Shown here: one piece after another, positions 1-64,000 of the stretch
Numbering within the stretch: the first letter of the stretch is position 1
How the letters are laid out: the number at the start of each line of letters is the position of its first letter
NCBI GenBank assembly: GCA_964478755.1
Contig: CAYZJP010000007.1
Coordinates: forward strand, 1,117-65,116
Reading direction: 5' to 3'
Length of the DNA: 64,000 nt
Source: an uncultured Klebsiella sp.
Lineage (GTDB): Bacteria > Verrucomicrobiota > Verrucomicrobiia > Limisphaerales > SXTU01
Made by a program: the position numbers and the translations under genes
The notes under the pieces: model-generated
Told to the model about the DNA's origin: nothing
Database searches by the model: none
The model's input: only the letters and a program-made list of their open reading frames with translations

Positions 1-2717
1 ATGTCGCCGACGACCTTGCTGCTCGGCGTGACCTTGACAATGTCACCGAAGAGCGTGTTGACCTCGGCGTAGGTGTGGGCGATCTCCCGCCAGCGGCCCG
101 CGAGGCCCATGCTGGCGGCCTGCTCCTTGAGGTTTGTGTATTGGCCGCCCGGCATCTCGTGGAGATAAACCTCCGCGCTGCCGGCCTTGGGGGCGGTGTC
201 GAATGGCCGGTAATACTCGCGCGCCAGCTCCCAGTAATCGGAGAATTCGTTGAGCGCTTCCAAGTCCAGCTTCGTGTCGCGCGGCGTGTTTTGCAGCGCG
301 GCGACGACGCTGTTCAAGTTCGGCTGGCTCGTGCTGCCGCTCATGCTGGCGATGGCCAGGTCCACCACGTCCACGCCCGCGTCACAGGCGCGCAGGACCG
401 AGCCGGCGTTGATACCGCTGGTGTCGTGCGTGTGGAAGTGGATGGGCAGGCCGACAGTTTCTTTCAAAGCCTTCACCAGCTTGTGCGCGGCATAGGGACG
501 GCACAGGCCGGCCATGTCCTTGATGGCGATCATGTGCGCGCCCATGCGCTCCAACTCCTTGGCCAGCTCGACGTAATACTTGAGCGAATACTTGTTGCGC
601 TTGGGGTCGAGGATGTCGCCGGTGTAGCAGACGGTGGCCTCGCAAATCGCGTGCGTGTCCTGCACGGCCTCCATCGCGGCGCGCAGGTTCGGCGTGTAGT
701 TGAGCGAGTCGAACACGCGGAAGATGTCCATGCCCGAAGCGGCGGCGTGCTTCACGAAACCGGCGACGACGTTGTCGGGATAGTTCGTATAGCCCACGGC
801 GTTGCTGCCGCGGAAAAGCATCTGGAAGCAAATGTTCGGCACGCGCTTCCGCAGCTCGCGCAGGCGCTCCCACGGATCTTCGTGGAGGAAGCGCATCGCC
901 GTGTCGAAGGTCGCGCCTCCCCACATCTCCAGCGAGAATAGCCCCGGCGCGCGGCGCGCGAGCGCGTCCGCCACTGTGAGCATATCGTAGCTGCGGACAC
1001 GCGTTGCCATGAGCGACTGATGCGCGTCGCGGAACGTCGTGTCGGTGACGAGCAGGCGCCTTTGTTTGAGCACCCACTGCGAAAACTTCTTTGGCCCGAG
1101 CTTGTGCAACAGATCGCGCGTGCCGTCGGGTGGGACTTGCTTGTGATCGTAGGCCGGCGGCTGCGCGAGGGCGAACGGCTTCTCCGGTTTGAAGCCTTTA
1201 GCGTGTGGGTTGCCGTTGACGATGATGTTGCCCAAGTAACTCAGCAGCTTCGAGGCGCGGTCGCGGCGATGCTTAAAGGCGAACAGCTCCGGCGTCGTGT
1301 CAATCAGCGTGGTCGTGGCCTGCCCGCTGCGGAACACCGGGTTGTGAATGAGGTTTTCGAGAAACGGGATGTTCGTTTTGACGCCGCGGATGCGGAACTC
1401 GCGCAGCGCGCGGTCCGTGCGCTGAAGTGCCATCTCGAAGGTCTGGCCGGAGCTGGTGACCTTCACGAGCATCGAGTCGTAGAACGGCGTGATGACCGCA
1501 CCCGCAAAGCCCATGCCACCGTCCAGCCGCAGGCCGAAGCCGCCCGCGCTGCGATAGGTGAGAATCTTGCCGTAATCCGGCGTGAACTTGTTCTCCGGGT
1601 CTTCCGTCGTCACGCGGCATTGCACTGCGTAACCGTTGCGAGGGATTTGATTCTGCGGCGGCATCCCGACCTCCGGGCCGTGGAGCGGGTGGCCTTGTGC
1701 GATGAGTATCTGCGCGCGCACAAGGTCGAGGCCCGTGATCACCTCCGTGACCGTGTGCTCGACCTGGATGCGCGGATTCATCTCGATGAAGAACCATTCG
1801 TGCCGATCCAAGTCGTAGAGAAACTCGATGGTGCCGGCGTTGTCGTAGCGCACCTCGCAAGCCATGCGCGCGGCGGCGGCGCAGAGTTCCTTGATGACGT
1901 GCTCGGGCAGGCCGAACGACGGCGCGACCTCGACGACCTTCTGGTGCCGGCGCTGCACCGAGCAGTCGCGCTCGTGCAAGTGAATCACGTTGCCTTGCTG
2001 GTCGCCGAGAATCTGCACCTCGATGTGCTTCGCGTTGGGAATGTATTTTTCGAGGAAGACCGCCGGATTGCCGAACGCCCGCCCCGCCTCCGCCTGCGCC
2101 TCGTCGAGCAGGTTCGCGAGGTCTGCTGACTTGTGGACGACGCGCATCCCACGCCCGCCGCCACCGAACGCGGCCTTGATGATGAGCGGGAAGCCGATTT
2201 CCTTCGCCATCTTCAGCGCGTCGGCGCGGTCGGTGACAGGTTCCTCAGTTCCGGGAAGTGTCGGGACACCGATCTTTTGGGCGAGAGTGCGGGCCGCAGT
2301 CTTGTCGCCCATCATCTCCAGCAGTTCGGGACGCGGCCCGACGAACGTGATGCCCGCCTTCGCGCACGCCCGCGCGAACGCCGCGTTCTCCGACAGGAAG
2401 CCGTAGCCCGGATGGATCAAGTCCACACCGCGCTCCTTCGCCAGCGCCACAATGCTCTCGATGTCGAGATACGCACCGACCGGCCCCTTCCCCTGCCCCA
2501 CCAGATACGCCTCGTCCGCCTTGAAGCGATGCACGCCGAAGCGGTCCTCCTGCGCGTAGATGGCAACGGTGCGCAGACCCAATTCCGTCGCCGCACGGAA
2601 GACGCGGATGGCGATCTCAGAACGGTTCGCCGCCATCAACTTCCTGAAAGACTTGGGGGCCGCTGCGTCGGCTTGCTGTTCGGTGGAAATCTTCTTCGCG
2701 CTGCTGCGTGAACTCAT
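1..2717 (-). CDS. pyc: Pyruvate carboxylase, N-terminal ~905 codons (C-terminus lies beyond the left window edge)
   Basis: Absent from the ORF track because it runs off the window. My reverse-strand translation from ATG 2717 gives MSSRSS...KLMAANRSEIAIRVFRAATELGLRTVAIYAQEDRF (biotin-carboxylase N-terminus). Near the edge it gives ...AEVYLHEMPGGQYTNLKEQAASMGLAGRW...LFGDIVKVTPSSKVVGD (PYC carboxyltransferase signature). All sampled pieces are in one frame. The internal Met of LMAANRSE is an alternative start. Confidence 0.9.
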   Translation of the reverse strand, partial: MSSRSSAKKISTEQQADAAAPKSFRKLMAANRSEIAIRVFRAATELGLRTVAIYAQEDRFGVHRFKADEAYLVGQGKGPVGAYLDIESIVALAKERGVDLIHPGYGFLSENAAFARACAKAGITFVGPRPELLEMMGDKTAARTLAQKIGVPTLPGTEEPVTDRADALKMAKEIGFPLIIKAAFGGGGRGMRVVHKSADLANLLDEAQAEAGRAFGNPAVFLEKYIPNAKHIEVQILGDQQGNVIHLHERDCSVQRRHQKVVEVAPSFGLPEHVIKELCAAAARMACEVRYDNAGTIEFLYDLDRHEWFFIEMNPRIQVEHTVTEVITGLDLVRAQILIAQGHPLHGPEVGMPPQNQIPRNGYAVQCRVTTEDPENKFTPDYGKILTYRSAGGFGLRLDGGMGFAGAVITPFYDSMLVKVTSSGQTFEMALQRTDRALREFRIRGVKTNIPFLENLIHNPVFRSGQATTTLIDTTPELFAFKHRRDRASKLLSYLGNIIVNGNPHAKGFKPEKPFALAQPPAYDHKQVPPDGTRDLLHKLGPKKFSQWVLKQRRLLVTDTTFRDAHQSLMATRVRSYDMLTVADALARRAPGLFSLEMWGGATFDTAMRFLHEDPWERLRELRKRVPNICFQMLFRGSNAVGYTNYPDNVVAGFVKHAAASGMDIFRVFDSLNYTPNLRAAMEAVQDTHAICEATVCYTGDILDPKRNKYSLKYYVELAKELERMGAHMIAIKDMAGLCRPYAAHKLVKALKETVGLPIHFHTHDTSGINAGSVLRACDAGVDVVDLAIASMSGSTSQPNLNSVVAALQNTPRDTKLDLEALNEFSDYWELAREYYRPFDTAPKAGSAEVYLHEMPGGQYTNLKEQAASMGLAGRWREIAHTYAEVNTLFGDIVKVTPSSKVVGD

Positions 2718-2832
2718 AAGCCGGGACGTTTTACAGGACAGGGTGTGGTTGTCCAAGCCCGGATGCGCGCTCAAATTCGTGCCGATTGCGATTTGATCAA
2801 ACCCCTGCGATTGGGCCAGACTCTCGCTCGAA

Positions 2833-5800
2833 ATGAAATTCGCTTCCTCGTTGCCCGACTGCATTGCGCGAAGTGCGCGGCGTTCCGTCGGCCTTCTCAG
2901 CCTGTTGGCAGCGCCGGCCTTCGCCGACTTCCCCGTCCCTTACAACACTGAGCCGGACACGAATTCCGCACCGATGCCCCCCGCACAGGTCGTCGCGCAG
3001 ATGAAGCTGCCGCCGGGCTTCAAGGCCACTGTCTTCGCCGCCGAGCCGGATGTGCAAAACCCCATCGCGCTCGCGTGGGATGCGCGCGGACGGCTGTGGG
3101 TGGCGGAGAACTACACTTACGCCGAGCGCGCGACGCGCTTCGATCTGCGTCTGCGCGATCGTGTGCTCATCTTCGAGGACACGAATGGCGACGGGCATTT
3201 TACTTCGCGCAAAGTTTTCACCGACGAGGTGCAAATGCTGACGAGCGTCGAGGTCGGACGCGGCGGCGTGTGGTTGATGTGTCCCCCGCAGTTGCTCTTC
3301 ATCCCGTGCATGAACGGTGGCGACAAACCCACCGGCCCCGCCGAAGTCATGCTCGATGGCTTCACGCCGCCAGCCGAGAACTATCACAACTTCGCCAACG
3401 GCCTGCGTTTCGGTCCGGACGGCTGGCTCTACGGCCGCTGCGGCGCGTCGGCTCCCGGTGAGATTGGTGTGCCCGGCACGCCGAAAGACGCACGCATTCC
3501 CATGCGTGGCACGATGTGGCGCTATCACCCGACACGAAAAGTATTCGAGGCGCTGAGTTCCGGCTGCACAAACCCGTGGGGCCACGACTGGGACGAGCAC
3601 GGCGAACTCTTTTTCATCAACACGGTCAACGGCCATCTCTGGCACGGCATCACCGGCGCGCACTACGTCCGCCCGCACACGATTGACCCGAACCCGCGCA
3701 CTTATACGCTGATTGACCAGCACGCGGACCACTGGCACTTCGACACGGCACAGGACTGGTCGAAGTCCCGCGATGGCGTGGCGGACGCGCTCGGTGGTGG
3801 CCACGCGCACATCGGCATGATGATTTACCAGGGCGACAACTGGCCCGCCGAATATCGTGGCCGTCTCTTCACGCTGAACATGCACGGCCGCCGCGCGAAC
3901 CAGGAAATCCTTGAACGCAAAGGTTCCGGCTACGTGGGCAAGCACGGCGAAGACTTTTTCATCGTGCCGGACAAATGGTTTCGCGGCATGGAACTCACCT
4001 ACGGCCCGGACGGCGGCGTGTATGTGGCCGACTGGAGCGACACCGGCGAATGCCACGAGGCCAACGGCGTGCATCGCACCAGCGGCCGCATCTACAAAAT
4101 CACCTACGGCGAACCAAAGCGCCCCGCCGTCACCGACCTGACCAAACTCTCCGTCCCCGAACTCGTCCGCCTGCACACGCACGCGAACGAGTGGTTTGCT
4201 CGGCAAGCGCGGTTGCAATTGATCGAGCGCACGGCGAAATCCGCTGACTTGGCCGCCGCCACGAAAGATCTGCGCTCGCTTTTCGCCGCCGAGAAAAGCG
4301 TGGTTAATCAGCTCCGCGCGCTGTGGTCGCTCTACGTCCTCGGTGCGACGGACGAAGCCTTCCTCCTCGCCCAACTCCGCCACCCGAATGAGCACATCCG
4401 CACGTGGGCCGTGCGCTTGCTGACCGATTCGTGGCCGCTAGACACCGTGATGAGCCAGCGCCCCATAGCAGCCGACGTGAGGAGGCTCCAATCTCCCCAG
4501 ACGCCAAAAGCCAGACCCCAAACCCAAGCCAGTCAGAGCCTCCTCACGTCGGCTGCTACCACGCGGGAATTGGGCCGCCTCGCTCGCGAGGATGGTTCGG
4601 GGTTGGTGCGGCTCGCATTGGCCACGATGCTGCAACGCCTGCCCGTCAACCAACGGGCTGAACTCGCCAGTCCACTCGTCTCACGCAACGAAGACGCCGC
4701 TGACCACAACCTGCCTGCGCTCATCTGGTATGGACTCATCCCCACGGTGGAGAATCACGCTGGCGACCTTGTATTTCTCGCCCGCTCGTGTTGGCTGCCA
4801 CTCACGCGCCGTCTTATCGCTCAGCGTCTGGCTGAGGACATTGAGAAAAATCCTGCAGCGGTTAATCAGCTCATGGTGCTAGCAACCGGCGCATCTGAAT
4901 CGTTCCAAACTGACATCCTCAAGGGTGTCGGCGACGGGCTTGCAGGCTGGCGCAAGGCCACGAAGCCGAGCGCTTGGGATGCCTTCGCCAAGCTCATCAA
5001 ACGCTCGCCCAACGCCGCGCTCCGCGACCGCGCGCGGGACTTGAGCGTCGTCTTCGGCGATGGCCGTGCGCTTGATGAAGTGAAGCGCGTTGCGCTCGAC
5101 AAGGATGGCGAAATGAATGCGCGCAAGGCTGCGCTGCAGACACTAATTGAGAGCCGTCCGCCGGACCTGCGCGCGATTTGCGAACAACTGCTCTCTGTGC
5201 GCTTCCTGAACATCGTGGCCGTCCGCGGCCTCGCGCAGTTCGACGACCCGCTCATCGGTGAGAAGCTTGCCAAGAGCTACCGCAGCTTCCACCCAAGCGA
5301 GCGCCCTGCCGTGCTGGACACGCTCGTTTCGCGCCCGACGTTTGCGAAGGCACTGCTGGCCGAGCTTGGCGCGGGCAAGTTCCCGCGCGTGGACGTGACC
5401 GCCTTCCACGCACGGCAGATTCGCAGTTTCAACGACGCTGAACTGAACGCGCAGTTGGCCAAGGCTTGGGGCGAGTTGCGCGAGGCGGCGGCGGACAAGC
5501 AGGCGCTGATCGCGAAGCTGAAGACCCAACTCACACCCGACGTGTTCGCGAAGGCGGACAAGGGTGCCGGGCGCGCGGTGTTCAACCTCGCCTGCGCCGC
5601 CTGCCACCGGCTCTATGGCCAGGGCGGCGAAGTCGGTCCCGATTTGACCGGCGCGGGTCGCGACAACTTGGACTACCTGCTCGACAACATCGCCGATCCG
5701 AGCGCGGTGGTGAACGCGGACTTTCGCATGAGCGTCGTGAACCTCAAGGACGGCCGCACCTTGAACGCGCTCATCGCCGCCAAGACCGAGCGCACGCTCA

Positions 5801-5979
5801 CGCTCAAGACGATGACCGAGACCGTCACCGTCCAGCGCGGCGACGTGACGAGCTTGCAGGAGTCGTCGCTCTCGCTGATGCCGGAGGGTTTGCTTGAAGC
5901 GCTCACGCCCGAACAACGGCGCGATTTGCTCGCCTACCTCATGCACAAGACGCAGGTGCCCTTGCCGGACGGGAAATGA
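2833..5979 (+). CDS. PVC-type membrane-bound dehydrogenase domain / HEAT-repeat / c-type cytochrome protein (paralog 1 of 3)
   Basis: 1048-aa ORF. N-terminal signal peptide (LLSLLAAPAFA). FAAEPDVQNPIALAWDARGRLWVAE beta-propeller dehydrogenase motif, HEAT-like middle region, and C-terminal heme site CAACHRLYGQGGEVGPDL (CxxCH). Carries an in-frame palindromic insert at 4466-4558. Confidence 0.8.
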   Translation: MKFASSLPDCIARSARRSVGLLSLLAAPAFADFPVPYNTEPDTNSAPMPPAQVVAQMKLPPGFKATVFAAEPDVQNPIALAWDARGRLWVAENYTYAERATRFDLRLRDRVLIFEDTNGDGHFTSRKVFTDEVQMLTSVEVGRGGVWLMCPPQLLFIPCMNGGDKPTGPAEVMLDGFTPPAENYHNFANGLRFGPDGWLYGRCGASAPGEIGVPGTPKDARIPMRGTMWRYHPTRKVFEALSSGCTNPWGHDWDEHGELFFINTVNGHLWHGITGAHYVRPHTIDPNPRTYTLIDQHADHWHFDTAQDWSKSRDGVADALGGGHAHIGMMIYQGDNWPAEYRGRLFTLNMHGRRANQEILERKGSGYVGKHGEDFFIVPDKWFRGMELTYGPDGGVYVADWSDTGECHEANGVHRTSGRIYKITYGEPKRPAVTDLTKLSVPELVRLHTHANEWFARQARLQLIERTAKSADLAAATKDLRSLFAAEKSVVNQLRALWSLYVLGATDEAFLLAQLRHPNEHIRTWAVRLLTDSWPLDTVMSQRPIAADVRRLQSPQTPKARPQTQASQSLLTSAATTRELGRLAREDGSGLVRLALATMLQRLPVNQRAELASPLVSRNEDAADHNLPALIWYGLIPTVENHAGDLVFLARSCWLPLTRRLIAQRLAEDIEKNPAAVNQLMVLATGASESFQTDILKGVGDGLAGWRKATKPSAWDAFAKLIKRSPNAALRDRARDLSVVFGDGRALDEVKRVALDKDGEMNARKAALQTLIESRPPDLRAICEQLLSVRFLNIVAVRGLAQFDDPLIGEKLAKSYRSFHPSERPAVLDTLVSRPTFAKALLAELGAGKFPRVDVTAFHARQIRSFNDAELNAQLAKAWGELREAAADKQALIAKLKTQLTPDVFAKADKGAGRAVFNLACAACHRLYGQGGEVGPDLTGAGRDNLDYLLDNIADPSAVVNADFRMSVVNLKDGRTLNALIAAKTERTLTLKTMTETVTVQRGDVTSLQESSLSLMPEGLLEALTPEQRRDLLAYLMHKTQVPLPDGK
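4466..4558. repeat. PAL-5: perfect 23-bp inverted repeat (TAGCAGCCGACGTGAGGAGGCTC / GAGCCTCCTCACGTCGGCTGCTA) with a 47-nt loop, in-frame inside the dehydrogenase/cytochrome gene
   Basis: Arms at 4466-4488 and 4536-4558 are exact reverse complements. Translated in the host frame as ...IAADVRRLQSPQTPKARPQTQASQSLLTSAAT... Coordinates cross-checked against track ORF 4404..4661 (EPPHVGCY). Confidence 0.9.
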
Positions 5980-6854
5980 AATCCGTCCTCCCCGTTCTGC
6001 TCCCGCTGCTCGCGGCGCTGGTCTATGTCCTGGGCGCGTTGCTCGCCAAGCGCTCGGCGGAATTCGGCGTCGGCGTGTGGCGCACGGCCTTTCTCTCAAA
6101 CCTCGTCTCCGCGCTGCTTTTCTCGCTGCTGCTGCCATTTGGAGGGACGTTTCATCTCAAGCTGCTTTGGCAGCCGGCCGTCGTCGCGGTGTTTTACCTG
6201 CTCGGACAGTTGCTGAATTTCTTCGCGCTCCAACGCGGCGACGTGTCCGTGGCCACGCCGGTGATGGGAGTGAAGATAATTCTCGTCGCGTTGTTCACCA
6301 CGCTGCTGCTCACGTCAGGCGTGTCGGCGAAACTCTGGTGCGCGGCGGCCTTGAGTTCGCTCGCCATCGCGCTGCCCAACCGCGCCGACGGCACGCCTCA
6401 CCATCACGTCGGCGCAACGATCCTCTACGCCGGCTGCTCGGCGACGATGTTTGCGCTGTTCGACGTGCTGGTGCAAAAGTGGTCGCCGGCCTGGGGCGCG
6501 GGCCGGTTCCTGCCGGTGATGCTCAGCTTCACCGCACTGTTCAGCCTGGTCCTCGTGCCGTCCTTCCATGCGCCGTTGCGCGAAATTCCCCGCACCGCGC
6601 GGCCGTGGCTGCTGGGCGGCTGCGTGTTCATCGGGTTGCAATCGCTGATCTTCGTCAGTGCCATCGCGTGGTTCGGCAATGCGACGACTGCGAACGTGAT
6701 CTACAGCTCGCGCGGGCTCTGGAGCGTCGTCGCCGTGTGGGGTGTGGGGCATTGGTTTGGCAACCGCGAGCGGCACCATGGCCCGGGCGTGCTGCGGTGG
6801 CGGCTGGCGGGCGCGTTGCTGATGATGGCGGCGATCGCGCTGGCGCTGATTTGA
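5976..6854 (+). CDS. DMT/EamA-like integral membrane transporter
   Basis: 292-aa ORF, very hydrophobic with about 10 predicted helices. ATGA start/stop overlap with the upstream gene at 5976-5979. Confidence 0.65.
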   Translation: MKSVLPVLLPLLAALVYVLGALLAKRSAEFGVGVWRTAFLSNLVSALLFSLLLPFGGTFHLKLLWQPAVVAVFYLLGQLLNFFALQRGDVSVATPVMGVKIILVALFTTLLLTSGVSAKLWCAAALSSLAIALPNRADGTPHHHVGATILYAGCSATMFALFDVLVQKWSPAWGAGRFLPVMLSFTALFSLVLVPSFHAPLREIPRTARPWLLGGCVFIGLQSLIFVSAIAWFGNATTANVIYSSRGLWSVVAVWGVGHWFGNRERHHGPGVLRWRLAGALLMMAAIALALI

Positions 6855-6908
6855 ACGCCGCACTTTGCGCTTCATCGAAAACCGCGTTCCCCTCACACTT
6901 CGCCCCGC

Positions 6909-8159
6909 ATGCTGACCCTCGAAAAATTCACCATCGGCGTGGGCGACCGCTTCGCCCACCAAGCCAAGGCCCAACTCCACGCATTCCAGCTCGCCGCCGC
7001 ACAGGGCGTCGAAGCCGTTCCCGTCTGGAACAAATCCAACCGCGAGCACACCTTCATCGGCTCGCATCCGCAGAGCGTGTTCGACGCCGCGCAGGCCGCG
7101 GTGAAATCGCTCGGCTGGAGCAAGGGCTGGCACGTGGACGCCGACCACATCCGCCTCGAAACGGTGGACAAGTTCATGGCCTGTTCGGATTTCTTCACCA
7201 TTGATGTCGCTGACAGCATCGGCCAGCCCGCGCCCGCCGCGGAGGTCGCCGCGTTCGTCGCGCGCCATCCCGAACTCACCGGCACCGTCAGCATCGCGGG
7301 CGTCAGCGCGCCGTTCACCACCACGCGCGCCGACGTGGAGCGCATCGCGGCAAAATATCTCCTCGCCGTGAAGGACGCCGGGAAAATCTACCGCCACATC
7401 GTCGCGCAAAAAGGCGAGGGCGACATCATCGCCGAAGTCTCGATGGACGAGACCGACGCGCCGCAGACGCCGCCGGAACTGCTCGTCATCCTCGTCGCGC
7501 TCGCGGACGAGAAGGTCCGCGCACAGACCATCGCGCCGAAGTTCACCGGACGCTTCAACAAGGGCGTGGATTACGTCGGCGACCTCGCACAGTTCGAGCG
7601 CGAGTTCAACGACGACCTCGCCGTCATCGCGCACGCCGTGAAGCAATACGGTTTGCCCAGGAACCTGAAACTCAGCGTCCACAGTGGCAGCGACAAGTTC
7701 AGCCTCTACCCGATCATCCGCCGCGCGCTCCAGCGCACCGGCGCAGGCGTTCACCTCAAGACCGCCGGCACGACGTGGCTCGAGGAACTCATCGGCCTCT
7801 CCGAAGCCGGTGGCGACGGCCTCGCGCTCACGAAGGAAATCTACGCCTACGCGCTCGCGCACGTGGACGAACTGTGCGCGCCCTACGCCAGCGTCATTGA
7901 CATCAAACGCGACAAGCTGCCCAGCGCCGACGCGGTCGCGAAATGGACCGGCGCGCAAATGGCGAACGCGCTGCGGCACATACCGAATCATCCCGAGTTC
8001 AACGCCAGCGTGCGCCAACTCCTGCACGTTTCGTTCAAGCTCGCGGCGAAGGCCGGCACGCGCTACACCGATTTGCTGAAAGCCAGCGAAGCCATCGTCG
8101 CGAAGAACGTGACGGAAAATCTCTTCGACCGGCATTTCAAGCCGCTGTTCATCGGTTAA
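6909..8159 (+). CDS. Tagaturonate/fructuronate epimerase (UxaE) family protein, probable
   Basis: 416-aa ORF. The N-terminus LEKFTIGVGDRFAHQAKAQL...PVWNKSNREHTFIGSHP...WHVDADHI matches my memory of the UxaE family. No search was run. Confidence 0.55.
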   Translation: MLTLEKFTIGVGDRFAHQAKAQLHAFQLAAAQGVEAVPVWNKSNREHTFIGSHPQSVFDAAQAAVKSLGWSKGWHVDADHIRLETVDKFMACSDFFTIDVADSIGQPAPAAEVAAFVARHPELTGTVSIAGVSAPFTTTRADVERIAAKYLLAVKDAGKIYRHIVAQKGEGDIIAEVSMDETDAPQTPPELLVILVALADEKVRAQTIAPKFTGRFNKGVDYVGDLAQFEREFNDDLAVIAHAVKQYGLPRNLKLSVHSGSDKFSLYPIIRRALQRTGAGVHLKTAGTTWLEELIGLSEAGGDGLALTKEIYAYALAHVDELCAPYASVIDIKRDKLPSADAVAKWTGAQMANALRHIPNHPEFNASVRQLLHVSFKLAAKAGTRYTDLLKASEAIVAKNVTENLFDRHFKPLFIG

Positions 8160-8169
8160 AATCCTTTTT

Positions 8170-8251
8170 AGCCACAGATGAAACACAGATTGAACACAGA
8201 TAAGCTTCGGCCAAGGAATTCTGTGTTTCGTCTGTGTTCAATCTGTGGCTA
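8170..8251. repeat. REP-A intercistronic hairpin element, short form
   Basis: GCCACAGATGAAACACAGATTGAACACAGA ... TCTGTGTTTCGTCTGTGTTCAATCTGTGGC. Fills the gap between the stop at 8159 and the ATG at 8263. Confidence 0.9.
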
Positions 8252-8262
8252 AGAAAATCTTT

Positions 8263-9087
8263 ATGAAGTCTGCCATCACCATCTCGCTCGTCCCCGAAGC
8301 GCGGGGTGGTCCGTTTGTTTATTGGGATGACTTGGCCGCAGGGTTTGCCGCCGCCGCGCGGCACGGCTTCGACGCGGTGGAGATTTTTCCTCCGATGGCC
8401 AACGCCATTTCCATCGGGCACACGCGCGAACTCATGGAGAAACATTCGCTCAAAGTCGCCGCCGTGGGCACGGGCGCGGGCTGGGTGAAGCACAAGCTCC
8501 GTATCACTGATCCCGATCCCGCCGTGCGCGCGAAGGCGCGCGAGTTCATCTACGGCATCATCAACCTCGGCGGCTTCCTCGGCGCGCCCGCGATCATCGG
8601 CTCGATGCAGGGCCGCTGGGAAGGCGCGGTGTCGCGCGAACAGGCGTTCGATTGGCTGGCGGAGGAACTCACGGCCTTGAGCGAGCGCGCCGCCGCGCAT
8701 CAGCAAGTGCTGCTCTACGAACCGTTGAACCGCTACGAGACAAACCTGTTCAACCGCAATGCGGACGCGGTCGAGTTCGTCACTGCGCGCGGGTTGAAAA
8801 ACGTGAAACTTCTCTGCGACCTCTACCACATGAACATCGAGGAGCAGAACCTCGCGGAATCACTGCGGCGCACCGGCGCGCTAGTCGGCCACATCCACTT
8901 TGCGGACAGCAACCGTCGCGCGATGGGTCTTGGGCACACGGACATTGCGCCCATCGCTGCTGCGTTGAAGGAAATCGGCTACGCGGGTTACGTCTCCGCA
9001 GAGATTCATCCTTTGCCCGACACTGAGATCGCCGCGTCCCAGACGATGGCAAGCTTCCGCAAACACATTCTGAATTCCGTCTCCTGA
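8263..9087 (+). CDS. Sugar phosphate isomerase/epimerase (xylose-isomerase-like TIM barrel)
   Basis: Track ORF is 8245..9087. I trimmed it to ATG 8263 because 8245-8251 lies inside the REP-A hairpin. Motifs GFDAVEIF, LLYEPLNRYETNL and HIHFADSNR are typical of the AP-endonuclease-2/TIM-barrel family. Confidence 0.75.
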   Translation: MKSAITISLVPEARGGPFVYWDDLAAGFAAAARHGFDAVEIFPPMANAISIGHTRELMEKHSLKVAAVGTGAGWVKHKLRITDPDPAVRAKAREFIYGIINLGGFLGAPAIIGSMQGRWEGAVSREQAFDWLAEELTALSERAAAHQQVLLYEPLNRYETNLFNRNADAVEFVTARGLKNVKLLCDLYHMNIEEQNLAESLRRTGALVGHIHFADSNRRAMGLGHTDIAPIAAALKEIGYAGYVSAEIHPLPDTEIAASQTMASFRKHILNSVS

Positions 9088-9105
9088 CTTCCGACTCCTT
9101 TCCCC

Positions 9106-9552
9106 ATGCTGAAAACCCAGCTCCTTCATCCCGACATTCTGCGCATCTGCGCGCAGGCTGGGCATCACGCGAAGATTCTCATCGCCGACGGCAACTATCC
9201 CGCCTCGACGAAGAAGGGGCCGAACGCCGAGCTGATCTGCCTGAATCTTTCGCCCGGCTGCGTGACCGTGGCGCATGTGCTGCGCGCGGTGTTGAGCGCG
9301 GTGCCGGTGGACTATTTGAACACGATGGGCATCCCGGCGGACGACGCTTACGCGAAGTTCGGCGAGCCGCCCGCGTGGGCTGAGTTCCGCGCCATTGCCA
9401 AGGAGGCGGGTGTGACGGCGAGCATCGAGCCGATCTCAAAGTGGGATTTTTACAAGCACGTCGAATCGCCCGACCACGTGCTGACCATCCAGACCGGCGA
9501 CCAGGCGTTGTGGGCAAACGTGCTGCTCACTCTGGGCTGCCGGACAAACTGA
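9106..9552 (+). CDS. RbsD/FucU family sugar mutarotase (D-ribose pyranase / L-fucose mutarotase-like)
   Basis: 148-aa ORF: LLHPDILRICAQAGHHAKILIADGNYPAST...LNLSPG, the typical RbsD/FucU pattern. Confidence 0.8.
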   Translation: MLKTQLLHPDILRICAQAGHHAKILIADGNYPASTKKGPNAELICLNLSPGCVTVAHVLRAVLSAVPVDYLNTMGIPADDAYAKFGEPPAWAEFRAIAKEAGVTASIEPISKWDFYKHVESPDHVLTIQTGDQALWANVLLTLGCRTN

Positions 9553-9557
9553 TTTTT

Positions 9558-9690
9558 GCCACAGATGCACACAGATGAAACACAGATAGGAATCAGGAAG
9601 GCGCGAACACACGAAGAAACTGCGTTGCTGTTCCATTCCTCTCTTCCTGATTCGTCTGCATCTGTGTTCAATCTGTGTCTCTTCTGCGGC
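9558..9690. repeat. REP-A intercistronic hairpin element, long form
   Basis: GCCACAGATGCACACAGATGAAACACAGATAGGAATCAGGAAG ... CTTCCTGATTCGTCTGCATCTGTGTTCAATCTGTGTCTCTTCTGCGGC. Lies between the stop at 9552 and the ATG at 9697. Confidence 0.85.
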
Positions 9691-9696
9691 TAAACA

Positions 9697-10092
9697 ATGA
9701 AAATCCGCCCCCGCATTGGCACCATCGGTGAGATGAAGTTCACTGTTGCGCAGGAGCACGTCATCGACTTCGCGATGGGCGGGATGCCAGCAGTCTTGAG
9801 CACGCCCCGGCTCGTGGCGCTCATTGAGCGCACCGCACGCGAGTCCCTCCATCCGTTTCTAAACAACAACGAGCGGACGGTCGGGACGGAGATTGAAATT
9901 CGCCATCTCGCGCCCACGCCGCTGGGCCAGCCCGTGACCATCACCACGCGTGTCATCGGCACGGAGGCGCGTGCGGTGGACTTCCAGTTTGAGGTTCGCG
10001 ACGCCCACGAGACCATCGCGCGGGGCCTGCACAAACGCGCAGTAATCACAGTCGAAAGCTTTGCGAAGCGTGTCGCGCGCAAGGCCGTCTGA
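9697..10092 (+). CDS. Hotdog-fold thioesterase family protein
   Basis: 131-aa ORF. The ...VLSTPRLVALIERTARESL...TVGTEIEIRHLAPTPLGQPV...FEVRDAHETIARGLHKRAVI pattern resembles FlK-like small thioesterases. Confidence 0.6.
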   Translation: MKIRPRIGTIGEMKFTVAQEHVIDFAMGGMPAVLSTPRLVALIERTARESLHPFLNNNERTVGTEIEIRHLAPTPLGQPVTITTRVIGTEARAVDFQFEVRDAHETIARGLHKRAVITVESFAKRVARKAV

Positions 10093-10106
10093 ACCACCAA
10101 GCCTAT

Positions 10107-11486
10107 ATGAACCGACGCCGATTCCTTCACCAAGGTGCACTCGCCGGAGCCGCGCTCGCCGCGTGTGGTCCAGACCTTTCCGCGCAAGTGGCCGGCGAGC
10201 GTCCGCCGCGCGCGGACGGCGTCACCGTGATCAACCCGCGCAATCGTGTTCCCGTCGGCCTCATCATTGACGACTCGACGTGCCTCGTGAATCTGAACCG
10301 CTTCGCGATGCCGCAGTTCAACGAGGCGTATCTCGGCGCGAACTCGGTGTATCAGCGCAACTGGCGCGAGTGGCCGGCGGAAATTCCCGACAGCTTCGTG
10401 CGCAAGTTCGGCGAGTGGTGCGCCGCGCAGGGCGTGAAGGGCAAATACAGCATCGTGCCGTTCCCCGCGTGCGTGGGCCGGCTCGACCGCGGGCTGCCCG
10501 GCTGGTCGCCGCGCGAGTTGGAGGACAGTCTCAAGCTCGTGCGCGAGCTGATGCTGCCGAACTGGGACATCCACCCCGAGATGGTCACGCACACGCGGGT
10601 GATTGACACGAAGACAGGGCATCCGTTTCCCGACATCACGCCGAAGTTCATGGAGAACTGGGAGTGGACCACGGGCCGCAGCGCGGATGAAATCACCGAC
10701 TATCTCGCCTACGCGCTGCGCATTTTGAAAAACGTCGGCCTGCCGTGCGAAGGCATCACCACGCCCGGCGGCTTCGGCGGCAAGGCGCGCCCGCAGTTGG
10801 CGCAGGCGAGCTTTCAATCCGTGCGCGATGTGTTCGGCGCGGAGATTCCGCATTACTTCCGCGACCTGTTTTCCGAGGGCAACCAAAGCGTCGCGCCCAT
10901 CGTGCAGAACGCGTCCGGTCTCGACGGCCCCGATCCGCGCTGCGTCGTCCACGTGCTCGGTTGCACGGGCGACTGGACTGGCGGCTGGGACTGCACGAAC
11001 CCCGGCGGAGCGGACAAGTTCATCACCGCCGACGGCCAGCGCGGGCGCATGGTGGACGTCATCACGCGAGGCGAGCCGGCCTTCATGCTCGCGCACTGGA
11101 CGGGCATTTATTTCAACGGCTACGAGGTCGGCTTCAAGATTTTCCAGGAAGTTGTGAAGCGGCTGCAAGCTCGTTTCGACAACTTGCACTGGATGAAGTT
11201 GAGCGAAGGCGCGCGCTACTGGGCCGCGAAGGAACTCACGCGCATCGAGCGCGCCGGCAACATCGTGAAGCTTCGCGCGCCCTTTGCCTGCCCGGATTTC
11301 ACGCTGCGCATCGCATCGCGGACGCAAGCGCCGCCGAAGCTCCGCGCTGGCGCGGACGCGAAGCCGCTCACCGAAGTCACCGCACCGCTGAAACTCCAAC
11401 CCGGCACCTGGTGCCGCGATGGCGACGCGACGCTTGCCTGCTTTGCGCTTGCGAAGGGCAGTTCACAGCTTGAACTCACGAACTGA
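10107..11486 (+). CDS. Exported hypothetical protein with twin-arginine signal
   Basis: 459-aa ORF starting MNRRRFLHQGALAGAALAAC (Tat-type signal). I recognised no catalytic motif. Its position in the sugar island suggests a carbohydrate-active role, which is inference only. Confidence 0.7.
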   Translation: MNRRRFLHQGALAGAALAACGPDLSAQVAGERPPRADGVTVINPRNRVPVGLIIDDSTCLVNLNRFAMPQFNEAYLGANSVYQRNWREWPAEIPDSFVRKFGEWCAAQGVKGKYSIVPFPACVGRLDRGLPGWSPRELEDSLKLVRELMLPNWDIHPEMVTHTRVIDTKTGHPFPDITPKFMENWEWTTGRSADEITDYLAYALRILKNVGLPCEGITTPGGFGGKARPQLAQASFQSVRDVFGAEIPHYFRDLFSEGNQSVAPIVQNASGLDGPDPRCVVHVLGCTGDWTGGWDCTNPGGADKFITADGQRGRMVDVITRGEPAFMLAHWTGIYFNGYEVGFKIFQEVVKRLQARFDNLHWMKLSEGARYWAAKELTRIERAGNIVKLRAPFACPDFTLRIASRTQAPPKLRAGADAKPLTEVTAPLKLQPGTWCRDGDATLACFALAKGSSQLELTN

Positions 11487-11492
11487 TTTTGA

Positions 11493-11620
11493 GCCACGGA
11501 TGAAACACGGATTGAACACAGATAAGAATCAGGAAGGCAGGAACACAGGAAACGCCAGAGCTGCCCTTTTCCTGCCGTCCTGCTTTTCTGATAATCCTTC
11601 ATCTGTGTTCCATCTTTGGC
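11493..11620. repeat. REP-A intercistronic hairpin element, long form
   Basis: GCCACGGATGAAACACGGATTGAACACAGATAAGAATCAGGAAGG ... TTTTCTGATAATCCTTCATCTGTGTTCCATCTTTGGC. Lies between the stop at 11486 and the ATG at 11630. Confidence 0.85.
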
Positions 11621-11629
11621 TAAAGCAAA

Positions 11630-12562
11630 ATGCAAACCCGACCTCTTGGTAAGACCGGTCTCCAGCTCCCAATCCTCAGCTTCGGCGCGTCCTCGCTCGG
11701 CGCGGAATTCCGCAGCGTGAAACTCGACGAGGCGCTCGCCAGCGTCCGTGTCGCGCTCGATTGCGGACTCAACTTCATTGACACCTCGCCGTTCTACGGG
11801 CGCGGCATGAGCGAGGTGCTGCTGGGCATCGCGCTCAAGGGCGTGCCGCACGACCGCTACACGCTCTGCACCAAGCTCGGCCGCTACGACCTTCAGCATT
11901 TTGATTTCAGCGCCAAGCGCGTCGCCGAGAGCGTGGACGTGAGCCTGCACCGGCTCGGCACCGACCACCTCGACATCATTCTTTGCCACGACATCGAGTT
12001 CGTGCCGATGCAGCAGATCGTGGATGAAACCCTTCCCGCGCTGCGGAAGATTCAGCAGTCGGGCAAGGTCCGCTTCATCGGCTTCAGCGGCTATCCGATG
12101 AAGATTTTCAAATTCATCCTCGACCAGACCAGCGTGGACTGCGTGCTCTCCTACAACCAATACACGCTCCAAAACACGCGCTTCGCCGACGAGACGATTC
12201 CGTATCTCAAGGCGAAGGGCGTCGGAGTGATTAGCGCCGGCCCGTTCAGCGCGCGCCTGCTCACCAACGCGTCGCTGCCCGCGTGGCTCAAGGAACCCGA
12301 GAGCGTGAAGTCCGCCGCCCGCGCCGCCGCCGCGCACTGCGCGAAGAAGGGCGTGGACATTGCCAAGCTCGCGCTGCAGTTCAGCCTCGCGAATCCCGAC
12401 ATCGCCACGACCGTGAGCGGCAGCGCGAACCCGAACAACATCCGCAACTGGGCCAAGTGGGCCGCCGAGCCGGTTGACCAGCAGTTGCTCGCTGAAGTTT
12501 TGGAAATCTTCAAGCCCGTGAAAAATCTTGGGCACAAGGAAGGATTGCCGGAAAACAACTGA
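11630..12562 (+). CDS. Aldo/keto reductase
   Basis: 310-aa ORF: MQTRPLGKTGLQLPILSFGASSLG..., FIDTSPFYGRGMSE, LDIILCHDIEF. Classic AKR pattern. Confidence 0.85.
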   Translation: MQTRPLGKTGLQLPILSFGASSLGAEFRSVKLDEALASVRVALDCGLNFIDTSPFYGRGMSEVLLGIALKGVPHDRYTLCTKLGRYDLQHFDFSAKRVAESVDVSLHRLGTDHLDIILCHDIEFVPMQQIVDETLPALRKIQQSGKVRFIGFSGYPMKIFKFILDQTSVDCVLSYNQYTLQNTRFADETIPYLKAKGVGVISAGPFSARLLTNASLPAWLKEPESVKSAARAAAAHCAKKGVDIAKLALQFSLANPDIATTVSGSANPNNIRNWAKWAAEPVDQQLLAEVLEIFKPVKNLGHKEGLPENN

Positions 12563-12568
12563 ACCATC

Positions 12569-13555
12569 ATGCGTCACTTCATTCTCCTCATTGCTCTTGC
12601 CTCCGCGCTTCTCGCGCAGGAGCCACCCAGGCTCGCCGCGCCTGTCTTGCGGCGCGATGCCGTCGGCACCGTCACGCTCACCTGTGTCACACCCGGCACC
12701 GTCATTCGCTACTCGATTGATGGATCCGATCCGGGGCCGAAGGGTGGGCCGTATCTCGCGCCCATCGTTCTCCCCACTGGCGGCACGGTGAAGGCGCGCG
12801 CCTACACCGAGGACCGCAAGGTGAAGAGCGAACTCACCGAGGCGAAGTTTGACGCCGTGCCCGGCGCAAAACCGCTGCCATCCACGCTCGTCCCCTGCAC
12901 GCAGGATCGCGACTGGCCGGTTTATGATTGGGCCAAGCGTCACGCCGCCGTCACGAAGATCGCGGCGGAGCGCAAGGCGTCGCTCGTGTTCATCGGTGAT
13001 TCCATCACGCAGATGTTCGGTGGCGAGCCGCACGATCGCGGTCAGCCGGGCAAGGACGTTTGGGAGAAGTATTACGGCAAGCGGAATGTCGCGAACCTCG
13101 GCTTCGGCTACGACTACTTGGAGAACACTCTCTGGCGTTTGCGCCACGGCGAACTCGACGGCGCGAAGGCCAAGGTCGTCGTCATGCACATTGGCACGAA
13201 CAACGCCGGCAAGAACACGCCCGAAGACATCGCCACCGGCGTGCGCGCACTGCTCGACGAGATTCAGCAGCGCCAGCCACAAGCGCACGTCATCCTCATG
13301 GCCATCTTCCCGCGCGGGCCGAAACCCGACGGGATGCGTGCGAAGCTCGACACGACGAACAAACTCCTCGCCCAACTCGACGGTCGGGGCGGCGTGACCT
13401 TCCTCGACATCGGCGCGAAGTTCCTCCAGCCCGACGGCACCATCACCCGCGAGATCATGGGCGACTTCCTGCATCCGACGGCGAAGGGCTACGAGTTATG
13501 GGCCGAGGCGTTGGAGCCGTTGCTGGTGAAACTTCTCGGCGAGGCAAAGCCATGA
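12569..13555 (+). CDS. Secreted SGNH/GDSL-type esterase with an N-terminal Ig-like (chitobiase/FN3-associated) module
   Basis: 328-aa ORF. Signal peptide, then an VTLTCVTPGTVIRYSIDGSDP module, then SGNH blocks FIGDSITQMF, GFGYD, HIGTNN and DFLHPT. Confidence 0.75.
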   Translation: MRHFILLIALASALLAQEPPRLAAPVLRRDAVGTVTLTCVTPGTVIRYSIDGSDPGPKGGPYLAPIVLPTGGTVKARAYTEDRKVKSELTEAKFDAVPGAKPLPSTLVPCTQDRDWPVYDWAKRHAAVTKIAAERKASLVFIGDSITQMFGGEPHDRGQPGKDVWEKYYGKRNVANLGFGYDYLENTLWRLRHGELDGAKAKVVVMHIGTNNAGKNTPEDIATGVRALLDEIQQRQPQAHVILMAIFPRGPKPDGMRAKLDTTNKLLAQLDGRGGVTFLDIGAKFLQPDGTITREIMGDFLHPTAKGYELWAEALEPLLVKLLGEAKP

Positions 13556-14565
13556 AAACTCTGAGTCTGTTTCTAGTGATTGCCAGCACGGTGCTCGTGC
13601 ATGCGGAGCCGAATTGGAGCAGCTTGGCCAAAAAGTCCGACGAATGGTTCCGCGGTGAGGAGGGCGAACGCATCGTGACGAATGTCCTCTCGTGGCAGTC
13701 CGACGTGGGAAGCTGGCCGAAGAACATGGACGCGACGGCGAGCGCCTTCTCCGGCGACACGAAGACAATCAAGGGCACGTTCGACAACAGCGCGACGACT
13801 GGTGAATTGCGTTTTCTCGCGCGGGCATTTCACGCAACGAGCGACGCGCGCTGCGAGGCTGCGTTTCTCAAAGGCTGCGACCACATTCTCAAGGCGCAGT
13901 ATCCGACCGGTGGCTGGCCGCAGTTTTATCCGCCGAGCACGCAGTATCATCGGCACATCACGTTCAACGACGACGCGATGGTGCGACTGCTGGAGTTCCT
14001 GCGCGAGGTCGCGACGGTCAAGGACTACGAGTTCGCGGGCGCGGCGCGGCGGACGGCAATGCGGACGAGTTTCGACCGTGGCATCACGTGCATCCTCAAG
14101 TGCCAGGTCATCGTGAATGGCAAGCCGACGGTCTGGTGCGCGCAGCATGACGAGCTGGACTTGAAGCCGCGGATGGGCCGTGCGTATGAGTTGGTGTCGT
14201 TGAGCGGCAGCGAGAGCGCGAGGGTTTTGCGGCTGTTGATGAGTCTGGAAAATCCCTCGCCCGAAGTGCGTCGCGCCGTGAAAGCGGGAGCAGAATGGTT
14301 CGAGGCGGCGAAGCTCACCGGTATCCGGCAGACTCGCGTGGACGGCGACAAGCGCATCGTGAATGACGCCGCCGCACCACCGCTTTGGGCGCGCTTCTAC
14401 GAAATCGAAACGAACCACCTCATCTTCTCCGGCCGCGACAGTGTGAAGAAATACGACATCGCGGAAATCGAAGCCGAACGCCGCAACGGCTATGCGTGGT
14501 ATGGCTCATGGGGTGAACGCGTCGCGAGCGATTACGCGAAGTGGCGGGAGAAGTGGGAAAAGTAA
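13552..14565 (+). CDS. Pectate lyase, PelA/Pel-15E (PL10)-like
   Basis: Track ORF is 13060..14565. I trimmed it to ATG 13552, which forms an ATGA overlap with the upstream stop and precedes the signal peptide MKTLSLFLVIASTVLVHA. LSWQSDVGSWPKN, YPTGGWPQFYP and ITFNDDAM match my memory of the PL10 family. Confidence 0.65.
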   Translation: MKTLSLFLVIASTVLVHAEPNWSSLAKKSDEWFRGEEGERIVTNVLSWQSDVGSWPKNMDATASAFSGDTKTIKGTFDNSATTGELRFLARAFHATSDARCEAAFLKGCDHILKAQYPTGGWPQFYPPSTQYHRHITFNDDAMVRLLEFLREVATVKDYEFAGAARRTAMRTSFDRGITCILKCQVIVNGKPTVWCAQHDELDLKPRMGRAYELVSLSGSESARVLRLLMSLENPSPEVRRAVKAGAEWFEAAKLTGIRQTRVDGDKRIVNDAAAPPLWARFYEIETNHLIFSGRDSVKKYDIAEIEAERRNGYAWYGSWGERVASDYAKWREKWEK

Positions 14566-14630
14566 ATGGCTGGCCCAAGGCCAAGGAATGGTTGCCGGAA
14601 AGCTCTGAAGCCGGGATTCTCCGGCCCATC

Positions 14631-17600
14631 ATGAATCTGCGACGCCTGACTCTCCTGTTGTTCACTCTTTGCGTTGCTGGTGCATCCGCCGCGCCGGTTT
14701 CGCTCTTCGATGGCAAGACTTTGGTCGGATGGGAAGGCGACACCAACAAGGTTTGGCGGGTGCGCGACGGGACAATTGTCGGCGGTTCGTTGGAGGGAAA
14801 TCCGCGCAATGAATTCCTCGCCACGCTGAAGAGCTACAAAAACTTTCACCTGCGGCTCGAATACAAACTGGTCGGCACGTCGGGCTTCGTGAACAGCGGC
14901 GTGCAGTTCCGCAGCAAACGCATCGCGACGCCGCCGAATGAAATGTCCGGCTTCCAGGCGGACATCGGCGCGGGCTTCTCGGGCTGTCTCTACGACGAGT
15001 CGCGCCGCCGCAAAGTGCTCGCGCAGGCGGACACGAACTTCGTCGCGCGCATCGAGAAGATCGGCGATTGGAACACTTACGAGATCGTCGCGAGCGGGCC
15101 GCAGATTCTGCTTTTCCTCAACGGCCAGCGCACGGCGATCTGGGTCGAACGCGAGGCGGGCATTGACGAAACCGGCGTCATCGCGCTGCAAATCCACGGC
15201 AACTGCAAGGCCGAGGTGGCGTTCCGCAACCTCAGCATTGAAGTGCTGCCGGACTCGGCGGTGCCGGGCGAGGCGGAAGTGCTCAGTCGCTTCGGCAGCG
15301 CGCAGCCGGGCGCGCCAGTCGGGGCGTTCAGCGAGGGGAAGTTCGCGCTGGGGACGAATGAGGTCGTCGTGTTCGTGGGTCAGGAAAATTTCGTCCGCGA
15401 TGCGAAGGCGGGCGAAATCGAAGCGCTGCTGGCGAAAGAGTTCTCGGCCAGGAATCCGCGCTTCCGCTCGATGGCGTGGGAGGCGGACACGGTTTACGAG
15501 CAGTGGCGTGACCTGAATTTCGGTTCGTGGAAAGCGCAGCTCGAAACGGCGGGCGCGACCGTCATCATCACGCAGTTCGGCCAGATGGAGGCGCTGGATG
15601 GCGTCGCGCGATTGCCCGAGTTCACTGCCGCGTATCACCGGCTCCTCGATCAATTCGCCGCCCGCACGCGCAAGGTCGTGCTGGTTTCGCCGATGCCGTT
15701 CGAGAAACCGCTCGCGTCGCACGCGCCGGACTTGACCAAGCGAAACAGTGACGTTGCGGCTTATGCGAACGCGGTGCGGGCGATCGCGAAGCAGCGGGGC
15801 GCGGTCTTCGTGGACGTTTTCGCGCCAGTCACAAAGCGTGGTTCCGGCGCAACACGGCTCACGGAGGACGGGATCCATTTGACCGAGTCCGGCTTGGGTG
15901 AGGTTGCCGCCATCACGGCGCGGCAGCTTGGCGTGGAGCCGAAGTTATCCGCCGAACTGGATCCGCTCCGCGCCGCCATCGTGCAGAAGAACCAACTGTG
16001 GTTCGACGCGTGGCGCCCCGCGAACTGGTCGTTCGTCTATGGCGACCGCGTGAACCAGATGTTCGGCAAGGCCGGCGGCACCGAGCCGTCGCTCAAAGGC
16101 GCGTTCGAGCGGCACCGTCCGCTGGTGGACGCGGCGGACGTGGAGATTCACGTGCTCGCGCGCGGCGGAGCGCCGGTTTCCAAACCGGCACAGTCCGTGC
16201 CGCCGATCAAGTCTCGTGCCGATTTGGAAATCGGCGCTCCGGTCCTTTCTCCCGAGGAAGAGCTGGCCACCTTCACCGTCGCGGACGGTTACGAAATCAA
16301 CTTGTTCGCCTCCGAGCGCGACGGCGTGGTGAAGCCAACGCAAATTGCGTGGGACGAGAAAGGCCGCCTGCTCGTCGCGTGCTCACCGACGTATCCGCAG
16401 ACGCAGGCCAGCGCGAAACGCGCGGACTACATTCAAGTGCTCGAAGACACGCGCGGCGCGGGCCAGGCCGACAAGTCGTGGCGCTTCGCCGAGGGCCTCC
16501 CGATGGTGCAGGGCCCCGACCCCGGCGCGGGCGGCGTGTATGTCTGCGACTTTGATCAGCTCGTTCACCTGCGCGACACCGATGGCGACGGCAAAGCCGA
16601 TGTGCGTCGCGTCCTCTTTAGCGGCTTCGGCATCGGCGACACGCACCAACTCATCAACAGCATTTGCCACGGGTCAGACGGCAGCCTGTGGTTCTCGCAA
16701 GGCTTGCACGCGTTCTCGCGCGTCGAGTCGCCGTGGGGCATCGCGCGCCTTGATCGCGCGGCGGTGTGGCGTTTGAATCCGCGCACGCTGCGTCTCGAAG
16801 GCTTCTTCGGCGGCGGCATGGCGGGCGCGAATTGCTGGGGCATTGCCTTCGATGACTTCAACCAGGTTTTCCACAAGTCCGGCGACCGTCCGCACGGCTA
16901 CTGGACCGTGCCCGGCATGGTGCGCGGCGCGAGTCCCAGCGGCAGCAGCTCGGCGACTTCGGCGGACACGGCGTATCGCAATTCGCCCGAGCAATATCAT
17001 TCCGTCGGACCGCTGTTCGACACGTCGCCGAAGACGACGGCGATTGAATTCATCGGCACGCGCGCGTTGCCGGATGACATTCAGGGCTGCGCGTTGATCG
17101 GCGGCTACTTCGGCGCGGTGGTGGAACTGCATCGCTTGCAGGACGACGGCTCGGGCTTCAAGAGCACACAGTTGCCGAAACTGGTGAAGTCGTCGAACGC
17201 CGCGTTCCGCCCCGTGGACGTGAGCGTTGGCCCGGACGGCGCGATGTATCTCGCGGACTGGTTCAATCCCATCATCGGCCACTATCAAGCGAGCTACGCC
17301 GACCCGCGCCGCGACAAGGCGCACGGCCGCATCTGGCGCATCAGCGCGAAGGGCCGCGCGCCGGTGAAGCAGCCGAATCTCGCTGCGATGAAGCCCGCCG
17401 AACTGCTCGAACAACTGCGTTCACCCGAACGCTGGACGCGTTATCAGGCGAAACGGCTGCTCTTTGATTTGCCCGCGAACGACGTTTTGAAAGCTGCGGA
17501 TGAATTCGTCGCGAAGATTTCTGGCACGACGCTCGACGAGGAAAAGTTGTTGCTCGAAGTCATCGGTGTTTTTGAGGCGCATCAATCGCCGCGTCCCGCG

Positions 17601-18350
17601 CTGCTCGCGAAATTGCTGAACGCGAAAGACGCCCGTGTCCGCGCCTACGGCACGCGCGTCGTCGGCCTGTGGGCGGACAAATTGCCCGACGCCGCGAAGC
17701 TCCTCACTGACCGGGCGCATGATGAGAACGCCCGCGTGCGGCTCGAAGCCGTCGTCGCCGCGAGTTACCTGGGCAAACCGGTCGCCGCCGAGGTGATGAC
17801 CACCGCGCTGGACAAGCCGATGGACAAGTTCCTCGACTACGCGCTGCGGCAGAGCGCGCGCGCGACGCAGCCGCTATGGGCGAAGCCGTTCGCCGACGGC
17901 CAGCTCAAGCTCGCGAGCGCGACGCAGGCCGACTATTTGAAGAAGCTGCTCACCGCTGCGCCGAAGACTGCATCGCCCGGAGAGCAGCTTTACGAGATGG
18001 CCTGCCTGCCGTGCCATCAACCGGAGGGCAAAGGCTTGCCGGGGGTTTATCCGCCGCTGGCCGGCAGCGACTGGGTGCGCGGCGACAAGGCTCGCATCAT
18101 TCGCGTCGTGCTGCATGGCCTCACCGGCCCCGTGACCGTCGCGGGCCAGAACTTCGGCGGCACGCCCACGTCGGTGCCGATGCCTGCGATGGGCGGCTTG
18201 GAAGATGCGCAGCTCGCGGAGCTGCTGACCTTCGTGCGCGGCGAGTTCGGAGCCGGAGCATCGCCCGTCACGGCGAGTGAGGTGAAAACCGTGCGCGCTG
18301 CGACAACAGGACGGGAAGTGCCATGGACGGCGACGGAATTGTCCAAGTGA
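14631..18350 (+). CDS. Multidomain DUF1080 (3-keto-disaccharide-hydrolase-like) / SGNH-like / PVC dehydrogenase propeller / HEAT / cytochrome c protein (paralog 2 of 3)
   Basis: Track ORF is 14541..18350, trimmed to the Met preceding signal peptide MNLRRLTLLLFTLCVAGASA. Contains FDGKTLVGWEGDTNKVWRVRDGTIVG (DUF1080), DGIHLTESG (SGNH block V-like), FASERDGVVKPTQIAWDEKGRLLVA (propeller) and CLPCHQPEGKG (CxxCH). Carries PAL-2 in-frame at 16167-16240. Confidence 0.8.
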   Translation: MNLRRLTLLLFTLCVAGASAAPVSLFDGKTLVGWEGDTNKVWRVRDGTIVGGSLEGNPRNEFLATLKSYKNFHLRLEYKLVGTSGFVNSGVQFRSKRIATPPNEMSGFQADIGAGFSGCLYDESRRRKVLAQADTNFVARIEKIGDWNTYEIVASGPQILLFLNGQRTAIWVEREAGIDETGVIALQIHGNCKAEVAFRNLSIEVLPDSAVPGEAEVLSRFGSAQPGAPVGAFSEGKFALGTNEVVVFVGQENFVRDAKAGEIEALLAKEFSARNPRFRSMAWEADTVYEQWRDLNFGSWKAQLETAGATVIITQFGQMEALDGVARLPEFTAAYHRLLDQFAARTRKVVLVSPMPFEKPLASHAPDLTKRNSDVAAYANAVRAIAKQRGAVFVDVFAPVTKRGSGATRLTEDGIHLTESGLGEVAAITARQLGVEPKLSAELDPLRAAIVQKNQLWFDAWRPANWSFVYGDRVNQMFGKAGGTEPSLKGAFERHRPLVDAADVEIHVLARGGAPVSKPAQSVPPIKSRADLEIGAPVLSPEEELATFTVADGYEINLFASERDGVVKPTQIAWDEKGRLLVACSPTYPQTQASAKRADYIQVLEDTRGAGQADKSWRFAEGLPMVQGPDPGAGGVYVCDFDQLVHLRDTDGDGKADVRRVLFSGFGIGDTHQLINSICHGSDGSLWFSQGLHAFSRVESPWGIARLDRAAVWRLNPRTLRLEGFFGGGMAGANCWGIAFDDFNQVFHKSGDRPHGYWTVPGMVRGASPSGSSSATSADTAYRNSPEQYHSVGPLFDTSPKTTAIEFIGTRALPDDIQGCALIGGYFGAVVELHRLQDDGSGFKSTQLPKLVKSSNAAFRPVDVSVGPDGAMYLADWFNPIIGHYQASYADPRRDKAHGRIWRISAKGRAPVKQPNLAAMKPAELLEQLRSPERWTRYQAKRLLFDLPANDVLKAADEFVAKISGTTLDEEKLLLEVIGVFEAHQSPRPALLAKLLNAKDARVRAYGTRVVGLWADKLPDAAKLLTDRAHDENARVRLEAVVAASYLGKPVAAEVMTTALDKPMDKFLDYALRQSARATQPLWAKPFADGQLKLASATQADYLKKLLTAAPKTASPGEQLYEMACLPCHQPEGKGLPGVYPPLAGSDWVRGDKARIIRVVLHGLTGPVTVAGQNFGGTPTSVPMPAMGGLEDAQLAELLTFVRGEFGAGASPVTASEVKTVRAATTGREVPWTATELSK
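16167..16240. repeat. PAL-2 element in-frame in dehydrogenase/cytochrome paralog 2
   Basis: GGAGCGCCGGTTTCCAAACCGGC ... GCCGATTTGGAAATCGGCGCTCC. The left arm is identical to the reverse complement of the right arm of the pfaC copy at 48864-48935. Encodes GGAPVSKPAQSVPPIKSRADLEIGAPV. Confidence 0.8.
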
Positions 18351-18387
18351 AGGGGCGCGATGCCTTGCTCATCGCAGGGCGAGCATT

Positions 18388-18408
18388 GGGCGGGCAAGCT
18401 GCCCGCCC
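18388..18408. terminator. Hairpin between convergent genes (possible bidirectional terminator)
   Basis: GGGCGGGCA-agc-TGCCCGCCC, a perfect 9-bp GC-rich stem. Only a weak T-run follows (tgcgtttc). Lies between the gene ends at 18350 (+) and 18418 (-). Confidence 0.45.
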
Positions 18409-18417
18409 TGCGTTTCA

Positions 18418-19107
18418 TCACAGCTCTGATTCGTCCTCGGCCTTGAGCGTGGTGACCTGCGACGCGCCTTCGAGGGCGGTGACTTCGTTGACCAGTTCAT
18501 CAATGCGCGCGGGATCGCGGAGCAGGAGGCGGAAGGAGAAGTCCGCACCCTCGTAGCCCTGGTGCGAGCGCTGGCTGGCGAGGTGGACTTTGCGCGCGTG
18601 GCGGTTGAGCAGGAGGCTCAGTTCCATCAGCTCGCCGGGCGAGCGCGCCCAGTGGAGGTTGAGAATGAGGTCGAAGCGGTGGCGTGCGCCGAAGTTGGTG
18701 CCCCAAAGATAAATCATCATGATGAAGATGATGATCGCGCCGACGAGGGTGGTGGAAAACTTCTGGGTGCCGCAGCCCATGCCGATGAAGATGGAGGTGA
18801 GCACGAACGTGGTGTCGAGTGTGTCGCGCAGAATATTGCGGAACCGCACGATGGCGAACACAGCCATCATGCCAAAGGCGGTGACGATGTTGTTCGACAG
18901 CACGGTCATCACGAGCGAGACGATGACGGGCGTCACAACCAGTGCGTTCACAAACGAGCGCGAGTAGCTCAGGCCGGCATGCGTGATCATGTAGGTCCAC
19001 GCCAAGGTCTGCCCGAGAAGGAAGGACAGCAGCAGGCCAAGGGTGACGGCGGGAATATTGGGCGGAGCCAGCGAGGTGTCGCCTTGGAAGAAAAGCCACT
19101 CGTTCAT
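18418..19107 (-). CDS. DUF4956 domain membrane protein
   Basis: 229-aa ORF with N-terminal transmembrane helices and an AVFAIVRFRNILRDTLDTTFVL motif. Sits next to a VTC-domain gene, which is the usual pairing. Confidence 0.7.
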   Translation of the reverse strand: MNEWLFFQGDTSLAPPNIPAVTLGLLLSFLLGQTLAWTYMITHAGLSYSRSFVNALVVTPVIVSLVMTVLSNNIVTAFGMMAVFAIVRFRNILRDTLDTTFVLTSIFIGMGCGTQKFSTTLVGAIIIFIMMIYLWGTNFGARHRFDLILNLHWARSPGELMELSLLLNRHARKVHLASQRSHQGYEGADFSFRLLLRDPARIDELVNEVTALEGASQVTTLKAEDESEL

Positions 19108-19137
19108 GCGCGTCTTGGTTTCGGTTTGCGGAGCAGG

Positions 19138-19161
19138 ATTAAGATTACAATTAAGATTACG
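19138..19161. repeat. Tandem 12-mer ATTAAGATTACA x2 in the VTC-DUF4956 intergenic spacer
   Basis: ggATTAAGATTACAATTAAGATTACgagg. An AT-rich patch between the stop at 19171 and the start at 19107. Confidence 0.6.
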
Positions 19162-19170
19162 AGGAAAAAA

Positions 19171-20043
19171 TCAGAAAAGCGTTCTGGTCGCGCGCACGTC
19201 TTCGTAAAACATGTGCGAGTCATCAAACTCCTCCAGCGGTTGCCGGGCGCGCATTGCCTGGGTCGCGCAGGGCCAACTGAAAAACTTCTCACCCTTGAGC
19301 GCGATGCCGTCGGCATATTTCGCCGCCGTGGTGGTGGTGAGGCCGAAGATGCGCGTGCATTCCCGCAGGAAGTCCGGGAAGCGGCCGGTGAACTTGAACT
19401 CAAGGATCACGTCTTTGCCGAAGACGCAGGTCGGGTTGATGTGGTCGGTCCCAAGCCGCGCGGTCGGCTCGGGCGAGATGAGCACGTTGCGGTCGAAGGT
19501 GACACGGAGCGAATTGTCGTGCTGGCTGACCCACGCTTCGCGGAGATAATGGACGTGAGCCTTGGGCACGGCCTTGTATTCCTTGAGGAATTGGCTGAAG
19601 CGCTGGAGCGCGACGAGTTCCTTGGGGTTGCCCGCTTTGACGAGATGGTCGGGCTGGGGGAGATGCCCCGCGAGCACGTAGTCCACCGATTTGCGCCGCA
19701 CGCCGCCGCGCTGCTTGAGGATGGCGTTGTTCATCCGGCGCTTGATCTCGAAGAACACTGGCGACTCCGGCTCGTTGTCGTAGAATCGCAGCCGCAGTTT
19801 GAAGCGGTTTTTGTTTCCGTTGATCGTGTGCCAGTAAATCGACAGCGCCTCGGAGTCGAGGTAGAGGCTGTGAATGGGGTAAGAGTTGTGCGGTTTGCCG
19901 ACGCCGTAGTCGTCCAGCACGGTGTAGGAACTGATGAACCGCGCGACCGCCAGCGCGGTGCGCTCTGGGATGATGTATTTCAACTCCCAGCGCGAAATCT
20001 GCATTTCCCGGCTCATGGCATCGTGGCAAACGTCCGCAAACAA
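19171..20043 (-). CDS. VTC-domain (polyphosphate-polymerase-like) protein
   Basis: 290-aa ORF: ISRWELKYIIPE...YPIHSLYLDS...FKLRLRFYDN...FFEIKRR, typical of bacterial VTC/CYTH-like tunnel domains. The start could be the internal MSREMQ. Confidence 0.7.
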   Translation of the reverse strand: MFADVCHDAMSREMQISRWELKYIIPERTALAVARFISSYTVLDDYGVGKPHNSYPIHSLYLDSEALSIYWHTINGNKNRFKLRLRFYDNEPESPVFFEIKRRMNNAILKQRGGVRRKSVDYVLAGHLPQPDHLVKAGNPKELVALQRFSQFLKEYKAVPKAHVHYLREAWVSQHDNSLRVTFDRNVLISPEPTARLGTDHINPTCVFGKDVILEFKFTGRFPDFLRECTRIFGLTTTTAAKYADGIALKGEKFFSWPCATQAMRARQPLEEFDDSHMFYEDVRATRTLF

Positions 20044-20154
20044 CCGTTGGAACGAGCGCGGTTGTTACAGGGAAGTGACGGTAAGGTAAAGATTTTCCGC
20101 TGAAACTTGGTGGTTTTCATCCTTCGGTTGCTCAGCTACACACGGACAAACGCC

Positions 20155-21390
20155 ATGAGCCTCGCCACCCATTTGCGCGCGACCGGAGTGCTCCTTGTCG
20201 CCTTGAGCCTCGGACCAGTCGCGCGAGCTGCCGCGCCGCTTGACTTCGACGAGCGCCTCAAGTCGTTTGCCGCCGAGCAGGAAGTGCTGGTCCGCACTCT
20301 GGCGGCCAAACAGCAAGTGCGGGTTGAATCCTCGGTGGGCGAATTCTTCTCGGCCGCAAAAGCCGGTGAATGGAAGGTTGTGACCAACAAGTTTCGTCCC
20401 GTCAGCACGGGGACACCTCAATGGGATTTCGCCAAACCGCATCCAGCCGTGGCCGCGGGAGTTTGGCCGGCGATCGCCGACGTTGGCCTTGCGACCGAAG
20501 TGCTGGTGAAAATGCTGCCCCGGTATGTCGCAATCCTGACTCATGACCTGACGGCAGGACTCCCGCCGGGTGCAATCACTCTGGCCGGCACCGATGCGGG
20601 CTTTCTCTGTCCGACGGTTTTCAGCCGCCCATTGGCTGATGGAGAAAAACGGTTCACTCTTCATCAGAGTTCCTTGACGGCGGCTGGACAATTCTACCTT
20701 CCCGGCAAATTTGACGACACCATCAAGGTGCTGCCAGACGCGGACGAACGGCAACGTGGGCGCGCAATCTTCGAAGCTAATCCAAATCGCGAATTCTTCG
20801 TCGTGGAAGGATTCCCGGTGGACTGGATGTATCCCCACCTCACCCCACATGGAGCCGTCCTAAAGCTGAATCGCGAGCGCATCGGAACGCTGACAGAGGA
20901 AATCTTGATGAATGATCGGTCGTTTTGGTCGGGGCGAATAAAGCAGTTTCTGGGTGCCGACTTCGCGCCACCCGTGACGGTGAAGGAGGTCTGCGACTTC
21001 GTTGACCGGGCCTACGGGCGCCGCGACTTGAAGGGCTTCGCCGGCGATCCGCGCTATCTCCAAAACGAAACTGCGCAAGCAGTCTATTCCAAACTCCGCG
21101 TTGCTATCGCAGGCAACTATTCCTGGCGAGCTGGCCGCTCAGCGAGCGAGCCCGCTGAACAGCAGCGGATGAACGCGGCGGCTGACGGCGCCTTCCTGCA
21201 AGCGTTCGCACTGTGCCCGACCAGTCAGGAAGTGTTGTTTCGTTACCTGAACCTGCTCATTGCGCTACACCGCCATGATGACGCTCTGCTGCTTGTAGAC
21301 TTGGCAGTTAAACTTGCACCGCAAAATCGTTCATTGGAGAAGCTCCGACCGCAATTGGAAAACCTCAAGGCAGGTGTGCCGCTCAAATAG
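20155..21390 (+). CDS. Secreted hypothetical protein with a TPR-like C-terminus
   Basis: Track ORF is 20107..21390, trimmed to ATG 20155 (MSLATHLRATGVLLVALSLGPVARAAAP signal). I recognised no family. Confidence 0.55.
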   Translation: MSLATHLRATGVLLVALSLGPVARAAAPLDFDERLKSFAAEQEVLVRTLAAKQQVRVESSVGEFFSAAKAGEWKVVTNKFRPVSTGTPQWDFAKPHPAVAAGVWPAIADVGLATEVLVKMLPRYVAILTHDLTAGLPPGAITLAGTDAGFLCPTVFSRPLADGEKRFTLHQSSLTAAGQFYLPGKFDDTIKVLPDADERQRGRAIFEANPNREFFVVEGFPVDWMYPHLTPHGAVLKLNRERIGTLTEEILMNDRSFWSGRIKQFLGADFAPPVTVKEVCDFVDRAYGRRDLKGFAGDPRYLQNETAQAVYSKLRVAIAGNYSWRAGRSASEPAEQQRMNAAADGAFLQAFALCPTSQEVLFRYLNLLIALHRHDDALLLVDLAVKLAPQNRSLEKLRPQLENLKAGVPLK

Positions 21391-21446
21391 GAACCGGCCC
21401 GCAATTCGCGTGACTTCCCGGCGCGCTGCCGTTACCAACCCGCGCC

Positions 21447-22367
21447 ATGCTCGGTGCTGTCCTCGCCACGATCTGCTTCGCCTTCTCCGCCGTCTCCGGC
21501 GCGCGGGTGGCCAAGCTCATGGGCGGCACCGAGGCGAATTTCTGGCGGCTCTCGCTGGCCGCGATCTTACTCGCGGCGATGGCGCACGCGTTTGGCTCAG
21601 GGCTGGCGGGCAATGGGTTTTACGTCTTCATCATCAGCGGCTGTATCGGCTTCGGGCTGGGCGACGTTTCACTTTTCCAAGCTTACCCACGCCTCGGCTC
21701 GCGGCTCACGATCCTCATAGTGCATTGTCTCGCCGCGCCGTTTGCCGGGCTAGTCGAATGGCTGTGGCTGGGCACGACCCTCACGCTGGCGCAGATGTTT
21801 TGCGGGGCGGTGATCCTCGCTGGCGTGGCGGGCGCGTTGGCGCCCGAGCATGAGACACACGAGGAGCGGCGTCAGTTCGGCATCGGGATTTTCTTCGCCG
21901 TGCTGGGTGCGATTGGCCAGGGCGGTGGCGTCGTCCTGAGCCGCAAGGCGTATGAGCTTTGCCGGCTCGCGGACCAGCCGATGGACGGGATCACGGCGGC
22001 CTACCAGCGTATTCTTGGCGGCGTGGTCATCTCCGGCCTCGCGTTGCTCGTGGTGAAGCGACAGTTCCTCCTTGCCCGGGCGGAGGTCGCCGTCGCGCCC
22101 GATGCGATGTCCACGACGGAGAAGTGGCAAAAGTCCGGCAAGTGGATTGTCTTCAACGCGCTCGCCGGGCCGACGCTCGGAGTGAGCTGCTATCAATGGG
22201 CGCTCAAGACCACGCCCTCCGCCATGGTGCTGCCCATCGTCGCGCTGTCGCCGCTGGTGGTGATGCCGTTCGCGCGGTGGATGGAGCAGGAGCGACCCTC
22301 GAAGCGCTCGACACTCGGAGCCGTCATCGCCGTGGCTGGCGCCGTGGCGCTCGCTTTGGCCAAGTAG
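21447..22367 (+). CDS. EamA/DMT family transporter
   Basis: 306-aa ORF with about 10 hydrophobic helices and the two-repeat EamA-like organisation. Confidence 0.75.
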   Translation: MLGAVLATICFAFSAVSGARVAKLMGGTEANFWRLSLAAILLAAMAHAFGSGLAGNGFYVFIISGCIGFGLGDVSLFQAYPRLGSRLTILIVHCLAAPFAGLVEWLWLGTTLTLAQMFCGAVILAGVAGALAPEHETHEERRQFGIGIFFAVLGAIGQGGGVVLSRKAYELCRLADQPMDGITAAYQRILGGVVISGLALLVVKRQFLLARAEVAVAPDAMSTTEKWQKSGKWIVFNALAGPTLGVSCYQWALKTTPSAMVLPIVALSPLVVMPFARWMEQERPSKRSTLGAVIAVAGAVALALAK

Positions 22368-22459
22368 TCGCAGCCTTGCACCATCGTCACTTCCCGGTAA
22401 CTTCCGCAGCCCAGCCGCGTCTGAATCGCGCTGTTGCTGAAACCTTGACCAAGCCAACC

Positions 22460-25039
22460 ATGTTGTCCCGCGCTCTCTTTGCCTTGCTCCTCACCGCCGC
22501 CGTCACGTTCGCGCAGAACGGCGACAAGCCCGGCGAAAAACAGGAGTCGCGCGTTCCCAGGGAAAAAATCCCCGCCAACCCGCCGCTCACTCCCGAGGAC
22601 GCGCTCAAGACCTTCAAGCTCCCGCGCGGCTTCCGCATCGAGGTCGTCGCAGCGGACCCGCTCATCGAAACGCCCATCGCGATGCAGTGGGATGCCGCTG
22701 GTCGCTTGTGGGTCGTCGAGATGCCGAGCTACATGCCCACGCCCACAGCGGACGGCGAGAACGAGCCGATCAACCGCATCAGCGTCCTGGAGTCCACGCG
22801 CGGCGATGGGAAGTTTGACAAGAAAACCGTCTTCCTCGACAAGCTCGTGATGCCCCGTGCGCTCTGTCTGGCCTACGGCGGCGTGCTCGTGTGCGAGCCG
22901 CCCGCGCTCTGGTGGTATCCGATTGAAGCCGGCTTGAAGCCCGGCCAACGCGTGCTGGTGGACAAGGCTTACGCGCCCGGCGGCGATCCCGCGCTCGGCA
23001 CGAAAAAAAACCCGGAGCACACCGCGAACAGCCCGACGTGGTTCATGAACAACTGGATTGTTTCCGCGAACCACACCTTCCGTTACCGCCGCGTGGACGA
23101 TGAATGGAAGCGCTCCGGCACGACGTTTCGCGGCCAGTGGGGCATGACAATGGACGACTGGGGCCGGCCGTTCTACAACTCGAATTCCGACCAGCTCCGC
23201 TCCGATCTAGTGCCGAGCGAGTATTATTTCCGCAATCCCTTCTATCGCGCCACCGCCGGCCTGAATCTCCAGCCGCTCAAAGACCAGACCGTCTGGCCGG
23301 GCCGCGTGAACCCCGGCGTGAATCGCGGCTATCAGGAGAAGCAGCTCAAGCCTGACGGCCGCCTCGCCACCTACACCGCGACGTGCGGGCCGGTGATATA
23401 TCGCGGCGACAATTTCCCCGCTGAGTTCCTTGGCAACGCCTTCATCCCCGAGCCGGCGGCCAACATGGTCCGTCGCATGGTGCTCACCGAAAAGCCCGGC
23501 GAGATATCCGGCGTGAATCCCTACAAGGAAGCTGAGTTCCTCACCTCCACCGACGAACTGTTCCGCCCCATCAATGCCTACACCGGCCCCGACGGCTGCC
23601 TTTACCTCATTGATATGTATCAGGGCATCCTCCAGCACCGCGTCTTCCTGACGAGCTACCTCCGCCAGCAGGCCGAGAGCCGTGGCCTCGACAAGGTGCA
23701 TCGGCGCGGACGCATCTACCGCATCGTGCATGAGAGCAAAAAGCCCAGCGCGATCCCGCAGCTCGCTTCGGCCTCGCCCGCTGACTTGGTGAACCGCCTC
23801 GGCCATCCGAACGGCTGGGTGCGTGACACCGCGCAGCGTTTGCTCGTCGAAAAATCTCCCGCCGCCGCGCTTGTCCCGCTCAAGGAGGCGGCCCGCTCCG
23901 CCGCCGATCCGCGCGCGCGCCTCCACGCGCTTTGGACGCTCGACGGCATGGGCCAGATGGACACCGCCACGCTGCTCGCAGCGCTGGAAAAAGAGAAACA
24001 TCCGAAAGTCCGTGCCGTCGCCATCCGCATCGCCGACACCGCGCTGAAGACTTCCGACAAGGACAAGGTTCTTCCGCAGCTCGTCTCGCTGGCGGGCAGC
24101 AAAGACCTGGATGTGCAGGTTCAGCTCGCGTTCACGCTTGGAGAAGCGAAGGAACCCGCCGCCGAGGCCGCGATGCTCACGCTCGCGCGCAACGCCGGCA
24201 CGAACGCGCTCGTGCGCGACGCACTCATAAGCGGCCTTGCGCTGCACGAGGTCGAAATGCTGGAACGCCTTTTCGCGGACAAGTCCTGGGAGGACAAGGC
24301 GAAGGTCGCTGGCGGCGAAGCCTTCATCGGCGCACTGGCCAAGAGTGTTTTCCAACAGGCGAAGGGCGATCGGGTAAACCGCTTGCTGGAACAAATCACG
24401 CGCAAGGAAACGCCCAAGTGGCAAACGCTGGCTGTCCTCGCGAGCCTCAACGCCCCCGCGCCCTCAACCAGGAAGAACGAGCCGCCGCCGCGTGTGAAGT
24501 ATGTGAAGCTCGCCGCCGAACCGCCCGCGCTCGCCTTGCTCGCGCAATCCGACGACAAGACCGTTCAGGCCGCCGTCAAGAAACTGGACAAGGTGGTTGT
24601 GTGGCCCGGCAAGCCTGGCGTGGTGCTGCCCGTCATCAAGCCGCTGACCGAAGCCGAGCAGGCGCGCTTCACCACCGGCAAGACGATGTTCGAGGCCACT
24701 TGCGCCGCGTGCCATCAATTGCACGGCTACGGTCAGGACGGCCTCGCACCGCCGCTCGTGGACAGCGAATGGGTGGCCGGCCCGCCGGAGCGGCTCGCGC
24801 GCATCGTTCTGCACGGCCTCGGCGGACCCGTCACTGTCCTCGGCAAGAAGTGGGATCTCGACATGCCCGCCCACAACACGTTCGACGACGAGACCATCGC
24901 CGCCGTGCTGACCTTCATCCGCCGCGAGTGGGACCACGGCTACGACCCCGTCTCGCCGGACTTGATCAAGAAGGCCCGTGCCGCCACCGTCGGTCGCGAG
25001 TCGGCATGGACCGATGGGGAGTTGAAGAAAATCAAGTAG
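22460..25039 (+). CDS. PVC-type dehydrogenase propeller / HEAT / cytochrome c protein (paralog 3 of 3)
   Basis: Track ORF is 21959..25039 and overlaps the upstream transporter. I trimmed it to in-frame ATG 22460 (MLSRALFALLLTAAVTFAQ signal). Contains VVAADPLIETPIAMQWDAAGRLWVVEM and CAACHQLHGYGQDG (CxxCH). Confidence 0.8.
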   Translation: MLSRALFALLLTAAVTFAQNGDKPGEKQESRVPREKIPANPPLTPEDALKTFKLPRGFRIEVVAADPLIETPIAMQWDAAGRLWVVEMPSYMPTPTADGENEPINRISVLESTRGDGKFDKKTVFLDKLVMPRALCLAYGGVLVCEPPALWWYPIEAGLKPGQRVLVDKAYAPGGDPALGTKKNPEHTANSPTWFMNNWIVSANHTFRYRRVDDEWKRSGTTFRGQWGMTMDDWGRPFYNSNSDQLRSDLVPSEYYFRNPFYRATAGLNLQPLKDQTVWPGRVNPGVNRGYQEKQLKPDGRLATYTATCGPVIYRGDNFPAEFLGNAFIPEPAANMVRRMVLTEKPGEISGVNPYKEAEFLTSTDELFRPINAYTGPDGCLYLIDMYQGILQHRVFLTSYLRQQAESRGLDKVHRRGRIYRIVHESKKPSAIPQLASASPADLVNRLGHPNGWVRDTAQRLLVEKSPAAALVPLKEAARSAADPRARLHALWTLDGMGQMDTATLLAALEKEKHPKVRAVAIRIADTALKTSDKDKVLPQLVSLAGSKDLDVQVQLAFTLGEAKEPAAEAAMLTLARNAGTNALVRDALISGLALHEVEMLERLFADKSWEDKAKVAGGEAFIGALAKSVFQQAKGDRVNRLLEQITRKETPKWQTLAVLASLNAPAPSTRKNEPPPRVKYVKLAAEPPALALLAQSDDKTVQAAVKKLDKVVVWPGKPGVVLPVIKPLTEAEQARFTTGKTMFEATCAACHQLHGYGQDGLAPPLVDSEWVAGPPERLARIVLHGLGGPVTVLGKKWDLDMPAHNTFDDETIAAVLTFIRREWDHGYDPVSPDLIKKARAATVGRESAWTDGELKKIK

Positions 25040-25131
25040 GACGGCGAAATAACCGTTTGCATCCCAGCGGACGTGTGTTAGAAACCGCGCTCCGTTCGGG
25101 CGGTCTGGACGGCAAAAACTTTTCAGAAGCT

Positions 25132-25287
25132 ATGTCACAACATCGCAGTCTCCGCGCCTCCAGCACCCTCGGGGCGAAGCGCAACGTGTTGAAGCGTTAC
25201 GAGCGCGTCGAGGTCCTCAAGAAGGCCGGCAGTTGGAAAGCGGGCGACCGCGTCACCGGACTGCGCAAGACCAAGCCTCCGGTCTAA
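25132..25287 (+). CDS. Conserved small basic protein (51 aa)
   Basis: MSQHRSLRASSTLGAKRNVLKRYERVEVLKKAGSWKAGDRVTGLRKTKPPV, in frame within track ORF 23932..25287. It resembles a small basic protein family I recall from PVC bacteria. A hairpin terminator follows at 25333-25369. Confidence 0.55.
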   Translation: MSQHRSLRASSTLGAKRNVLKRYERVEVLKKAGSWKAGDRVTGLRKTKPPV

Positions 25288-25332
25288 GCCGCCGGTCCCG
25301 CGCCGCGTCCACCTGCTGAACTCTTTCACGGG

Positions 25333-25369
25333 AAGCCGTCCGCCGCGAGGTGGGACGGCTTTCTTCGCT
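25333..25369 (+). terminator. Rho-independent-like terminator after the small basic protein gene
   Basis: AAGCCGTCC-(11-nt loop)-GGACGGCTT followed by TCTTCGCTT. Lies 46 nt after the stop at 25287. Confidence 0.5.
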
Positions 25370-25370
25370 T

Positions 25371-26120
25371 GTGCAAGTCCGCCTCCAAAAGTTTCTCGCC
25401 GAAGCCGGCGTGGCCTCCCGCCGCGCCAGCGAACGGCTGATCGTCAACGGCCTCGTCGAAATCAATGGCCGGGTCGTCAAGGAACTCGGCAGCAAGGTGA
25501 ATCCTGACCACGACGCGGTGAAGGTCGAGGGCCATCCCGTCAAAACCCGCCGCAAGCTTTACGTCGCCCTGCACAAGCCGCGCGGCTTTCTCTCCACGCG
25601 CAGTGACGAGCTGGAGCGGCGCATCGTCACCGATTTGCTCCCGAAGGAATGGTCGCATCTGCATCCGGTCGGAAGGCTCGACAAGGACAGCGAGGGGCTG
25701 ATTTTTCTTACCAACGACGGCGAGTTCACCCTCCGCCTCACGCATCCACGTTTCGGTGTGCGGAAGTGTTACCGCGCCATCGTCGAAGGCCGCGTCGAGC
25801 CGGTGATGCTCCGTCGCTTCCTCGAAGGCGTCGAGCACGAGGGCGAGACGCTCAAGGCCGAGCGCGCCCGCATCGTGGACGCGAACAACTCGCACAGCAT
25901 CGTCGAGCTGGAACTCGCCGAGGGCAAGAACCGCGAGGTGCGCCGCCTCTTCGAGTCGCAAAACCTCATCGTCGAACGCCTCCAGCGCACGCAGATCGGA
26001 CCCATCCGCCTCGCCGAGCTGCCCGAGGGCAAGTGGCGCGCGTTGACCGAAGCGGAAGTAAAATCCCTCCTCAAACTCGCCCCGGTGGCCATTCCGTCCA
26101 CCAAGACGGCCATCCTGTAA
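25371..26120 (+). CDS. rluB: Pseudouridine synthase, RluB/RsuA family
   Basis: S4 domain (VRLQKFLAEAGVASRRASERLI) and catalytic GRLDKDSEGLIFLTNDGE. The track start, GTG 25350, lies in the loop of the upstream terminator hairpin. I prefer the in-frame GTG 25371 (VQVRLQKFL). Confidence 0.85.
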   Translation: MQVRLQKFLAEAGVASRRASERLIVNGLVEINGRVVKELGSKVNPDHDAVKVEGHPVKTRRKLYVALHKPRGFLSTRSDELERRIVTDLLPKEWSHLHPVGRLDKDSEGLIFLTNDGEFTLRLTHPRFGVRKCYRAIVEGRVEPVMLRRFLEGVEHEGETLKAERARIVDANNSHSIVELELAEGKNREVRRLFESQNLIVERLQRTQIGPIRLAELPEGKWRALTEAEVKSLLKLAPVAIPSTKTAIL

Positions 26121-26305
26121 GGAAAGACGATCATCCTCTCGTGGAAGATGGCCATTCTGCCGCAGAATTCGGTCATCCTGCGGTGCAAGATGATGGTCTT
26201 ATCGTGAAGGATAGCCATCCGATAGAGAAAGATGCTCGTCCTGTCGTGAAGGTTGACCATCGGCTACCGCAGTCGTTCTGTCCTGCGGCGTCTGTTCTTT
26301 GTCCG
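26087..26305. repeat. Degenerate tandem array with strict 21-bp period, ~11 units (consensus about GGCCATCCTGnnGTGnAAGAT)
   Basis: The CAT (or CGT/TGT) of the unit falls at 26090, 26111, 26132, 26153, 26174, (26195), 26216, 26237, 26258, 26279 and 26300. The array begins in the last 34 nt of rluB and fills the convergent gap to the PQQ-propeller gene. Confidence 0.85.
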
Positions 26306-26329
26306 GACGCATCCGTTGGCGGGCGGCAG

Positions 26330-27847
26330 TTACCGTAAGTCAAAGCACGCCATCTCGATGGCGTTCCGCACGAAGAGCTTTCCGCCCGCGAGCGCCGGGT
26401 GGTTCCACGTCTTGCCTTTGATGCCGGGGATGCGCGCGAGTTCCTCGTGCTGTGCGGGAGATGCCTTTACCAAGGCAAGGTCGCCGTTTCCGCACAAAAT
26501 AATCAGGTTTCCGCCCGCCAGCACTGGCTGGCCGTATCCGTAGCGGCCGTCCTTCCAGCGCCGCTCGCCCGTTGCGGCGTCGAGGCAGACGAGGATGTCC
26601 TCGTCGAGTCCGTAGAGATGGCCGTTGTGCAGCACCGAGCTGGTGAACTTGTTCTTCAGGAATTTGTTCCGCCACAGTTCCTTCACTGCGAAACTGCTGC
26701 CGGTGTCCGTGCGATTCAACTCAAGCCCCACCGCGCCAGTGCCGTAGCCGCCGCTGAGCACGACGCGGTTCGTGCCGGTCACGATGGGCTGGGCGATGGT
26801 GTTGTCGAACTCGACGTGCCACGGGAAACGCCACAGCGCCTTGCCGTCCGCTGGCGACACGCCAAGCAAATGGCCTGCGCTGTGGATGAGCAACTGCCGT
26901 TCGCCCGCGAGCGTGACGAGCATCGGGGACGAGTAAGCGGCCTTGTCTTCGAGCGCTTTCCACCTCGGCGAGCCGGAGACTTTGTCGTAAGCGATCAGCA
27001 TCCGTCCGTCGCGGCCCTGCGGGTCGCCAGCGAGCACGAGCACCTTGTCATCCACGATGAGCGGCGCGGCGCTGAGCGCGAAGAAAAGGTTCGAGCAACT
27101 GTTCTCGGTGAGCAGGTCGTGCTGCCAGAGCAGCTTGCCAGTCGCTGCTTCGAGACAATGAAACTGGCCCGTGCCACCGAGCGCGTAGAGCCGGCCCTCG
27201 TGCCAAGTCGGCGTCGCGCGCGGGCCTTCGCCGCCCATCCACTCCTGAAAGTGCGCGGCGTAACTGTGCGCCCAGACCTCGCGACCCGTCTCGACTTCGT
27301 AGGCCGTCACCGCCTCCTGCTCGCGCCGCTGCTCGATGGTAAACGTCAACCCATTCGCGACCACGAACGACGCGTAGCCACCGCCAACCGGCTGCCGCCA
27401 CAGCAGCCTCGGCGGCGACTTCACCCAATCCACGTTGATGGGCTGCTCGGTGTAGTGACCGTCGCGCTTCGGGCCGCGGAAGTCGATCCAGTAAGGCGGC
27501 GTGGTTTGCCTTAGAGCGGGCGGCGCGGGCTTCGCTGCGGGCGAAATGCCGGTGCTCGCCCGCGCCTTTTCCAGTCGCGCGTAGTCGGTGACTTGCCAGG
27601 TGGGGATCGGAATCGGCCGCCCCTGCATCTCGAAGCGAAGCCCGGTGAACTTGTGCAGCAGGAAAAGAATCGCCGCCGCATAGACAAGCGAGAACAGCCC
27701 GACTCCCAGCGTGCCGAACAGCTTGCGCCAAACACTTGCCGGTCCGCGCCAAAGCAGCCACAAACCAGCCGGCGGAAACGCGAGCGTGGCCAGCCGGAGG
27801 CGACGAGCAGAAGTGGAGGCTTCTCCGGCTGGCGGTTTGGAATTCAT
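26330..27847 (-). CDS. PQQ-like beta-propeller repeat protein (BamB-like fold) with an N-terminal membrane anchor
   Basis: Track ORF is 26330..27967, trimmed to ATG 27847 (MNSKPP...). Repeated motifs of the form LYALGGTGQFHCLEAATGKLLW and VCLDAATGERRW. Confidence 0.75.
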   Translation of the reverse strand: MNSKPPAGEASTSARRLRLATLAFPPAGLWLLWRGPASVWRKLFGTLGVGLFSLVYAAAILFLLHKFTGLRFEMQGRPIPIPTWQVTDYARLEKARASTGISPAAKPAPPALRQTTPPYWIDFRGPKRDGHYTEQPINVDWVKSPPRLLWRQPVGGGYASFVVANGLTFTIEQRREQEAVTAYEVETGREVWAHSYAAHFQEWMGGEGPRATPTWHEGRLYALGGTGQFHCLEAATGKLLWQHDLLTENSCSNLFFALSAAPLIVDDKVLVLAGDPQGRDGRMLIAYDKVSGSPRWKALEDKAAYSSPMLVTLAGERQLLIHSAGHLLGVSPADGKALWRFPWHVEFDNTIAQPIVTGTNRVVLSGGYGTGAVGLELNRTDTGSSFAVKELWRNKFLKNKFTSSVLHNGHLYGLDEDILVCLDAATGERRWKDGRYGYGQPVLAGGNLIILCGNGDLALVKASPAQHEELARIPGIKGKTWNHPALAGGKLFVRNAIEMACFDLR

Positions 27848-27989
27848 GGTGACGCGGCCGCAAGATACCGGTCCAGCCCGGCGCGTCCACGCCGAAGAGA
27901 CGCTGCCGGAGACTGGCTGGGTGCCTTTTGGGATTTGCCAGCCCCCTGCCCTTCCCGTAGAAAGCACGCTCCCGCTGCGGCGGGTTGTG

Positions 27990-29555
27990 ATGAAACCAGC
28001 AGTCGAACTCTACGATACGACCCTGCGCGACGGCTCGCAGGGCGAAGGCGTCAACTTCTCGGTCGCGGACAAGCTCCGCATCGCCGAGCGCATTGACGCC
28101 TTCGGGATTCATTACATCGAGGGCGGCTGGCCGGGCAGCAACCCGAAGGACATCGAGTTCTTCGCACAGGCCAAGCGGCGCAAATTCAAAAACGCCAAAC
28201 TCGCAGCCTTCGGCTCGACGCGGAAGAAATCCACGCCGGTCGAGAGCGACGACCAGGTGCGCCTGCTCATCGAGGCCGAGACGCCCGTCGTCACGATCTA
28301 CGGCAAGACTTCCATGTTGCACGTGAAGGAAGTGCTCCGCTGCTCGCCCGACGAAAATCTCGGCATGATCGGCGACACCGTGCGTTACCTGAAGGATCAC
28401 GGGAAGTTCGTCATCTACGACGCCGAGCATTGCTTCGACGGCTACAAGCTCGATCCCGAATACGCGGTTGCCACGTGGCAGGCCGCGGAAAAGGCGGGCG
28501 CGGATTTCGTCGTGCTCTGCGACACGAACGGCGGCTGCCTGCCGGGTGAAGTGGCTGCGATCACGAAAACCGCCATCGGCAAACTCAACTGCAAGGTTGG
28601 CATCCACACGCACGATGACATCGGCGTGGGCGTGGCGAACGCACTCGCGAGCATCGAGGCCGGTGCGGTTCACGTGCAGGGCACGATCAACGGCTACGGC
28701 GAACGCACGGGCAACTGCAACCTCACGAGCGTGATTCCTTGCCTGCAATTGAAGATGGGCAAGGTGTGTTTGCCCGCGGCATCACTGCGCAAGTTGAAGG
28801 AGCTTTCCCAGTTCGTGGATGAAATCGCGAACCTCCGGCACAGCCCGCGCCAGCCGTGGGTGGGTTCCGCCGCGTTTGCGCACAAGGGCGGCACGCACGT
28901 GAACGCGGTGCAGAAGCTCGCGGCGAGTTACGAGCACATTGACCCCGCGCTCGTGGGCAATGAACGCAACATTCTCGTCAGCGATTTGTCGGGCCGCAGC
29001 AACATCCTGCTCAAGGCGCGCGACCTCGGCTTCAAGCTGCCGGACGATGCGCCGGAGACGAAGGCCATCCTGAACCGCGTGAAGGAACTGGAGCATGACG
29101 GCTACGAGTTCGAGGCCGCCGAGGCGTCGCTCGCGCTGCTCATCCGCGGCATCCTCGACCACAATCCGGAGCTGCTCTTCACGGTGGATGACTATCACGT
29201 CTCCATGCGCGGCAACCGCAAGACCTCGACGAACGAGGCGACGGTCAAGGTGCGCGTCGGCAGTGAAGTTCATCACGAAGTTGCCGAGGGCGACGGCCCG
29301 GTGAACGCGCTGGACAGCGCGCTGCGTCGCGCGCTGGCGAAGTCATTTCCGCAGATCAACAATGTGACGCTCACCGACTACAAGGTGCGCATCCTCGACA
29401 GCGTGGCCGGCACCGGCGCGAAGACCCGCGTGCTCATTCAATCCACCGACGGCAAGCGCGATTGGGGCACCGTGGGCGTGAGCGAAAACATCATCGAGGC
29501 GAGCCTCCAGGCGCTGGTGGACAGCATGGAGTATGCGCTGCTGAAGAAGTCTTGA
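27990..29555 (+). CDS. cimA: Citramalate synthase (LeuA/CimA family)
   Basis: Track ORF is 27711..29555, trimmed to in-frame ATG 27990 (MKPAVELYDTTLRDGSQGEGVNFSV...IHYIEGGWPGSNPKD). 521 aa with a C-terminal LeuA-dimer-like region. Confidence 0.85.
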   Translation: MKPAVELYDTTLRDGSQGEGVNFSVADKLRIAERIDAFGIHYIEGGWPGSNPKDIEFFAQAKRRKFKNAKLAAFGSTRKKSTPVESDDQVRLLIEAETPVVTIYGKTSMLHVKEVLRCSPDENLGMIGDTVRYLKDHGKFVIYDAEHCFDGYKLDPEYAVATWQAAEKAGADFVVLCDTNGGCLPGEVAAITKTAIGKLNCKVGIHTHDDIGVGVANALASIEAGAVHVQGTINGYGERTGNCNLTSVIPCLQLKMGKVCLPAASLRKLKELSQFVDEIANLRHSPRQPWVGSAAFAHKGGTHVNAVQKLAASYEHIDPALVGNERNILVSDLSGRSNILLKARDLGFKLPDDAPETKAILNRVKELEHDGYEFEAAEASLALLIRGILDHNPELLFTVDDYHVSMRGNRKTSTNEATVKVRVGSEVHHEVAEGDGPVNALDSALRRALAKSFPQINNVTLTDYKVRILDSVAGTGAKTRVLIQSTDGKRDWGTVGVSENIIEASLQALVDSMEYALLKKS

Positions 29556-29579
29556 CACATATACAGCTTGATGTATAGA
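29552..29579 (+). promoter_or_regulatory. Sigma70-like promoter (TTGACA-N16-TATAGA) with an imperfect palindrome, upstream of vapB
   Basis: TTGACA at 29552-29557 and TATAGA at 29574-29579, in a locally AT-rich patch. An imperfect inverted repeat ACATATACA...TGTATAGATGT spans the spacer. The vapB ATG at 29587 is only 8 nt past the -10 box, which implies a leaderless or near-leaderless mRNA. Confidence 0.45.
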
Positions 29580-29586
29580 TGTCTCC

Positions 29587-30036
29587 ATGAAACGGCGGAC
29601 GAAATACGAAACAAAGACCAGCGAGCCGATGGTCCTCAACGACGCTCTGGCACTTCCGCCCGAGCCGCCGGCCATGGTGCGCACGCAGATTTATCTGAAC
29701 CGAGTGGAATACGACTTCGTGCAGGCACAGGCGACTCAGCGTGGTGAGCCGATGGCCGCAGTCATCCGGGCGTTCATTGACGAGAAGATGCAACTTCCCG
29801 CCGATGCGTGGACCAACAACCCGATGCTGCGACCCACGCCCGTTGACCCGGATTGGAGTGCTCCTTCTGACGCAGCCATCAACCACGATCATTACCTCTC
29901 GGGCTGTCCCAAGAAGTGGGTCAAAGTGAAGGGCAAGTGGGTCGAAGCCCCGCCGCTGCCGGATGACTACTACACGAATGACGCCAGCTACCGGGCTTAC
30001 AACCGGAAGTTGCAGAAACTGGAAGCCGCCGGATGA
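29587..30036 (+). CDS. vapB: RHH/CopG-like antitoxin with a long C-terminal extension (VapB-like)
   Basis: 149-aa ORF. MVRTQIYLNRVEYDFVQAQATQRGEPMAAVIRAFIDE resembles a ribbon-helix-helix. ATGA overlap with the PIN toxin gene at 30033-30036. Confidence 0.6.
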   Translation: MKRRTKYETKTSEPMVLNDALALPPEPPAMVRTQIYLNRVEYDFVQAQATQRGEPMAAVIRAFIDEKMQLPADAWTNNPMLRPTPVDPDWSAPSDAAINHDHYLSGCPKKWVKVKGKWVEAPPLPDDYYTNDASYRAYNRKLQKLEAAG

Positions 30037-30440
30037 GCGGTCGCATTTTTTTGGACGCCTCGTTTTGGATCGCCTACCGGGACGAACGGCAGGAACACCA
30101 CCTCCAAGCGAAGGACATTCTCCCGCGCGTTTTTCGGGAGCACCAGGCATTCGTCACCACTCTGCCCGTGGTCTGCGAAATCCACGCCTATTTCTCACGT
30201 TCCCGCGTGAAGAAGCGGGTTGTGCTGGACGACCTGTTCAGCAACCCCGTCGTGCATATCGCCGAGGTGTCCGCCAAGGATCAAAACCACGCGTTGGAAC
30301 TGCTCCGCGCGCATCTGGACAAGAATTACTCCCTCTGCGACGCGCTTTCATTCGTCGTGATGCGCCGCCTGAAATTGGAGCGCGCATTGGCCTTCGACGA
30401 GCACTTCCGGCAATTCGGCGAGTTTCAAATCATCGGTTGA
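30033..30440 (+). CDS. vapC: PIN-domain ribonuclease toxin VapC
   Basis: 135-aa ORF with acidic PIN residues in context: IFLDASFWI, VVCEIHAY, LCDALSFVVM. Confidence 0.8.
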   Translation: MSGRIFLDASFWIAYRDERQEHHLQAKDILPRVFREHQAFVTTLPVVCEIHAYFSRSRVKKRVVLDDLFSNPVVHIAEVSAKDQNHALELLRAHLDKNYSLCDALSFVVMRRLKLERALAFDEHFRQFGEFQIIG

Positions 30441-30446
30441 ATTTTC

Positions 30447-33400
30447 ATGAGCGAAATCCCCAAAGCCTACGAACCGCAGTCCGTCGAGGATCGATGGTAT
30501 GACTTCTGGGTGAAGCAGGGCTGCTTCACCGCCGATCCTGCGCGCGTGGGCGACAAGCGCCCGGCGTATTCCATCGTCATCCCGCCGCCGAATGTTACCG
30601 GCATGCTCCACATGGGGCACGTCCTCAACAACACCATCCAGGACATCCTCAGCCGCAAGGCGCGCATGGACGGCAAGGAAGTCCTCTGGCTCCCCGGCAC
30701 GGACCACGCGGGCATCGCCACCGAGGGCATGGTGACGAAGCAAATCCGCAAGGAGGAGAAGAAGTCCAAGCAGGACATCGGCCGCGAAGAGTTCATCAAG
30801 CGCGTGTGGACGTGGAAGGAAAAGCACGGCGGCATCATCATCCAGCAGCTCAAGAAACTCGGCTGCTCGTGCGACTGGACCCGCGAACGCTTCACGATGG
30901 ACCCCGACTACGTGCGCAACGTGCAGCGCGTGTTCGTGGACCTTTACAAAAAAGGGCTGATTTACCGCGGCAAGCGCATGGTGAACTGGTGTCCCGCCAC
31001 GCAGACCGCGCTCTCCGACGAGGAAGTGGAAATGAAACCGCAGAAAGGTTTCATGTATCACTTCAAGGTCGAGGTGGCCGAGCCGGGGAGCGTGGGCGGC
31101 CCGCCTGCTGATTCCGGCGGCTCGCCGGAATCCTCGTCCATCCATCTAAAATCAGAAGAACGAGTGTCAGGCGGGCAGCCCGACACGGCACGCGAGCCGC
31201 GTGCGCTCCCCGGACCGGATGGAAAAATCTGGCTCACCATCGCCACCACGCGCCCCGAGACCATCCCCGGCGACACCGCAGTGGCCGTGAACCCGAAAGA
31301 CCCGCGTTACGCGCACCTCATCGGCAAGCACATCGTGCGGCCGTTGCCGGCGGAATTGCTGCGCGAACAGAAGCTCATCCCGATCATCGGCGACGAGCAT
31401 GTGGATTTCGAGTTCGGCACCGGCGTGCTCAAGGTGACGCCCGCGCACGACAAGGCGGACTTTGAGATCGGCCAGCGCCACAAGCTGCCGCTTGTGGACA
31501 TCATGAATCCCGACGGCACGATGAACGCGCTGGCGGGTGAAAGTCTTGCGGGCTTGGACCGTTTCGAGGCGCGTGCGGTGGCGGTGGAGCGGTTGAAGGA
31601 ACTGGGTGTGCTCGTGGAGGAAAAGCCTTACGAGAACAACGTGGGCTTTAGTCAACGCGCCGACGTGCCCATCGAACCGCGCCTGAGCGAGCAATGGTTC
31701 CTCAAGTATCCGAGTGTGGAAGTCAGCAAGGCGTGCGTGGAACAGGAGGACGCGGAGCGGAGCGCCGATCTCCGAATCGGCGCGTTGGATGACGCTGCTG
31801 AAACACGCCGAATCGGAGTTCGGCGCTCCAAGATGAGTTTCCATCCGCAGCGGTGGGCGAAGGTTTATGACCACTGGCTGGTGAACATTCAGGACTGGTG
31901 CATCAGCCGTCAGCTTTGGTGGGGCCATCGAATTCCGGTGTGGCGTCGTCGTTACTCCAAACAAGAAATCAGAGACGATCCGAAGCTGGGACATTTGATG
32001 CGCGCCGTTGACGATGTCTCTTCTAAAATGGATGCGATCCGCAAAAAATTTGGAGCGCAACTTGGAACAGATAAAAAAAATGATGCACGCCGTTTGATTC
32101 AAGACACATTGTCTGAAAGCAAAGACGCAATTTATTGGTGGCACAATCTTTCGGAAGACGAAAATTGGGTTGAAATTGAAGCAGTAACTTATTCTGAAGT
32201 CGCAGCAAAGTATCTTGAAGGTCGCGGCTTCACCCAAGACCCCGACGTGCTCGACACATGGTGCAGTTCCTGGCTCTGGCCGTTCGCCACGATGGGCTGG
32301 CCGGAGCAGACCGAGACGCTGAAGAAGTTCTACCCGACCACCGACCTCGTCACCGGGCCGGACATCATCTTCTTCTGGGTCGCCCGCATGATCATGGCGG
32401 GCTACGAATACATGGGCGACCTGCCGTTCAAGAATGTCTATTTCACCGGCATCATCCGCGACAAGCAGGGCCGCAAGATGTCCAAGACGCTCGGCAACTC
32501 CCCCGACCCGCTCGAACTCATCGCCAAATACGGCGCGGATGCGCTGCGTTTCGGCACGATGCGCAGTGCGCCGCTCGGTCAGGACGTGCTCTTCGACGAG
32601 AAGGACGTGGAGCTGGGCCGCAACTTCTGCAACAAGCTCTGGAACGCCTGTAGGTTCCGACAAATGGTCGGAACAGTTGAAAGTGGAAAGGTGAAAGCTG
32701 AAAGCCAGGCCGCGGACTCCGCCGTCCCTTCAACTTTCAACCTTCAACCTTCAACTCCTTTCGAAGTGCAGGGCGAGATCAACGCCGCGCTGCTCTCCAG
32801 CGACGACCGTTGGATTCTCCTCCGGCTCGACCAGGCCATCCGCGAGGTGACCGACGCATTGGCCACCTACAACTTCGCCACCGCCGTGCAGGCGCTCTAC
32901 CGCTTCTTCTGGAGCGAGTATTGCGACTGGTATGTCGAGGCGAGCAAGGCGGCGTTCTTCGGCGAGGACGCAAAGCTCAAAGCGAACAAAGTCGCCGTCA
33001 TTGACTTCGCGCTCTCGCACCTGCTGCGGATGTTCCACCCGCTGCTGCCGTTCATCACGGAGGAGCTGTGGCACGGGATGGGTTACTCGGCGGACATGCC
33101 GGAGAATCAGGGCGGCCAGACCATCATGTTCGCGCCTTGGCCCAAGCCGCTTTCTGACGCGGAGAAAGAAACGTGGGGTCTCGATGACACCGTGGAGACG
33201 TTCGCGAACGCGAAGTTCGAGCTGGTGACGCAGGGCCGCAATTTGAAGACACAGTTCAACATCGGCGCGGGCAGGAAGGGCAAGTTCATCCTAAAGCCTG
33301 TCGGCCAGCTCGACGCCAACGAGGCCGAAGTGCTGCGCCTGCTGCTCAGTGCCGAGTCATTGGAACTTAATCCCGACTACGTGCCAAAGAAGGGCACGCC

Positions 33401-33653
33401 CACCGCGCTCTCCCGGCTCGGTGAACTTTACCTGCCGCTGGATGGACTCATTGACGTCGCCGCCGAGCAGTCGCGGCTCGGGAAGGAGCTGGAGAAAATC
33501 CGGGCCGAGATCGCGAAGGTGGAGCAGAAGCTCGCCAATCCGAGCTTCGCGCAGAAGGTTCCGCCTGCGGTCCTCGACGAACACAAGCAGCGGCTCGCCG
33601 ACTGGCAGTCGAAACTGGCGCAGACGAAGGCGGCGATTGAAGCGCTGGGCTAA
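30447..33653 (+). CDS. valS: Valine--tRNA ligase
   Basis: 1068-aa ORF: PPPNVTGMLHMGHVLNNTIQD (HIGH-type), WCISRQLWWGHRIPVW, DVLDTWCSSWLWPF, KMSKTLGNSP and a C-terminal coiled coil. About 120-190 aa longer than typical ValS because of four insertions (see findings). Confidence 0.95.
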   Translation: MSEIPKAYEPQSVEDRWYDFWVKQGCFTADPARVGDKRPAYSIVIPPPNVTGMLHMGHVLNNTIQDILSRKARMDGKEVLWLPGTDHAGIATEGMVTKQIRKEEKKSKQDIGREEFIKRVWTWKEKHGGIIIQQLKKLGCSCDWTRERFTMDPDYVRNVQRVFVDLYKKGLIYRGKRMVNWCPATQTALSDEEVEMKPQKGFMYHFKVEVAEPGSVGGPPADSGGSPESSSIHLKSEERVSGGQPDTAREPRALPGPDGKIWLTIATTRPETIPGDTAVAVNPKDPRYAHLIGKHIVRPLPAELLREQKLIPIIGDEHVDFEFGTGVLKVTPAHDKADFEIGQRHKLPLVDIMNPDGTMNALAGESLAGLDRFEARAVAVERLKELGVLVEEKPYENNVGFSQRADVPIEPRLSEQWFLKYPSVEVSKACVEQEDAERSADLRIGALDDAAETRRIGVRRSKMSFHPQRWAKVYDHWLVNIQDWCISRQLWWGHRIPVWRRRYSKQEIRDDPKLGHLMRAVDDVSSKMDAIRKKFGAQLGTDKKNDARRLIQDTLSESKDAIYWWHNLSEDENWVEIEAVTYSEVAAKYLEGRGFTQDPDVLDTWCSSWLWPFATMGWPEQTETLKKFYPTTDLVTGPDIIFFWVARMIMAGYEYMGDLPFKNVYFTGIIRDKQGRKMSKTLGNSPDPLELIAKYGADALRFGTMRSAPLGQDVLFDEKDVELGRNFCNKLWNACRFRQMVGTVESGKVKAESQAADSAVPSTFNLQPSTPFEVQGEINAALLSSDDRWILLRLDQAIREVTDALATYNFATAVQALYRFFWSEYCDWYVEASKAAFFGEDAKLKANKVAVIDFALSHLLRMFHPLLPFITEELWHGMGYSADMPENQGGQTIMFAPWPKPLSDAEKETWGLDDTVETFANAKFELVTQGRNLKTQFNIGAGRKGKFILKPVGQLDANEAEVLRLLLSAESLELNPDYVPKKGTPTALSRLGELYLPLDGLIDVAAEQSRLGKELEKIRAEIAKVEQKLANPSFAQKVPPAVLDEHKQRLADWQSKLAQTKAAIEALG
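31085..31211. repeat. PAL-1 element in-frame in valS
   Basis: GGGGAGCGTGGGCGGCCCGCC..GATTCCGGCGGCTCGCCGGAATC ... GGCACGCGAGCCGCGTGCGCTCCCC. Encodes GSVGGPPADSGGSPES...TAREPRALPG, in the same element frame as the pfaC copies. Confidence 0.8.
31759..31829. repeat. PAL-2 element in-frame in valS
   Basis: GGAGCGCCGATCTCCGAATCGGCG ... CGCCGAATCGGAGTTCGGCGCTCC. Encodes ...ERSADLRIGALDDAAETRRIGVRRSK... Confidence 0.8.
32676..32755. repeat. PAL-4: GTTGAAAG/CTTTCAAC-type inverted repeat in-frame in valS
   Basis: GTTGAAAGTGGAAAGGTGAAAGCTGAAAG ... CTTCAACTTTCAACCTTCAACCTTCAAC. Encodes VESGKVKAESQAADSAVPSTFNLQPSTP. This is the only copy in the window. Confidence 0.55.
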
Positions 33654-33666
33654 AGCCCGACACCGA

Positions 33667-35214
33667 TCAGAACTGCGCGCCCAGCAGCCACGGCGCGAAT
33701 TCATCATCGCCGAGGCCGGCGAGTTCGCTCTTGGTTTTCTTCCCGCTCGCGACGGCGATGATTTCCTCGAAGATGCGCTGGCCCACTTGCTCCACCGTTT
33801 CCGTTCCATCGAGGATGGTGCCGGCGTTGAGGTCCATGTCCTCGATCATGTGGTTGTAGATCGCGGTGTTGGTCGCGACCTTGATGCAGGGCGAGGGCTT
33901 GCAGCCATAGACGCTGCCGCGGCCCGTTGTGAAGACACCGATGTTGCAGCCGCCGCTGACGAGGCCGGTCATGCTCACGGGATCGTAGCCGGGCGTGTCC
34001 ATGAAGCCGAAGCCGGGCGTGCTGATTTCCTCCGCGTAAGCATAGACGGCGGCGAGTGGTGACTGCCCGCCCTTCGCGACCGCGCCGAGGCTTTTCTCGT
34101 GAATCGTCGTGAGGCCGCCTTCCTTGTTGCCGTAGCTCGGATTGTTATCAATCGAGCCGCCGTTCGCACGCGCGTAGGCTTCCCACCAGTGGATGAGGTC
34201 CACGATCTTCTGTCCGACGGCGGGCGACACGGCGCGGCGTGTGAGCAGGTGCTCGGCTCCGTAAATCTCCGGCGTCTCGGCGAGCACGCTCGTGCCGCCG
34301 TGGCGGACGAGTTCATCGGAGGCGACGCCGAGTGCGGGGTTCGCGGTGATGCCGCTGTTGCCGTCCGATCCGCCGCAGTTCTCGGCGAGGATAAGTTTGG
34401 AAATCGGCTGCGTAGTGCGCTTCATAGCGTTGGCCGCAGGGAGCAACTTCGACACAGCAGCGGCAGCGGCTTCGACGGTTTTGCGGACGCCGCCGGAGTT
34501 TTGAATCGTCAGGAAAGTCGGCGCTGCTTCACCGGCGAGCGGTTCGCCGAGCTTGTGCGCTTCGGCGACGAGATGCACTTGGTTCACTTCGCAGCCGAGG
34601 CCGATCATCACGTAGCCGGCGATGTTCGGATGCCGCGCGATGCCGGCGGTGACGCGCTGAAGGAGCTGGTGCGGTGCGCCGGGCTGGATGCCGCAGCCGA
34701 TCTTGTGCGTGAAGGGCACGACGCCATCAATGCCAGGGAAGTCGCGCTTAAAGTCCGATCCGCGAAAGCGGTCGGCCACGTAGCGCGAGACGCCGGCGGA
34801 GCAGTTCACGCTGGAGATGATGCCGATGTAATTGCGCGTGCCGGCCTTGCCGCCGGGACGAGTATAGCCTTGGAACGAACGCACCTCCGCCGCTGGACGA
34901 TACGTCACAGGGCGCGCGTCCACGCCAAAGGCGTAGTCGCGTCCGAAGTCCTTCAGCTCGACGTTGTGCGTGTGGACGTGCTCGCCCGGTGCGATGCGGC
35001 CTTTCGCGAAGCCGATGGTCTGGCCGTATTTCGTGACGGGTGCGCCATCGGGGATTTCAGCGACCGCGATCTTGTGTCCCGGCGGAATGCCCTTGGCCAT
35101 CGTGAGTCGGAGCGAGCCACTTTCCAACTCAACACCAGCCTTGAGCGGGCGTTTCACCACGACGACGTTGTCGGCGGGATGAAGCCGCAGCGTCAGGTCT
35201 TCGAGTTTCAACAT
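33667..35214 (-). CDS. uxaA: Altronate dehydratase (UxaA/GarD family)
   Basis: 515-aa ORF with an N-terminal SAF domain (LRLHPADNVVVVKRPLKAG...GHKIAV) and a C-terminal UxaA domain (NCGGSDGNSG..., GCNIGVFTTGRGS). Confidence 0.85.
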   Translation of the reverse strand: MLKLEDLTLRLHPADNVVVVKRPLKAGVELESGSLRLTMAKGIPPGHKIAVAEIPDGAPVTKYGQTIGFAKGRIAPGEHVHTHNVELKDFGRDYAFGVDARPVTYRPAAEVRSFQGYTRPGGKAGTRNYIGIISSVNCSAGVSRYVADRFRGSDFKRDFPGIDGVVPFTHKIGCGIQPGAPHQLLQRVTAGIARHPNIAGYVMIGLGCEVNQVHLVAEAHKLGEPLAGEAAPTFLTIQNSGGVRKTVEAAAAAVSKLLPAANAMKRTTQPISKLILAENCGGSDGNSGITANPALGVASDELVRHGGTSVLAETPEIYGAEHLLTRRAVSPAVGQKIVDLIHWWEAYARANGGSIDNNPSYGNKEGGLTTIHEKSLGAVAKGGQSPLAAVYAYAEEISTPGFGFMDTPGYDPVSMTGLVSGGCNIGVFTTGRGSVYGCKPSPCIKVATNTAIYNHMIEDMDLNAGTILDGTETVEQVGQRIFEEIIAVASGKKTKSELAGLGDDEFAPWLLGAQF

Positions 35215-35259
35215 GGATTGAGCGTAACAGCGGAACGCTCCACAGCAAGCGCCGCGCGC

Positions 35260-36195
35260 TCAATCGCCATCGCCACCACTGTTGCTGCTCTCGACGGGGC
35301 GGTAGTGCTGCGCCCAGTTCGCGAACGCGCCGAGCTTGCGCGTCTGAATCCACACCTTGCCCTGGCCGCTGAAGCGGCACACGAGACCCTCGCCGGAGAA
35401 GAATAGCGACTTGTAGCCGCCGACGCGTCCGATCTGGTATTGCAGGCCCTCGGTGAACGCGACGATGTGGCCGGTGTCCACGACGTAGGTGCCGGAGACG
35501 TTCATGCAGAACATCGCGCCGAAAGTATTGAACCACAGGTCGCCCTTGCCGGAGCACTTGATGAGGAAGAGACCTTCGCCGGAGAAAAACCCTTTCAAGC
35601 CCTGCCACTGGCTGTCGAGCGTCACTCCCATGCCGCTGGCGACGTAGCCGCCGCTCTGGAGGTAAATGGTGTCGCCGTCGAGATAGACGTGCTCGAGGTC
35701 GCCGGGCGCGCCGGGCGCGATGCCGATGCTGGCGGGCGCGTTCGCGGCGGTGAACTCGTTGACGAACAGGCTCTCGCCGGTGAGCAGCCGCGCGAGGCCG
35801 CCGCCGAGCTTCGTCTTCATCTGCATGTTCGAGTCCATCGTCGCCATCGCGGAGGCCTCGACCTTCAAAATCTGGTTCGCGGGCACCTGCACGGTGACGA
35901 AGGAAAAGTCCGGCCGGCCCTCGATCTGATATTCAAAGTCACGGCGTGTGTCCGGGTTGTAGCCGGAAAGGAGGCGCGTCGAACCCGCAGCAGACGTGGC
36001 CGCGGCGGCGGCCAACGGCGGTGGCGCGCCGGGCGTGGCGAGCGCGGGCGACTGCGCCGCAGTGACCCAGTCGGTCAGGCCCTCGTGGAAGACGTGATCG
36101 GTCGGCTTCAGTTCACCGGACGCGAGCATCTGGCGGACTTGCTCGACGGGGAACGGGCCGGACTGGACGCCGTTACGGTAGAGATGGATTTGCAT
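35260..36195 (-). CDS. GYF_2-domain + AIM24/TIGR00266 (DUF124) family protein
   Basis: Track ORF is 35260..36309, trimmed to ATG 36195. MQIHLYRNGVQSGPFPVEQVRQMLASGELKPTDHVFHEGLTDWVTA is the GYF_2 pattern. The C-terminal part carries the AIM24 motifs GESLFVNEF, YVVDTGHIVAF and SGEGLVCRFSG. Confidence 0.75.
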   Translation of the reverse strand: MQIHLYRNGVQSGPFPVEQVRQMLASGELKPTDHVFHEGLTDWVTAAQSPALATPGAPPPLAAAAATSAAGSTRLLSGYNPDTRRDFEYQIEGRPDFSFVTVQVPANQILKVEASAMATMDSNMQMKTKLGGGLARLLTGESLFVNEFTAANAPASIGIAPGAPGDLEHVYLDGDTIYLQSGGYVASGMGVTLDSQWQGLKGFFSGEGLFLIKCSGKGDLWFNTFGAMFCMNVSGTYVVDTGHIVAFTEGLQYQIGRVGGYKSLFFSGEGLVCRFSGQGKVWIQTRKLGAFANWAQHYRPVESSNSGGDGD

Positions 36196-36215
36196 GGCGG
36201 TGAAAGTGACGGCGG

Positions 36216-36893
36216 TCAGCGTGGTTTCAACTCCGGCCCGAGTTCCCTGCCGAAGCCGCCGGCGTTGTGGCTCTGGCACCAGACCGTGCCCTTGCCGGTG
36301 AAACGGCACACCAATCCCTCGCCGCCGAGGATCGCCGTCATCCAGCTCCCGCCGGCCTTCGTGATGTTGAAGTTCAGCGTCTCCTGAAACGCGACGATGT
36401 GGCCCGTGTCCACGATGTATTCGCCGTCAATGTCGATGGGATAAATCGCGCCGAAGCTCGACAGGATGACCGGGCCGGTGCCCTTGAGGTGCAGCCAAAA
36501 CACGTTCTCGCCGGAGAAGAACGACTTGAAGCCCTGCCAGCCGAGGTCCACATCCACGCTGCTCTCGCAGGCGACGAAGGCGCCGTGCTGGACGATCAGG
36601 TTTTCACCGCGCAGATCGTAGCGCAACAGGTCGCCCGGCATCGTCGCCGCCAGGAACACGTCCCCGGCGACGGTTTCGGCGGTGTAGTGGTTGATGAAAA
36701 AATTCTCGCCGGCCAGCATTCGCTTGATCGCCTTGAAGAATGACCCTGAGTCGCGCTTGTGCGTGGTGGTCGTGAGGGTGAGCGCGTCGCTCATCGCGAT
36801 CATCGAGCCGGACTCGGCGGTGAGGCCCTCGCCGGGCGCGAGCAGCACGCGCGCGGCGGCGTTGCCAGGTTGGTGAAGCAGGTCAATTTGCAT
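36216..36893 (-). CDS. AIM24/TIGR00266 (DUF124) family protein, paralog 2
   Basis: 225-aa ORF with GENFFINHY, YIVDTGHIVAF and GGEGLVCRFTG. Lies 20 nt upstream of the next paralog. Confidence 0.75.
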   Translation of the reverse strand: MQIDLLHQPGNAAARVLLAPGEGLTAESGSMIAMSDALTLTTTTHKRDSGSFFKAIKRMLAGENFFINHYTAETVAGDVFLAATMPGDLLRYDLRGENLIVQHGAFVACESSVDVDLGWQGFKSFFSGENVFWLHLKGTGPVILSSFGAIYPIDIDGEYIVDTGHIVAFQETLNFNITKAGGSWMTAILGGEGLVCRFTGKGTVWCQSHNAGGFGRELGPELKPR

Positions 36894-36903
36894 AACGATG
36901 AAA

Positions 36904-37563
36904 TTAGAGCCGGGGATTCAGCCAGCTCGCCAGCCCCGGCAGACTGCGTGTTTGGATCACAATTTTTCCGCGACCCTCGACGCGCGTCACAAAGCCCTCG
37001 CCGCCGAAGAAGCTGGAGAAAATTCCGCCGGCCAGTTGCAGCTTGAGTTTCATCTGCGGCTCGTAGGCCACGAGATGTCCCGTGTCCACGAGGTATTCGC
37101 CCTCCACCTGCCGCTCCAGCAGCTCGCCATACGCGCCATACCAGAGCGTGCCGGTGCCCGTGACGGTGAGGCGGAAAAGTCCTTCCAGCTCGAAGCCGCT
37201 CACCAACCCCGCCCACTTCACGCCGAGCTTCAGGCCCGGGGTGGACGCGATATACGCGCCGGGTTGGAGGCAGATCGTCTCGCCGTTGAGCTGCACCTCC
37301 CTCATGTTGCCGGGCGTGGTTTGCACGAGGGTCACTCGACGCGGCCCGCTCGTCGTGTTGGTGAAGACGTTGATGAACAGCGACTCGCCCGCGAGGAACT
37401 TCTTGGCGAGGCCGGAAAAGAACCCGCCGTTCAACGTCGCCTTCATCGCGAGGTCGGCGGCCATGCTGGACATCGCGTCGGACTCGGCGACGACGCTCTC
37501 GCCGGGGTCGAGGTCAACGTGCAGGTAGGCGAACGAGGGCGCGCCTTCGATGGTGGTTTTCAT
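36904..37563 (-). CDS. AIM24/TIGR00266 (DUF124) family protein, paralog 1
   Basis: 219-aa ORF with GESLFINVF, YLVDTGHLVAY and GGEGFVTRVEG. Lies 10 nt upstream of paralog 2. Confidence 0.75.
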   Translation of the reverse strand: MKTTIEGAPSFAYLHVDLDPGESVVAESDAMSSMAADLAMKATLNGGFFSGLAKKFLAGESLFINVFTNTTSGPRRVTLVQTTPGNMREVQLNGETICLQPGAYIASTPGLKLGVKWAGLVSGFELEGLFRLTVTGTGTLWYGAYGELLERQVEGEYLVDTGHLVAYEPQMKLKLQLAGGIFSSFFGGEGFVTRVEGRGKIVIQTRSLPGLASWLNPRL

Positions 37564-37708
37564 GTGGGATTTGAAAAGCGACTCAGGGATGAAAGACTTG
37601 CGCGGAGAGTGGAGTTGCCGCAGGACAAAGGCAAGCCAGCGTATGAAGCCGGTGGCAAAGAAAACATCTTCGCCCCTGCCCGTGCCCCGCTAGAAGATGA
37701 GGCTGCGT

Positions 37709-37990
37709 GGAGGTTTTCTGTCTTGGAGGTCGGGTGGTTCGTTCTGGTATCAAGGTTTTCTGTCCCGGAATCGAGGTATTCCGCGCCGGGGGCGAGGAGG
37801 CCCAGCTCAACCGCGAGGTATTCCAAGGCGGAATCAAGGTATTCCGGTTCAGCCACGAGGTTATCTGTCTCAGGTTCGAGGTTATTTGGCCCAGGTTCGA
37901 GGTATTCCGGGCCAGCCGTGAGGTTATCTGGTCCAACTTTGAGGTATTCTGACCCAGAATACCTCGTGGCTGACCCGGAAAACCTCATCT
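37709..37990. repeat. Degenerate tandem array with strict 21-bp period, ~12 direct units (core GAGGTATTC / GAGGTTATCTG) plus 2 inverted units
   Basis: AGGT of the core falls at 37711, (37732), 37753, 37774, (37795), 37816, 37837, 37858, 37879, 37900, 37921 and 37942. A perfect palindrome GAGGTATTCTG-acc-CAGAATACCTC sits at 37941-37965. Inverted cores (ACCT) fall at 37961 and 37982. The array lies immediately upstream of the AIM24 operon start (37563). Confidence 0.85.
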
Positions 37991-38237
37991 CCCGCCCGGA
38001 GTTGGCTATTTTTATACACCCTCACCTCCGCTCTGCCCATCAAACCTCCCCGTCCGGTTGCCTTCTGGAACGGATGGGAGTGCGCGCCAGCGGCTTGGAC
38101 GGCCGTAGCACTCTGCCGCTTTGGTGATCGTCGGGGAAATCACGCGCCGGGCCAATGAGCGGCGGCGTCCAACCCCTTTCCGCCCGTTGTGTCTGCGCTT
38201 CACAGCTCCGCGACGAGGCGTCACAGTCCCGGGCAGC

Positions 38238-38984
38238 ATGAGCGGACCAGCATCAGTCTGGACGAGCGTCGCCCGCATCCTCGCCACGGCGGCGACGGGG
38301 TTGGTTTTGCTGGGCGTGGCCGCGTGTGATGGCAGCAAGAAGAAACCGCAGCCCCAGCCCGGAACCAACGCGCCCGCGCCATCCCCGGTCCCGCCGCCCG
38401 CGCCAACAAACGCGCCCGCCAAGAGCAAGCCCGAGGTCCGGTCGCCGGCGGAGTTGTTTCAGGCCGGATTGAAACTGTGGGAAGGCAAGGGCGTGACGCG
38501 AGACCCGGCGGAGGCGGTGAAGTTGTTTTCCAAGGCCGCCGAGCAGGGCAACGCGGACGCGCAGGCTTATCTCGCGAGCGCGTATCGCACCGGCGGCGGC
38601 GTGCCGAAGAATCCCGAGGAGGCGGCGCGGTGGTTCCGGGCCGCCGCCGAGCGCGGCGACGCGCGGTCGCAGGGCGTGCTGGCCTCGATGTATGGCACCG
38701 GCGAGGGCGTGCCCAAGGACAACGCCGAGGCGGTGAAGTGGTATCGGCTCGCCGCCGAGCAGGGTCTGGTGCGCGCGCAGGCAAACCTCGGCGCGATGTA
38801 TTTCCTCGGCCAGGGCGTGGCGAAGGATCCGGTGGAAGCCTACAAGTGGCTCCACCTCGCCGCGACCAAGGGCGACCAGGAAGCCGTGAAGAATCGCGGG
38901 CTGGTGGCGCAAAAACTTTCCGGGCCGCAGATGATCGAGGGCCGGAAACGCGCGGCGGAGTTCGTGCCGGCCAAGGCGAGATAA
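38238..38984 (+). CDS. Sel1-repeat lipoprotein
   Basis: Track ORF is 38121..38984, trimmed to ATG 38238. Lipobox LLGVAAC, then four or more Sel1 repeats (GNADAQAYLASAYRTGGGVPKNPEEAARWF, etc.). Confidence 0.8.
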   Translation: MSGPASVWTSVARILATAATGLVLLGVAACDGSKKKPQPQPGTNAPAPSPVPPPAPTNAPAKSKPEVRSPAELFQAGLKLWEGKGVTRDPAEAVKLFSKAAEQGNADAQAYLASAYRTGGGVPKNPEEAARWFRAAAERGDARSQGVLASMYGTGEGVPKDNAEAVKWYRLAAEQGLVRAQANLGAMYFLGQGVAKDPVEAYKWLHLAATKGDQEAVKNRGLVAQKLSGPQMIEGRKRAAEFVPAKAR

Positions 38985-39077
38985 TTTTACTATTGGCCAG
39001 CGCGAAGTTTGGCCCCGTGCCTTGACGCATCGCCGCCGGCTGCCATTATCCACGGCGCGAGATTTGGTTCTGAGCTT

Positions 39078-39443
39078 ATGCCTACCTACGATTACGTGTG
39101 CGAGAAGTGCGGCCACCAGTTTGAGAAAGTCCAGTCCATGAAGGACGCGGCCCTGACCAAGTGCCTCAAGGAGAACTGCGGCCAGAAACGCTGGGGCAAG
39201 GGCAAGGTGCGCCGCGTCATGAGCGCGGGCGCGGGGCTGATCTTCAAGGGCAGCGGCTTCTACATCACCGACTACCGCAGCGAGAATTACAAGTCGGACG
39301 CAAAGAAGGATGTGGCTCCGACCGCAAGTTCCACTGGCGAGAGCAAAGGCACTTCCGACAGCAAGCCCGCCGCTCCCGCCACGCCGGCTCCCGCCGCCAA
39401 GACCGAGAGCAAGCCGGCCAAAGCGAAGCCCGCCGCAGCTTGA
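39078..39443 (+). CDS. FmdB-family zinc-ribbon protein (CxxC...CxxC) with a low-complexity tail
   Basis: MPTYDYVCEKCGHQFEKVQSMKDAALTKCLKENCGQ, in frame within track ORF 39009..39443. Confidence 0.75.
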   Translation: MPTYDYVCEKCGHQFEKVQSMKDAALTKCLKENCGQKRWGKGKVRRVMSAGAGLIFKGSGFYITDYRSENYKSDAKKDVAPTASSTGESKGTSDSKPAAPATPAPAAKTESKPAKAKPAAA

Positions 39444-39447
39444 GTTC

Positions 39448-40809
39448 ATGCACGCGCCCGCCGTCCTGTGCCACCGCCGCGTCCGTCCGTGCCACGCCCT
39501 GATGGCGCTGCTCGCGTGGCTGGTGGCTGTGGATGTTTCCTGTGGGCAGGCGCCCATCGCCATGCCGGGCCTGATGCGTTTCGAGAGTCGTTCCTTGCAG
39601 TTCATTGTGTTCGGCGCACCGGTCGGCACGCTGCAGGGTCCGCCGTCGCTTTCGCTCCTCGAGTCCAATCACATGCAGATGGAGCCTGCCCTGCTGGTGA
39701 TGACCTCCGAGCGCGTGAAGACCGAACTGCTCAGGGAACTGGGCCTCGGCGACAACTGGACCGGCCGCATCGTGATCACCGTGCGCGGTGAACTTCCCCC
39801 GACCGAACCGGTGACCATCGAGTCGCAATGGTTCGCCACTGGCTGGCGCTATCGCGTGGTCTTGCCGGGACAGCTCGAACGCACGCGTCTGGTGCGCGCG
39901 TTGACCCGCGCGCTGCTGCTGGAAATCGCCAACCGGGAAAATCCCACCCAGCGACCAGTCGAGATACCGCTCTGGCTTGAGGAAGGTTTCGCCACTCACC
40001 TGCTCGCGCTGAACGGCGACAACCTGGTGCCGGAGATTCGCACGCGCCTCACCAGCGTTCAGAGCGCCACCCCCGATGTCTTCCTCGAAGCCCGCCAGCG
40101 CCTGCGCGGACGCGAGCTGGTGGCGTTTGCCGATCTCGCCATGCTCCACTCCGACCAGCTCGAGAATGAGCAATGGGAAGTGTTCCGCCGCACCGCGCAT
40201 TTGCTCGTGGCGGAGCTGCTGAACCTTCCGGATGGTCGCGCCTCATTGCAAACGATGCTCCGTCAATTGCCCACGTATCTGAACAGCCAGCTCGCGTTCC
40301 AACACGCCTTCGCGGCGCAGTTCCCCACGCTCCTCGACGTGGAGAAATGGTGGTCCGTCGTGTGGATGGATTTCACCGCGCGTGACCAACGGATGCGGCA
40401 CACGCTGGCGCACAGCCTCGGCCAGCTCGATGAAATTCTCGCCGCGCCCATCTCCGTCCGCCTCGGCACCAACGCCGTGCCGGGCCGCAAGGACTTGCCC
40501 CTCCGCGAAGTCATCGCGCACACCGAGTTCGCCCGGCACCAGCCCGCCGTCGCGCAGGCCGCGCTGCAGCTTCAACTTCTGCAAAGCGCCGCGCCCATAG
40601 AACTGGCTCGGCTCATCAGCGATTATCGCCGGACGCTGCTCGCCTACCTCCGCCGCCGCTCCGATTTCAAGTCCGTCTCCAAAAGTGCCGACGCCAAAAT
40701 CGCGACCGAGGACGTGCTGGAAAAGCTCGACCTGCTCGACGTGATTCGCGGTGACTTCCGCCGGCTGGACACTGCGGCCTCCGCTGCTGGCCCGACCGGG
40801 CCGGAGTAA
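39448..40809 (+). CDS. Hypothetical exported protein
   Basis: Track ORF is 39310..40809, trimmed to ATG 39448, which is 5 nt after the fmdB-like stop. Hydrophobic N-terminus (ALMALLAWLVAV). I recognised no family. The start is uncertain. Confidence 0.55.
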   Translation: MHAPAVLCHRRVRPCHALMALLAWLVAVDVSCGQAPIAMPGLMRFESRSLQFIVFGAPVGTLQGPPSLSLLESNHMQMEPALLVMTSERVKTELLRELGLGDNWTGRIVITVRGELPPTEPVTIESQWFATGWRYRVVLPGQLERTRLVRALTRALLLEIANRENPTQRPVEIPLWLEEGFATHLLALNGDNLVPEIRTRLTSVQSATPDVFLEARQRLRGRELVAFADLAMLHSDQLENEQWEVFRRTAHLLVAELLNLPDGRASLQTMLRQLPTYLNSQLAFQHAFAAQFPTLLDVEKWWSVVWMDFTARDQRMRHTLAHSLGQLDEILAAPISVRLGTNAVPGRKDLPLREVIAHTEFARHQPAVAQAALQLQLLQSAAPIELARLISDYRRTLLAYLRRRSDFKSVSKSADAKIATEDVLEKLDLLDVIRGDFRRLDTAASAAGPTGPE

Positions 40810-40864
40810 ACCGCCGCCGCCTCTCTCCGTTTGCAACCTCAACCTTAATCGCAATCCCGTCCCC

Positions 40865-41809
40865 GTGTCCCCTGCCCTCTCCGACCTCCGCGCCGCCGCT
40901 GCCCGCATCGCCGACACCGTCCACCGGACGCCGGTGCTGACCAGCAATAGTCTCGACGAACTGGCTGGCGCGACGCTTTTCTTCAAGTGTGAAAACTTCC
41001 AGAAAGGCGGCGCTTACAAATTCCGCGGCGCCCTCAACGCCGTGCGCCAGCTCACCGACGAGCAGGCCGCGCGCGGCGTGGTCACGCACTCCTCCGGCAA
41101 TCACGCCACGTGCCTCTCATTAGCCGCACGTCTCCACCGGATCCCGGCCTACATCGTCGTGCCTCGCAACGCCCCGCTCATCAAGCAGCGCGCCATCACC
41201 GCCTACGGTGGACGGCTCACACTCTGCGAGCCGACACTCGCGGCTCGCCAAGCCGAGGCCGACCGCATCCAGCGGGAGACAGGCGCGGCTTTCATTCACC
41301 CCTACGACGATGCGAGGGTCGTCGCCGGCCAGGCCACCGTCGCGCTCGAGATGTTCGAACAAGTCCCCACGCTCGATGCGCTCGTCGCACCCGTCAGCGG
41401 CGGCGGGCTTCTCAGCGGACTTTGCATCGCTGCCCGCGCTGTCGCACCAGACACTCGGGTTTGGGGAGCCGAGCCCGCGCTTGCTGACGACGCCTTCCGT
41501 TCCTTGCGCGAAGGCCGGCTGCTGCCCAACACCAACACCGCGACCATCGCCGACGGCCTGCGTGCGTCCCTGAGCGAGCGCACCTTCAACATAATCCGCA
41601 GCCACGCGCGCGGCATTGTCACCGTGACCGAGGAGCAAATCATTACTGCGATGCGGCTCGTGTGGGAGCGGCTGAAAATCATTGTCGAACCTTCCGCCGC
41701 CGTCCCCTTCGCCGCCGTTCTGTCCGCTCCGGAAAAATTCCACGGCAAGCGCGTCGGCGTCGTGCTCACCGGTGGCAACGTGGACTTGGACAAATTGCCT
41801 TGGCAGTGA
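40865..41809 (+). CDS. PLP-dependent threonine/serine dehydratase family protein
   Basis: HRTPVLTSNSLDELAGATLFFKCENFQKGGAYKFRGALNA (PLP lysine context), SSGNHA and GGGLLSG. The track start 40751 overlaps the upstream gene, so I chose the in-frame GTG 40865. The start is uncertain. Confidence 0.8.
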   Translation: MSPALSDLRAAAARIADTVHRTPVLTSNSLDELAGATLFFKCENFQKGGAYKFRGALNAVRQLTDEQAARGVVTHSSGNHATCLSLAARLHRIPAYIVVPRNAPLIKQRAITAYGGRLTLCEPTLAARQAEADRIQRETGAAFIHPYDDARVVAGQATVALEMFEQVPTLDALVAPVSGGGLLSGLCIAARAVAPDTRVWGAEPALADDAFRSLREGRLLPNTNTATIADGLRASLSERTFNIIRSHARGIVTVTEEQIITAMRLVWERLKIIVEPSAAVPFAAVLSAPEKFHGKRVGVVLTGGNVDLDKLPWQ

Positions 41810-41834
41810 AAACGCGACCACTTAAGTCGTCTCC

Positions 41835-42641
41835 TCAAGCCTCCTGACCGGCCCAAGCCACCGAGAGAACGCAGTCCGGTCCAATCCAGCTCCGACAGCG
41901 CAGCGCGGGCTGATGGGCGTAACGCCCAACCCACGTTCCACTTTCTCCAGGTCGAATTTCCGCCAGTGCCAGCGTCTCCCACGGACACGCCAGCCCACAG
42001 CCGAGCGCCTTGCCCAGTGCTTCGCGCGCCGTCCAGAGCAACAGCAGAGCGGTCACTTCCGGGAGCGACACACTTCTCAACCAAGCTTCCTCGAAAGACG
42101 ACAGCGGCACGGCCTTCCGAACTGTCTCCGCACGCCGCGCGTCAATGAGCTCCAAGTCCACCCCGGCTTTCTGTCCACGGGGAAAGGCGACTGCCACGCC
42201 GCGTCCGTTCACGTGGCTCAGGCTCACGCCAAACTCACAATCCACCGGTGCCAGCGCCATCGGTTCGCCGTGCGAGCCGTTCGTGATTTCGATTACGCGC
42301 AACTTGCGAGCGATGCCCTCTACCTCTCCCCCGGTCAAGAAGTGATTTGGGATGAGAGGGTGGTTTATGCCGGGCGCGTGTGCTTCTTCCACGCACGCCA
42401 CAAGAGCCAGCTTCGCTGAGAGTCGTCCCAACGAGAAATTATCGCGTGGCTGGCCAGACTTGAACACGCCGGCGCGCAGGGATTCAGCGCGGGTCAAAAA
42501 ATTTCCCGGCGAAACCTCCGCGAAATCCGCCAAACCCGCGTGGGCAAACCACGCCGTCCACGCCGGTTCTTCCAGCGCCAAGCGCACGGCGCGCTCAGTG
42601 AGCGGGCGTGGTGCGACGAGCGTTTGCCAGTCGGGAATCAT
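41835..42641 (-). CDS. Sfp-type 4'-phosphopantetheinyl transferase
   Basis: Track ORF is 41835..42923, trimmed to ATG 42641 (MIPDWQ...). That ATG overlaps the oleD stop by 1 nt (TGATG). Contains GVDLELID and WTAREALGKALG (W/KEA motif). Confidence 0.75.
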   Translation of the reverse strand: MIPDWQTLVAPRPLTERAVRLALEEPAWTAWFAHAGLADFAEVSPGNFLTRAESLRAGVFKSGQPRDNFSLGRLSAKLALVACVEEAHAPGINHPLIPNHFLTGGEVEGIARKLRVIEITNGSHGEPMALAPVDCEFGVSLSHVNGRGVAVAFPRGQKAGVDLELIDARRAETVRKAVPLSSFEEAWLRSVSLPEVTALLLLWTAREALGKALGCGLACPWETLALAEIRPGESGTWVGRYAHQPALRCRSWIGPDCVLSVAWAGQEA

Positions 42642-43633
42642 CAGCCGCCTCGCTTCAAGTGTTCCGCCAGTCGGCGCAAACCTTCCTCCGTGGACACGCG
42701 CGGCACGTAGCCAAAATCGCGCTTCGACGCGGAGATGTCGAACCAGTGCGCCGTCGTCATTTCGCGCACGACGAAGCGCGTCAGGCGCGGCTCGCGCCCG
42801 CTGCGGGTCAGCGTGTGCGCCATCTCGAAACACGCCGCGAGGAACATCGCCAGCCCCGCCGGCACCGTCCGCGTGACCGGCGGCAACGCGGCGGCCGCGA
42901 GCAGGCGGTTCACCATTTCCCACAGTTCAACCGGCTCGCCGTTCGAGATGAAGTAAGCCTTGCCCGCGCACGGCGAACCCGGCGCGAGCGCATCCGCTGC
43001 GAGCAGGTGCGCGTCCGCGGCGTTCTCGATGTAAATCGTGTCCACGAGCTTTTGCCGCGAGCCGATGCGGCGGAGCTGTCCGGCCTTTGCGCGCGCGATG
43101 AGGCGCGGCAGCAAGTGATTGTCGCCCGGCCCCCAGATGAGATGCGGACGCAGCGCGACCGTCGCGAGCTGCGGGCTGTTTGCGGCGAGGACAAGTTTTT
43201 CCGCCGCCGCCTTCGTGCGCGGATAGTGCGCCTCGAAGTGCGATGGAATCGGAACCGATTCATCCACGCCCTCCATGTCGCACCCGTCGAAGATCACGCT
43301 CGGCGAACTGGTGTGAACGAGCTTTCGCACACCGTGCCGGCGGCACGCCGCGATGACGTTCTCCGTGCCGGTGACGTTCGCGCGATGATATTCCTCGTAA
43401 GCGCCCCAAACGCCCGCCTTCGCCGCGACGTGAAAAACGATGTCACAGCCCGCAGCCGCAGCAGAAACGGCCACAGCAACACCGATGTCGCCGCGCACTT
43501 GTTCGACGCCGAGTTCGCGCAACGCCGTGTGCTCGTGCCGCGAAAAGCTCCGCACATCCGCACCGCGCTGCCGCAGCGCGCGCGCGATGGCGAGCCCGAG
43601 AAATCCGCCGCCGCCGGTGACGAGTGCCTTCAT
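42641..43633 (-). CDS. oleD: NAD(P)-dependent 3-beta-HSD/epimerase-family reductase, OleD-like
   Basis: 330-aa ORF: MKALVTGGGGFLGLAIARAL (Rossmann fold), YPRTKAAAE (YxxxK). Sits with the oleABC-like genes. Confidence 0.7.
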   Translation of the reverse strand: MKALVTGGGGFLGLAIARALRQRGADVRSFSRHEHTALRELGVEQVRGDIGVAVAVSAAAAGCDIVFHVAAKAGVWGAYEEYHRANVTGTENVIAACRRHGVRKLVHTSSPSVIFDGCDMEGVDESVPIPSHFEAHYPRTKAAAEKLVLAANSPQLATVALRPHLIWGPGDNHLLPRLIARAKAGQLRRIGSRQKLVDTIYIENAADAHLLAADALAPGSPCAGKAYFISNGEPVELWEMVNRLLAAAALPPVTRTVPAGLAMFLAACFEMAHTLTRSGREPRLTRFVVREMTTAHWFDISASKRDFGYVPRVSTEEGLRRLAEHLKRGG

Positions 43634-43647
43634 GAATATCTAAAGTT

Positions 43648-43794
43648 GGGGAGCGCGCCCGCCCCGGGCGCCGCCAACCGCGCCCTCGCGGCTGGCCGTT
43701 GCGCGCACGAACACGAAAACTTTCCGTGCATCGGACGCGCCCGGCGGTCGCCGCGAGGGCGCGGCGACCGACACGCGGGGCGCGTGTGCTCCCC
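43648..43794. repeat. PAL-1 element, intergenic copy (oleC-oleD gap)
   Basis: Starts GGGGAGCGCGCCCGCCCC and ends GGGGCGCGTGTGCTCCCC. About 147 bp, the same length class as the coding copies. Confidence 0.7.
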
Positions 43795-43882
43795 GGCGCG
43801 GGAACTCGGCGAGCGGAAAATATTGTGACGTTGCATGCCCATGAGTCCTTTGCAAAATCGCGTTTTATCCCAATGAAAATAG

Positions 43883-44031
43883 CCCAGCGCTTTAGCGCTG
43901 GGAAGACGGAGGGTTGGCGTGGCGCAAGTCCCGCCGGGACGAAAGAAATTCTGTCGTCCCTGACGGGACTCATTTTGTGCTCGCGCCCTGATTACCCAGC
44001 GTTGAAACGCCGGGCTATCATCAACGGCGTT
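43883..44031. repeat. PAL-6 multi-hairpin element, intergenic (oleC-oleD gap)
   Basis: Hairpins CCCAGCGCtttaGCGCTGGG (43883-43902), GTCCCgccGGGAC, GTCCCtgacGGGAC and AACGCC...GGCGTT (44006-44031). Single copy in the window. Its family status rests on my memory of similar PVC intergenic repeats. Confidence 0.5.
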
Positions 44032-44045
44032 TTTGAGAGGTTTCC

Positions 44046-45716
44046 TCATGTCCGTTGCTTCGCCGCCCACACGGCGAGTTTCTCGCGGAAGATTTTTGCG
44101 TTGTGCCGGATGTCCACGGGGAACGCGGGGTGAAACAAAATGTTCCGAATCTCGCGAGTGTGCGCGTGCGCCGCGCCGAGCGAGAGAAGTTCACTTCGCA
44201 GTTTGCCTTCGTCCTGTCCGCGCGCGCCGGCCTCCAGCTCGATGCAAATTACCGGCTCCGTATCGTCACCATTCGGCACGCCCACTAGCGCGCTGCGAAA
44301 GACAGCGGGATGCGTGTTGAAAATCGCCTCGCACGGAATCGTGAACAGCGTCCCGGCCCGCGTGGTGACGCGGTGTGATTTGCGCCCGCAAAACCAGATG
44401 CGCCCGCGCTCGTCGAGCCAGCCCACGTCGCCCATGCGATGCCAGAACGCGCCGCTTGCGCCGGAGATTTTTGCATGCGCAGTGGCATCAGCGCGATTGA
44501 AGTAGGCCCGCGACGCTTGCGCGGCCTGCACAGCGATTTCGCCGATCTCGCCGCGTGGAAGTTCAAGCGAATCGCTCCACGCGGCGATGGGTTCGTCCGT
44601 GATGCGGATGATTTTCACCGCAAGACCAGGCACGGGCGCACCGACGCAGACGCCCTTGCCGTGGTCGGTCTGCGCGCGGGTCTCGTTGAGAATTTCGTCA
44701 CTGCCGATGCTGGCGACGGGCAGGCACTCGGTCGCGCCGTAGGGCGTGAAGACCTGTGCACCATCAGAAAGCAGTTTCGCGAAACGACCGAGCACCTTCG
44801 CAGGCACGGGCGCGCCAGCGGAGATGACGCGGCGCAGCGTCGGGAGTTTTGTATTGTGTAATTCGCCGTGGCGGCCCACGCGGTTGATGAGCGCGGGCGA
44901 GCCGAACATGTTCGTCACGCGGAAGCGCTCGATGGCGGCGATGATTTTTACCGGATCGGCCTGCGCGGGGCGCGTGAAGTCCATTTCCGGCAGCACCTCG
45001 GTCATGCCGAGCGCGGGGCCGAACAGCGCGAAGAGCGGGAACGTGGGCAAATCAATCTCACCCGGCTGAATGTTGTAGAGCCGGCGCACCTGCTCGATTT
45101 GCGCGGAAAACATCTCGTGCGTGTAGAGGACGCCCTTGGGTGCGCCGGTGCTGCCGCTGGTGAACAGAATGGCGGCGGTTTCTTTTGGCTCGGAGGCAAC
45201 AGTGTTGAAAGGATGGTCCGAATCAAAGCCAAGTTGTTCGATTTGCTTCAATGTATGCCCGCCCCAGAACCATTTTCTGCCAACCGTGACCGGGCGATAA
45301 ATCGTTCTTGCTCCCCAGCCGAGCAGCACGCGCGCGGCGTGCGCTTTGGGAACGCCGATGAAGGCTTCCGGCTCCGCCTCCGCGAAGCAGTTGGCGAAAT
45401 TTTTCAAACCGATACCCGGATCAATCAGCACCGGCACTGCGCCGACACGGAACAGCGCGAAGGTCAGCGCGAAGAAGTCGAGGCTCGGCGGCACCATCAG
45501 CGCGGTGCGTGTTTCTCGCGTTATTCCGATGCGCTCAAGTCCGGCAGCGATCCAGTGGGATTTTTCATTCAGTTCGCGAAAGGTGAGTTGCGAATAAGTG
45601 AGCTTCCCAAAGCCATCACGCTGCGGCGCAATGACGGCGGGCGTGTCCGGCTGCCGCCCAGCCATCACGGCGAGGTGCGACGAGATGTTTGCTGTAGCCG
45701 TCGCAGGCACGTTCAC
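44046..45716 (-). CDS. oleC: AMP-dependent synthetase family, OleC-like (beta-lactone synthetase)
   Basis: 556-aa ORF with the adenylation motif ILFTSGSTGAPKGVLYTH. Its GTG start overlaps the oleB stop by 4 nt (GTGA). Confidence 0.75.
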   Translation of the reverse strand: MNVPATATANISSHLAVMAGRQPDTPAVIAPQRDGFGKLTYSQLTFRELNEKSHWIAAGLERIGITRETRTALMVPPSLDFFALTFALFRVGAVPVLIDPGIGLKNFANCFAEAEPEAFIGVPKAHAARVLLGWGARTIYRPVTVGRKWFWGGHTLKQIEQLGFDSDHPFNTVASEPKETAAILFTSGSTGAPKGVLYTHEMFSAQIEQVRRLYNIQPGEIDLPTFPLFALFGPALGMTEVLPEMDFTRPAQADPVKIIAAIERFRVTNMFGSPALINRVGRHGELHNTKLPTLRRVISAGAPVPAKVLGRFAKLLSDGAQVFTPYGATECLPVASIGSDEILNETRAQTDHGKGVCVGAPVPGLAVKIIRITDEPIAAWSDSLELPRGEIGEIAVQAAQASRAYFNRADATAHAKISGASGAFWHRMGDVGWLDERGRIWFCGRKSHRVTTRAGTLFTIPCEAIFNTHPAVFRSALVGVPNGDDTEPVICIELEAGARGQDEGKLRSELLSLGAAHAHTREIRNILFHPAFPVDIRHNAKIFREKLAVWAAKQRT

Positions 45717-46609
45717 TCCTTGACCGGGTGCTTCGCGAAGAATTGCTTCACCAGCGCGAGGATTTCATCGGGCTTGTCTTCGAGCACGAGATGGCTGGCG
45801 TCGGGGAAGCGATGCACTTCGGCCTGCGGCAAAATGCGTTTCCACTCGGCGAGGAAATGATCGTCGAAGACCCAGTCCTTCGCGCCCCAGCACATAAGCG
45901 CGGGCGTGCGCTGAAATTGCGGGAGCTTGGCCTGCACTTCGCTGACGAGCGCGTAGGTCGGGTGGTCGGGCACCAGCGGGATGTCCTGCACGAATCGGAG
46001 CTGCGCGAGCCGGCTCGCCTTCGCGGTGCTGGGCGCGAGATATGGGTCGCGCTCGACGGGCGACAGCTCAGGCGTGGCGACGCCCCGGCGCGTGACGAGG
46101 CGCGCGAAGAGGCCGGCGCGGCGGATGAGCAGCGCGTCGAGCGGCGTGTTGCGGCAGAGCCAGAGCGATGGCGGAAGTTTTTTTGTCTTCGGCAAATGGA
46201 ACGCCGCCGTGTTCAGCAGCACAAGGCGCGCAATGCGGTGCGGGTTCCGCGCGGCCCACGTCATGCCGATCATTCCGCCCCAGTCGTGCAGCACGAGGGT
46301 GATTTTCTCCGGCAGTTTCGCGTGCGCGATGAGCGCGTCGAGGTCGGCGACGCGACGCGCGAGCGTGAATTCGTAGCGCGAATCGTCCGGCTTGTCCGAG
46401 AGGCCGCAGCCGATGTGGTCCAGCGCGAGAACGCGGCACTGATCGCGCAGGCCAAGCACGAGCCGGCGGTAGTAGAAGGACCACGTCGGATTGCCATGAA
46501 CCATCACGACGGCGTCACCGCCCGCGCCCTCGTCGAGGTAGTGCAGGCCGATGCCGTCGCGGTCAAGGAAGTGGCCGACGAAGGGATAGTGTTCGCGGCG
46601 GAAGTTCAC
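45713..46609 (-). CDS. oleB: Alpha/beta hydrolase (haloalkane-dehalogenase-like), OleB-like
   Basis: Track ORF is 45713..46996 and overlaps oleA. I trimmed it to GTG 46609, which overlaps the oleA stop (GTGA); GTG 46612 is equally possible. Contains VMVHGNPTWSFYYR and VLHDWGGMIG (Asp nucleophile context). Confidence 0.7.
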   Translation of the reverse strand: MNFRREHYPFVGHFLDRDGIGLHYLDEGAGGDAVVMVHGNPTWSFYYRRLVLGLRDQCRVLALDHIGCGLSDKPDDSRYEFTLARRVADLDALIAHAKLPEKITLVLHDWGGMIGMTWAARNPHRIARLVLLNTAAFHLPKTKKLPPSLWLCRNTPLDALLIRRAGLFARLVTRRGVATPELSPVERDPYLAPSTAKASRLAQLRFVQDIPLVPDHPTYALVSEVQAKLPQFQRTPALMCWGAKDWVFDDHFLAEWKRILPQAEVHRFPDASHLVLEDKPDEILALVKQFFAKHPVKE

Positions 46610-47658
46610 CACTCCACCCCCATCATCATGCAGTTTAGGCCGCTGCCGATGCCAAGAAAGGCCACGCGCTGGCCGAGCTTCAGCACGCCGCGCTCGTCGG
46701 CGATGGCGGCGGTCACGGGCAGCGCGGCGGTGCCCATGTTGCCGAGGAAGCGGAAGGTCGTGTAGTCCTTCTCGCGCGGCACGCCGATGGATTTCAAGAT
46801 TGCTTCCTGATGCCCGCTGCCGACCTGATGGCAAATCACCTTGTCCACGCTCGCGGCGCTCCAGTTCATCGTGTCGAGAAAAACCTTCCAAGTCTGCACG
46901 CCGAGCGCGACGCCGTTCTTCAGCACGGCGACCGAGTCCGTGGCCATGAACTGTTCGTGCAATCCGTCGCGGCCCGGCTTGATGCCCCAGCGGCAAAGCT
47001 GGTGAAATTCCGGCGCGACCTCGGACACCGCGCCGAGTAGCCGATGCCCACGCAAATTCGAGAAGGAACCATCTGTGAGCAGCACCGCGACCGCGCCGGA
47101 GCCGCCCGTGAACGTGGCCAGCGCGGGCGCGAACTCATCCATGCCGCCGGCACCGTTGAGCATCCGCGCGAGGGCGATCTCGTTGATCTCCCGCGCGCTT
47201 TCGCACGAGACGACGAGGCCGGCGCGGATGTGGCCTAACTCAATGCGATTGGCGACCTCAATCATCCCGTTGAGCACGCCGAGGCAGGCGTTGCTCACGT
47301 CATACACAAACGCGCCGCCGCGCATCCCGATGCCATCGGCGACGGCGCACGCGGTGGCCGGCTCGAAATTTTCGCGGCAGACACCGCAGTAGAGCAGCAT
47401 CCCTAGGTCGCCCGCGCCGAGGTTCGCCTTCTGCAATGCCCTCTTCGCGGCGGCCGTCGCGCCTTGCGAGAGCGGCGTGCCCGGCTCCCACCAGCGGCGC
47501 TCTGAAATGCCCGTCCACGCCTCAAGCTGGCCGGGCTGGATACCGAGCCGCGCGAAGGCGGGCGCGAGCCGTTCCTCCAACTCCGCCGTGGTGACCACGA
47601 CCGGCCCCAACTCGTAGCCGAGCGAGGTGATGTGGACGCGTTGATATTCGGGCATCAT
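46606..47658 (-). CDS. oleA: Thiolase-superfamily FabH-like condensing enzyme, OleA-like
   Basis: 350-aa ORF with active-site context VYDVSNACLGVLNG and C-terminal GSGLNCMMMGVEW. First gene after the REP-A element that follows pfaC. Confidence 0.7.
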   Translation of the reverse strand: MMPEYQRVHITSLGYELGPVVVTTAELEERLAPAFARLGIQPGQLEAWTGISERRWWEPGTPLSQGATAAAKRALQKANLGAGDLGMLLYCGVCRENFEPATACAVADGIGMRGGAFVYDVSNACLGVLNGMIEVANRIELGHIRAGLVVSCESAREINEIALARMLNGAGGMDEFAPALATFTGGSGAVAVLLTDGSFSNLRGHRLLGAVSEVAPEFHQLCRWGIKPGRDGLHEQFMATDSVAVLKNGVALGVQTWKVFLDTMNWSAASVDKVICHQVGSGHQEAILKSIGVPREKDYTTFRFLGNMGTAALPVTAAIADERGVLKLGQRVAFLGIGSGLNCMMMGVEW

Positions 47659-47683
47659 AGCAAGGCCGGACTAAGACGAATCA

Positions 47684-47755
47684 GCCACAGATGAAACACA
47701 GATTGAACACAGACCCGGTTCCCCATCTGTGTTTCATCTGTGTTCAATCTGTGGC
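47684..47755. repeat. REP-A intercistronic hairpin element, short form, between pfaC and oleA
   Basis: GCCACAGATGAAACACAGATTGAACACAGA cccggttcccc ATCTGTGTTTCATCTGTGTTCAATCTGTGGC. Lies between the pfaC stop (47768) and the oleA start (47658). Confidence 0.9.
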
Positions 47756-47767
47756 CAAAGAAAGGTT

Positions 47768-50700
47768 TCATTCGCTCACGCCGCGCACGGTGAAGTTCTT
47801 CATCCCGTAAATCACGCGGCCATCCACCGAGAGAAAACCGTCCACCGTCAGCAACAGGTTCTCATCGTCCCACGCCGTGATGACCGCCTCGACCGTCACG
47901 AGCGAGTCGCGCGGAATCACCTGCCCGCGATACGTCCACTCGTGCTTCGCGTCCATCGCGACGGCTTCCCAGCGCAGGCTCGCAGCGTGGCCCCAGCGTT
48001 TCACGGCGCAGAATTTCAGCAGTTGCAAAAACGACTCCAGACCGAGCGAGCCGGGCACGACGGGGTCTTGATAGAAGTGCGCCTGGAAAAACCACTCGTC
48101 CGCCACGACGCGCTTCGTGCCGCGAATGAAGCCGAGCTGCTTCGGCCCGCCGTCCGGCACCCACGCGGTGATGTCGTCCACCATGCGCAGCATCGCGTCC
48201 GCAAACGGCACTTGTGTTGGATACGGCAGCGACTTCGCGCGCGCCAGTTCCGCCGCGCTCGGCTCGTAAAGTTTCACGCCCTTGATGCCTTCCTGTTTTT
48301 CCAACGCTGCCTTCGGGAAGAAACCAAAGTAGGTGTCGCCGCGATAAATTTTCTGCGCGCCCGCGCTGACCTCGAAATCGAACCACTGGATAATCATCCC
48401 CGCCGAGCTGGAGAGGCGCGTGTTCTTGATGCGCGTGGTGAGCGTGCCCACGCCGGGCCGCACGGGCGCGAACTGCGTGCCAGTGCCGCCGAGGTTGCGG
48501 TAGGAAAGGTCGTCGCTGCTCGTGAGCGCGGAGCCGATGTAGGCCGAGAGCCAGCCGCAGGGCTGCAACGCGATTTCGAGCAGCACGGCGAACGGCATAT
48601 CGCCTTGGCGGTTCGCGGCGAAATACCATTCGCCTGGCGGCACGTCGTATTCCGCCGTGACCTCGCCGCCCGCGACCATCTTGAACGCCTCGCAGCCGCG
48701 AATCTCCGTAATGCGGTCGAGGAATTGATATGGCGCGCGCGGCAGCCGCGCGATGCGACGCGGCGAGTCGGAGTCGAAAATGCGGTAAGGCGCGCCGAAA
48801 GCATCGGATGGATTGCCGCTGGAAAAGGCGGTGATGCGCTCGGGGCCGTAGAGCGCAAACTTCGGAGCGCCGGGCTCCGAACCGGCGTGTCCTACTCCAC
48901 TCGTTACTGCCTGCCGGTTTGGAAACCGGCGCTCCGCCGCATTCCACATCGCCCGCAATTCCTCCCGCGTCACGCCCGTGTAGCGCAGGCTCATGTTGCC
49001 GATTTCGACAATCGCCTTGCCGTCGGCATACATCAGCGCGTCGGCGATGACATACGGCTCCGGCCCGTAGCCGATTTCTTTAATTTCGATTTCGTAAGTG
49101 ACAACCTTCGTCGTCTCCAAAACTTGCCCGCGACACTTGAGCTGACCAACAACGCCGGGCACGGGCTCGAGCGCGACGCCTTCGCGTGCTTCCGCCACCC
49201 AGCCGAGCCGCAGCAGATGCACGCGCAACGTGTGCAGGCAGCACTCATACATCAGCGTGCCCGGCATCACGCGGTCGTCCACGAAATGGCAGGTGAGAAA
49301 CCAGTCGCTCGGATGAATGTCCGCTTCGCCGCGAATCAGCCCGAGACCGAACCGCCCGCCATTCGGCTCAAGTTTTTCAATGCGATGCACGAGGCGCATT
49401 TTTCCGCCGGGCAGCGTCACGGGTTTCGCTAGCTTCAGCGCGGCGAACTTCTCTCCAAAACATTTTGCCAAGTCGCCTTCGCGCAATGCGTCGAGTTGCG
49501 CCGCCGAATACGACTCCACCGCCATCGGCACGAAGTCTTCCCAATCCGCCGGGCGTTTGCCGGGCGTTGGCTTGAGTTGCAGCGCGGTGCGCACGACGCC
49601 TTTGCCCGCCGCCAAATCCTGCGGCGTGAAAAAGCCCGCGCAGCCCTCGGTCATCGTGAGCAGCGGCTGGCCGCCAACGGTGGACTCGAAGTTGAACTTG
49701 AAGAGCCACACGCCGCTCTGCTGGAAAAACCGCTCGATGCGGATGTCATAACGAATCACTTCACCCGGCCCAGGCAGACTGCGATGAAAGCAAACCTTCG
49801 CGTCGAGCAGCCGATACATCGCCAGCCCGCGCGTCTGGAAATCAATGCCGAGAAAACCGGAGAGAAACAAATCCGCCTGACCCGCCTCAACCGCGATGCA
49901 CGTCGGAATGCGCCCGCAATCGAGATACCACGCGCCCGGATGAACATCGTGCTCCGTCACGACTCGCCCGTGTGTCATCGAGCGCGGCTCGCCCTCGATG
50001 GCCGTAATGCGGTCCACCAGTTGCAACGGCGTATCGGGCAGCCGCACGCGCGTCGGGAAGGAATCCACTTCAGCGAAGAGCGAGCCGAGCGCGTTGCCAA
50101 TTTTTCCAATCGCAAATTCAAAACACTGCTCGCGCGTGAGCGAGCGCGGAACAGTCGTCGGAGGAGCGCACGCCGCTGGCGTGCCGTCTTCAGCGGCCCG
50201 CTGAAAACGTCGTTCCTCTAACTCTCCTCCACGCGCCTCGAAGAAAGGTGGCATGACGATGGAATTGGGCGGGCCGCCCAATTCCGCACGCGGGCCGCGT
50301 GCGCTCCCCGCCCCATTCGCCGCCCGCGCCACCAAATCCAACTGCGTCTGCACCGCCTCGGACAGCGACTTGAACACGCCTTGCGAGAACGCCAAGTAAG
50401 CCTCGTGCGCCTGCAACGTCGTCGCCTGCGCCTGCGCCATCGCCGTGAGCAATTCGGCTTCAAAAGGATCCTCTGCAACTTCAGTTCTCGCCGGCACAAG
50501 CTGCGGCTCCGCCCCTCTGCTGGGTGGAACGGGCCACTGGCCCGTCCCGTCGGGCGACTCGCCCGACGGAATTTCGGCGCGTGTCCCTGCTACAATCGTG
50601 CTCCCTTCAGTCCGAGAGTGCGCCGTCGCTCCGCGCAGCGGGTCGCTGCGCGGAACAGGCGAGTCGCCTGTTCCACCCGAACCAGACTTCGGCCGCTCCG

Positions 50701-53700
50701 GCACCACGATGCGCGCACCCGTAATGGGGATGACCACCTGCTTCCCTTCCGGTTCCGGCGCGGCTTCTTCTTCGCGCACGCCATACAGCGGCTCCAAGTT
50801 CACCGGCAAACCTTCGGCCCACAGCGCGCCGAGCACTCGCAGCACGTCCAGCAGCGGCTCCTTCGCCGACAGGCACAGCGAACGGGCGAAGTGCGGCTGC
50901 CCTTCCAAAATCTGTCCAATCATCCGCGAGCACGACGCACCCGGCCCCATCTCGATGAAGAACCGCACGCCATCCGCATACGCGGCTTGCACGACGCGCG
51001 GAAAATCAATCGTGGCGCTGGCCTGCGCGACGATGGCATCCGCCGCCGTCTCACGGTCAGGCAAATAACTGCGGCCCCAGCCGCCGCTGTAGAACGTCAC
51101 GTCCGCCGGCGGCGTGGTCGTGAAGCGATGCAGCTCGCGATACGGCTCCAGCACCGGCTTGAGCAGTTCGCAATGCACCGTGCTCACGCCGTCGAGCGCG
51201 AAGAAGTGGCAGCCGAGTTTTGTTACAAGCGCATGCACCTGCTCCGCGTCGCCGCCGAGGACGCATTCGCGCGGCGTGTTGACGATGAGAATGTAAGTGC
51301 GCGCCAGCCCGGCCATCGCAGCGCGGACTTCCTCGGCGGGCCGGTCAACGAGGCCCGCAACCCAAGCGACAGACTGTTCAGCAGGCAGTTTCCACGCGCG
51401 CCGCAGCGCGGCAGATTCGCCGGTCAAATCCTTCGTGAACAACGTCGAGGCCGTGACGCGCGCGAGCATGTCATCACGTGCAGTCCATGCACGAAGTGCG
51501 AACAAACTCGTGCTCTCGCCGAGGCTGTAGCCGATGGCGGCATTGGGCTTCAAGCCGAGCGAAACCGCGATATCGCTGACGAACGCGCCGAGCGCGACCT
51601 GTCCGCAAATCGAAACGCGCTGGTCGGTGACGGGCACGGTGGCATTCCAGAATTGCGCGGCAAACATCTGGCTGGCGAGCCGGTCGTTCTCGCGATCTTG
51701 CGCGCGAAGAATTTCCGGGAACAGCAATCCCAGTTCGCGCCCCATGTCCGCGAAGTGATTGCCCGCGCCGGGAAAGACGAAGGCGACTTTGCCGCGAACG
51801 CGCTTCTCCGGCGGAGTGAAGAAAAGCCGATCACGGTCGCGGTGGTCGAGTGAAGGTAGGGCCGCGCTGCCGCGCGGCTGTTGGATGAGCAAAGCCGCGG
51901 CATCCAGCAACCGGGCAAATTGCGCGCGTTCTTCGGCGATGAAGGCGAGCGTGAGGAGCGCCGAGCATTGCTCGGCATTGGCGGCGGCTCTGGCCGAGCG
52001 ATGCTCGGCGCTCCAATGCCAGCGACGGGCCAGCGTGTCGAGCGGGGCGCTCGGCGCAGAGGCGGCAAGGCGGCGGAGTGAATCGAGTTGCGCGAGCAGT
52101 CCGGCGGCCTCGTCGGCCGCGAATGTGAAGAGGGCATCCCCCCGCTTGGCAGCAGCCGACGTGAGGAGGATCTGACTGACAGCCCTCTCATTAGCACCGG
52201 GCTTCAGCCCGGTGTGAATGCGCGCAAAGTCGCAAGCCGTTTCAACGGCTTCCCGCCCGCCCGAAACCGTTGAAACGGTTTCGGACTCTTCACTGTCCGG
52301 AGACACCCGGCTGAAGCCGGGTGCTAATGAAACAGGAGATGATGGGTCAAAAACTGGAGCTTCCTCCAACACCACACACACCGCATTGCCATCCACGCTG
52401 CTCGTCGTGACTGCGGCGCGGCGCGGGCCGTCGGCGCGGTCGCGAACCCACGGTTGCGGCGCGGCACCGCGCGCGTGACGCGGCAGCACTTCGCCGTGCA
52501 ATGCGAGCGCGGCTTTCGCGAGATTCACAAGACCCGATGCCGCGCCGGTGTGGCCGACTTCGTTTGCCGCGCTGGCGATTAAAACGGAGTTATCAAAACC
52601 AGCCTCAGCACAAGCGCGCGCGGTGGCGAGTTGCGCTGCGGAGCGCGGCCTTGAGGCCGCAGAAACCTCCGAAGTTTTGTTTCGCTCGGACGGGATCTGG
52701 ATCGCCTCGTCCTTCGCGCGCTTCTGCGGCGTGAACGCCGCGCTCCCAACACCGATACCGCGAATCACGGCGTAGATGCGGTCGTTGTCGCGCTGCGCGT
52801 CGTCGAGACGTTTCAGCACAATTGCCACGGCGCCTTCGCCGGGAATTTCATTCGCACCGAGCGCGGCTTCGGCGAGGCGAGCGCGGAGGTCGCCGGTGAG
52901 TTCCACGCCGCCGGAGAGTGCGAGATCGAGTTCGCCCTGTTGCAGCGCGCGCACGGCGATTTCGAGCGCGCTCAGGCCGCTCGTGTCCTCGCTGCACACG
53001 GTGTAGCTCTGGCCGCCGATGCGGAATTCCTTCGCGATGCGGCTGGCGTTCGTGCCGGCGAGCGCGCCCATCGTGCGGTCGGCGTTGAGCGGCGGGCCAA
53101 CGGAATCCGCGGCAGCCTGTCCATCGCGCAGCATCGCCCAGCGCAGATGAAAATCCGTCGTGCGCAAATCCAACCCGAGGCCGATGAAGACGCCCGTCCG
53201 CGCGGGGTTGGGGCCGTTCACACGCGCGTCGGCGAGCGCGTCGCGCGCGACTTCGAGCATCAACGCTTGCTGGGGCAGCAACTCGCCGAGTTCGCGCGGC
53301 GGAATGCGGTAGCGGTTGACGGGTATGGCGAGGTCGTCAACGAAATAACCGGCGAGCTGGGGAGCGCACGCCGCTGGCGTGCCGTCTTCAGCGGCCCGCT
53401 GAAAACTTTGTTCGACTGATTTGTCTTCCTTCGCCGAGGAAGAAGATGGAGTGACGGGCGAATTGGGCGAGCCGCCCAATCCGGCACGCGGGACGCGTGC
53501 GCTCCCCGTCGAGCCGCAGGACGAGCGGAGCAATTCAGTGTTCAGGCCGCGCCAGTCGAAGCGGGCTTGCGGCTGTGTCTCGGTGTCCGCACCGAGCACG
53601 CGGGCGGCGAAGGAACGGAGATTTTTCCACGGACCGATGTGCGCCGCGAGGCCGACGATGGCGATGGGAAATGGGGGATGGGGAATAGCGTCTGGCGTCT

Positions 53701-55303
53701 GGGGCGAAGCGCTTGGAGCGCCGGCTTCCAAACCGGCGTTTGCCGATGCACCGGAACTCAGCTCTCGCCGAACCGGAGTTCGGCGCTCCGTTTGTCCGCA
53801 CCACTCCTCGATGAGCACGTGCGCGTTGATGCCGCCGAAGCCGAAGCCGTTGATCGCTGCGCGGCGAGGCGCGTTTGCTTCACGACGATTCCACGGCTGG
53901 CTTTCCTTCAACACGCGGAAGGGGCTTTCGCCGAGCGGAATTTTATCCGAGGGCCGCTGAAAATTCGGCACGGCGGGCAGCGTGTTATTTTTCAGCGCGA
54001 GCAAGACCTTGACAAGCCCCGCCGCGCCCGCGCCGGTGAGCAAGTGGCCGATGTTGGCCTTCACCGCGCCGAGCGCGCACTGGCCGCGCTGCCACGGACG
54101 CCCGGCCCAGAGTTGTTGCAGGCTCGTGAACTCGACCGCGTCGCCGACCGGCGTGCCGGTCGCGTGGCACTCGATAAAATCCACCGTCTCCGGCTCCCAT
54201 CCGGCGGACGCGTAGGCGAGCCGCAGCGCGCGCAACTGGCCTTCGGAACTGGGCGAAAGCAAATTCCCGTCGAGATCGTTCGACACGCCCGCGCCGCGGA
54301 TGAGCGCGTGAATCTCATCGCCGTCGCGGAGGGCGTCGGAAAGGCGCTTCAACACGACGACGCCCGCGCCTTCGCCGACGATGAGTCCGCTCGCCGCCGC
54401 ATCGAAGGGCGTGCAACGCCCGCTCGTCGCAAGCGCGCGGAGCTGCGAGAAACCCATCTGCGTGTAGAGCGAATCGGGCCGCGAGACGCCGCCCGCAAGC
54501 ATCGCATCGGCGCGGCCCGCGTGGAGTTCGTCGCTGGCAAGCTTGAGGGCGTAGAGCGATGAGGCGCACGCGGCGTCGAGCGTTCGCGTGCCGCCGCCGA
54601 GGCCGAGGGCTTGCGCGAGGATCCCGGCGGGCAGACCGGCGACGTAGCGGTTGAGCGGATGGGTTTGGAGTGGGTGGAACGGGCTACCAGCCCGTTCCGT
54701 CCGGCCACTGGCCGGGCGGTTGTTATCGTGCGCGCTGGAGCGGCGTGCGCTGGGAGCAGGGATGCGCGCGGTCGTTCCGTTCGGCGGGTCGCCGAACGGG
54801 ACAGGCGAGTCGCCTGTTCCACCCTGCAATGGGCGGACGCCGAAGAGTTTCTCCTCCAGCAACTGCGTCAGGATTTCCTCACAGAGCTTGGAGGAACTTT
54901 CCGTGGGCAACGCGATGTGGCCGAGAGTGACGCCGACGCGGCTGCGGTCGAGTGCAGCGGTCTTTGCGCTGGTGAAGGCGTCGCGGCCCGCAGCGAGCAG
55001 GAGGTGGACGACGGGGTCGAGTTGCGCGAGCAGGTCGCGGTCAACGGCGAGGCCGGCGGGGTCGAGCGTGAAGCCTTCGATGAAACAGGCGCGGTCGGTA
55101 TAGACGCGGTCGGGCGTGCCGGGCGTGGGATGGAGGATGTCGGCGGGGTTCAGCCGCCAGCGGCCCGGCGGCGCGGGACGGCTGGTGTCGCGTCCGGCGG
55201 CGATGATTTGCCAGAACTCGTCCAGCGAGCGAGCGCCGGGGAAGACGCCGCCGAAGCCGACGATGGCGATGGGTTCGCCGAAAGATGGCGGGGCGGCGGT
55301 CAT
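47768..55303 (-). CDS. pfaC: PUFA-synthase PfaC-like megasynthase: KS - CLF-like KS - AT - 2x(FabA-type DH pair)
   Basis: Uninterrupted 2511-aa ORF. KS: IAIVGFGGVFPG, DAACASSLYAL, ECHATGTPVGD, NIGHLLTGAG. The second KS-like domain lacks the Cys (...CSEDTSGLSALEIA). AT-like: FVFPGAGNHF, GYSLGES. FabA-like DH: VTEHDVHPGAWYLD, HPSDWFLTCHFVDDRVMPGTL, EYDVPPGEWYF, ADEWFFQAHFYQDPVVPGSLGLE. No C-terminal acyltransferase. Confidence 0.9.
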   Translation of the reverse strand: MTAAPPSFGEPIAIVGFGGVFPGARSLDEFWQIIAAGRDTSRPAPPGRWRLNPADILHPTPGTPDRVYTDRACFIEGFTLDPAGLAVDRDLLAQLDPVVHLLLAAGRDAFTSAKTAALDRSRVGVTLGHIALPTESSSKLCEEILTQLLEEKLFGVRPLQGGTGDSPVPFGDPPNGTTARIPAPSARRSSAHDNNRPASGRTERAGSPFHPLQTHPLNRYVAGLPAGILAQALGLGGGTRTLDAACASSLYALKLASDELHAGRADAMLAGGVSRPDSLYTQMGFSQLRALATSGRCTPFDAAASGLIVGEGAGVVVLKRLSDALRDGDEIHALIRGAGVSNDLDGNLLSPSSEGQLRALRLAYASAGWEPETVDFIECHATGTPVGDAVEFTSLQQLWAGRPWQRGQCALGAVKANIGHLLTGAGAAGLVKVLLALKNNTLPAVPNFQRPSDKIPLGESPFRVLKESQPWNRREANAPRRAAINGFGFGGINAHVLIEEWCGQTERRTPVRRELSSGASANAGLEAGAPSASPQTPDAIPHPPFPIAIVGLAAHIGPWKNLRSFAARVLGADTETQPQARFDWRGLNTELLRSSCGSTGSARVPRAGLGGSPNSPVTPSSSSAKEDKSVEQSFQRAAEDGTPAACAPQLAGYFVDDLAIPVNRYRIPPRELGELLPQQALMLEVARDALADARVNGPNPARTGVFIGLGLDLRTTDFHLRWAMLRDGQAAADSVGPPLNADRTMGALAGTNASRIAKEFRIGGQSYTVCSEDTSGLSALEIAVRALQQGELDLALSGGVELTGDLRARLAEAALGANEIPGEGAVAIVLKRLDDAQRDNDRIYAVIRGIGVGSAAFTPQKRAKDEAIQIPSERNKTSEVSAASRPRSAAQLATARACAEAGFDNSVLIASAANEVGHTGAASGLVNLAKAALALHGEVLPRHARGAAPQPWVRDRADGPRRAAVTTSSVDGNAVCVVLEEAPVFDPSSPVSLAPGFSRVSPDSEESETVSTVSGGREAVETACDFARIHTGLKPGANERAVSQILLTSAAAKRGDALFTFAADEAAGLLAQLDSLRRLAASAPSAPLDTLARRWHWSAEHRSARAAANAEQCSALLTLAFIAEERAQFARLLDAAALLIQQPRGSAALPSLDHRDRDRLFFTPPEKRVRGKVAFVFPGAGNHFADMGRELGLLFPEILRAQDRENDRLASQMFAAQFWNATVPVTDQRVSICGQVALGAFVSDIAVSLGLKPNAAIGYSLGESTSLFALRAWTARDDMLARVTASTLFTKDLTGESAALRRAWKLPAEQSVAWVAGLVDRPAEEVRAAMAGLARTYILIVNTPRECVLGGDAEQVHALVTKLGCHFFALDGVSTVHCELLKPVLEPYRELHRFTTTPPADVTFYSGGWGRSYLPDRETAADAIVAQASATIDFPRVVQAAYADGVRFFIEMGPGASCSRMIGQILEGQPHFARSLCLSAKEPLLDVLRVLGALWAEGLPVNLEPLYGVREEEAAPEPEGKQVVIPITGARIVVPERPKSGSGGTGDSPVPRSDPLRGATAHSRTEGSTIVAGTRAEIPSGESPDGTGQWPVPPSRGAEPQLVPARTEVAEDPFEAELLTAMAQAQATTLQAHEAYLAFSQGVFKSLSEAVQTQLDLVARAANGAGSARGPRAELGGPPNSIVMPPFFEARGGELEERRFQRAAEDGTPAACAPPTTVPRSLTREQCFEFAIGKIGNALGSLFAEVDSFPTRVRLPDTPLQLVDRITAIEGEPRSMTHGRVVTEHDVHPGAWYLDCGRIPTCIAVEAGQADLFLSGFLGIDFQTRGLAMYRLLDAKVCFHRSLPGPGEVIRYDIRIERFFQQSGVWLFKFNFESTVGGQPLLTMTEGCAGFFTPQDLAAGKGVVRTALQLKPTPGKRPADWEDFVPMAVESYSAAQLDALREGDLAKCFGEKFAALKLAKPVTLPGGKMRLVHRIEKLEPNGGRFGLGLIRGEADIHPSDWFLTCHFVDDRVMPGTLMYECCLHTLRVHLLRLGWVAEAREGVALEPVPGVVGQLKCRGQVLETTKVVTYEIEIKEIGYGPEPYVIADALMYADGKAIVEIGNMSLRYTGVTREELRAMWNAAERRFPNRQAVTSGVGHAGSEPGAPKFALYGPERITAFSSGNPSDAFGAPYRIFDSDSPRRIARLPRAPYQFLDRITEIRGCEAFKMVAGGEVTAEYDVPPGEWYFAANRQGDMPFAVLLEIALQPCGWLSAYIGSALTSSDDLSYRNLGGTGTQFAPVRPGVGTLTTRIKNTRLSSSAGMIIQWFDFEVSAGAQKIYRGDTYFGFFPKAALEKQEGIKGVKLYEPSAAELARAKSLPYPTQVPFADAMLRMVDDITAWVPDGGPKQLGFIRGTKRVVADEWFFQAHFYQDPVVPGSLGLESFLQLLKFCAVKRWGHAASLRWEAVAMDAKHEWTYRGQVIPRDSLVTVEAVITAWDDENLLLTVDGFLSVDGRVIYGMKNFTVRGVSE
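48864..48935. repeat. PAL-2 element in-frame in pfaC (between DH modules)
   Basis: GGAGCGCCGGGCTCCGAACCGGCG ... GCCGGTTTGGAAACCGGCGCTCC. Encodes AERRFPNRQAVTSGVGHAGSEPGAPK. Confidence 0.85.
50163..50309. repeat. PAL-1 element in-frame in pfaC (AT-DH linker)
   Basis: GGAGCGCACGCCGCTGGCGTGCCGTCTTCAGCGGCCCGCTGAAAAC ... GGAATTGGGCGGGCCGCCCAATTCCGCACGCGGGCCGCGTGCGCTCCCC. Encodes GSARGPRAELGGPPNS...RRFQRAAEDGTPAACAPP. Confidence 0.85.
50522..50678. repeat. PAL-3 element in-frame in pfaC (after AT)
   Basis: GGGTGGAACGGGCCACTGGCCCGTCC ... GGAACAGGCGAGTCGCCTGTTCCACCC. Encodes GGTGDSPVPRSDPLRGA...SGESPDGTGQWPVPP. Confidence 0.85.
52151..52172. repeat. PAL-5 solo arm in-frame in pfaC
   Basis: AGCAGCCGACGTGAGGAGGATC matches 19 contiguous nt of the PAL-5 left arm at 4466-4488. 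Encodes ...ILLTSAAAK... Confidence 0.7.
52188..52329. repeat. PAL-7 multi-hairpin element in-frame in pfaC (CLF-AT linker)
   Basis: Terminal inverted repeats TCATTAGCACCGGGCTTCAGCCCGGTGT / ACACCCGGCTGAAGCCGGGTGCTAATGA; each arm is itself an 8-bp hairpin. The centre has CCGAAACCGTTgaAACGGTTTCGG (11-bp stem). Encodes SLAPGFSRVSPDSEESETVSTVSGGREAVETACDFARIHTGLKPGANE. Confidence 0.85.
53359..53507. repeat. PAL-1 element in-frame in pfaC (inside the CLF-like region)
   Basis: The first ~50 nt are near-identical to the 50163 copy (GGGGAGCGCACGCCGCTGGCGTGCCGTCTTCAGCGGCCCGCTGAAAAC). Ends ...GAATTGGGCGAGCCGCCCAATCCGGCACGCGGGACGCGTGCGCTCCCC. Encodes GSARVPRAGLGGSPNS...SFQRAAEDGTPAACAPQ. Confidence 0.85.
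53715..53789. repeat. PAL-2 element in-frame in pfaC (KS-CLF linker)
   Basis: GGAGCGCCGGCTTCCAAACCGGCG ... CGCCGAACCGGAGTTCGGCGCTCC. Encodes TERRTPVRRELSSGASANAGLEAGAPS. Confidence 0.85.
54672..54824. repeat. PAL-3 element in-frame INSIDE the pfaC KS domain
   Basis: GGGTGGAACGGGCTACCAGCCCGTTCC ... GGGACAGGCGAGTCGCCTGTTCCACCC, 153 bp = 51 codons. Encodes QGGTGDSPVPFGDPPNGTTARIPAPSARRSSAHDNNRPASGRTERAGSPFHP, about 50 codons upstream of DAACASS. Confidence 0.85.
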
Positions 55304-55356
55304 GCGCGGGACGCTCGGCGAGTGCGTGAGCGGGGCGGAGTGCGAGTGGGCCGTTT

Positions 55357-55491
55357 CCCCTCACCCCGGCCCTCTCCCTTGGGGAGAGGGAGAAACACAG
55401 TCAGCGGTGGGCTAGGACGTGCGTGTCCGAAAAACTCGAAGACGGGCGAGCTGGTTCCCTCTCCCGGAGGGAGAGGGTTAGGGTGAGGGGG
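55357..55491. repeat. PAL-8 composite palindrome in the pfaA-pfaC spacer
   Basis: CCCCTCACCCCGGCCCTCTCCCTTGGGGAGAGGGAG (55357-55392) and its inverted partner CCCTCTCCCGGAGGGAGAGGGTTAGGGTGAGGGGG (55457-55491). Confidence 0.85.
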
Positions 55492-55593
55492 AAGGGAAAG
55501 TTGAATGAGCGATGCGCTTTGGACGGAACGCGCGTTGCGATTTCGAGCTGGCGGAAAGGCGGCTTCGCGCGGCGGGGCGCCGCAGACACTTTT

Positions 55594-55618
55594 CTGCGAC
55601 GGGGCGTCGCAGCCACGG
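55594..55618. repeat. PAL-9 hairpin, intergenic copy
   Basis: CTGCGACGGGGCGTCGCAGCCACGG, just downstream of the pfaA stop. Confidence 0.75.
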
Positions 55619-55643
55619 ATGCAGCTACGGGACGCAACGGGGT

Positions 55644-58600
55644 TCACGCGGGCAGATGGTTCTGGCGGAAGGCTTCGCGGAGGTTCGCGTCCACGACAAA
55701 CTCGTAGCCTTCGCCGAGCGCGAGCAACGCTCCGGCGCGGTCGAAGAATTGCAGGTCGGCCACGGCCACGGGCGTTTCCGCCGAGGTGACGCGCGCGACG
55801 ACGCGGCTGCCGCCGGTCTTCGGGAACGCGGCGAACTGCCGGAAGCTCCGCAGCGCGCACGGCAGCGACGGCGCGGCGCGTTGCGCGGTGCTCCACAAAA
55901 TCATGAGCTGAAACGCGGCATCGAGCGCGAGCGGGTCGGCCAGCCACGCGGGCCGCAGCGGCTGGGCAATCATCTGCTTCGGCGCGGGCGCGGAGCGGAC
56001 GAGCGCGGCGGCGTTCGTCGGATTGCAGACTTCGAGCGCCTCGATGCATTGGAAGTCCGGGCCGTGGAAGAGACGTCCATCGCCATAAACTTTCTCCGAC
56101 AAAATGCCGTTGCGCTTCACGGCGGGCGTGATGCTCGGTGCGGTGGGCAGCGTGTCCGCGAGAAGAATTTCCGCCGTGGCGTGCAGCGTGGATTTGTTGC
56201 CGCCGTTGCGGCTGGTGAATTGCACCGGCACGGCGAGCAGGCCGTCGCGCGGCTGCGGCGGTGCAGCGGAAACGGTGACGTGCGCGGTGGCGTCGCCTTC
56301 GAGGACGAGGCCCTTGAGCACTTTGAAGCCGTCGAAGCCGTGGAAGGCGAGGCCGGGGTTGCCGTGCAGCGCGCCGTGCGCGAGCCACTCGATGATGAGC
56401 GCAGCCGGCAGGACAGCGCGGCCGTTCATGACGTGCGAGACGAGGCAGGGCAGCGCGCGGACGGAAATGTCACGGTCGAACGCGGGGTGGAAACTGGAGG
56501 GGGAACTTACTGGTCCGGGTGGAACGGGCCACTGGCCCGTTGCGGCGGGCGACCCGCCCGCCGCTCGAACTGCGCCCAGTGCGACCCGGTTCGGCTGAAC
56601 GGTGACGGTGCCGAAGCTCGACGGCAGGTTGCCGTCGAGAACGGCCAAGTTGGCCGTTCCACCCTGAACAGGCTGGGCCAACGCGAGGATTTCGACGGCT
56701 TCGCCGGTGGGGGCGAGCACGTCGCGGACGAAGCAATCGGCTCCGGCGTCCGGCTCGATGAGGCCGACGCCTTCGCGCTCGAAGATTTTGCGGAGGCCGT
56801 CGTTGACCATGCCGCCGTTCCACGGGCCCCAGTTGAAGGCGACCACGCGGCACTGCGGGCGGCGGCGGGCCTCGGCCTGCGCCATCTTGTTCAGCACTTC
56901 GTTAGCGGCGGCGTAATCCACCTGGCCGGTGCGGCCGAAGCGTCCGGTGTAGCTGGAGAAAAGTGCGATGAGGCGAAGGTCGTCGGTCGCGGTCGCGGCG
57001 AGGAGGTTGCGAAGGCCGTGGACTTTCGTGCCATAGACGAGGTCGAATTGCTCCTCGGTCTTTTGCTCAATGAGTTTGTCGGCGAGCACGCCCGCGCCGT
57101 GGATGAGGCCGCGAATCGGGCCGTGCGCGGCGCGGACTTCCGCGAGCGTGGCGGTGACGGTGGCGGCATCGCGGACATCGAGCGTGGCGTAGTGCGCGAG
57201 CGCGCCGGTCGCGCGAATCTCAGCGAGGTGCGTGCGGATTTCGCGCTGGGCCATGACTTCGCGGAACTTCGCTTCCAGCCGCTTCGGCGAGCGGTCGCCG
57301 TCGGCGTGCGCGAGCAGGGCCTTCTTAATGTCGGCTTCGCTCGTGAGGCCGACGAGCCAGTGCGGCTCGGCGTCGGGCAACGTGCTGCGGCCCAGCAGGA
57401 GGAAGCGCGGCTGGTGGCGGCGAGCGAGTTCGAGGACGGACGTGGCGGTGACGCCGCGCGCGCCGCCGGTGACGACGACGAGGTCGCCGCGCTGGAGGGC
57501 GGGCGCGGGGTTGTCGAGCACGGGGGCGGTCTCGATTTCGAGGCTGTAGCGCTGACCGCCGAAGAGGCCAACCTCGATTGGGCCGGCGCGGAAGATTTCC
57601 TCGGTGATTTGGTTCGCGAGTTCGGTGCCGCTGGCCGCGCCGGGGTCGAGGTCGAGAGCTTTGCAGTGAACTTCCGGCCACTCGTGGCGCGCGGTTTTCA
57701 CGAGGCCAGCGAGGCCGCCGCTGACGACGTCGGCGGTCGCGTTCATCACGCCGAGGCCGAAGAGTCCGTCGAGGCGTGAGGCGGAGACGAGCACGGCGGC
57801 TCCGCTGCGACCAGCCGCGCGCAGCGAGGGCGCAGCGACTTGGATGAGACGGAAGGCCGACTTGAGGAAAGCGTCGCCGCCGGACGCAGCGGGCGCAAGC
57901 AGAACGAGCGCGGCGGGCAACGGGGCGTTGCGGTCGGCGAGCAGTTCGGTGGGCGCGCCGCGACGGACGGTGAGGCCGCGTTGCTCAAGGTTCTTGACGA
58001 GCGCGGCGGTGAGGCTGGTGCCATCATCGGTGAGCCAGACGAGTGAGCCGGGCGCGAGCGTGACGTGCGGGCGCGTGTCGGCGGCTGGGAAAGGCGTAGG
58101 GCGGAGGATTTGGCGGAAGAGCGTCGGCCTGGGTGGCACGGGCGACTCGCCCGTGACGGTCGGCGACCCGCCGACCGGAATGGCAGAAGGCAAGCGAGTG
58201 GGAAGCTGCGCTGGCTTCGCAACGGACGCGTTCGTCGTTTCGTCCGGCGAGTCGCCGGACGGGACAGGCCAGTGGCCTGTTCCACCCGGAGCAGAACCCG
58301 CGCACAGGAAATCCACGACCTCCTGCAGGGTGCGAAGGGAGCCGAGGTGCTCGGGTTTGATTTCGGGAGCGCTGGGAAGTTGCGTGCGGAGCGCGGCCAT
58401 GATTTCGACGCGCTTGATGGAGTCCACGCCGAGGTCGGAATCCAGCCCCATGCCGAGGTTCAACATCTCGAGGGGGTAGCCGGTTTTTTCAGAGACAACT
58501 TGAAGGAGAACGCGACTGGCTTCGGCAGCGTCAACACCGGCGGAGACAAATGCATCCCGTGCGCTGTCCGCCGCTGTAACGCCACGCACTTCAACCGTGG

Positions 58601-61600
58601 AAGAGCCGCCCGCGCAGAGGAAGTTCACCACGTCCTGTAAAGTCTGCAACGTGCCGAGGTGCTCGGGTTTCACCTCCGGCGCATCGGGCAGGCGCGCGCG
58701 CAACGCGGCCATGATCTCGACGCGCTTGATGGAATCAATGCCGAGGTCGCTGTCCAGGCCCATGCCGAGCGTGAGCATCTCGGCGGGGTAGCCGGTTTTT
58801 TCGGAAACAATTTCGAGAACAGACGTCGCAATGCGGGAAATGTCCGCAGTTTGTGGAACGCGCGACTCCGGCGGGCAGTTCCCATCGTCGTGCTGGGATC
58901 TCTGTTCGACCGGCTTTTCATTGCGAACGACGACTGAAGTCTGAGCGGCAAATGAATCGGGCGCGACGCCCGATTCAGCACGCGAGACGCGCGCGCTCCC
59001 CAACGCTTCACGCTGCATCGGAGCCGATGAAACGGGCGCAGGAGCGATTCTCTGCACAGCGTCCGGCGCGGCGGCGGGCGCGAGCGGCGGCAGGCCGAGC
59101 AATTCGCGGCGCTGGCCCAGCAGCGATTCGAGCGAGCGGCGGGCGGCCTCCTGGTTTGCGAGAAATTGCTGGTGCAACTGCGCGGTCTGCTCCTGCAGCT
59201 TTTGCAGAGCGAGCATTCCCTGCTGCGCCGTTTGCAGCGCGGCGGCAACGTCACCGGAAAGCGGCGCGGCAGGCGAAGCAGCGCGTTGCTCCGGTGAAGT
59301 GTTGCTGTTCGCATTGACCATTTCGCGGCGCGGCAGCGGCGGACGTTCCGGCGGGCGCGTCATGCGGACGTTCGCGCCGGAGACGGGCACAGTGAACGCG
59401 GGCTTCGCGTTCTTTACCGGCGCGGCGGGCGGGACAGTTTCCCACTTCGTCAAATCCACCGCGTGACCGAGCGCGGCAACGCGGCAGAGCGCGATGGCGA
59501 GATCGAACGTGCCGTTGCGCGTGCCGCGCGAGGCGTCGAGCGCGATGGCATCCACGTCGCGGCCCGGCAGAATCGCCTGCACGAGGTCGCACAGCACGTG
59601 GCCGGGGCCGAGTTCGAGGAAGGTCGTAACGCCGTCCGCGTGCATCGTCTCCATTTGCTTGATGAAGTCCACGGGGCGCACCATCTGGCTGGCCAGCAGG
59701 TCGCGCGCGGGCTTCGCGCCCGGCGGGTATTCCCTGGCCGTCGAGTTCGCATAGACAGGGATGCGGCCCTTGGTGAAAGGAATTTCCTCCAGCACGGCGG
59801 CGAACGGCTCGCGCGCGTCGGCGACGAGCGAACTGTGAAACGCGGCGGCAACCGGCAGCACGCGGGCGCGGATGGAGCGCTTCGCGGCCTCGCCGGCGGC
59901 GTATTCGATCTGAAGCTTCGGCCCGGCGAGCACGAACTGCGTGGGGGAATTGCGGTTGGCGATGACGAGCTGCGAATCGTTCAGGCGCGCGAGTTCGGCG
60001 ACGGTTTTTTCCTCCGCCTGCACGGCGAGCATGGAGCCGCGGTCGCTGTGGCCGTTGCGGTTCGCCATCAGCCGGCCGCGCACGTTCGAGAGCAGGTGCA
60101 GCGACTCGCGCTTCAACCGGCCCGCGCCGTAGAGCGCGGCGAGTTCACCGTAGCTGTGGCCGGAAGTCGCTTCGATCGTGATGCCGAAGGATTCCGCAAG
60201 GCTCAACGCGGCGACGCTCACCGCGCCGAGCGCGGGCTGCGCGACGTCGGTGGCCTTCAATGCTTCTTCCTGCGCGTGACGGGCTTCGTCGTTGAAGGCG
60301 GGATGCGGGTAGATGAAGTCGCTGAGGCGTGGCTGCGCCGCCTCGGCGCAGCGGGGTGCGGGCGACGCCGCGTCGCCCGTTCGTGCAGCGGGGCGCTGCG
60401 CCCACGCGGACTGCGACGAGGGCGTCGCAGCCACGGCGAAAGCAGCGTCAGCGTCGGCCAGCGCGTCGAGCACTTCGGGGAACTGGCACGCGAGGTCGCG
60501 GAACATCCCGACGTATTGCGAGCCTTGACCGGGGAAAAGCGCGCCCAGTTTGCCGCGCCGCTCGCCGGAGCCGAAGCAGACGCCGGTGGGCAAGGCCCAG
60601 GAAGTTTTGTCGGGATGTTTGTCGAGCATCGCGAGCGCAGCATCGCGGAGCGGGGCGAGAGAGAATTGTTCGGAAGCCACCCCCTCACCCCGGCCCTCTC
60701 CCCCGGCGGGGGCGAGGGAGGAGGAGGCGGTGGGTTTTGACGACGATTCTTTTGAAAGCGGAAGCAACAGGCGGAACTTCGCTTCGATGCGGAAGGACTG
60801 GCGCGAGGCGTGGGCGCGGCGGCGAAGGTCAGGCCAGGGAAGTTCAGTAGGCAGCGCGGCGAGTTGCGCGCGGAGGTCGGAAAGTTTTTCGGCGCAGAGC
60901 GCAAGGATTTCCACGTCGCCGTTCCAATCGGGTGCTTGGCGCGCGCCGCCGTGTTCTTCGAGGACGCAGTGAAAATTCGTGCCGCCAAATCCAAAGGCGC
61001 TCACGCCAGCGCGGCGTGGATGATTCGCGCGCGGCAGCCACGGGCGCTTCGTCGTGTTCACGTAGAACGGCGAGCCGGGCGCGGCGTCATCGAGCGGCTG
61101 GGAAACTTTGATGGTGGGCGGCAGGACTTTTCGTTCGAGTGCGAGCGCGGCCTTGATGAGTCCGGCGACGCCGGCGGCGGCCTTCGTGTGGCCGATCTGC
61201 GACTTCACCGAACCGAGCGCGGCCCAAGCGCCATCTGACTTCGCGGCGGAAAAAACTTTCGTGAGCGAACGCAGCTCCGTGGCGTCGCCGACTTTGGTGC
61301 CGGTGCCGTGGGCTTCGATGAGTTCAACCGTGTCAGCGGTGACATCCGCGTTGGTGTAGGCGCGTTCGATGGCCTGGATTTGGCCTTCGGAGCGCGGCTC
61401 GTAAATCGCGCCGCCGCGTCCGTCGCTCGACGAGCCGATGCCCTTGAGCACGCAGTAAATTTTGTCACCGTCGCGCTCGGCGTCGGTGAGGCGCTTGAGC
61501 ACGACCATGCCGAGTCCTTCGCCGAGGATGGTGCCGTCGCAATTTTTGTCGAAGGGCTTCGCGTCCCCCGTCGGCGAGAGCGCCGGGGTTTTGCTGAAGC

Positions 61601-62330
61601 ACATGAACATGAAGATGTCGTTGAACGTGTCCACGCCGCCGGTGATGACCATGTCCGAGCGGCCGGACTGCAACTCCAGCGCGGCCAGGTGCAGCGCGGC
61701 GAAGCTGCTCGCGCACGCGGCGTCCACGACGCAGTTCGTGCCGCCGAGGTCGAGGCGCGCGGCGATGCGGCCCGCGGCGACGTTGCCGAGCAAACCGGGA
61801 AAGGAATTCTCCTGCCACGGCACGTAGCCGTCGGCGATGCGCTGCACGACATCCTCGGCGAGTTCATCATCAACGCCGGCTTCTTTCAACGCGCGCCGCC
61901 AGATTGGATGACCGAGCCGCGCGCCGAGCGGGATGACGAGTTCGAGCGCGCCGGTGACGCCGAGGAGCACGCTGGTTTTCTGGCGGTTGAAGGGCTTCTT
62001 GTCGTAGCCCGCGTCGGCGAGCGCCTGTTTCGCGGCGACCATGCCGAGCAGTTGCGTCGTGTCGGTCGCCTCGATGTCCTTCGGCGCGATGCCGAATTCC
62101 ATCGGGTTGAAGTCCACCGGCGAAATGAAACCGCCGCGACGCGCGTAGGTCATGTCGGGCGACTTCGGGTCGGCGTTGAAGAAATCGTCGGTCTTCCAGT
62201 GCGTGCGATCGGGCAGCGGCGTAATGGCGTCGGCGCCGGACTTGATGTTGCGCCAGTAGGCCTGGAGGTCATCCGCCTTCGGGAAGATGCAACTGAGGCC
62301 GACAATGGCGAGGGGGGCGGACTGGCTCAT
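55644..62330 (-). CDS. pfaA: PUFA-synthase PfaA-like megasynthase: KS - MAT - ACP - ACP - KR - PKS-type DH
   Basis: Track ORF is 55644..62534, trimmed to ATG 62330 (MSQSAPLAIVGLSCIFP), which overlaps the pfaD stop by 1 nt (TGATG). KS: DAACASSFAAL, EAHGTGTKVGD, SQIGHTKAAAG. MAT: FPGQGSQYVGM, GHSYGE. Two ACPs: LGMGLDSDLG[IV]DSIKRVEIMAAL. KR: VVVTGGARGVTA. DH: LVSHVMNGRAVLPAA. Confidence 0.9.
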   Translation of the reverse strand: MSQSAPLAIVGLSCIFPKADDLQAYWRNIKSGADAITPLPDRTHWKTDDFFNADPKSPDMTYARRGGFISPVDFNPMEFGIAPKDIEATDTTQLLGMVAAKQALADAGYDKKPFNRQKTSVLLGVTGALELVIPLGARLGHPIWRRALKEAGVDDELAEDVVQRIADGYVPWQENSFPGLLGNVAAGRIAARLDLGGTNCVVDAACASSFAALHLAALELQSGRSDMVITGGVDTFNDIFMFMCFSKTPALSPTGDAKPFDKNCDGTILGEGLGMVVLKRLTDAERDGDKIYCVLKGIGSSSDGRGGAIYEPRSEGQIQAIERAYTNADVTADTVELIEAHGTGTKVGDATELRSLTKVFSAAKSDGAWAALGSVKSQIGHTKAAAGVAGLIKAALALERKVLPPTIKVSQPLDDAAPGSPFYVNTTKRPWLPRANHPRRAGVSAFGFGGTNFHCVLEEHGGARQAPDWNGDVEILALCAEKLSDLRAQLAALPTELPWPDLRRRAHASRQSFRIEAKFRLLLPLSKESSSKPTASSSLAPAGGEGRGEGVASEQFSLAPLRDAALAMLDKHPDKTSWALPTGVCFGSGERRGKLGALFPGQGSQYVGMFRDLACQFPEVLDALADADAAFAVAATPSSQSAWAQRPAARTGDAASPAPRCAEAAQPRLSDFIYPHPAFNDEARHAQEEALKATDVAQPALGAVSVAALSLAESFGITIEATSGHSYGELAALYGAGRLKRESLHLLSNVRGRLMANRNGHSDRGSMLAVQAEEKTVAELARLNDSQLVIANRNSPTQFVLAGPKLQIEYAAGEAAKRSIRARVLPVAAAFHSSLVADAREPFAAVLEEIPFTKGRIPVYANSTAREYPPGAKPARDLLASQMVRPVDFIKQMETMHADGVTTFLELGPGHVLCDLVQAILPGRDVDAIALDASRGTRNGTFDLAIALCRVAALGHAVDLTKWETVPPAAPVKNAKPAFTVPVSGANVRMTRPPERPPLPRREMVNANSNTSPEQRAASPAAPLSGDVAAALQTAQQGMLALQKLQEQTAQLHQQFLANQEAARRSLESLLGQRRELLGLPPLAPAAAPDAVQRIAPAPVSSAPMQREALGSARVSRAESGVAPDSFAAQTSVVVRNEKPVEQRSQHDDGNCPPESRVPQTADISRIATSVLEIVSEKTGYPAEMLTLGMGLDSDLGIDSIKRVEIMAALRARLPDAPEVKPEHLGTLQTLQDVVNFLCAGGSSTVEVRGVTAADSARDAFVSAGVDAAEASRVLLQVVSEKTGYPLEMLNLGMGLDSDLGVDSIKRVEIMAALRTQLPSAPEIKPEHLGSLRTLQEVVDFLCAGSAPGGTGHWPVPSGDSPDETTNASVAKPAQLPTRLPSAIPVGGSPTVTGESPVPPRPTLFRQILRPTPFPAADTRPHVTLAPGSLVWLTDDGTSLTAALVKNLEQRGLTVRRGAPTELLADRNAPLPAALVLLAPAASGGDAFLKSAFRLIQVAAPSLRAAGRSGAAVLVSASRLDGLFGLGVMNATADVVSGGLAGLVKTARHEWPEVHCKALDLDPGAASGTELANQITEEIFRAGPIEVGLFGGQRYSLEIETAPVLDNPAPALQRGDLVVVTGGARGVTATSVLELARRHQPRFLLLGRSTLPDAEPHWLVGLTSEADIKKALLAHADGDRSPKRLEAKFREVMAQREIRTHLAEIRATGALAHYATLDVRDAATVTATLAEVRAAHGPIRGLIHGAGVLADKLIEQKTEEQFDLVYGTKVHGLRNLLAATATDDLRLIALFSSYTGRFGRTGQVDYAAANEVLNKMAQAEARRRPQCRVVAFNWGPWNGGMVNDGLRKIFEREGVGLIEPDAGADCFVRDVLAPTGEAVEILALAQPVQGGTANLAVLDGNLPSSFGTVTVQPNRVALGAVRAAGGSPAATGQWPVPPGPVSSPSSFHPAFDRDISVRALPCLVSHVMNGRAVLPAALIIEWLAHGALHGNPGLAFHGFDGFKVLKGLVLEGDATAHVTVSAAPPQPRDGLLAVPVQFTSRNGGNKSTLHATAEILLADTLPTAPSITPAVKRNGILSEKVYGDGRLFHGPDFQCIEALEVCNPTNAAALVRSAPAPKQMIAQPLRPAWLADPLALDAAFQLMILWSTAQRAAPSLPCALRSFRQFAAFPKTGGSRVVARVTSAETPVAVADLQFFDRAGALLALGEGYEFVVDANLREAFRQNHLPA
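56517..56664. repeat. PAL-3 element in-frame in pfaA (KR-DH linker)
   Basis: GGGTGGAACGGGCCACTGGCCCGTTGC ... GGCCAAGTTGGCCGTTCCACCC. Encodes QGGTANLAVLDG...AAGGSPAATGQWPVPPG. Confidence 0.75.
58131..58287. repeat. PAL-3 element in-frame in pfaA (ACP-KR linker), opposite orientation to the 50522 copy
   Basis: GGGTGGCACGGGCGACTCGCCCGTGAC ... GGGACAGGCCAGTGGCCTGTTCCACCC. The sub-hairpins GGCGACTCGCC and GGCCAGTGGCC are swapped end-for-end relative to the other copies. Encodes GGTGHWPVPSGDSPDE...VTGESPVPP. Confidence 0.85.
58321..58830. repeat. Tandem ~312-bp duplication encoding the two ACP domains of pfaA
   Basis: Blocks beginning TCCTGCAGGGTGCGAAGGGAGCCGAGGTGCTCGGGTTT (58321) and TCCTGTAAAGTCTGCAACGTGCCGAGGTGCTCGGGTTT (58633) align over about 190 bp. 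I estimate ~80% identity by eye. Confidence 0.8.
58855..59001. repeat. PAL-1-like (diverged) element in-frame in pfaA (AT-ACP linker)
   Basis: Ends ...GAATCGGGCGCGACGCCCGATTCAGCACGCGAGACGCGCGCGCTCCCC and starts GGAACGCGCGACTCCGGCGGGCAG. Encodes GSARVSRAESGVAPDS...CPPESRVPQ. Confidence 0.6.
60411..60436. repeat. PAL-9 hairpin in-frame inside the pfaA AT domain (part of a ~110-bp insert at 60330-60437)
   Basis: CTGCGACGAGGGCGTCGCAGCCACGG, a 1-nt indel relative to 55594-55618. The flanking hairpins GGCGACGCCGCGTCGCC and GCAGCGGGGCGCTGC belong to the same insert. The insert encodes VAATPSSQSAWAQRPAARTGDAASPAPRCAEAAQPR, between ADADAAFA and LSDFIYP. Confidence 0.75.
60680..60720. repeat. PAL-8 half-element in-frame in pfaA (KS-AT linker)
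   Basis: CCCCCTCACCCCGGCCCTCTCCCCCGGCGGGGGCGAGGGAG. The first ~22 nt are identical to the intergenic copy at 55357. Encodes SLAPAGGEGRGEGV. Confidence 0.8.
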
Positions 62331-63871
62331 CACGTAACAGGCTTTGCGTTCAACAACTCGTGCAGACGACTCGGTTCGATGGGAGCACAATCCGCCTCGC
62401 CCGGCAGCAAGGGAATTCCCTGCATGCGCAGCGCGTGCGCGCGCAGGTGGACCGCAGCTCCGTATATCAAGTTCAGCGCGACGACCTCGGCGCGGCGATT
62501 CTCCGGCTGCGCGAGGAACGTGCCGCGCGTCCACTCATTGAACGCGCCCATCGCCGGCCCGCACCAGATTTGATAGTCCATTACGCGCGACGGCTCGCCG
62601 GCGTTGGCCCAGCGCGAGCTGAGGCCGAGGTAACTGCGGAAGACCAGCGCCATCTGGTGCTTCGCGTCGCGCTCGGCGCGCTCGACTTGCTTCGCATCGC
62701 GCTTGAGCCAGAACTCGCGCGTGGTCCGCCAAGTCTCGTCGAGCGTGGCGCGGAAGAATTGTTTCTCCAACTGCGCGCGGTCCGCCTCGGGAATCGCGTC
62801 GAGGCTCGGATGCGCGCGGTAGAGTTCCCAGAGCTTCGCGGCGCGCATCGGGAACATCGTGCCGCGCTTGAGCACCTGGAGCTTCACACCCATCTCGAAC
62901 ATGTCGGCGGCCGGAGCCATCGCAGTGTCCGCCTGCTCCGCTTGCGCGAGCATCTTGCGCACGACGTCGCTGGAGCCGGACTCGACGCACGCCTGGTTCA
63001 CGGAGCCAGTGACGACGTAAGCCGCGCCCATCGCGAACGCCGCCGCCAAGCCCGACGGCGTGGACAAACCACCAGCCGCACCGACCCGCAGCGGCTGCGC
63101 GTAGCCGAACTTCGCCTGCAGCCGGTCGCGCAGCGCCAGCAGCGTGGGCAACAGCGTGACGAGCGGGCGGTTGTCCGTGTGCCCGGCGGAATCCGCCTCG
63201 CCGGTCACGTCCTGCGCGACGGGGATTTGCGCGGCGAGCGCGGCCTGCTCGCCGGTGAGTTCGCCGGTGCGGACGAGTTCATTCAGCATCTCCGCCGGCG
63301 GCGGTGAGAAGAATTGCGTCGCCACTTCGACGCGCGAGACTTTTGCGATGATGCGGTTGGGCGTTATGATGCTGCCCGCCGCGTCGCGATGAATACCCGC
63401 GACGCGATACCGAACGACGGGCATCGTGAGCCGTAAATAAGCGGACGCTTCGATGAGGCGCACGCCACGGTGATTAAGCAACTCAGCAACGGCAGCCTCG
63501 ATGTCCGGCTCATTCGGGCTGTGGATGAGATTGACTCCGAAAGGCAGGCCGGGAATCTCGCGTTGCAATCGGTCCACCGCAGAGGCGACGCGTTCCGGTC
63601 CAAGGCCGGCTGCGCCGAAGAAGCCGAGCATCCCGCCGCGCGCCATCGCCTCGACCAGTTCGACCGACGCGATGCCATTCGCCATCGCACCGGCCACGTA
63701 AGCGTAACGCAGCCCGTGGTCGCGTCGGAAAGTTGCATCGCCGAGACTGTCTAACACCTGTGTGAGCGAAGGGGACGAGTCGCGTCCGATGGCGCTCGGG
63801 TGCGCGTCGGCGTGACCCCGCCGCGTCGCCGCGCCAGTGGCCGTTTTGGTTTCAGTTTCTAGCTCAATCAT
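62330..63871 (-). CDS. pfaD: PfaD-family enoyl reductase (nitronate-monooxygenase-like TIM barrel)
   Basis: 513-aa ORF with FRRDHGLRYAYVAGAMANGIASVELVEAMARGGMLGFFGAAGL, typical of PfaD. Confidence 0.9.
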   Translation of the reverse strand: MIELETETKTATGAATRRGHADAHPSAIGRDSSPSLTQVLDSLGDATFRRDHGLRYAYVAGAMANGIASVELVEAMARGGMLGFFGAAGLGPERVASAVDRLQREIPGLPFGVNLIHSPNEPDIEAAVAELLNHRGVRLIEASAYLRLTMPVVRYRVAGIHRDAAGSIITPNRIIAKVSRVEVATQFFSPPPAEMLNELVRTGELTGEQAALAAQIPVAQDVTGEADSAGHTDNRPLVTLLPTLLALRDRLQAKFGYAQPLRVGAAGGLSTPSGLAAAFAMGAAYVVTGSVNQACVESGSSDVVRKMLAQAEQADTAMAPAADMFEMGVKLQVLKRGTMFPMRAAKLWELYRAHPSLDAIPEADRAQLEKQFFRATLDETWRTTREFWLKRDAKQVERAERDAKHQMALVFRSYLGLSSRWANAGEPSRVMDYQIWCGPAMGAFNEWTRGTFLAQPENRRAEVVALNLIYGAAVHLRAHALRMQGIPLLPGEADCAPIEPSRLHELLNAKPVT

Positions 63872-64000
63872 CGCCCTAGCCCCGCTTCGGACGGCGCTGT
63901 CGGCGCGGTCTTCAGGGAAACGCCGGATTCACTGGCGGTTCGCTCACGAGGCGAGCGGGGATTTGAACAGGAAACGGAGGTGATAAACCATCAAAATATT

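Follow-up and report, generated by a model that had tools for sequence, protein, structure and literature searches.

The 64-kb stretch of DNA analysed here (the window) hosts four copies of a palindromic repeat, PAL-1, and one relative of that repeat. All four copies lie within genes, and we consider it highly probable that PAL-1 derives from a RAYT element and is a non-autonomous, REPIN-like form of it. RAYTs, or REP-associated tyrosine transposases, are Y1 HUH enzymes related to the TnpA of IS200/IS605. In the autonomous or parent form of the family, a RAYT gene lies between the same two arms. PAL-1 itself has two inverted arms with a short, A/T-richer spacer between them. Each arm has a tag, GGGGAGC (the REP 'GTAG' in a GGAG variant), and two hairpins, of which the terminal one is GCACGC-N5-GCGTGC.

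Copies of PAL-1 in the window

The host genes, the copies and the relative are given below.

30447-33653, plus strand: host gene valS, 1068 aa (Pfam tRNA-synt_1, Anticodon_1, Val_tRNA-synt_C)
31085-31211, plus strand: valS copy ('valS-type' subfamily), 127 nt, a net insertion of 126 nt or 42 codons; encodes GSVGGPPADSGGSPESSSIHLKSEERVSGGQPDTAREPRALP, aa 214-255, at the beta-hairpin turn where the CP1 editing domain begins
43648-43794, no strand assigned: 147-nt palindromic element between two minus-strand genes; termini GGGGAGCGCGCC...GCGTGTGCTCCCC
47768-55303, minus strand: host gene for a pfaC-like PUFA/polyketide synthase, 2511 aa, KS-CLF-AT-DH-DH (Pfam)
50161-50309, minus strand: pfaC copy a, 149 nt; aa 1666-1714, GSARGPRAELGGPPNS...QRAAEDGTPAACAP, in the hypervariable linker from the AT to the first FabA-like DH domain (Pfam)
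53359-53507, minus strand: pfaC copy b, 149 nt (GGGG to CCCC), with 147 nt or 49 codons from GGG AGC to GCT CCC; aa 600-648, GSARVPRAGLGGSPNS...QRAAEDGTPAACAP, separating the KS C-terminal extension from the second (CLF-like) KS domain (Pfam)
55644-62534, minus strand: host gene for a pfaA-like synthase, KS-AT-ACP x2-KR-DH (Pfam)
58853-59001, minus strand: pfaA copy, diverged, 149 nt; aa 1179-1227, GSARVSRAESGVAPDS...NCPPESRVP, in the linker directly upstream of the first ACP domain

Pfam agrees with the names that the first-pass annotation of this DNA had given to the host genes (valS, pfaC and pfaA). The border that it placed at 50163 for pfaC copy a has been moved to 50161, judging by the true element ends, GGGGAGC...GCTCCCC; in this copy the start reads GAGGAGC. 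The terminal inverted repeats of PAL-1, GGGGAGCGCACGC / GCGTGCGCTCCCC, extend over at least 13 nt, and the left (plus-strand) arm of the pfaA copy has decayed. The inserted peptides of ValS, PfaA and PfaC are 42-49 residues long and rich in Gly, Ser, Ala, Arg and Pro. The common peptide reported for them earlier is indeed present, as GSARGPRAELGGPPNS, GSARVPRAGLGGSPNS, GSARVSRAESGVAPDS and GSVGGPPADSGGSPES, and is entered by GSAR/GSVG.... It is encoded in the frame G|GGG AGC GCA CGC (G-S-A-R; hereafter f1), which is the sole sense frame open in all four copies. Scanning the whole window against Rfam gave no family at the gathering score. The earlier annotation named neither a family (REP/REPIN-like) nor a likely mobilising enzyme (RAYT).

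The copies were aligned globally and each pair was scored against 200 shuffles. The two pfaC copies are identical at 124/147 positions (score 159, shuffle maximum 13), and 46 nt are identical at the end of ~50 nt that had been described as nearly the same in both. They match the pfaA copy with scores of 31 and 55 (~73-75% identical, shuffle maximum 15) and the valS copy with scores of 49 and 54 (80% identical, shuffle maximum 18). The latter match is found only for the valS plus strand against the reverse complement of the pfaC plus strand, therefore the four copies share one orientation relative to the host coding strand, and the observation of a common frame and orientation, first made for valS and pfaC, holds for all of them. 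At 74-84% identity none of the window copies is recent, and no transposition event has been caught under way.

The first-pass annotation had counted five copies and had proposed alignment against shuffled sequence as a check. The two pfaC copies, the pfaA copy and the valS copy pass it with scores far above those of shuffles, while the fifth, 43648-43794, proves to be a relative only. Its scores against the PAL-1 copies (11-16, shuffle maxima 16-21) are no better than shuffled, and a PAL-1 HMM returns it with an E of ~1; these two results rule it out as a fifth copy. It resembles PAL-1 in its termini (GGGGAGCGC...GTGCTCCCC), in being 147 nt long and in its palindromic architecture. A superfamily arm profile matches its right arm (E 1.5e-5), and its f1 peptide (PGAANRALA...) reappears at PfaC site b, the position of copy b, in an orthologue (P0123). 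The element belongs to the same superfamily as PAL-1 and to a different subfamily.

Four of the five elements fold strongly as DNA, with energies of -47 to -65 kcal/mol and hairpin z-scores of -5.1 to -7.6 (pfaC b -5.1, pfaC a -5.6, valS -7.6, 43648-43794 -5.1). The fold of the diverged pfaA copy is weak (z -2.75).

Filled and empty sites in orthologues

At the sites of the ValS and PfaC segments, orthologues from related Limisphaerales are empty, carry the same element or carry other repeats, which indicates that the segments are insertions and that the sites are permissive loops and linkers. Comparison with ValS orthologues had been suggested earlier. Among 30 close orthologues, 14 are empty at the site and read ...VAEAPGT-WLTIATT..., four carry the orthologous PAL peptide and the remainder have other repeat-derived inserts; the solved T. 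thermophilus ValRS (1GAX) is contiguous at the insert site in the sequence alignment. The 127-nt valS-type subfamily is also found in the ValS genes of L122, L123 and L021 (two copies) and in a kinase gene (L054). For PfaC site b, 13/22 orthologues are empty (RGLHPEALAAQ-PGYFVDD), one has PAL-1 and one has a 43648-type element, and at site a the orthologues have PAL-1, other repeat families or nothing. An orthologue that has PAL-1 at neither site (P0125) is 2285 aa long. Across the clade, ValS orthologues range from 888 to 1211 aa and PfaC orthologues from about 2000 to 2600 aa.

PAL-1 is also present at other sites in related contigs (L125, L126 and L140), one of them intergenic. For example, L125 has a copy downstream of the pfaC stop codon. 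The density of copies in these relatives reaches four in 16 kb (L125) and three in 9 kb (L140). Together with the empty orthologous sites, these copies support the earlier proposal that the ValS and PfaC segments are insertions of a common mobile element. In the orthologues, the linker at the pfaA site is a different one of about the same length, which fits insertion and replacement alike. Filled and empty alleles differ beside the insert as well, so that the exact pre-insertion sequence and the element borders cannot be reconstructed from them. An AlphaFold model of ValS (30-sequence alignment) has a mean pLDDT of 48.7, the insert scoring below 50, as does most of the protein.

A repeat family of Verrucomicrobiota and its RAYT

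An exact scan for GCACGCNNNNNGCGTGCGCTCCCC returned at least 120 loci. Among the matches listed, ~115 are from Verrucomicrobiota, and the terminus GGGGAGC-GCACGC-N5-GCGTGC is nearly confined to this phylum. The arms, with two hairpins each, pair into elements of 100-160 nt: the matches listed include 26 elements with two perfect inverted termini (103-159 nt) and 98 paired elements at up to 2 mismatches per terminus. No ORF spans about two-thirds of these 98 sampled elements, and 17 are found within coding-like ORFs. A mostly extragenic location is part of the definition of REPs; taken together, the family fits it, unlike the window copies, which are intragenic in 4/4 cases. Family members are in frame in DnaE, UvrA, DNA ligase, a Ser/Thr kinase, ValS and PfaA.

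The arm unit is GGGGAGC followed by GCACGC-N5-GCGTGC; the tag is GGAG in most arms and a true GTAG (GGGTAGC) in a few. In 91 arms, picked by eye as free of indels, pairing extends to 91.5% of cells, with a covariation score of 0.486. Shuffles scored 0.144, none of 500 reaching the observed value, and slid controls scored 0.07-0.17. Changes on both sides are seen in 14/17 pairs over the two helices, including all 10 pairs of hairpin 2, and the hairpins are conserved in intergenic copies too.

The sole gene found between such termini is a Y1_Tnp RAYT. By tblastn a RAYT lies beside the termini in six of the 120 listed loci (L002, L010, L112, L007, L019 and L085), and Pfam confirmed Y1_Tnp in both of the RAYT loci scanned (L002 and L007). 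In the DNA of L127 and L128 the arms flank a RAYT as well, making eight loci in all. The short elements and these RAYT-bearing ones have arms of the same build, with two hairpins each, and the associated RAYTs have the HUH (DHVH) and Tyr (YICRNP) motifs. RAYT proteins found independently by core homology bear the source name 'REP element-mobilizing transposase RayT'. Among the best 120 of them, 96 start with the arm peptide GSARASRA... and 98 end in ...ARALP or ...ACAP; the DNA of L127 and L128 confirms that these protein ends are encoded by the arms. Some RAYT copies are in frame within recG, metH and alaS; three species have kept the RecG insertion, whose evolution resembles that of RecG itself. 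No RAYT gene was found in the 64-kb window by tblastn, none of the best 120 RAYT proteins has PAL-1-specific arms (GSARGPRA...AACAP), and a metagenome scan with the PAL-1-specific arm gave 16 loci with no cognate RAYT.

The link to RAYT also bears on the reading frame. Both pfaC copies have a stop in every antisense frame. Over the family, the three entry frames differ little in openness (stop-free fractions of 0.58, 0.73 and 0.69, against ~0.40 for shuffled interiors), that is, the elements are depleted in stops in all frames, yet f1 is used by 13/17 intragenic copies, so stop codons alone are rejected as the cause of the common frame. A replication-strand bias is an unlikely source of the common orientation, since valS lies 16 kb from the pfa genes on the other strand and orientation tracks the coding strand. 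The associated RAYT gene is itself read across both arms in f1, therefore the frame is partly a built-in property of the element family, whose arms have most likely long been shaped as coding sequence by translation of the RAYT gene through them. The common frame thus has two causes: stops in the other frames or orientation, and the identity of f1 with the RAYT frame. Selection for an open frame, as proposed in the first-pass annotation, fits the antisense stops of the pfaC copies and accounts for only part of the pattern.

We propose that the arm hairpins are recognised in single-stranded DNA by a RAYT whose gene lies at another place in the genome, and that this enzyme would move PAL-1 without target-site duplication. 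Genic copies would then be retained only where a loop or inter-domain linker tolerates them, where the length gained is divisible by three and where no stop falls in the frame of the host gene. Such conditions would leave PAL-1 one orientation and essentially one frame (f1), and the retained inserts would persist as 42-49 extra residues in ValS, PfaA and PfaC that are probably neutral to their hosts.

A more specialised reading, which we put forward tentatively as a real possibility, is that this RAYT/REPIN family of Verrucomicrobiota has adapted to life within reading frames. The whole element, RAYT included, would be one end-to-end open frame without a start or stop of its own, and the transposase would be made only by translation begun in host sequence, either as an internal domain (in RecG, MetH and AlaRS) or by operon coupling. 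Short derivatives of the PAL-1 type would inherit this frame neutrality, and in-frame copies may then build up in housekeeping genes. Unusually long RAYT proteins have been dropped by earlier surveys as fusions or annotation errors (PMC6006769). If true, this would be a translational 'hitch-hiking' lifestyle that has not been described for REP/RAYT systems.

Alternative explanations, known systems and significance

The size of PAL-1 and its terminal inverted repeats of at least 13 nt would also suit a classical MITE, an internally deleted IS with terminal inverted repeats, mobilised by a DDE transposase and flanked by target-site duplications. In L125 the sequences on either side of PfaC site b, CAGTTCGCACCG and CAGCTTGCCGGC, resemble each other loosely (7/11, manual count). 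However, the four window copies have no target-site duplications at their borders, where a search for them had been suggested, and no direct repeats of 2-8 nt are enriched at the flanks of 104 elements once palindromic extension is accounted for; the flanks merely prolong the palindrome (TCY|GGGG...CCCC|RGA). The only protein gene between the termini encodes a Y1/HUH RAYT rather than a DDE enzyme, and a hairpin whose structure is conserved while its sequence covaries agrees with an enzyme that recognises single-stranded DNA and not a fixed duplex repeat. We therefore find a classical MITE improbable. A non-mobile origin, in which the segments spread by recombination or gene conversion between similar low-complexity pfa linkers, or are convergent low-complexity sequence, strikes us as more improbable still. 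Three of the four copies do lie in two adjacent, related multidomain genes, and family members swap at the same orthologue sites, suggesting exchange via common termini. Against this, the valS copy is 16 kb away on the opposite strand, related copies are found in intergenic DNA and in kinase, DnaE, UvrA and ligase genes of other genomes, and the similarity is at the nucleotide level and includes a palindrome, which is of no use to a peptide linker.

It may also be asked if mobility explains the origin only, the host having come to benefit from a flexible linker peptide or from a strong mRNA or DNA hairpin, for instance as a translational pause between domains or as a nuclease or IHF-type site. 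All copies are at domain boundaries or loop turns, the ValS copy is kept in several species, the hairpins of orthologous ValS copies are kept by compensatory changes (CAGGCG/CGCCTG to CGACCG/CGGTCG), and the depletion in stops (0.58-0.73 against ~0.40) extends to all frames. The same hairpins are conserved in intergenic copies, however, so the constraint need not stem from the host gene, and many orthologues manage without the insert. The ValS insert is identical to that of L123 at 27/42 positions (manual count), whereas whole ValS proteins in the alignment are 72-85% identical to the window protein, which shows that the peptide evolves no more slowly than the remainder of ValS. On balance we think such exaptation unlikely, and prefer the REPIN-like derivative of a RAYT element.

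The likeness to REP/REPIN-RAYT systems (Nunvar 2010, PMC2817692; Bertels & Rainey 2011, PMC3116915; Messing 2012, PMC3479197; Di Nocera 2013, PMC3733652) is extensive: short G+C-rich hairpins with a conserved 5' tetranucleotide tag, two inverted units that make a larger hairpin (the REPIN), the same units flanking a Y1/HUH RAYT gene (here in related genomes only), absent target-site duplications and covarying stems. Unlike these systems, the PAL-1 family has the tag GGAG and rarely GTAG; GGAG is outside the degenerate forms given in PMC3733652, so the REP tag is present only as a variant. Further differences are the two hairpins per arm, the genic, in-frame location of all four window copies, and the RAYT frame of this clade, which crosses both arms with start and stop codons outside the element. 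Intragenic REPs have been described before, with the highest numbers in Opitutus terrae, also a verrucomicrobium (Di Nocera et al. 2013, PMC3733652). The GTAG REPs of that species resemble PAL-1 in phylum, in occurring as singles and dimers within ORFs, and in their host genes (uvrA, DNA ligase, helicases and tRNA synthetases), but their inserts are shorter, 7-30 aa as opposed to a 42-49-aa unit of four hairpins. PAL-1 is not one of the published O. terrae families GTAG-17 to GTAG-20, whose listed peptides (VGPALAAG, GTGVPPV and others) and sequences do not match.

The Rickettsia palindromic elements (RPE-1 to RPE-10) are likewise palindromes of ~100-150 bp found in frame in unrelated protein genes. 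Their host is an obligate intracellular alphaproteobacterium, unlike the free-living, G+C-rich verrucomicrobium studied here. To our knowledge RPEs are still without an assigned transposase, whereas for PAL-1 a candidate mobilising enzyme, RAYT, can be named. RPEs are in frame in many unrelated housekeeping genes, the added peptide being tolerated by the fold (PMC10969869, PMC3733652). We liken PAL-1 to RPEs in behaviour and do not file it among them; Rfam gives no match, and the host belongs to the Verrucomicrobiota. Bacterial MITEs (Correia/NEMIS, ERIC, RUP and Nezha) are also small, end in terminal inverted repeats, encode nothing themselves, and are now and then fused in frame with host ORFs; PAL-1 differs in having no target-site duplication and a parent whose enzyme is of the Y1/HUH and not the DDE type. 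IS200/IS605 elements and their palindrome-associated non-autonomous derivatives (PATEs) share with it a Y1 HUH enzyme, the absence of target duplication and conservation of hairpins near the ends rather than of a fixed duplex sequence. The ends of IS200/IS605, however, are not mutual inverted repeats, whereas those of the PAL-1 family are nearly symmetrical, and the IS200/IS605 transposase has its own start and stop.

These results have several uses. For annotation and phylogenomics, the inserts matter as they inflate alignments and yield spurious 'hypothetical' peptides, while permissive insert sites are natural maps of insertion tolerance in large enzymes. PAL-type inserts explain the length variation of ValS and PfaC in this clade. 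The link to RAYT supplies a testable mechanism for in-frame palindromic elements and, if the end-to-end open frame is real, it would amount to a new expression route for a domesticated or selfish transposase. In-frame palindromic inserts of the Rickettsia type, mobile DNA that becomes additional peptide loops of essential enzymes, are not limited to reduced genomes, and are also a feature of large, free-living Verrucomicrobiota of soil and freshwater.

Insertions of PAL-1 into host genes

The window is verrucomicrobial DNA with a G+C content of 64%, and the closest homologues of its ValS carry the names Limisphaerales, Pedosphaera or Verrucomicrobiae.

Genes (Pfam) and palindromic repeats in the window; PAL-2 is a second family of about 150-157 nt
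30447-33653, plus strand: valS; PAL-1 at 31085-31211
47768-55303, minus strand: pfaC-like synthase, domains KS-CLF-AT-DH-DH; PAL-1 at 50161-50309 (copy a) and 53359-53507 (copy b); PAL-2 at 50522-50678 and 54672-54824
55644-62534, minus strand: pfaA-like synthase, domains KS-AT-ACPx2-KR-DH; PAL-1 at 58853-59001; PAL-2 at 56517-56666 and 58131-58287
43648-43794: intergenic palindromic element
8160-8262, 9560-9703, 11485-11633 and 47665-47770: A/T-richer palindromic family on AGCCACAGATGAAACACAGATTGAACACAGA and its reverse complement

The longest pfaA ORF opens with a GTG and about 67 Arg/Ala-rich residues ahead of MSQSAPLAIVGLS (62330-62534). The real start is probably the Met of MSQSAPLAIVGLS, at about 62333, and the part upstream of it may be non-coding.

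Element pairs were compared by global alignment, with 200 shuffles as the control. The two pfaC copies score 159 (identity 124/147, shuffle maximum 13), pfaC with pfaA 31 and 55 (about 73-75%, maximum 15) and pfaC with valS 49 and 54 (80%, maximum 18), so the repeats claimed for these genes are present. Mean column identity across the four is 77%. To obtain the valS match, the valS plus strand has to be set against the reverse-complemented pfaC plus strand; all four copies are therefore oriented alike relative to the host coding strand. The first-pass annotation had counted 43648-43794 as a fifth copy. This element has the termini, length and palindromic build of PAL-1, and its right arm matches the family-arm profile (E 1.5e-5). 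In global alignment with the PAL-1 copies it scores 11-16, within shuffle maxima of 16-21, and the PAL-1 profile matches just its last 27 nt (E about 1); on these two grounds it was rejected as a copy; it is a relative. Four of these five elements form long hairpins far beyond shuffles (z -5.1 to -7.6), and for the decayed pfaA copy z is -2.75. At 74-84% identity, the PAL-1 copies show no recent transposition.

The proposal that a mobile element had inserted is supported by empty orthologous sites. Of 30 close ValS orthologues that were aligned, 14 have nothing at the site (...VAEAPGT-WLTIATTRPET), four (P0002, P0006, P0012 and P0014) carry the orthologous element, and the remainder carry other repeat-derived segments at exactly that position. 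Comparison with the solved T. thermophilus ValRS (1GAX), where residues 207 and 208 are adjacent and the window protein has 47 extra residues, places the insertion in the hairpin turn through which the chain enters the CP1 editing domain. At PfaC site b, 13 of 22 orthologues have no insert (RGLHPEALAAQ-PGYFVDD), P0122 has PAL-1 and P0123 has a 43648-type element. Site a is a hypervariable linker, where three orthologues have PAL-1 and most of the rest have repeats of other families. At the pfaA site the orthologues' linker is a different one of much the same length, so the copy there may be an insertion or a replacement. The residues beside the insert also differ between filled and empty alleles, so the exact pre-insertion sequence is not reconstructable.

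The ValS loop at 31085-31211 is a hot spot, its repeat families differing among orthologues P0002-P0111 ("SLLTSAAT", "LTPALSPSDGERVA/GEGE" and short GSAGVSPA...AGGTPALSG forms). ValS lengths in the clade run from 888 to 1211 aa, with several more variable regions besides this loop. Around residues 150-215, PfaC has PAL-2 in the window (54672-54824) and PAL-1 in the related contig L125 (3160-3307), making this N-terminal stretch another permissive site, used by different families. L125 holds four PAL-1 copies in 16 kb, one directly after the pfaC stop codon; two further related contigs hold two (L126) and three (L140), the latter each in entry frame f1. The length subfamilies of 149, 131 and 127 nt span different genomes in a neighbour-joining tree.

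A phylum-wide family and its RAYT genes

An exact scan for GCACGCNNNNNGCGTGCGCTCCCC, with one genome per species, returned at least 120 loci, and about 115 of the 120 listed are from Verrucomicrobiota (Chthoniobacterales, Udaeobacter, Verrucomicrobiae, Opitutales and Limisphaerales). Among the matches listed, 26 elements of 103-159 nt have two perfect inverted termini and 98 are paired at up to two mismatches per terminus. Each arm has a GGGGAGC tag and two hairpins, a terminal one and a second one, which is subfamily-specific in sequence and always keeps its pairing. In 91 arms, hand-picked as indel-free, 91.5% of the cells are paired, the covariation score is 0.486 versus 0.144 for shuffles (0/500 as high) and 0.07-0.17 for slid partners, and both sides have changed in 10/10 pairs of hairpin 2. 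Target-site duplications, which had been suggested as a check, were not detectable at the borders, where the flanks merely extend the palindrome (TCY/GGGG...CCCC/RGA, slashes marking the borders).

A gene for a REP-associated tyrosine transposase (RAYT; Pfam Y1_Tnp) lies between family termini in 6 of the 120 listed loci. The arms there have the two-hairpin build of the short elements, so a PAL-type element resembles a RAYT element that has lost its gene. In one copy the tag is a true GTAG (GGGTAGC), linking the GGAG form with the superfamily of GTAG REPs of Di Nocera et al. (PMC3733652).

Whole RAYT elements, arms and gene together (577-617 nt), stand in frame in RecG (L002 5234-5850, also L010 and L112), in MetH between the homocysteine-binding and pterin-binding domains (L007 3012-3588), and in alanyl-tRNA synthetase (alaS, L019). 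The RecG insertion occupies the same site in three species, with 205 aa in each, and its identity is 72-79% versus 63-78% for the flanks. Between L002 and L010 it has 62 synonymous and 43 non-synonymous codon differences. It evolves at about the rate of RecG itself. Other in-frame family members are hosted by ValS (two copies in L021), a Ser/Thr kinase, DnaE (two copies), DNA ligase, UvrA, a DUF1295 protein, PfaA and a TonB-dependent receptor, and the gene classes reported for intragenic REPs match these hosts (PMC3733652).

The shared reading frame

All four host copies are entered as G/GGG AGC G.. (frame f1), giving GS(A/V)(R/G), as the first-pass annotation had claimed for unrelated genes. 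The pfa copies run from GGG AGC to GCT CCC over 147 nt, or 49 codons, and end in ...ACAP or ...RVP. In valS the copy is of the 127-nt subfamily, makes a net insertion of 126 nt, or 42 codons, and ends in ...RALP. Selection for an open frame had been offered as the reason. The three antisense frames all contain stops in pfaC copies a and b, and f1 is the sole open frame of six in copy a, so filtering by stop codons explains the common orientation. It is not enough to account for the choice of frame: the stop-free fractions of the three entry frames are about equal across 105 elements (0.58, 0.73 and 0.69; shuffled interiors about 0.40), and f1 is used by 13 of 17 copies within coding-like ORFs and by 4/4 in the window.

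The RAYT genes offer another source for this preference. A second search used the RAYT core as the sole query, so the result is independent of the termini; it returned 343 proteins, for which one source has the name "REP element-mobilizing transposase RayT". Among the best 120, the arm peptide GSARASRA.. is found at the start of 96 and ..ARALP or ..ACAP at the end of 98, and the median distance from the start codon to the left terminus downstream of it is 12.5 residues. The DNA of loci L127 and L128 agrees: from the ATG to the left terminus there are 38 and 26 nt, and from the right terminus to the stop 11 and 54 nt. The RAYT frame of this clade therefore spans both arms, and the element itself supplies neither a start nor a stop codon. 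The frame is f1, as in the host genes of the window, and the preference for f1 is better explained by a long past of the arms as RAYT coding sequence than by stop filtering.

The "stand-alone" RAYT genes of the clade (L127 4001-4624, L128 4001-4657; proteins P0241-P0360) begin 8-22 codons before the left REP terminus and end beyond the right one, and in L127 the ATG shares bases with the stop codon of the gene before it. A pilus-like operon holds RAYT at one position in two genomes (Amuc_1102 / PilM / Amuc_1100 / RAYT / ... / secretin).

Other repeats and known systems

PAL-2 arms have two hairpins each (GGGTGGAACAGGCGACTCGCCTGTTCC...GGGCCAGTGGCCCGTTCCACCC), and their match to the profile of PAL arms is weak (E 0.005). 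The tag of PAL-2, GTGG, is reminiscent of the GTAG-20 REPs that PMC3733652 mentions for O. terrae. All four copies use one frame, GGTG(D/H)(S/W)PVP...TGQWPVPP, and the other sense frames stop in some copies. A 38-nt segment (CAGTCAGAKCCTCCTCACGTCGGCTGCT..) at 4530-4567 recurs inverted at 52141-52178, where it encodes ..SQILLTSAAAKRG... inside pfaC, and has the look of a third family of repeats, likewise translated. The perfect 29-nt inverted repeat GCGGCGGAGCGCCGGTTTCCAAACCGGCA (16162-16190 and 48912-48940) lies in two different long ORFs and encodes ..AAERRFPNRQA... in pfaC. By the ORF table, copies of the AGCCACAGATGAAACACAGATTGAACACAGA family appear to fall between long ORFs, one directly downstream of pfaC. 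The segment 37813-38000, towards the 3' end of ORF 36898-38127, has five or more tandem copies of a 21-nt unit and then the array again in inverted form; the copies encode a degenerate 7-residue repeat (..SRYSGP..RLSGP..).

In the literature searched we found neither the PAL-1 family nor RAYT genes that lack a start and stop of their own described; one survey dropped long RAYT proteins, taking them for fusions or annotation errors (PMC6006769). The target duplication and DDE parent of a MITE do not fit PAL-1. At family level it has the structure and RAYT association of REP/REPIN systems, but departs from them in its tag, its two-hairpin arms, its translation and a RAYT frame that covers the arms. 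The 64-kb window has no RAYT, and none with PAL-1-specific arms was found among the best 120 of 343 RAYT proteins or the PAL-1-arm metagenome loci. In how it works PAL-1 resembles both a REPIN and a Rickettsia palindromic element. It would be mobilised by a RAYT, and the peptides that it adds to its host proteins would be neutral.

Follow-up and report, generated by a model that had tools for sequence, protein, structure and literature searches.

How does a palindromic repeat of 153 nt come to lie within the catalytic domain of a ketosynthase (KS), and what kind of repeat is it? In the 64-kb stretch of DNA that we analyzed (the window), two intact ORFs on the minus strand encode PUFA synthase subunits: a PfaC-like protein of 2511 aa (47768-55303; KS-CLF-AT-4xFabA) and a PfaA-like protein (55644-62534; KS-AT-2xACP-KR-DH) whose true start is probably the methionine at residue 68. 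A sequence-only reading had reported four copies of a palindromic element, PAL-3, and we found all of them again, at 50522-50678 (157 nt), 54672-54824 (153 nt), 56517-56664 (148 nt), and 58131-58287 (157 nt). As that reading claimed, the elements have GGGTGGAAC at one end and GTTCCACCC at the other. With up to 2 mismatches allowed, we counted the 13-mer terminus 10 times in the window, as compared to 2.9 ± 1.8 times in shuffles; none of 100 shuffles of the window reached 10 occurrences, and 8 of the 10 correspond to the two ends of each copy. All four copies are in frame, two in each ORF. The original observation is partly confirmed, in that it holds with corrections that we describe below, and its interpretation as a whole is partly supported.

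PAL-3 has two inverted arms of 48 nt on either side of a poorly conserved spacer of ~55 nt. In the KS copy, the left arm (54672-54719) has the GT(G/A)G-tagged GGGTGGAAC and then two GC-rich hairpins with conserved ACY loops, and the right arm (54777-54824) is its inverted counterpart (75% complementary). Instead of the two internal sub-hairpins that had been described, there are two hairpins per arm and four per element. Shuffled sequences fold much less stably than either the 54672 copy as RNA (-83.6 kcal/mol, z = -5.2) or the 50522 copy as DNA (four hairpins, -56.6 kcal/mol, z = -7.9). In an alignment of 100 arms, ~90% of which carry the tag as GTGG, 95% of cells pair and 12 of the 17 pairs have changed on both sides. 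The covariation score of the arms is 0.53, versus 0.14 in shuffles (0 of 500 reach 0.53) and at most 0.09 with slid partners. We found no match in Rfam for the region 47000-63000 at E ≤ 0.1.

The element belongs to a family that is multicopy per genome across the Verrucomicrobiota (Limisphaerales/Pedosphaera-type MAGs). Searching for the terminus pattern, we obtained more than 114 stretches; they come from ~40 MAGs, of which nearly all bear a Verrucomicrobiota label. With an nhmmer profile built from the four copies, we recovered 71 elements of near full length (spanning more than 140 of the 153 profile positions), most of them 143-158 nt long; 67 of the 71 lie outside the window. The copy at 56517, which represents a 148-nt subfamily, shares 83-89% identity with elements from other MAGs (L068, L049, L106, and L036). 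Family members lie mostly between genes, and in-frame copies are a small minority: just 14-28% of the elements have an ORF around them that continues for at least 100 or 60 codons in both directions, versus 56-71% of random positions, and searches with profiles of the translated element hit almost exclusively orphan ORFs of under 200 aa. Among the small number of large host proteins, PfaA-like ones turn up repeatedly. Against this mostly intergenic background, all four copies in the window are intragenic, plausibly because long linkers tolerate them.

The copy at 54672 encodes residues 160-211 of the PfaC-like protein (QGGTGDSPVPF…ERAGSPFHP), in a variable loop. It lies in the catalytic domain and not in a linker, as the sequence-only reading stated: the match to Pfam's ketoacyl-synt is split there. 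The insert is indeed upstream of the active-site cysteine, Cys246, but not by "about 50" codons; it starts 86 residues before Cys246 and ends 35 residues before it. The catalytic residues (C246, H380, and H420) are all present, and the best structural match is the KS-CLF of PfaC (6RIW). AlphaFold gives a confident fold (mean pLDDT of 88.4, pTM of 0.87) with the insert modelled as a disordered loop; the only segment below 50 pLDDT is residues 161-200, within the insert. The other three copies are in interdomain linkers: between the AT region and the FabA-type dehydratases of the PfaC-like subunit (50522 copy, residues 1542-1594), and after the second ACP (58131 copy, residues 1416-1468) or between KR and DH (56517 copy, residues 1957-2006) of the PfaA-like subunit.

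The KS of the PfaA-like subunit lacks an insert in the corresponding stretch, as had been noted. Among ~120 PfaC-type KS domains, nearly all carry just 6-12 residues at the insert position. The closest relatives, L115, L120, and L121, do have inserts of similar size at the same junction, but these are palindromic repeats other than PAL-3. In two close relatives, L116 and L117, the site is empty at the DNA level. These findings support PAL-3 being an inserted repeat and not a native KS loop. Alternatively, the insert could be an ordinary lineage-specific variable loop of PfaC-type KS, with its palindromy a by-product of GC-rich low-complexity coding. Loop length does vary among the homologs (0 to 16 aa in most), but the same 150-nt family is found at over 100 unrelated, mostly non-coding places, and neither the folding z-scores nor the compensatory changes in the hairpins fit this idea. 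The dispersed family and the empty sites refute it, and we give it practically no weight.

The other palindromes in L115, L120, and L121 mark the KS junction as a recurrent spot for landing or retention. The right junction is common to the different elements, to within 1 nt, which hints at targeting or at replacement of one element by another, neither of which would be predicted by pure random insertion plus selection. The linker sites are variable as well. In L115 there is no insert at the 56517 site; L120 has a D1-like element both there and at the 58131 site; and the L115 linker that is orthologous to the 50522 site carries a different palindrome. P0348 has a similar in-frame insert after the same ACP-flanking sequence as the 58131 copy, and P0303 has a PAL-3-type insert in its post-ACP linker. 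Different repeat families colonize the same permissive sites again and again. At the filled and empty sites that we compared (the KS site and the 56517 site), no target-site duplication is visible.

Could the host have co-opted these repeats, either as flexible linkers and loops for domain movement in the megasynthase or as mRNA hairpins that pause ribosomes for co-translational folding? The same domain boundaries and the KS loop are hit in different lineages by different repeat families, the mRNA hairpin is very stable, and the recurrence of PfaA-like hosts would also fit. However, recurrence at these sites is equally expected if they are the only tolerated ones. Also, the inserts are variably present or absent among close relatives (76-90% identical), with some sites fully empty; the peptides are of low complexity and come out as disordered in the model; the central sequence of the element is unconstrained; and most family members are intergenic. 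We consider co-option unlikely.

A clue to how the repeats move comes from five related loci (L023, L038, L097, L048, and L119), in which PAL-3-type arms bracket the gene of a RAYT-type transposase (REP-associated tyrosine transposase, HUH/Y1). The layout is REPIN-RAYT-REPIN in L048 and L119 and arm-RAYT-arm in L023 and L097. The bracketed RAYT has a core of 152 aa with the HUH motif (PDHVHLII) and YVCGNPW. This core scores 73.3 bits (E = 1.8e-20) against REP_Tyr_transpos from NCBIfam, which is just under the curated cut-off of 80, and 23.2 bits against Y1_Tnp from Pfam, which is exactly at the cut-off. Most of its 191 homologs are of ~217 aa, and JGI gives many of them the name "REP element-mobilizing transposase RayT". 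Dispersed copies of PAL-3 are also present in three of the MAGs that have this RAYT. In four MAGs, the cognate RAYT is in frame inside alaS, and the RayT ORFs seem to extend through the arms that flank them.

With its 48-nt inverted termini and length of ~150 nt, PAL-3 might be taken for a classical MITE, that is, an internally deleted IS with terminal inverted repeats that is moved by a DDE transposase and makes target-site duplications. Formally, the arm-gene-arm units of L023 and L097 (620 nt) and the arm-spacer-arm elements (150 nt) do resemble an IS and its MITE. But the gene between the arms encodes a Y1/HUH RAYT and not a DDE enzyme, filled sites show no duplication relative to empty ones, and the compensatory changes fit recognition of single-stranded hairpins and not of duplex termini, which makes a classical MITE quite improbable. 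IS200/IS605 elements have a Y1 HUH transposase and subterminal hairpins that are recognized as single-stranded DNA, and they insert next to a short specific target without duplicating it. PAL-3 resembles these elements and the MITEs derived from them in its type of transposase, its hairpins, and the lack of target-site duplications, and insertion beside a short target would be consistent with the common junction in the KS loop. In contrast, IS200/IS605 ends are asymmetric, with different hairpins on the left and right, while the ends of PAL-3 are inverted repeats.

The sequence-only reading also held that the 58131 copy is inverted and that the element is translated in either orientation. Between the right arm of the 58131 copy and the left arm of the 50522 copy, complementarity reaches 90% (versus 74% identity in direct orientation), but against the 54672 copy the direct fit is slightly better (0.72 versus 0.68 overall, and 0.59 versus 0.47 for the centres), so the inversion is weakly defined. 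When the four copies are aligned, the 48-nt arms match, but the centres are ~50-59% alike either way and are barely alignable. Because the centres are so diverged, the orientation of the copies cannot be fixed robustly, and translation in either orientation, which is weakly testable, is only partly supported. What does stand is the symmetry of the arms, because of which the end peptides in this phase are equal in either orientation. The N-side peptide is GGTG(D/H)(S/W)PVP and the C-side peptide is TG(Q/E)(W/S)PVPP, as described, except that the 54672 copy shifts phase internally and reads AGSPFHP on its C side. The GGTG phase is used on the N side by all in-frame copies in recognizable host genes (the four copies in the window, L041, two in L119, P0303, P0348, and the alaS insertions), and also by the RayT ORF fragment P0121.

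Every retained intragenic copy keeps the reading frame, which is the signature of translation through the element. This bears on whether PAL-3 might be removed before the enzyme matures, as an intron-like RNA or an intein-like peptide, so that the KS is never interrupted. A general analogy with selfish elements in essential genes is the sole support for removal. Besides the conserved frame and the lack of an Rfam match, a group I or group II intron would have to be much longer than 150 nt, and the inserts in the window have no intein junction residues (Cys/Ser/Thr … His-Asn plus a nucleophile); their ends are GGTG and PVPP or FHP. Removal thus seems very improbable. Like inteins and homing endonucleases, the RAYT unit in alaS is a selfish element in frame at a tolerated or conserved site of an essential gene, but both it and PAL-3 lack splicing motifs, and the host protein presumably keeps the extra peptide.

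Given the dispersed family, the hairpin covariation, and the arm-bracketed RAYT, PAL-3 is best read as REPIN-like. We think it probable that PAL-3 is a non-autonomous mobile element that is mobilized by a RAYT and tolerated as an in-frame passenger in pfaA and pfaC. We did not find a RAYT gene within the window, and the loci that we retrieved come from genomes other than the window's own, so the case for mobilization in trans rests on related genomes, whose arm-bracketed genes make a RAYT (HUH/Y1, IS200-like) the most likely agent. The transposase would act on single-stranded DNA hairpins and would not duplicate the target, as in other REP/RAYT and IS200/IS605 systems. The four copies in the window would be insertions that kept the reading frame and are read in the sole phase (GGTG…P.P) that gives a stop-free, disordered peptide rich in Gly, Pro, Ser, and Thr; we infer selection on this phase. 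They would be retained where an extra loop is tolerated; one of these places is a variable surface loop of the PfaC KS, and the other three are linkers between domains. The KS insert would stay in the RNA and in the protein. Its conserved frame, disordered peptide, and tolerant site suggest a tolerated passenger loop of ~52 residues, probably neutral, and not a functional module.

Like REPs and REPINs (Nunvar 2010; Bertels & Rainey 2011, PMC3116915; Ton-Hoang 2012; Di Nocera 2013, PMC3733652), PAL-3 has GC-rich hairpin units with a conserved 5' tetranucleotide tag, two inverted units that form a larger hairpin, many dispersed and mostly extragenic copies per genome, and a Y1/HUH RAYT gene bracketed by its own repeats, with no target-site duplication seen. 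It differs in its tag (GTGG in ~90% of arms instead of the canonical GTAG), in having two hairpins per arm and a ~150-nt unit that is larger than classic REPINs, and in its host phylum. It also differs in that a notable share of its copies and the RAYT gene are in frame inside host genes and in the apparent read-through of the arms by RayT ORFs, and we found no description of these features in the literature searched.

Intragenic GTAG/CGTC REPs and "TIRYT" elements have been described, including in the verrucomicrobium Opitutus terrae (Di Nocera et al. 2013, PMC3733652). Some REPs lie entirely inside ORFs, sometimes as dimers or twice per gene, and their insertion into flexible linkers or loops was argued to be neutral. 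Some species have RAYT-type genes that sit between long inverted repeats, and these repeats make up families of moderate abundance in their own right (PMC3733652). The PAL-3 copies in the window likewise lie wholly within ORFs, in linkers and a loop, and the RAYT of the related loci is flanked by arms of the repeat family. The segments encoded by REPs in that study are mostly short, and insertion into a catalytic KS, colonization of the same sites by different families, and a RAYT in frame in alaS do not appear in its description.

As for the Rickettsia palindromic elements (Ogata et al. 2000, as cited in PMC10969869 and PMC3733652), these are described there as ~150-bp palindromes in frame in unrelated, apparently functional protein-coding genes, with an added peptide that is predicted to be compatible with the fold of the host protein, as for PAL-3. 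They are from a different phylum, and no transposase is established for them, while PAL-3 has a cognate RAYT in relatives and in its family the in-frame copies are greatly outnumbered by intergenic ones. By analogy with Rickettsia, the in-frame landing of PAL-3 in a tolerant surface loop would be a known kind of event, to which a transposase that is itself in frame inside host genes adds interest.

Four copies of PAL-3, a palindromic element of ~150 nt with two inverted arms around a spacer, lie in frame within two PUFA-synthase genes of the window, and both ORFs are intact. The copies at 50522-50678 (157 nt) and 54672-54824 (153 nt) are inside the PfaC-like ORF (47768-55303, minus strand; 2511 amino acids, KS-CLF-AT-4xFabA, where KS is the ketosynthase domain and CLF is its partner domain). 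Those at 56517-56664 (148 nt) and 58131-58287 (157 nt) are inside the PfaA-like ORF (55644-62534, minus strand; 2296 amino acids, KS-AT-2xACP-KR-DH). The copies share the termini GGGTGGAAC…GTTCCACCC. With up to two mismatches allowed, the 13-nt terminus occurs 10 times in the window, as compared to 2.9 ± 1.8 times in shuffled sequences, and eight of these occurrences correspond to the ends of the PAL-3 copies, two for each. The four elements that had been proposed from the sequence alone are thus real.

The pfa cluster also contains a PfaD-like enoyl reductase, a KASIII-like gene, a hydrolase, an AMP-ligase, and a PPTase. At 62331-62534, the listed pfaA ORF begins with a GTG codon, and the 67 arginine-rich residues after it share their DNA with the PfaD-like gene upstream. 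The true start is probably the methionine of MSQSAPLAIVGLS, which is residue 68.

The copy at 54672-54824 encodes residues 160-211 of the PfaC-like protein and breaks the Pfam match to its KS domain in two (the junction reads …FGVRPLQGGTGDSPVPF…). The KS domain of the PfaA-like protein has no insert at the matching place, in agreement with the sequence-only reading. That reading put the insert about 50 codons before the active-site cysteine; in fact it ends 35 residues before Cys246. If PfaC-type KS domains generally had a comparable loop, then this segment could be a native part of the enzyme. We searched with PfaC residues 1-501 and aligned ~120 PfaC-type KS domains, and nearly all of them have just 6-12 residues at this position. 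P0004 and P0005, which are among the closest relatives (76-85% identity), have 9-10 residues, and in the corresponding DNA (loci L116 and L117) the site is cleanly empty. So, PAL-3 in the KS domain of PfaC is an insertion and not a native loop.

When we modelled PfaC residues 1-520 with AlphaFold2 on the basis of a 62-sequence alignment, the model was confident (mean pLDDT 88.4, pTM 0.87). Its single low-confidence stretch is residues 161-200 (pLDDT below 50, no secondary structure), which falls between the helices at 135-154 and 216-219. The best structural match to the model is 6RIW, the solved KS-CLF didomain of PfaC, and the catalytic residues Cys246, His380, and His420 are conserved.

Other relatives have different repeats at the same place. 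The proteins P0001/P0003, P0002, and P0009 have inserts of 45-52 residues in the KS loop, and these inserts are other palindromic repeats, of the GGGGAGCGCAC…GCGTGCGCTCCCC types. The right junctions coincide within one base (…CCACCC|ACTCCAAACC for PAL-3 and …GCTCCCC|AACTCCAAAC for the other repeats). At the DNA level, this junction (54824/54825 in the window, and its counterparts in the related loci L115, L120, and L121) is common to four lineages, within 1 nt. It falls directly before (A)ACTCCAAAC, and the occupants other than PAL-3 are three different GGGGAGCGC-type elements. In the two relatives that are nearest to the window in the alignment, the site is empty. The shared junction, along with the empty sites in the nearest relatives, fits targeting, replacement of one element by another, or precise excision better than purely random insertion; it may also reflect selection alone.

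The other sites also vary in their occupancy. In L120, both the 56517 site and the 58131 site have an element like D1 (a second repeat family of the window); in L115, the 56517 site is empty. The linker that corresponds to the 50522 site has a further, distinct palindrome family in L115. L115, with DNA that is 85-90% identical across the pfa region, has no PAL-3 whatsoever. P0348 has a similar PAL-3 insert after the same ACP-flanking sequence as the 58131 copy. P0348 is a fragment of 394 amino acids with ACP domains, and P0303 (2194 amino acids) is a full PfaA-like protein with in-frame PAL-3 inserts in its AT-ACP and post-ACP linkers. Among 1.84 billion representative proteins, these two, with their PfaA-type domains, are among the very few large proteins with PAL-3 in frame. 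When we compared filled and empty sites for the KS loop and for the 56517 site, we found no target-site duplication; the linkers are too diverged for the left-side junctions to be placed to the exact base.

PAL-3 is not the only palindrome in this region. D1 (termini GGGGAGCGCACGC…GCGTGCGCTCCCC) is found at 50163-50310, 53361-53508, and 58855-59002. These copies are translated in frame as well (GSARVPRAG…TPAACAP), and the one at 53361 falls within the N-terminal portion of CLF. There are two more in-frame palindromes in pfaC, at 52188-52330 and 52640-52746. One of them begins with TCATTAGCACCGGGCTTCAGCCCGGTGT…, is read as …HTGLKPGANE…, and lies after the CLF domain; the other has the termini GGAGCGCGGCC…GGCGCGCTCC and seems to occupy a loop in CLF's C-terminal half. 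Together, pfaA and pfaC contain at least nine palindromic inserts (PAL-3, D1, and the two others). Yet another palindrome (55351-55496), of the family CCCTCACCCCGGCCCTCTCCC…, fills a 340-nt spacer between pfaA and pfaC. In L115, pfaA and pfaC overlap by 4 nt, and there are five or six copies of the CCCTCACCCCGGCCCTCTCCC family in the pfa region (including 5127-5268, 6849-6996, 7232-7377, 8735-8892, and 12702-12846). More palindromes are found elsewhere in the window (31078-31218, 43648-43794, 31759-31829, 37837-38000, 8165-8255, and 47684-47755); some of them are GGGGAGCG-type elements, and one hairpin, GCCACAGATGAAACACAGATTGAACACAGA, is present twice. Several REP-like families are abundant in this genome.

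To describe the PAL-3 family more broadly, we scanned for its terminus pattern. Among the matches listed, there were at least 114 stretches in at least ~40 metagenome-assembled genomes (MAGs), with many stretches per MAG; these copy numbers are lower bounds. Nearly all of the listed MAGs are labelled as Verrucomicrobiota (Limisphaerales, Pedosphaera). Typical PAL-3 elements were also found on contigs from MAGs labelled as Bifidobacteriaceae, Klebsiella, or Candidatus Limnocylindria (L017, L022, L042, L073, L095, L058, L020, L027, and L099), which is probably due to mis-binning or mislabelling and does not indicate a wider host range. The loci that we fetched exclude the window's own genome, and the best match among them (L056) is 83% identical. 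A profile of the four copies identified 71 near-full-length elements, mostly of 143-158 nt, and 67 of the 71 are outside the window.

Most of these elements are not in genes. Between 14% and 28% of them lie in ORFs that continue for no fewer than 100 or 60 codons to either side, versus 56-71% of random positions. We do not consider the longest spanning ORF to be a valid test of being intragenic, as it over-calls in GC-rich genomes. On inspection, most of the long spanning ORFs were antisense, were arginine-rich artefacts, or put the element ahead of the true start or of a signal peptide. By inspection, L041 (a sensor kinase) was the sole copy in the fetched loci that is clearly inside a real gene. 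Similarly, two profile searches with the translated element gave 55 and 282 hits, and nearly all of these were orphan ORFs of under 200 amino acids. PAL-3 is thus a multi-copy and mainly extragenic family, and the window, with four of four copies inside genes, is exceptional.

The sequences of the arms are constrained by their pairing. From 100 arms, we derived the consensus GGGTGGAAC-[GGGCnACYnGCCC]-GTTCCGG-[CGGCnACCnGCCG]. There are two hairpins in each arm and so four in each element, and not two internal sub-hairpins per element as the sequence-only reading had it. In the alignment of the 100 arms, 95% of the cells are paired, 12 of the 17 pairs show changes on both sides, and the loop-closing positions show all four Watson-Crick pairs. 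The covariation is 0.53, as compared to 0.14 for shuffles (0 of 500 reach the observed value) and at most 0.09 if the partners are slid. The 48-nt arms of an element are also 73-75% complementary to each other across a spacer of 57-64 nt, which gives one larger hairpin, and single-strand folds of whole elements are far more stable than those of shuffled sequences (z = -5.2 and -7.9). At the foot of its hairpin, a REP unit is expected to have the tetranucleotide GTAG (or CGTC). In PAL-3, positions 3-6 read GTGG in ~90% of the arms and GTAG in ~10% (the GGGTAGCAC variants), and the related D1-like arms next to the RAYT (REP-associated tyrosine transposase) gene of the locus L118 do begin with GGTAGCGCACGCG. 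The covariance models of Rfam 15 had no match to positions 47000-63000 of the window at E ≤ 0.1.

Many intergenic copies have further inverted repeats in the 15-20 nt that border the GGGTGG…CCACCC core (for instance GAACCATGCAGTTGG…CCAACTGCATGGTTC, in flanks of the L024 and L106 types), so the PAL-3 core is often nested within a longer, subfamily-specific palindrome. Because the flanks are themselves inverted repeats, no independent target motif can be read beside the termini of the intergenic copies.

In five loci from different MAGs and assemblies (L023, L038, L097, L048, and L119), a small gene lies between PAL-3 arms. In L023 and L097 the arrangement is arm-gene-arm (620 nt); in L038 it is the same but is interrupted by the end of the contig; and in L048 and L119 the gene is between two complete elements. 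The 152-amino-acid core of the encoded protein has the HUH motif PDHVHLII and the motif YVCGNPW. It matches the NCBIfam model for REP-associated tyrosine transposases (RAYTs; NF047646, REP_Tyr_transpos) at 73.3 bits (E = 1.8e-20, positions 4-145 of 146; the cut-off is 80) and Pfam's Y1_Tnp at 23.2 bits (the cut-off is 23). We found 191 homologues, mostly of ~217 amino acids, and many are named "REP element-mobilizing transposase RayT" by JGI. The MAGs JBKBTZ01, JBBRQL01, and JBEKIA01 have both the RAYT and dispersed copies of PAL-3, and there is no RAYT gene within the 64-kb window. In L118, a homologue of the RAYT is bracketed by GGTAGCGCACGCG…CGCGTGCGCTACC arms, which belong to the D1 family, so D1 has a cognate RAYT of its own.

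We also considered if PAL-3 could be a classical MITE that was derived from a parent with a DDE transposase. We rejected this idea: the only gene that we found between PAL-3 arms is a RAYT of the Y1/HUH type, the filled and empty sites compared for the KS loop and the 56517 site do not differ by a target-site duplication, and the similarity between the flanks of intergenic copies is inverted instead of direct. Judging from the sequences, PAL-3 fits the scheme of a REPIN (two inverted REP hairpin units) that would be mobilized by a RAYT. It departs from that scheme in its tag (GTGG in place of GTAG), in having two hairpins per arm, and in transposase scores that just reach or narrowly miss the curated cut-offs.

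The RAYT units themselves are found inside host genes. Among the matches listed from the genome scan, all four of the PAL-3-type RAYT units are in frame within the alanyl-tRNA synthetase gene (alaS), in four MAGs. Three occupy a common site that follows …ELFN(D/E)E… (L023:2980-3599; L038:7362 to the contig's end; and L097, ~620-1240 on the minus strand), and one is at a second site, after …KYGSTLP (L048:2228-2920). The ORF is continuous across the unit (1131 amino acids in L023, 1207 in L048, and at least 976 in L097). An unrelated in-frame palindrome occupies the second site in L097. The unit in L119 (3839-4678, PAL-3-RAYT-PAL-3) is in a gene for an N6-methyltransferase of the MmeI/Eco57I type, between FDWAKEFPEIM and GFDVVIGNPPY. 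Further along, this gene contains one more PAL-3 in frame, the third (5920-6068). The apparent frameshifts in this contig may be sequencing errors or gene decay. We found no description of a RAYT inside alaS, or of an in-frame RAYT, in the literature that we searched.

Wherever PAL-3 is in frame in a recognisable host gene, it is read in the same phase, with GGTG… at the N side, regardless of the palindrome's orientation. This holds for the four copies in the window, which in the orientation of the gene start with the same codon phase, (S/Q/P)GGTG(D/H/A)…, as well as for L041, two copies in L119, two in P0303, one in P0348, and the alaS units. The GGTG phase encodes a peptide that is rich in Gly, Pro, Ser, and Thr. 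The other two phases encode peptides rich in Trp, Arg, and Cys (GWNGPLARCGG…, WVERATGP…), which we saw only in spurious ORFs. As insertion cannot sense the reading frame, the best explanation for the uniform phase is that selection determines which of the insertions are retained.

The sequence-only reading proposed that the element is translated in either orientation, with PVPP-type peptides at the C side, and that the 58131 copy is inverted. The C-side peptide does not hold for the 153-nt copy, where an internal phase shift gives AGSPFHP. The variants in the arms favour inversion of the 58131 copy relative to the 50522 copy (90% versus 74%), but the identities of whole elements (0.63-0.72 among the four copies, direct or reverse-complemented) and of their centres (~0.5 either way) do not discriminate. 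Since global identity is uninformative about orientation, the inversion rests on the arm variants, and the orientation of this copy is weakly defined. Overall, the earlier observation is of a real feature and is largely correct.

The junctions of the inserts, (S/Q/P)GGTG…PVPP or PFHP, also bear on whether they are inteins or introns. They do not show the intein combination of an N-terminal Cys, Ser, or Thr with a C-terminal His-Asn and a downstream nucleophile. We rejected this reading on these grounds and because of the size of the element.

The arms of the transposase genes suggest why the frame stays open. Nearly all of the RayT homologues of ~217 amino acids start with M…GSARVSRAGDGV.PSRTF and end with …SSFRRDAETSTRDACATQ, which are the two arms of a D1-type element, with no internal methionine. 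In the stand-alone ORFs of P0123-P0165 and L118:1209-1961, the reading frame starts upstream of the arms of the ORF's own flanking repeat and runs through both. P0121, a fragment of a PAL-3-type RayT, starts with MGGTGDPPVAAGNLP…ARSTQ. To judge by these ORFs, the arms seem to belong to the coding sequence of the master copy. If the master copy keeps its arms able to code, then the non-autonomous copies would inherit this ability, and the read-through offers a reason for the open frame of the in-frame copies.

We think it likely that PAL-3 is a REPIN-like element that is kept in these proteins as a tolerated, disordered, in-frame passenger. The palindromic elements of Rickettsia (RPEs) are palindromes of ~150 bp that are inserted in frame in many genes (reviewed in PMC10969869). 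PAL-3 resembles them in being an in-frame palindrome of ~150 bp within intact genes (four in the window, and also in L041, L119, P0303, and P0348), but its hosts belong to another phylum, and this is an analogy of behaviour alone. Also, Di Nocera et al. described intragenic GTAG/CGTC REPs, including in the verrucomicrobium Opitutus terrae, and RAYT-type genes with long inverted-repeat flanks, and they argued that REPs in flexible linkers or loops are neutral (PMC3733652). PAL-3 is like these REPs in that the repeat is within an ORF, in a flexible loop or linker. As its behaviour matches that of both RPEs and intragenic GTAG/CGTC REPs, the in-frame palindrome is a known kind of phenomenon. What is new here is the PAL-3 family, its presence across a whole PUFA synthase and within a catalytic KS domain, the reuse of the same sites by different families, the apparent translation of the arms, and the in-frame RAYT nested within a gene.

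REPIN/RAYT systems are defined as extragenic, with stand-alone single-copy transposases. More tentatively, and with the balance somewhat against it, we speculate that these Verrucomicrobia have a REPIN-RAYT lineage that has specialised in living within coding sequences. RayT would have the translated arms as its N- and C-terminal tails. The PAL-3-type RayT unit, in frame within alaS (at two sites in four MAGs) and within a restriction-modification methyltransferase gene in one further MAG, would be expressed with the host gene and protected by it, much as an intein is. Non-autonomous copies would, as a by-product, be pre-adapted to survive as in-frame passengers. The copies may be directed to particular junctions, which would lead different families to the same nucleotide in the loops and linkers of PUFA synthases.

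Such repeats explain odd low-complexity segments in the megasynthases and other proteins of Verrucomicrobia. They also explain hundreds of orphan "hypothetical proteins" of 50-150 amino acids in metagenomes, which are translated repeats that annotators and modellers can mask. For PUFA synthases, they amount to a natural insertion scan: PfaA and PfaC tolerate ~50 residues in the KS loop, in the CLF loops, after the ACP domains, and in the KR-DH and AT-DH linkers. These positions are borne out by independent insertions in a number of lineages and can help in the engineering of PUFA synthases, and the features of this system should interest specialists in these enzymes as well as in mobile elements. 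If the translated arms and the in-frame transposase in alaS are as they appear, then they would broaden the picture of REPIN/RAYT systems and would tie together REPINs, the in-frame palindromes of the Rickettsia type, and intein-like persistence.
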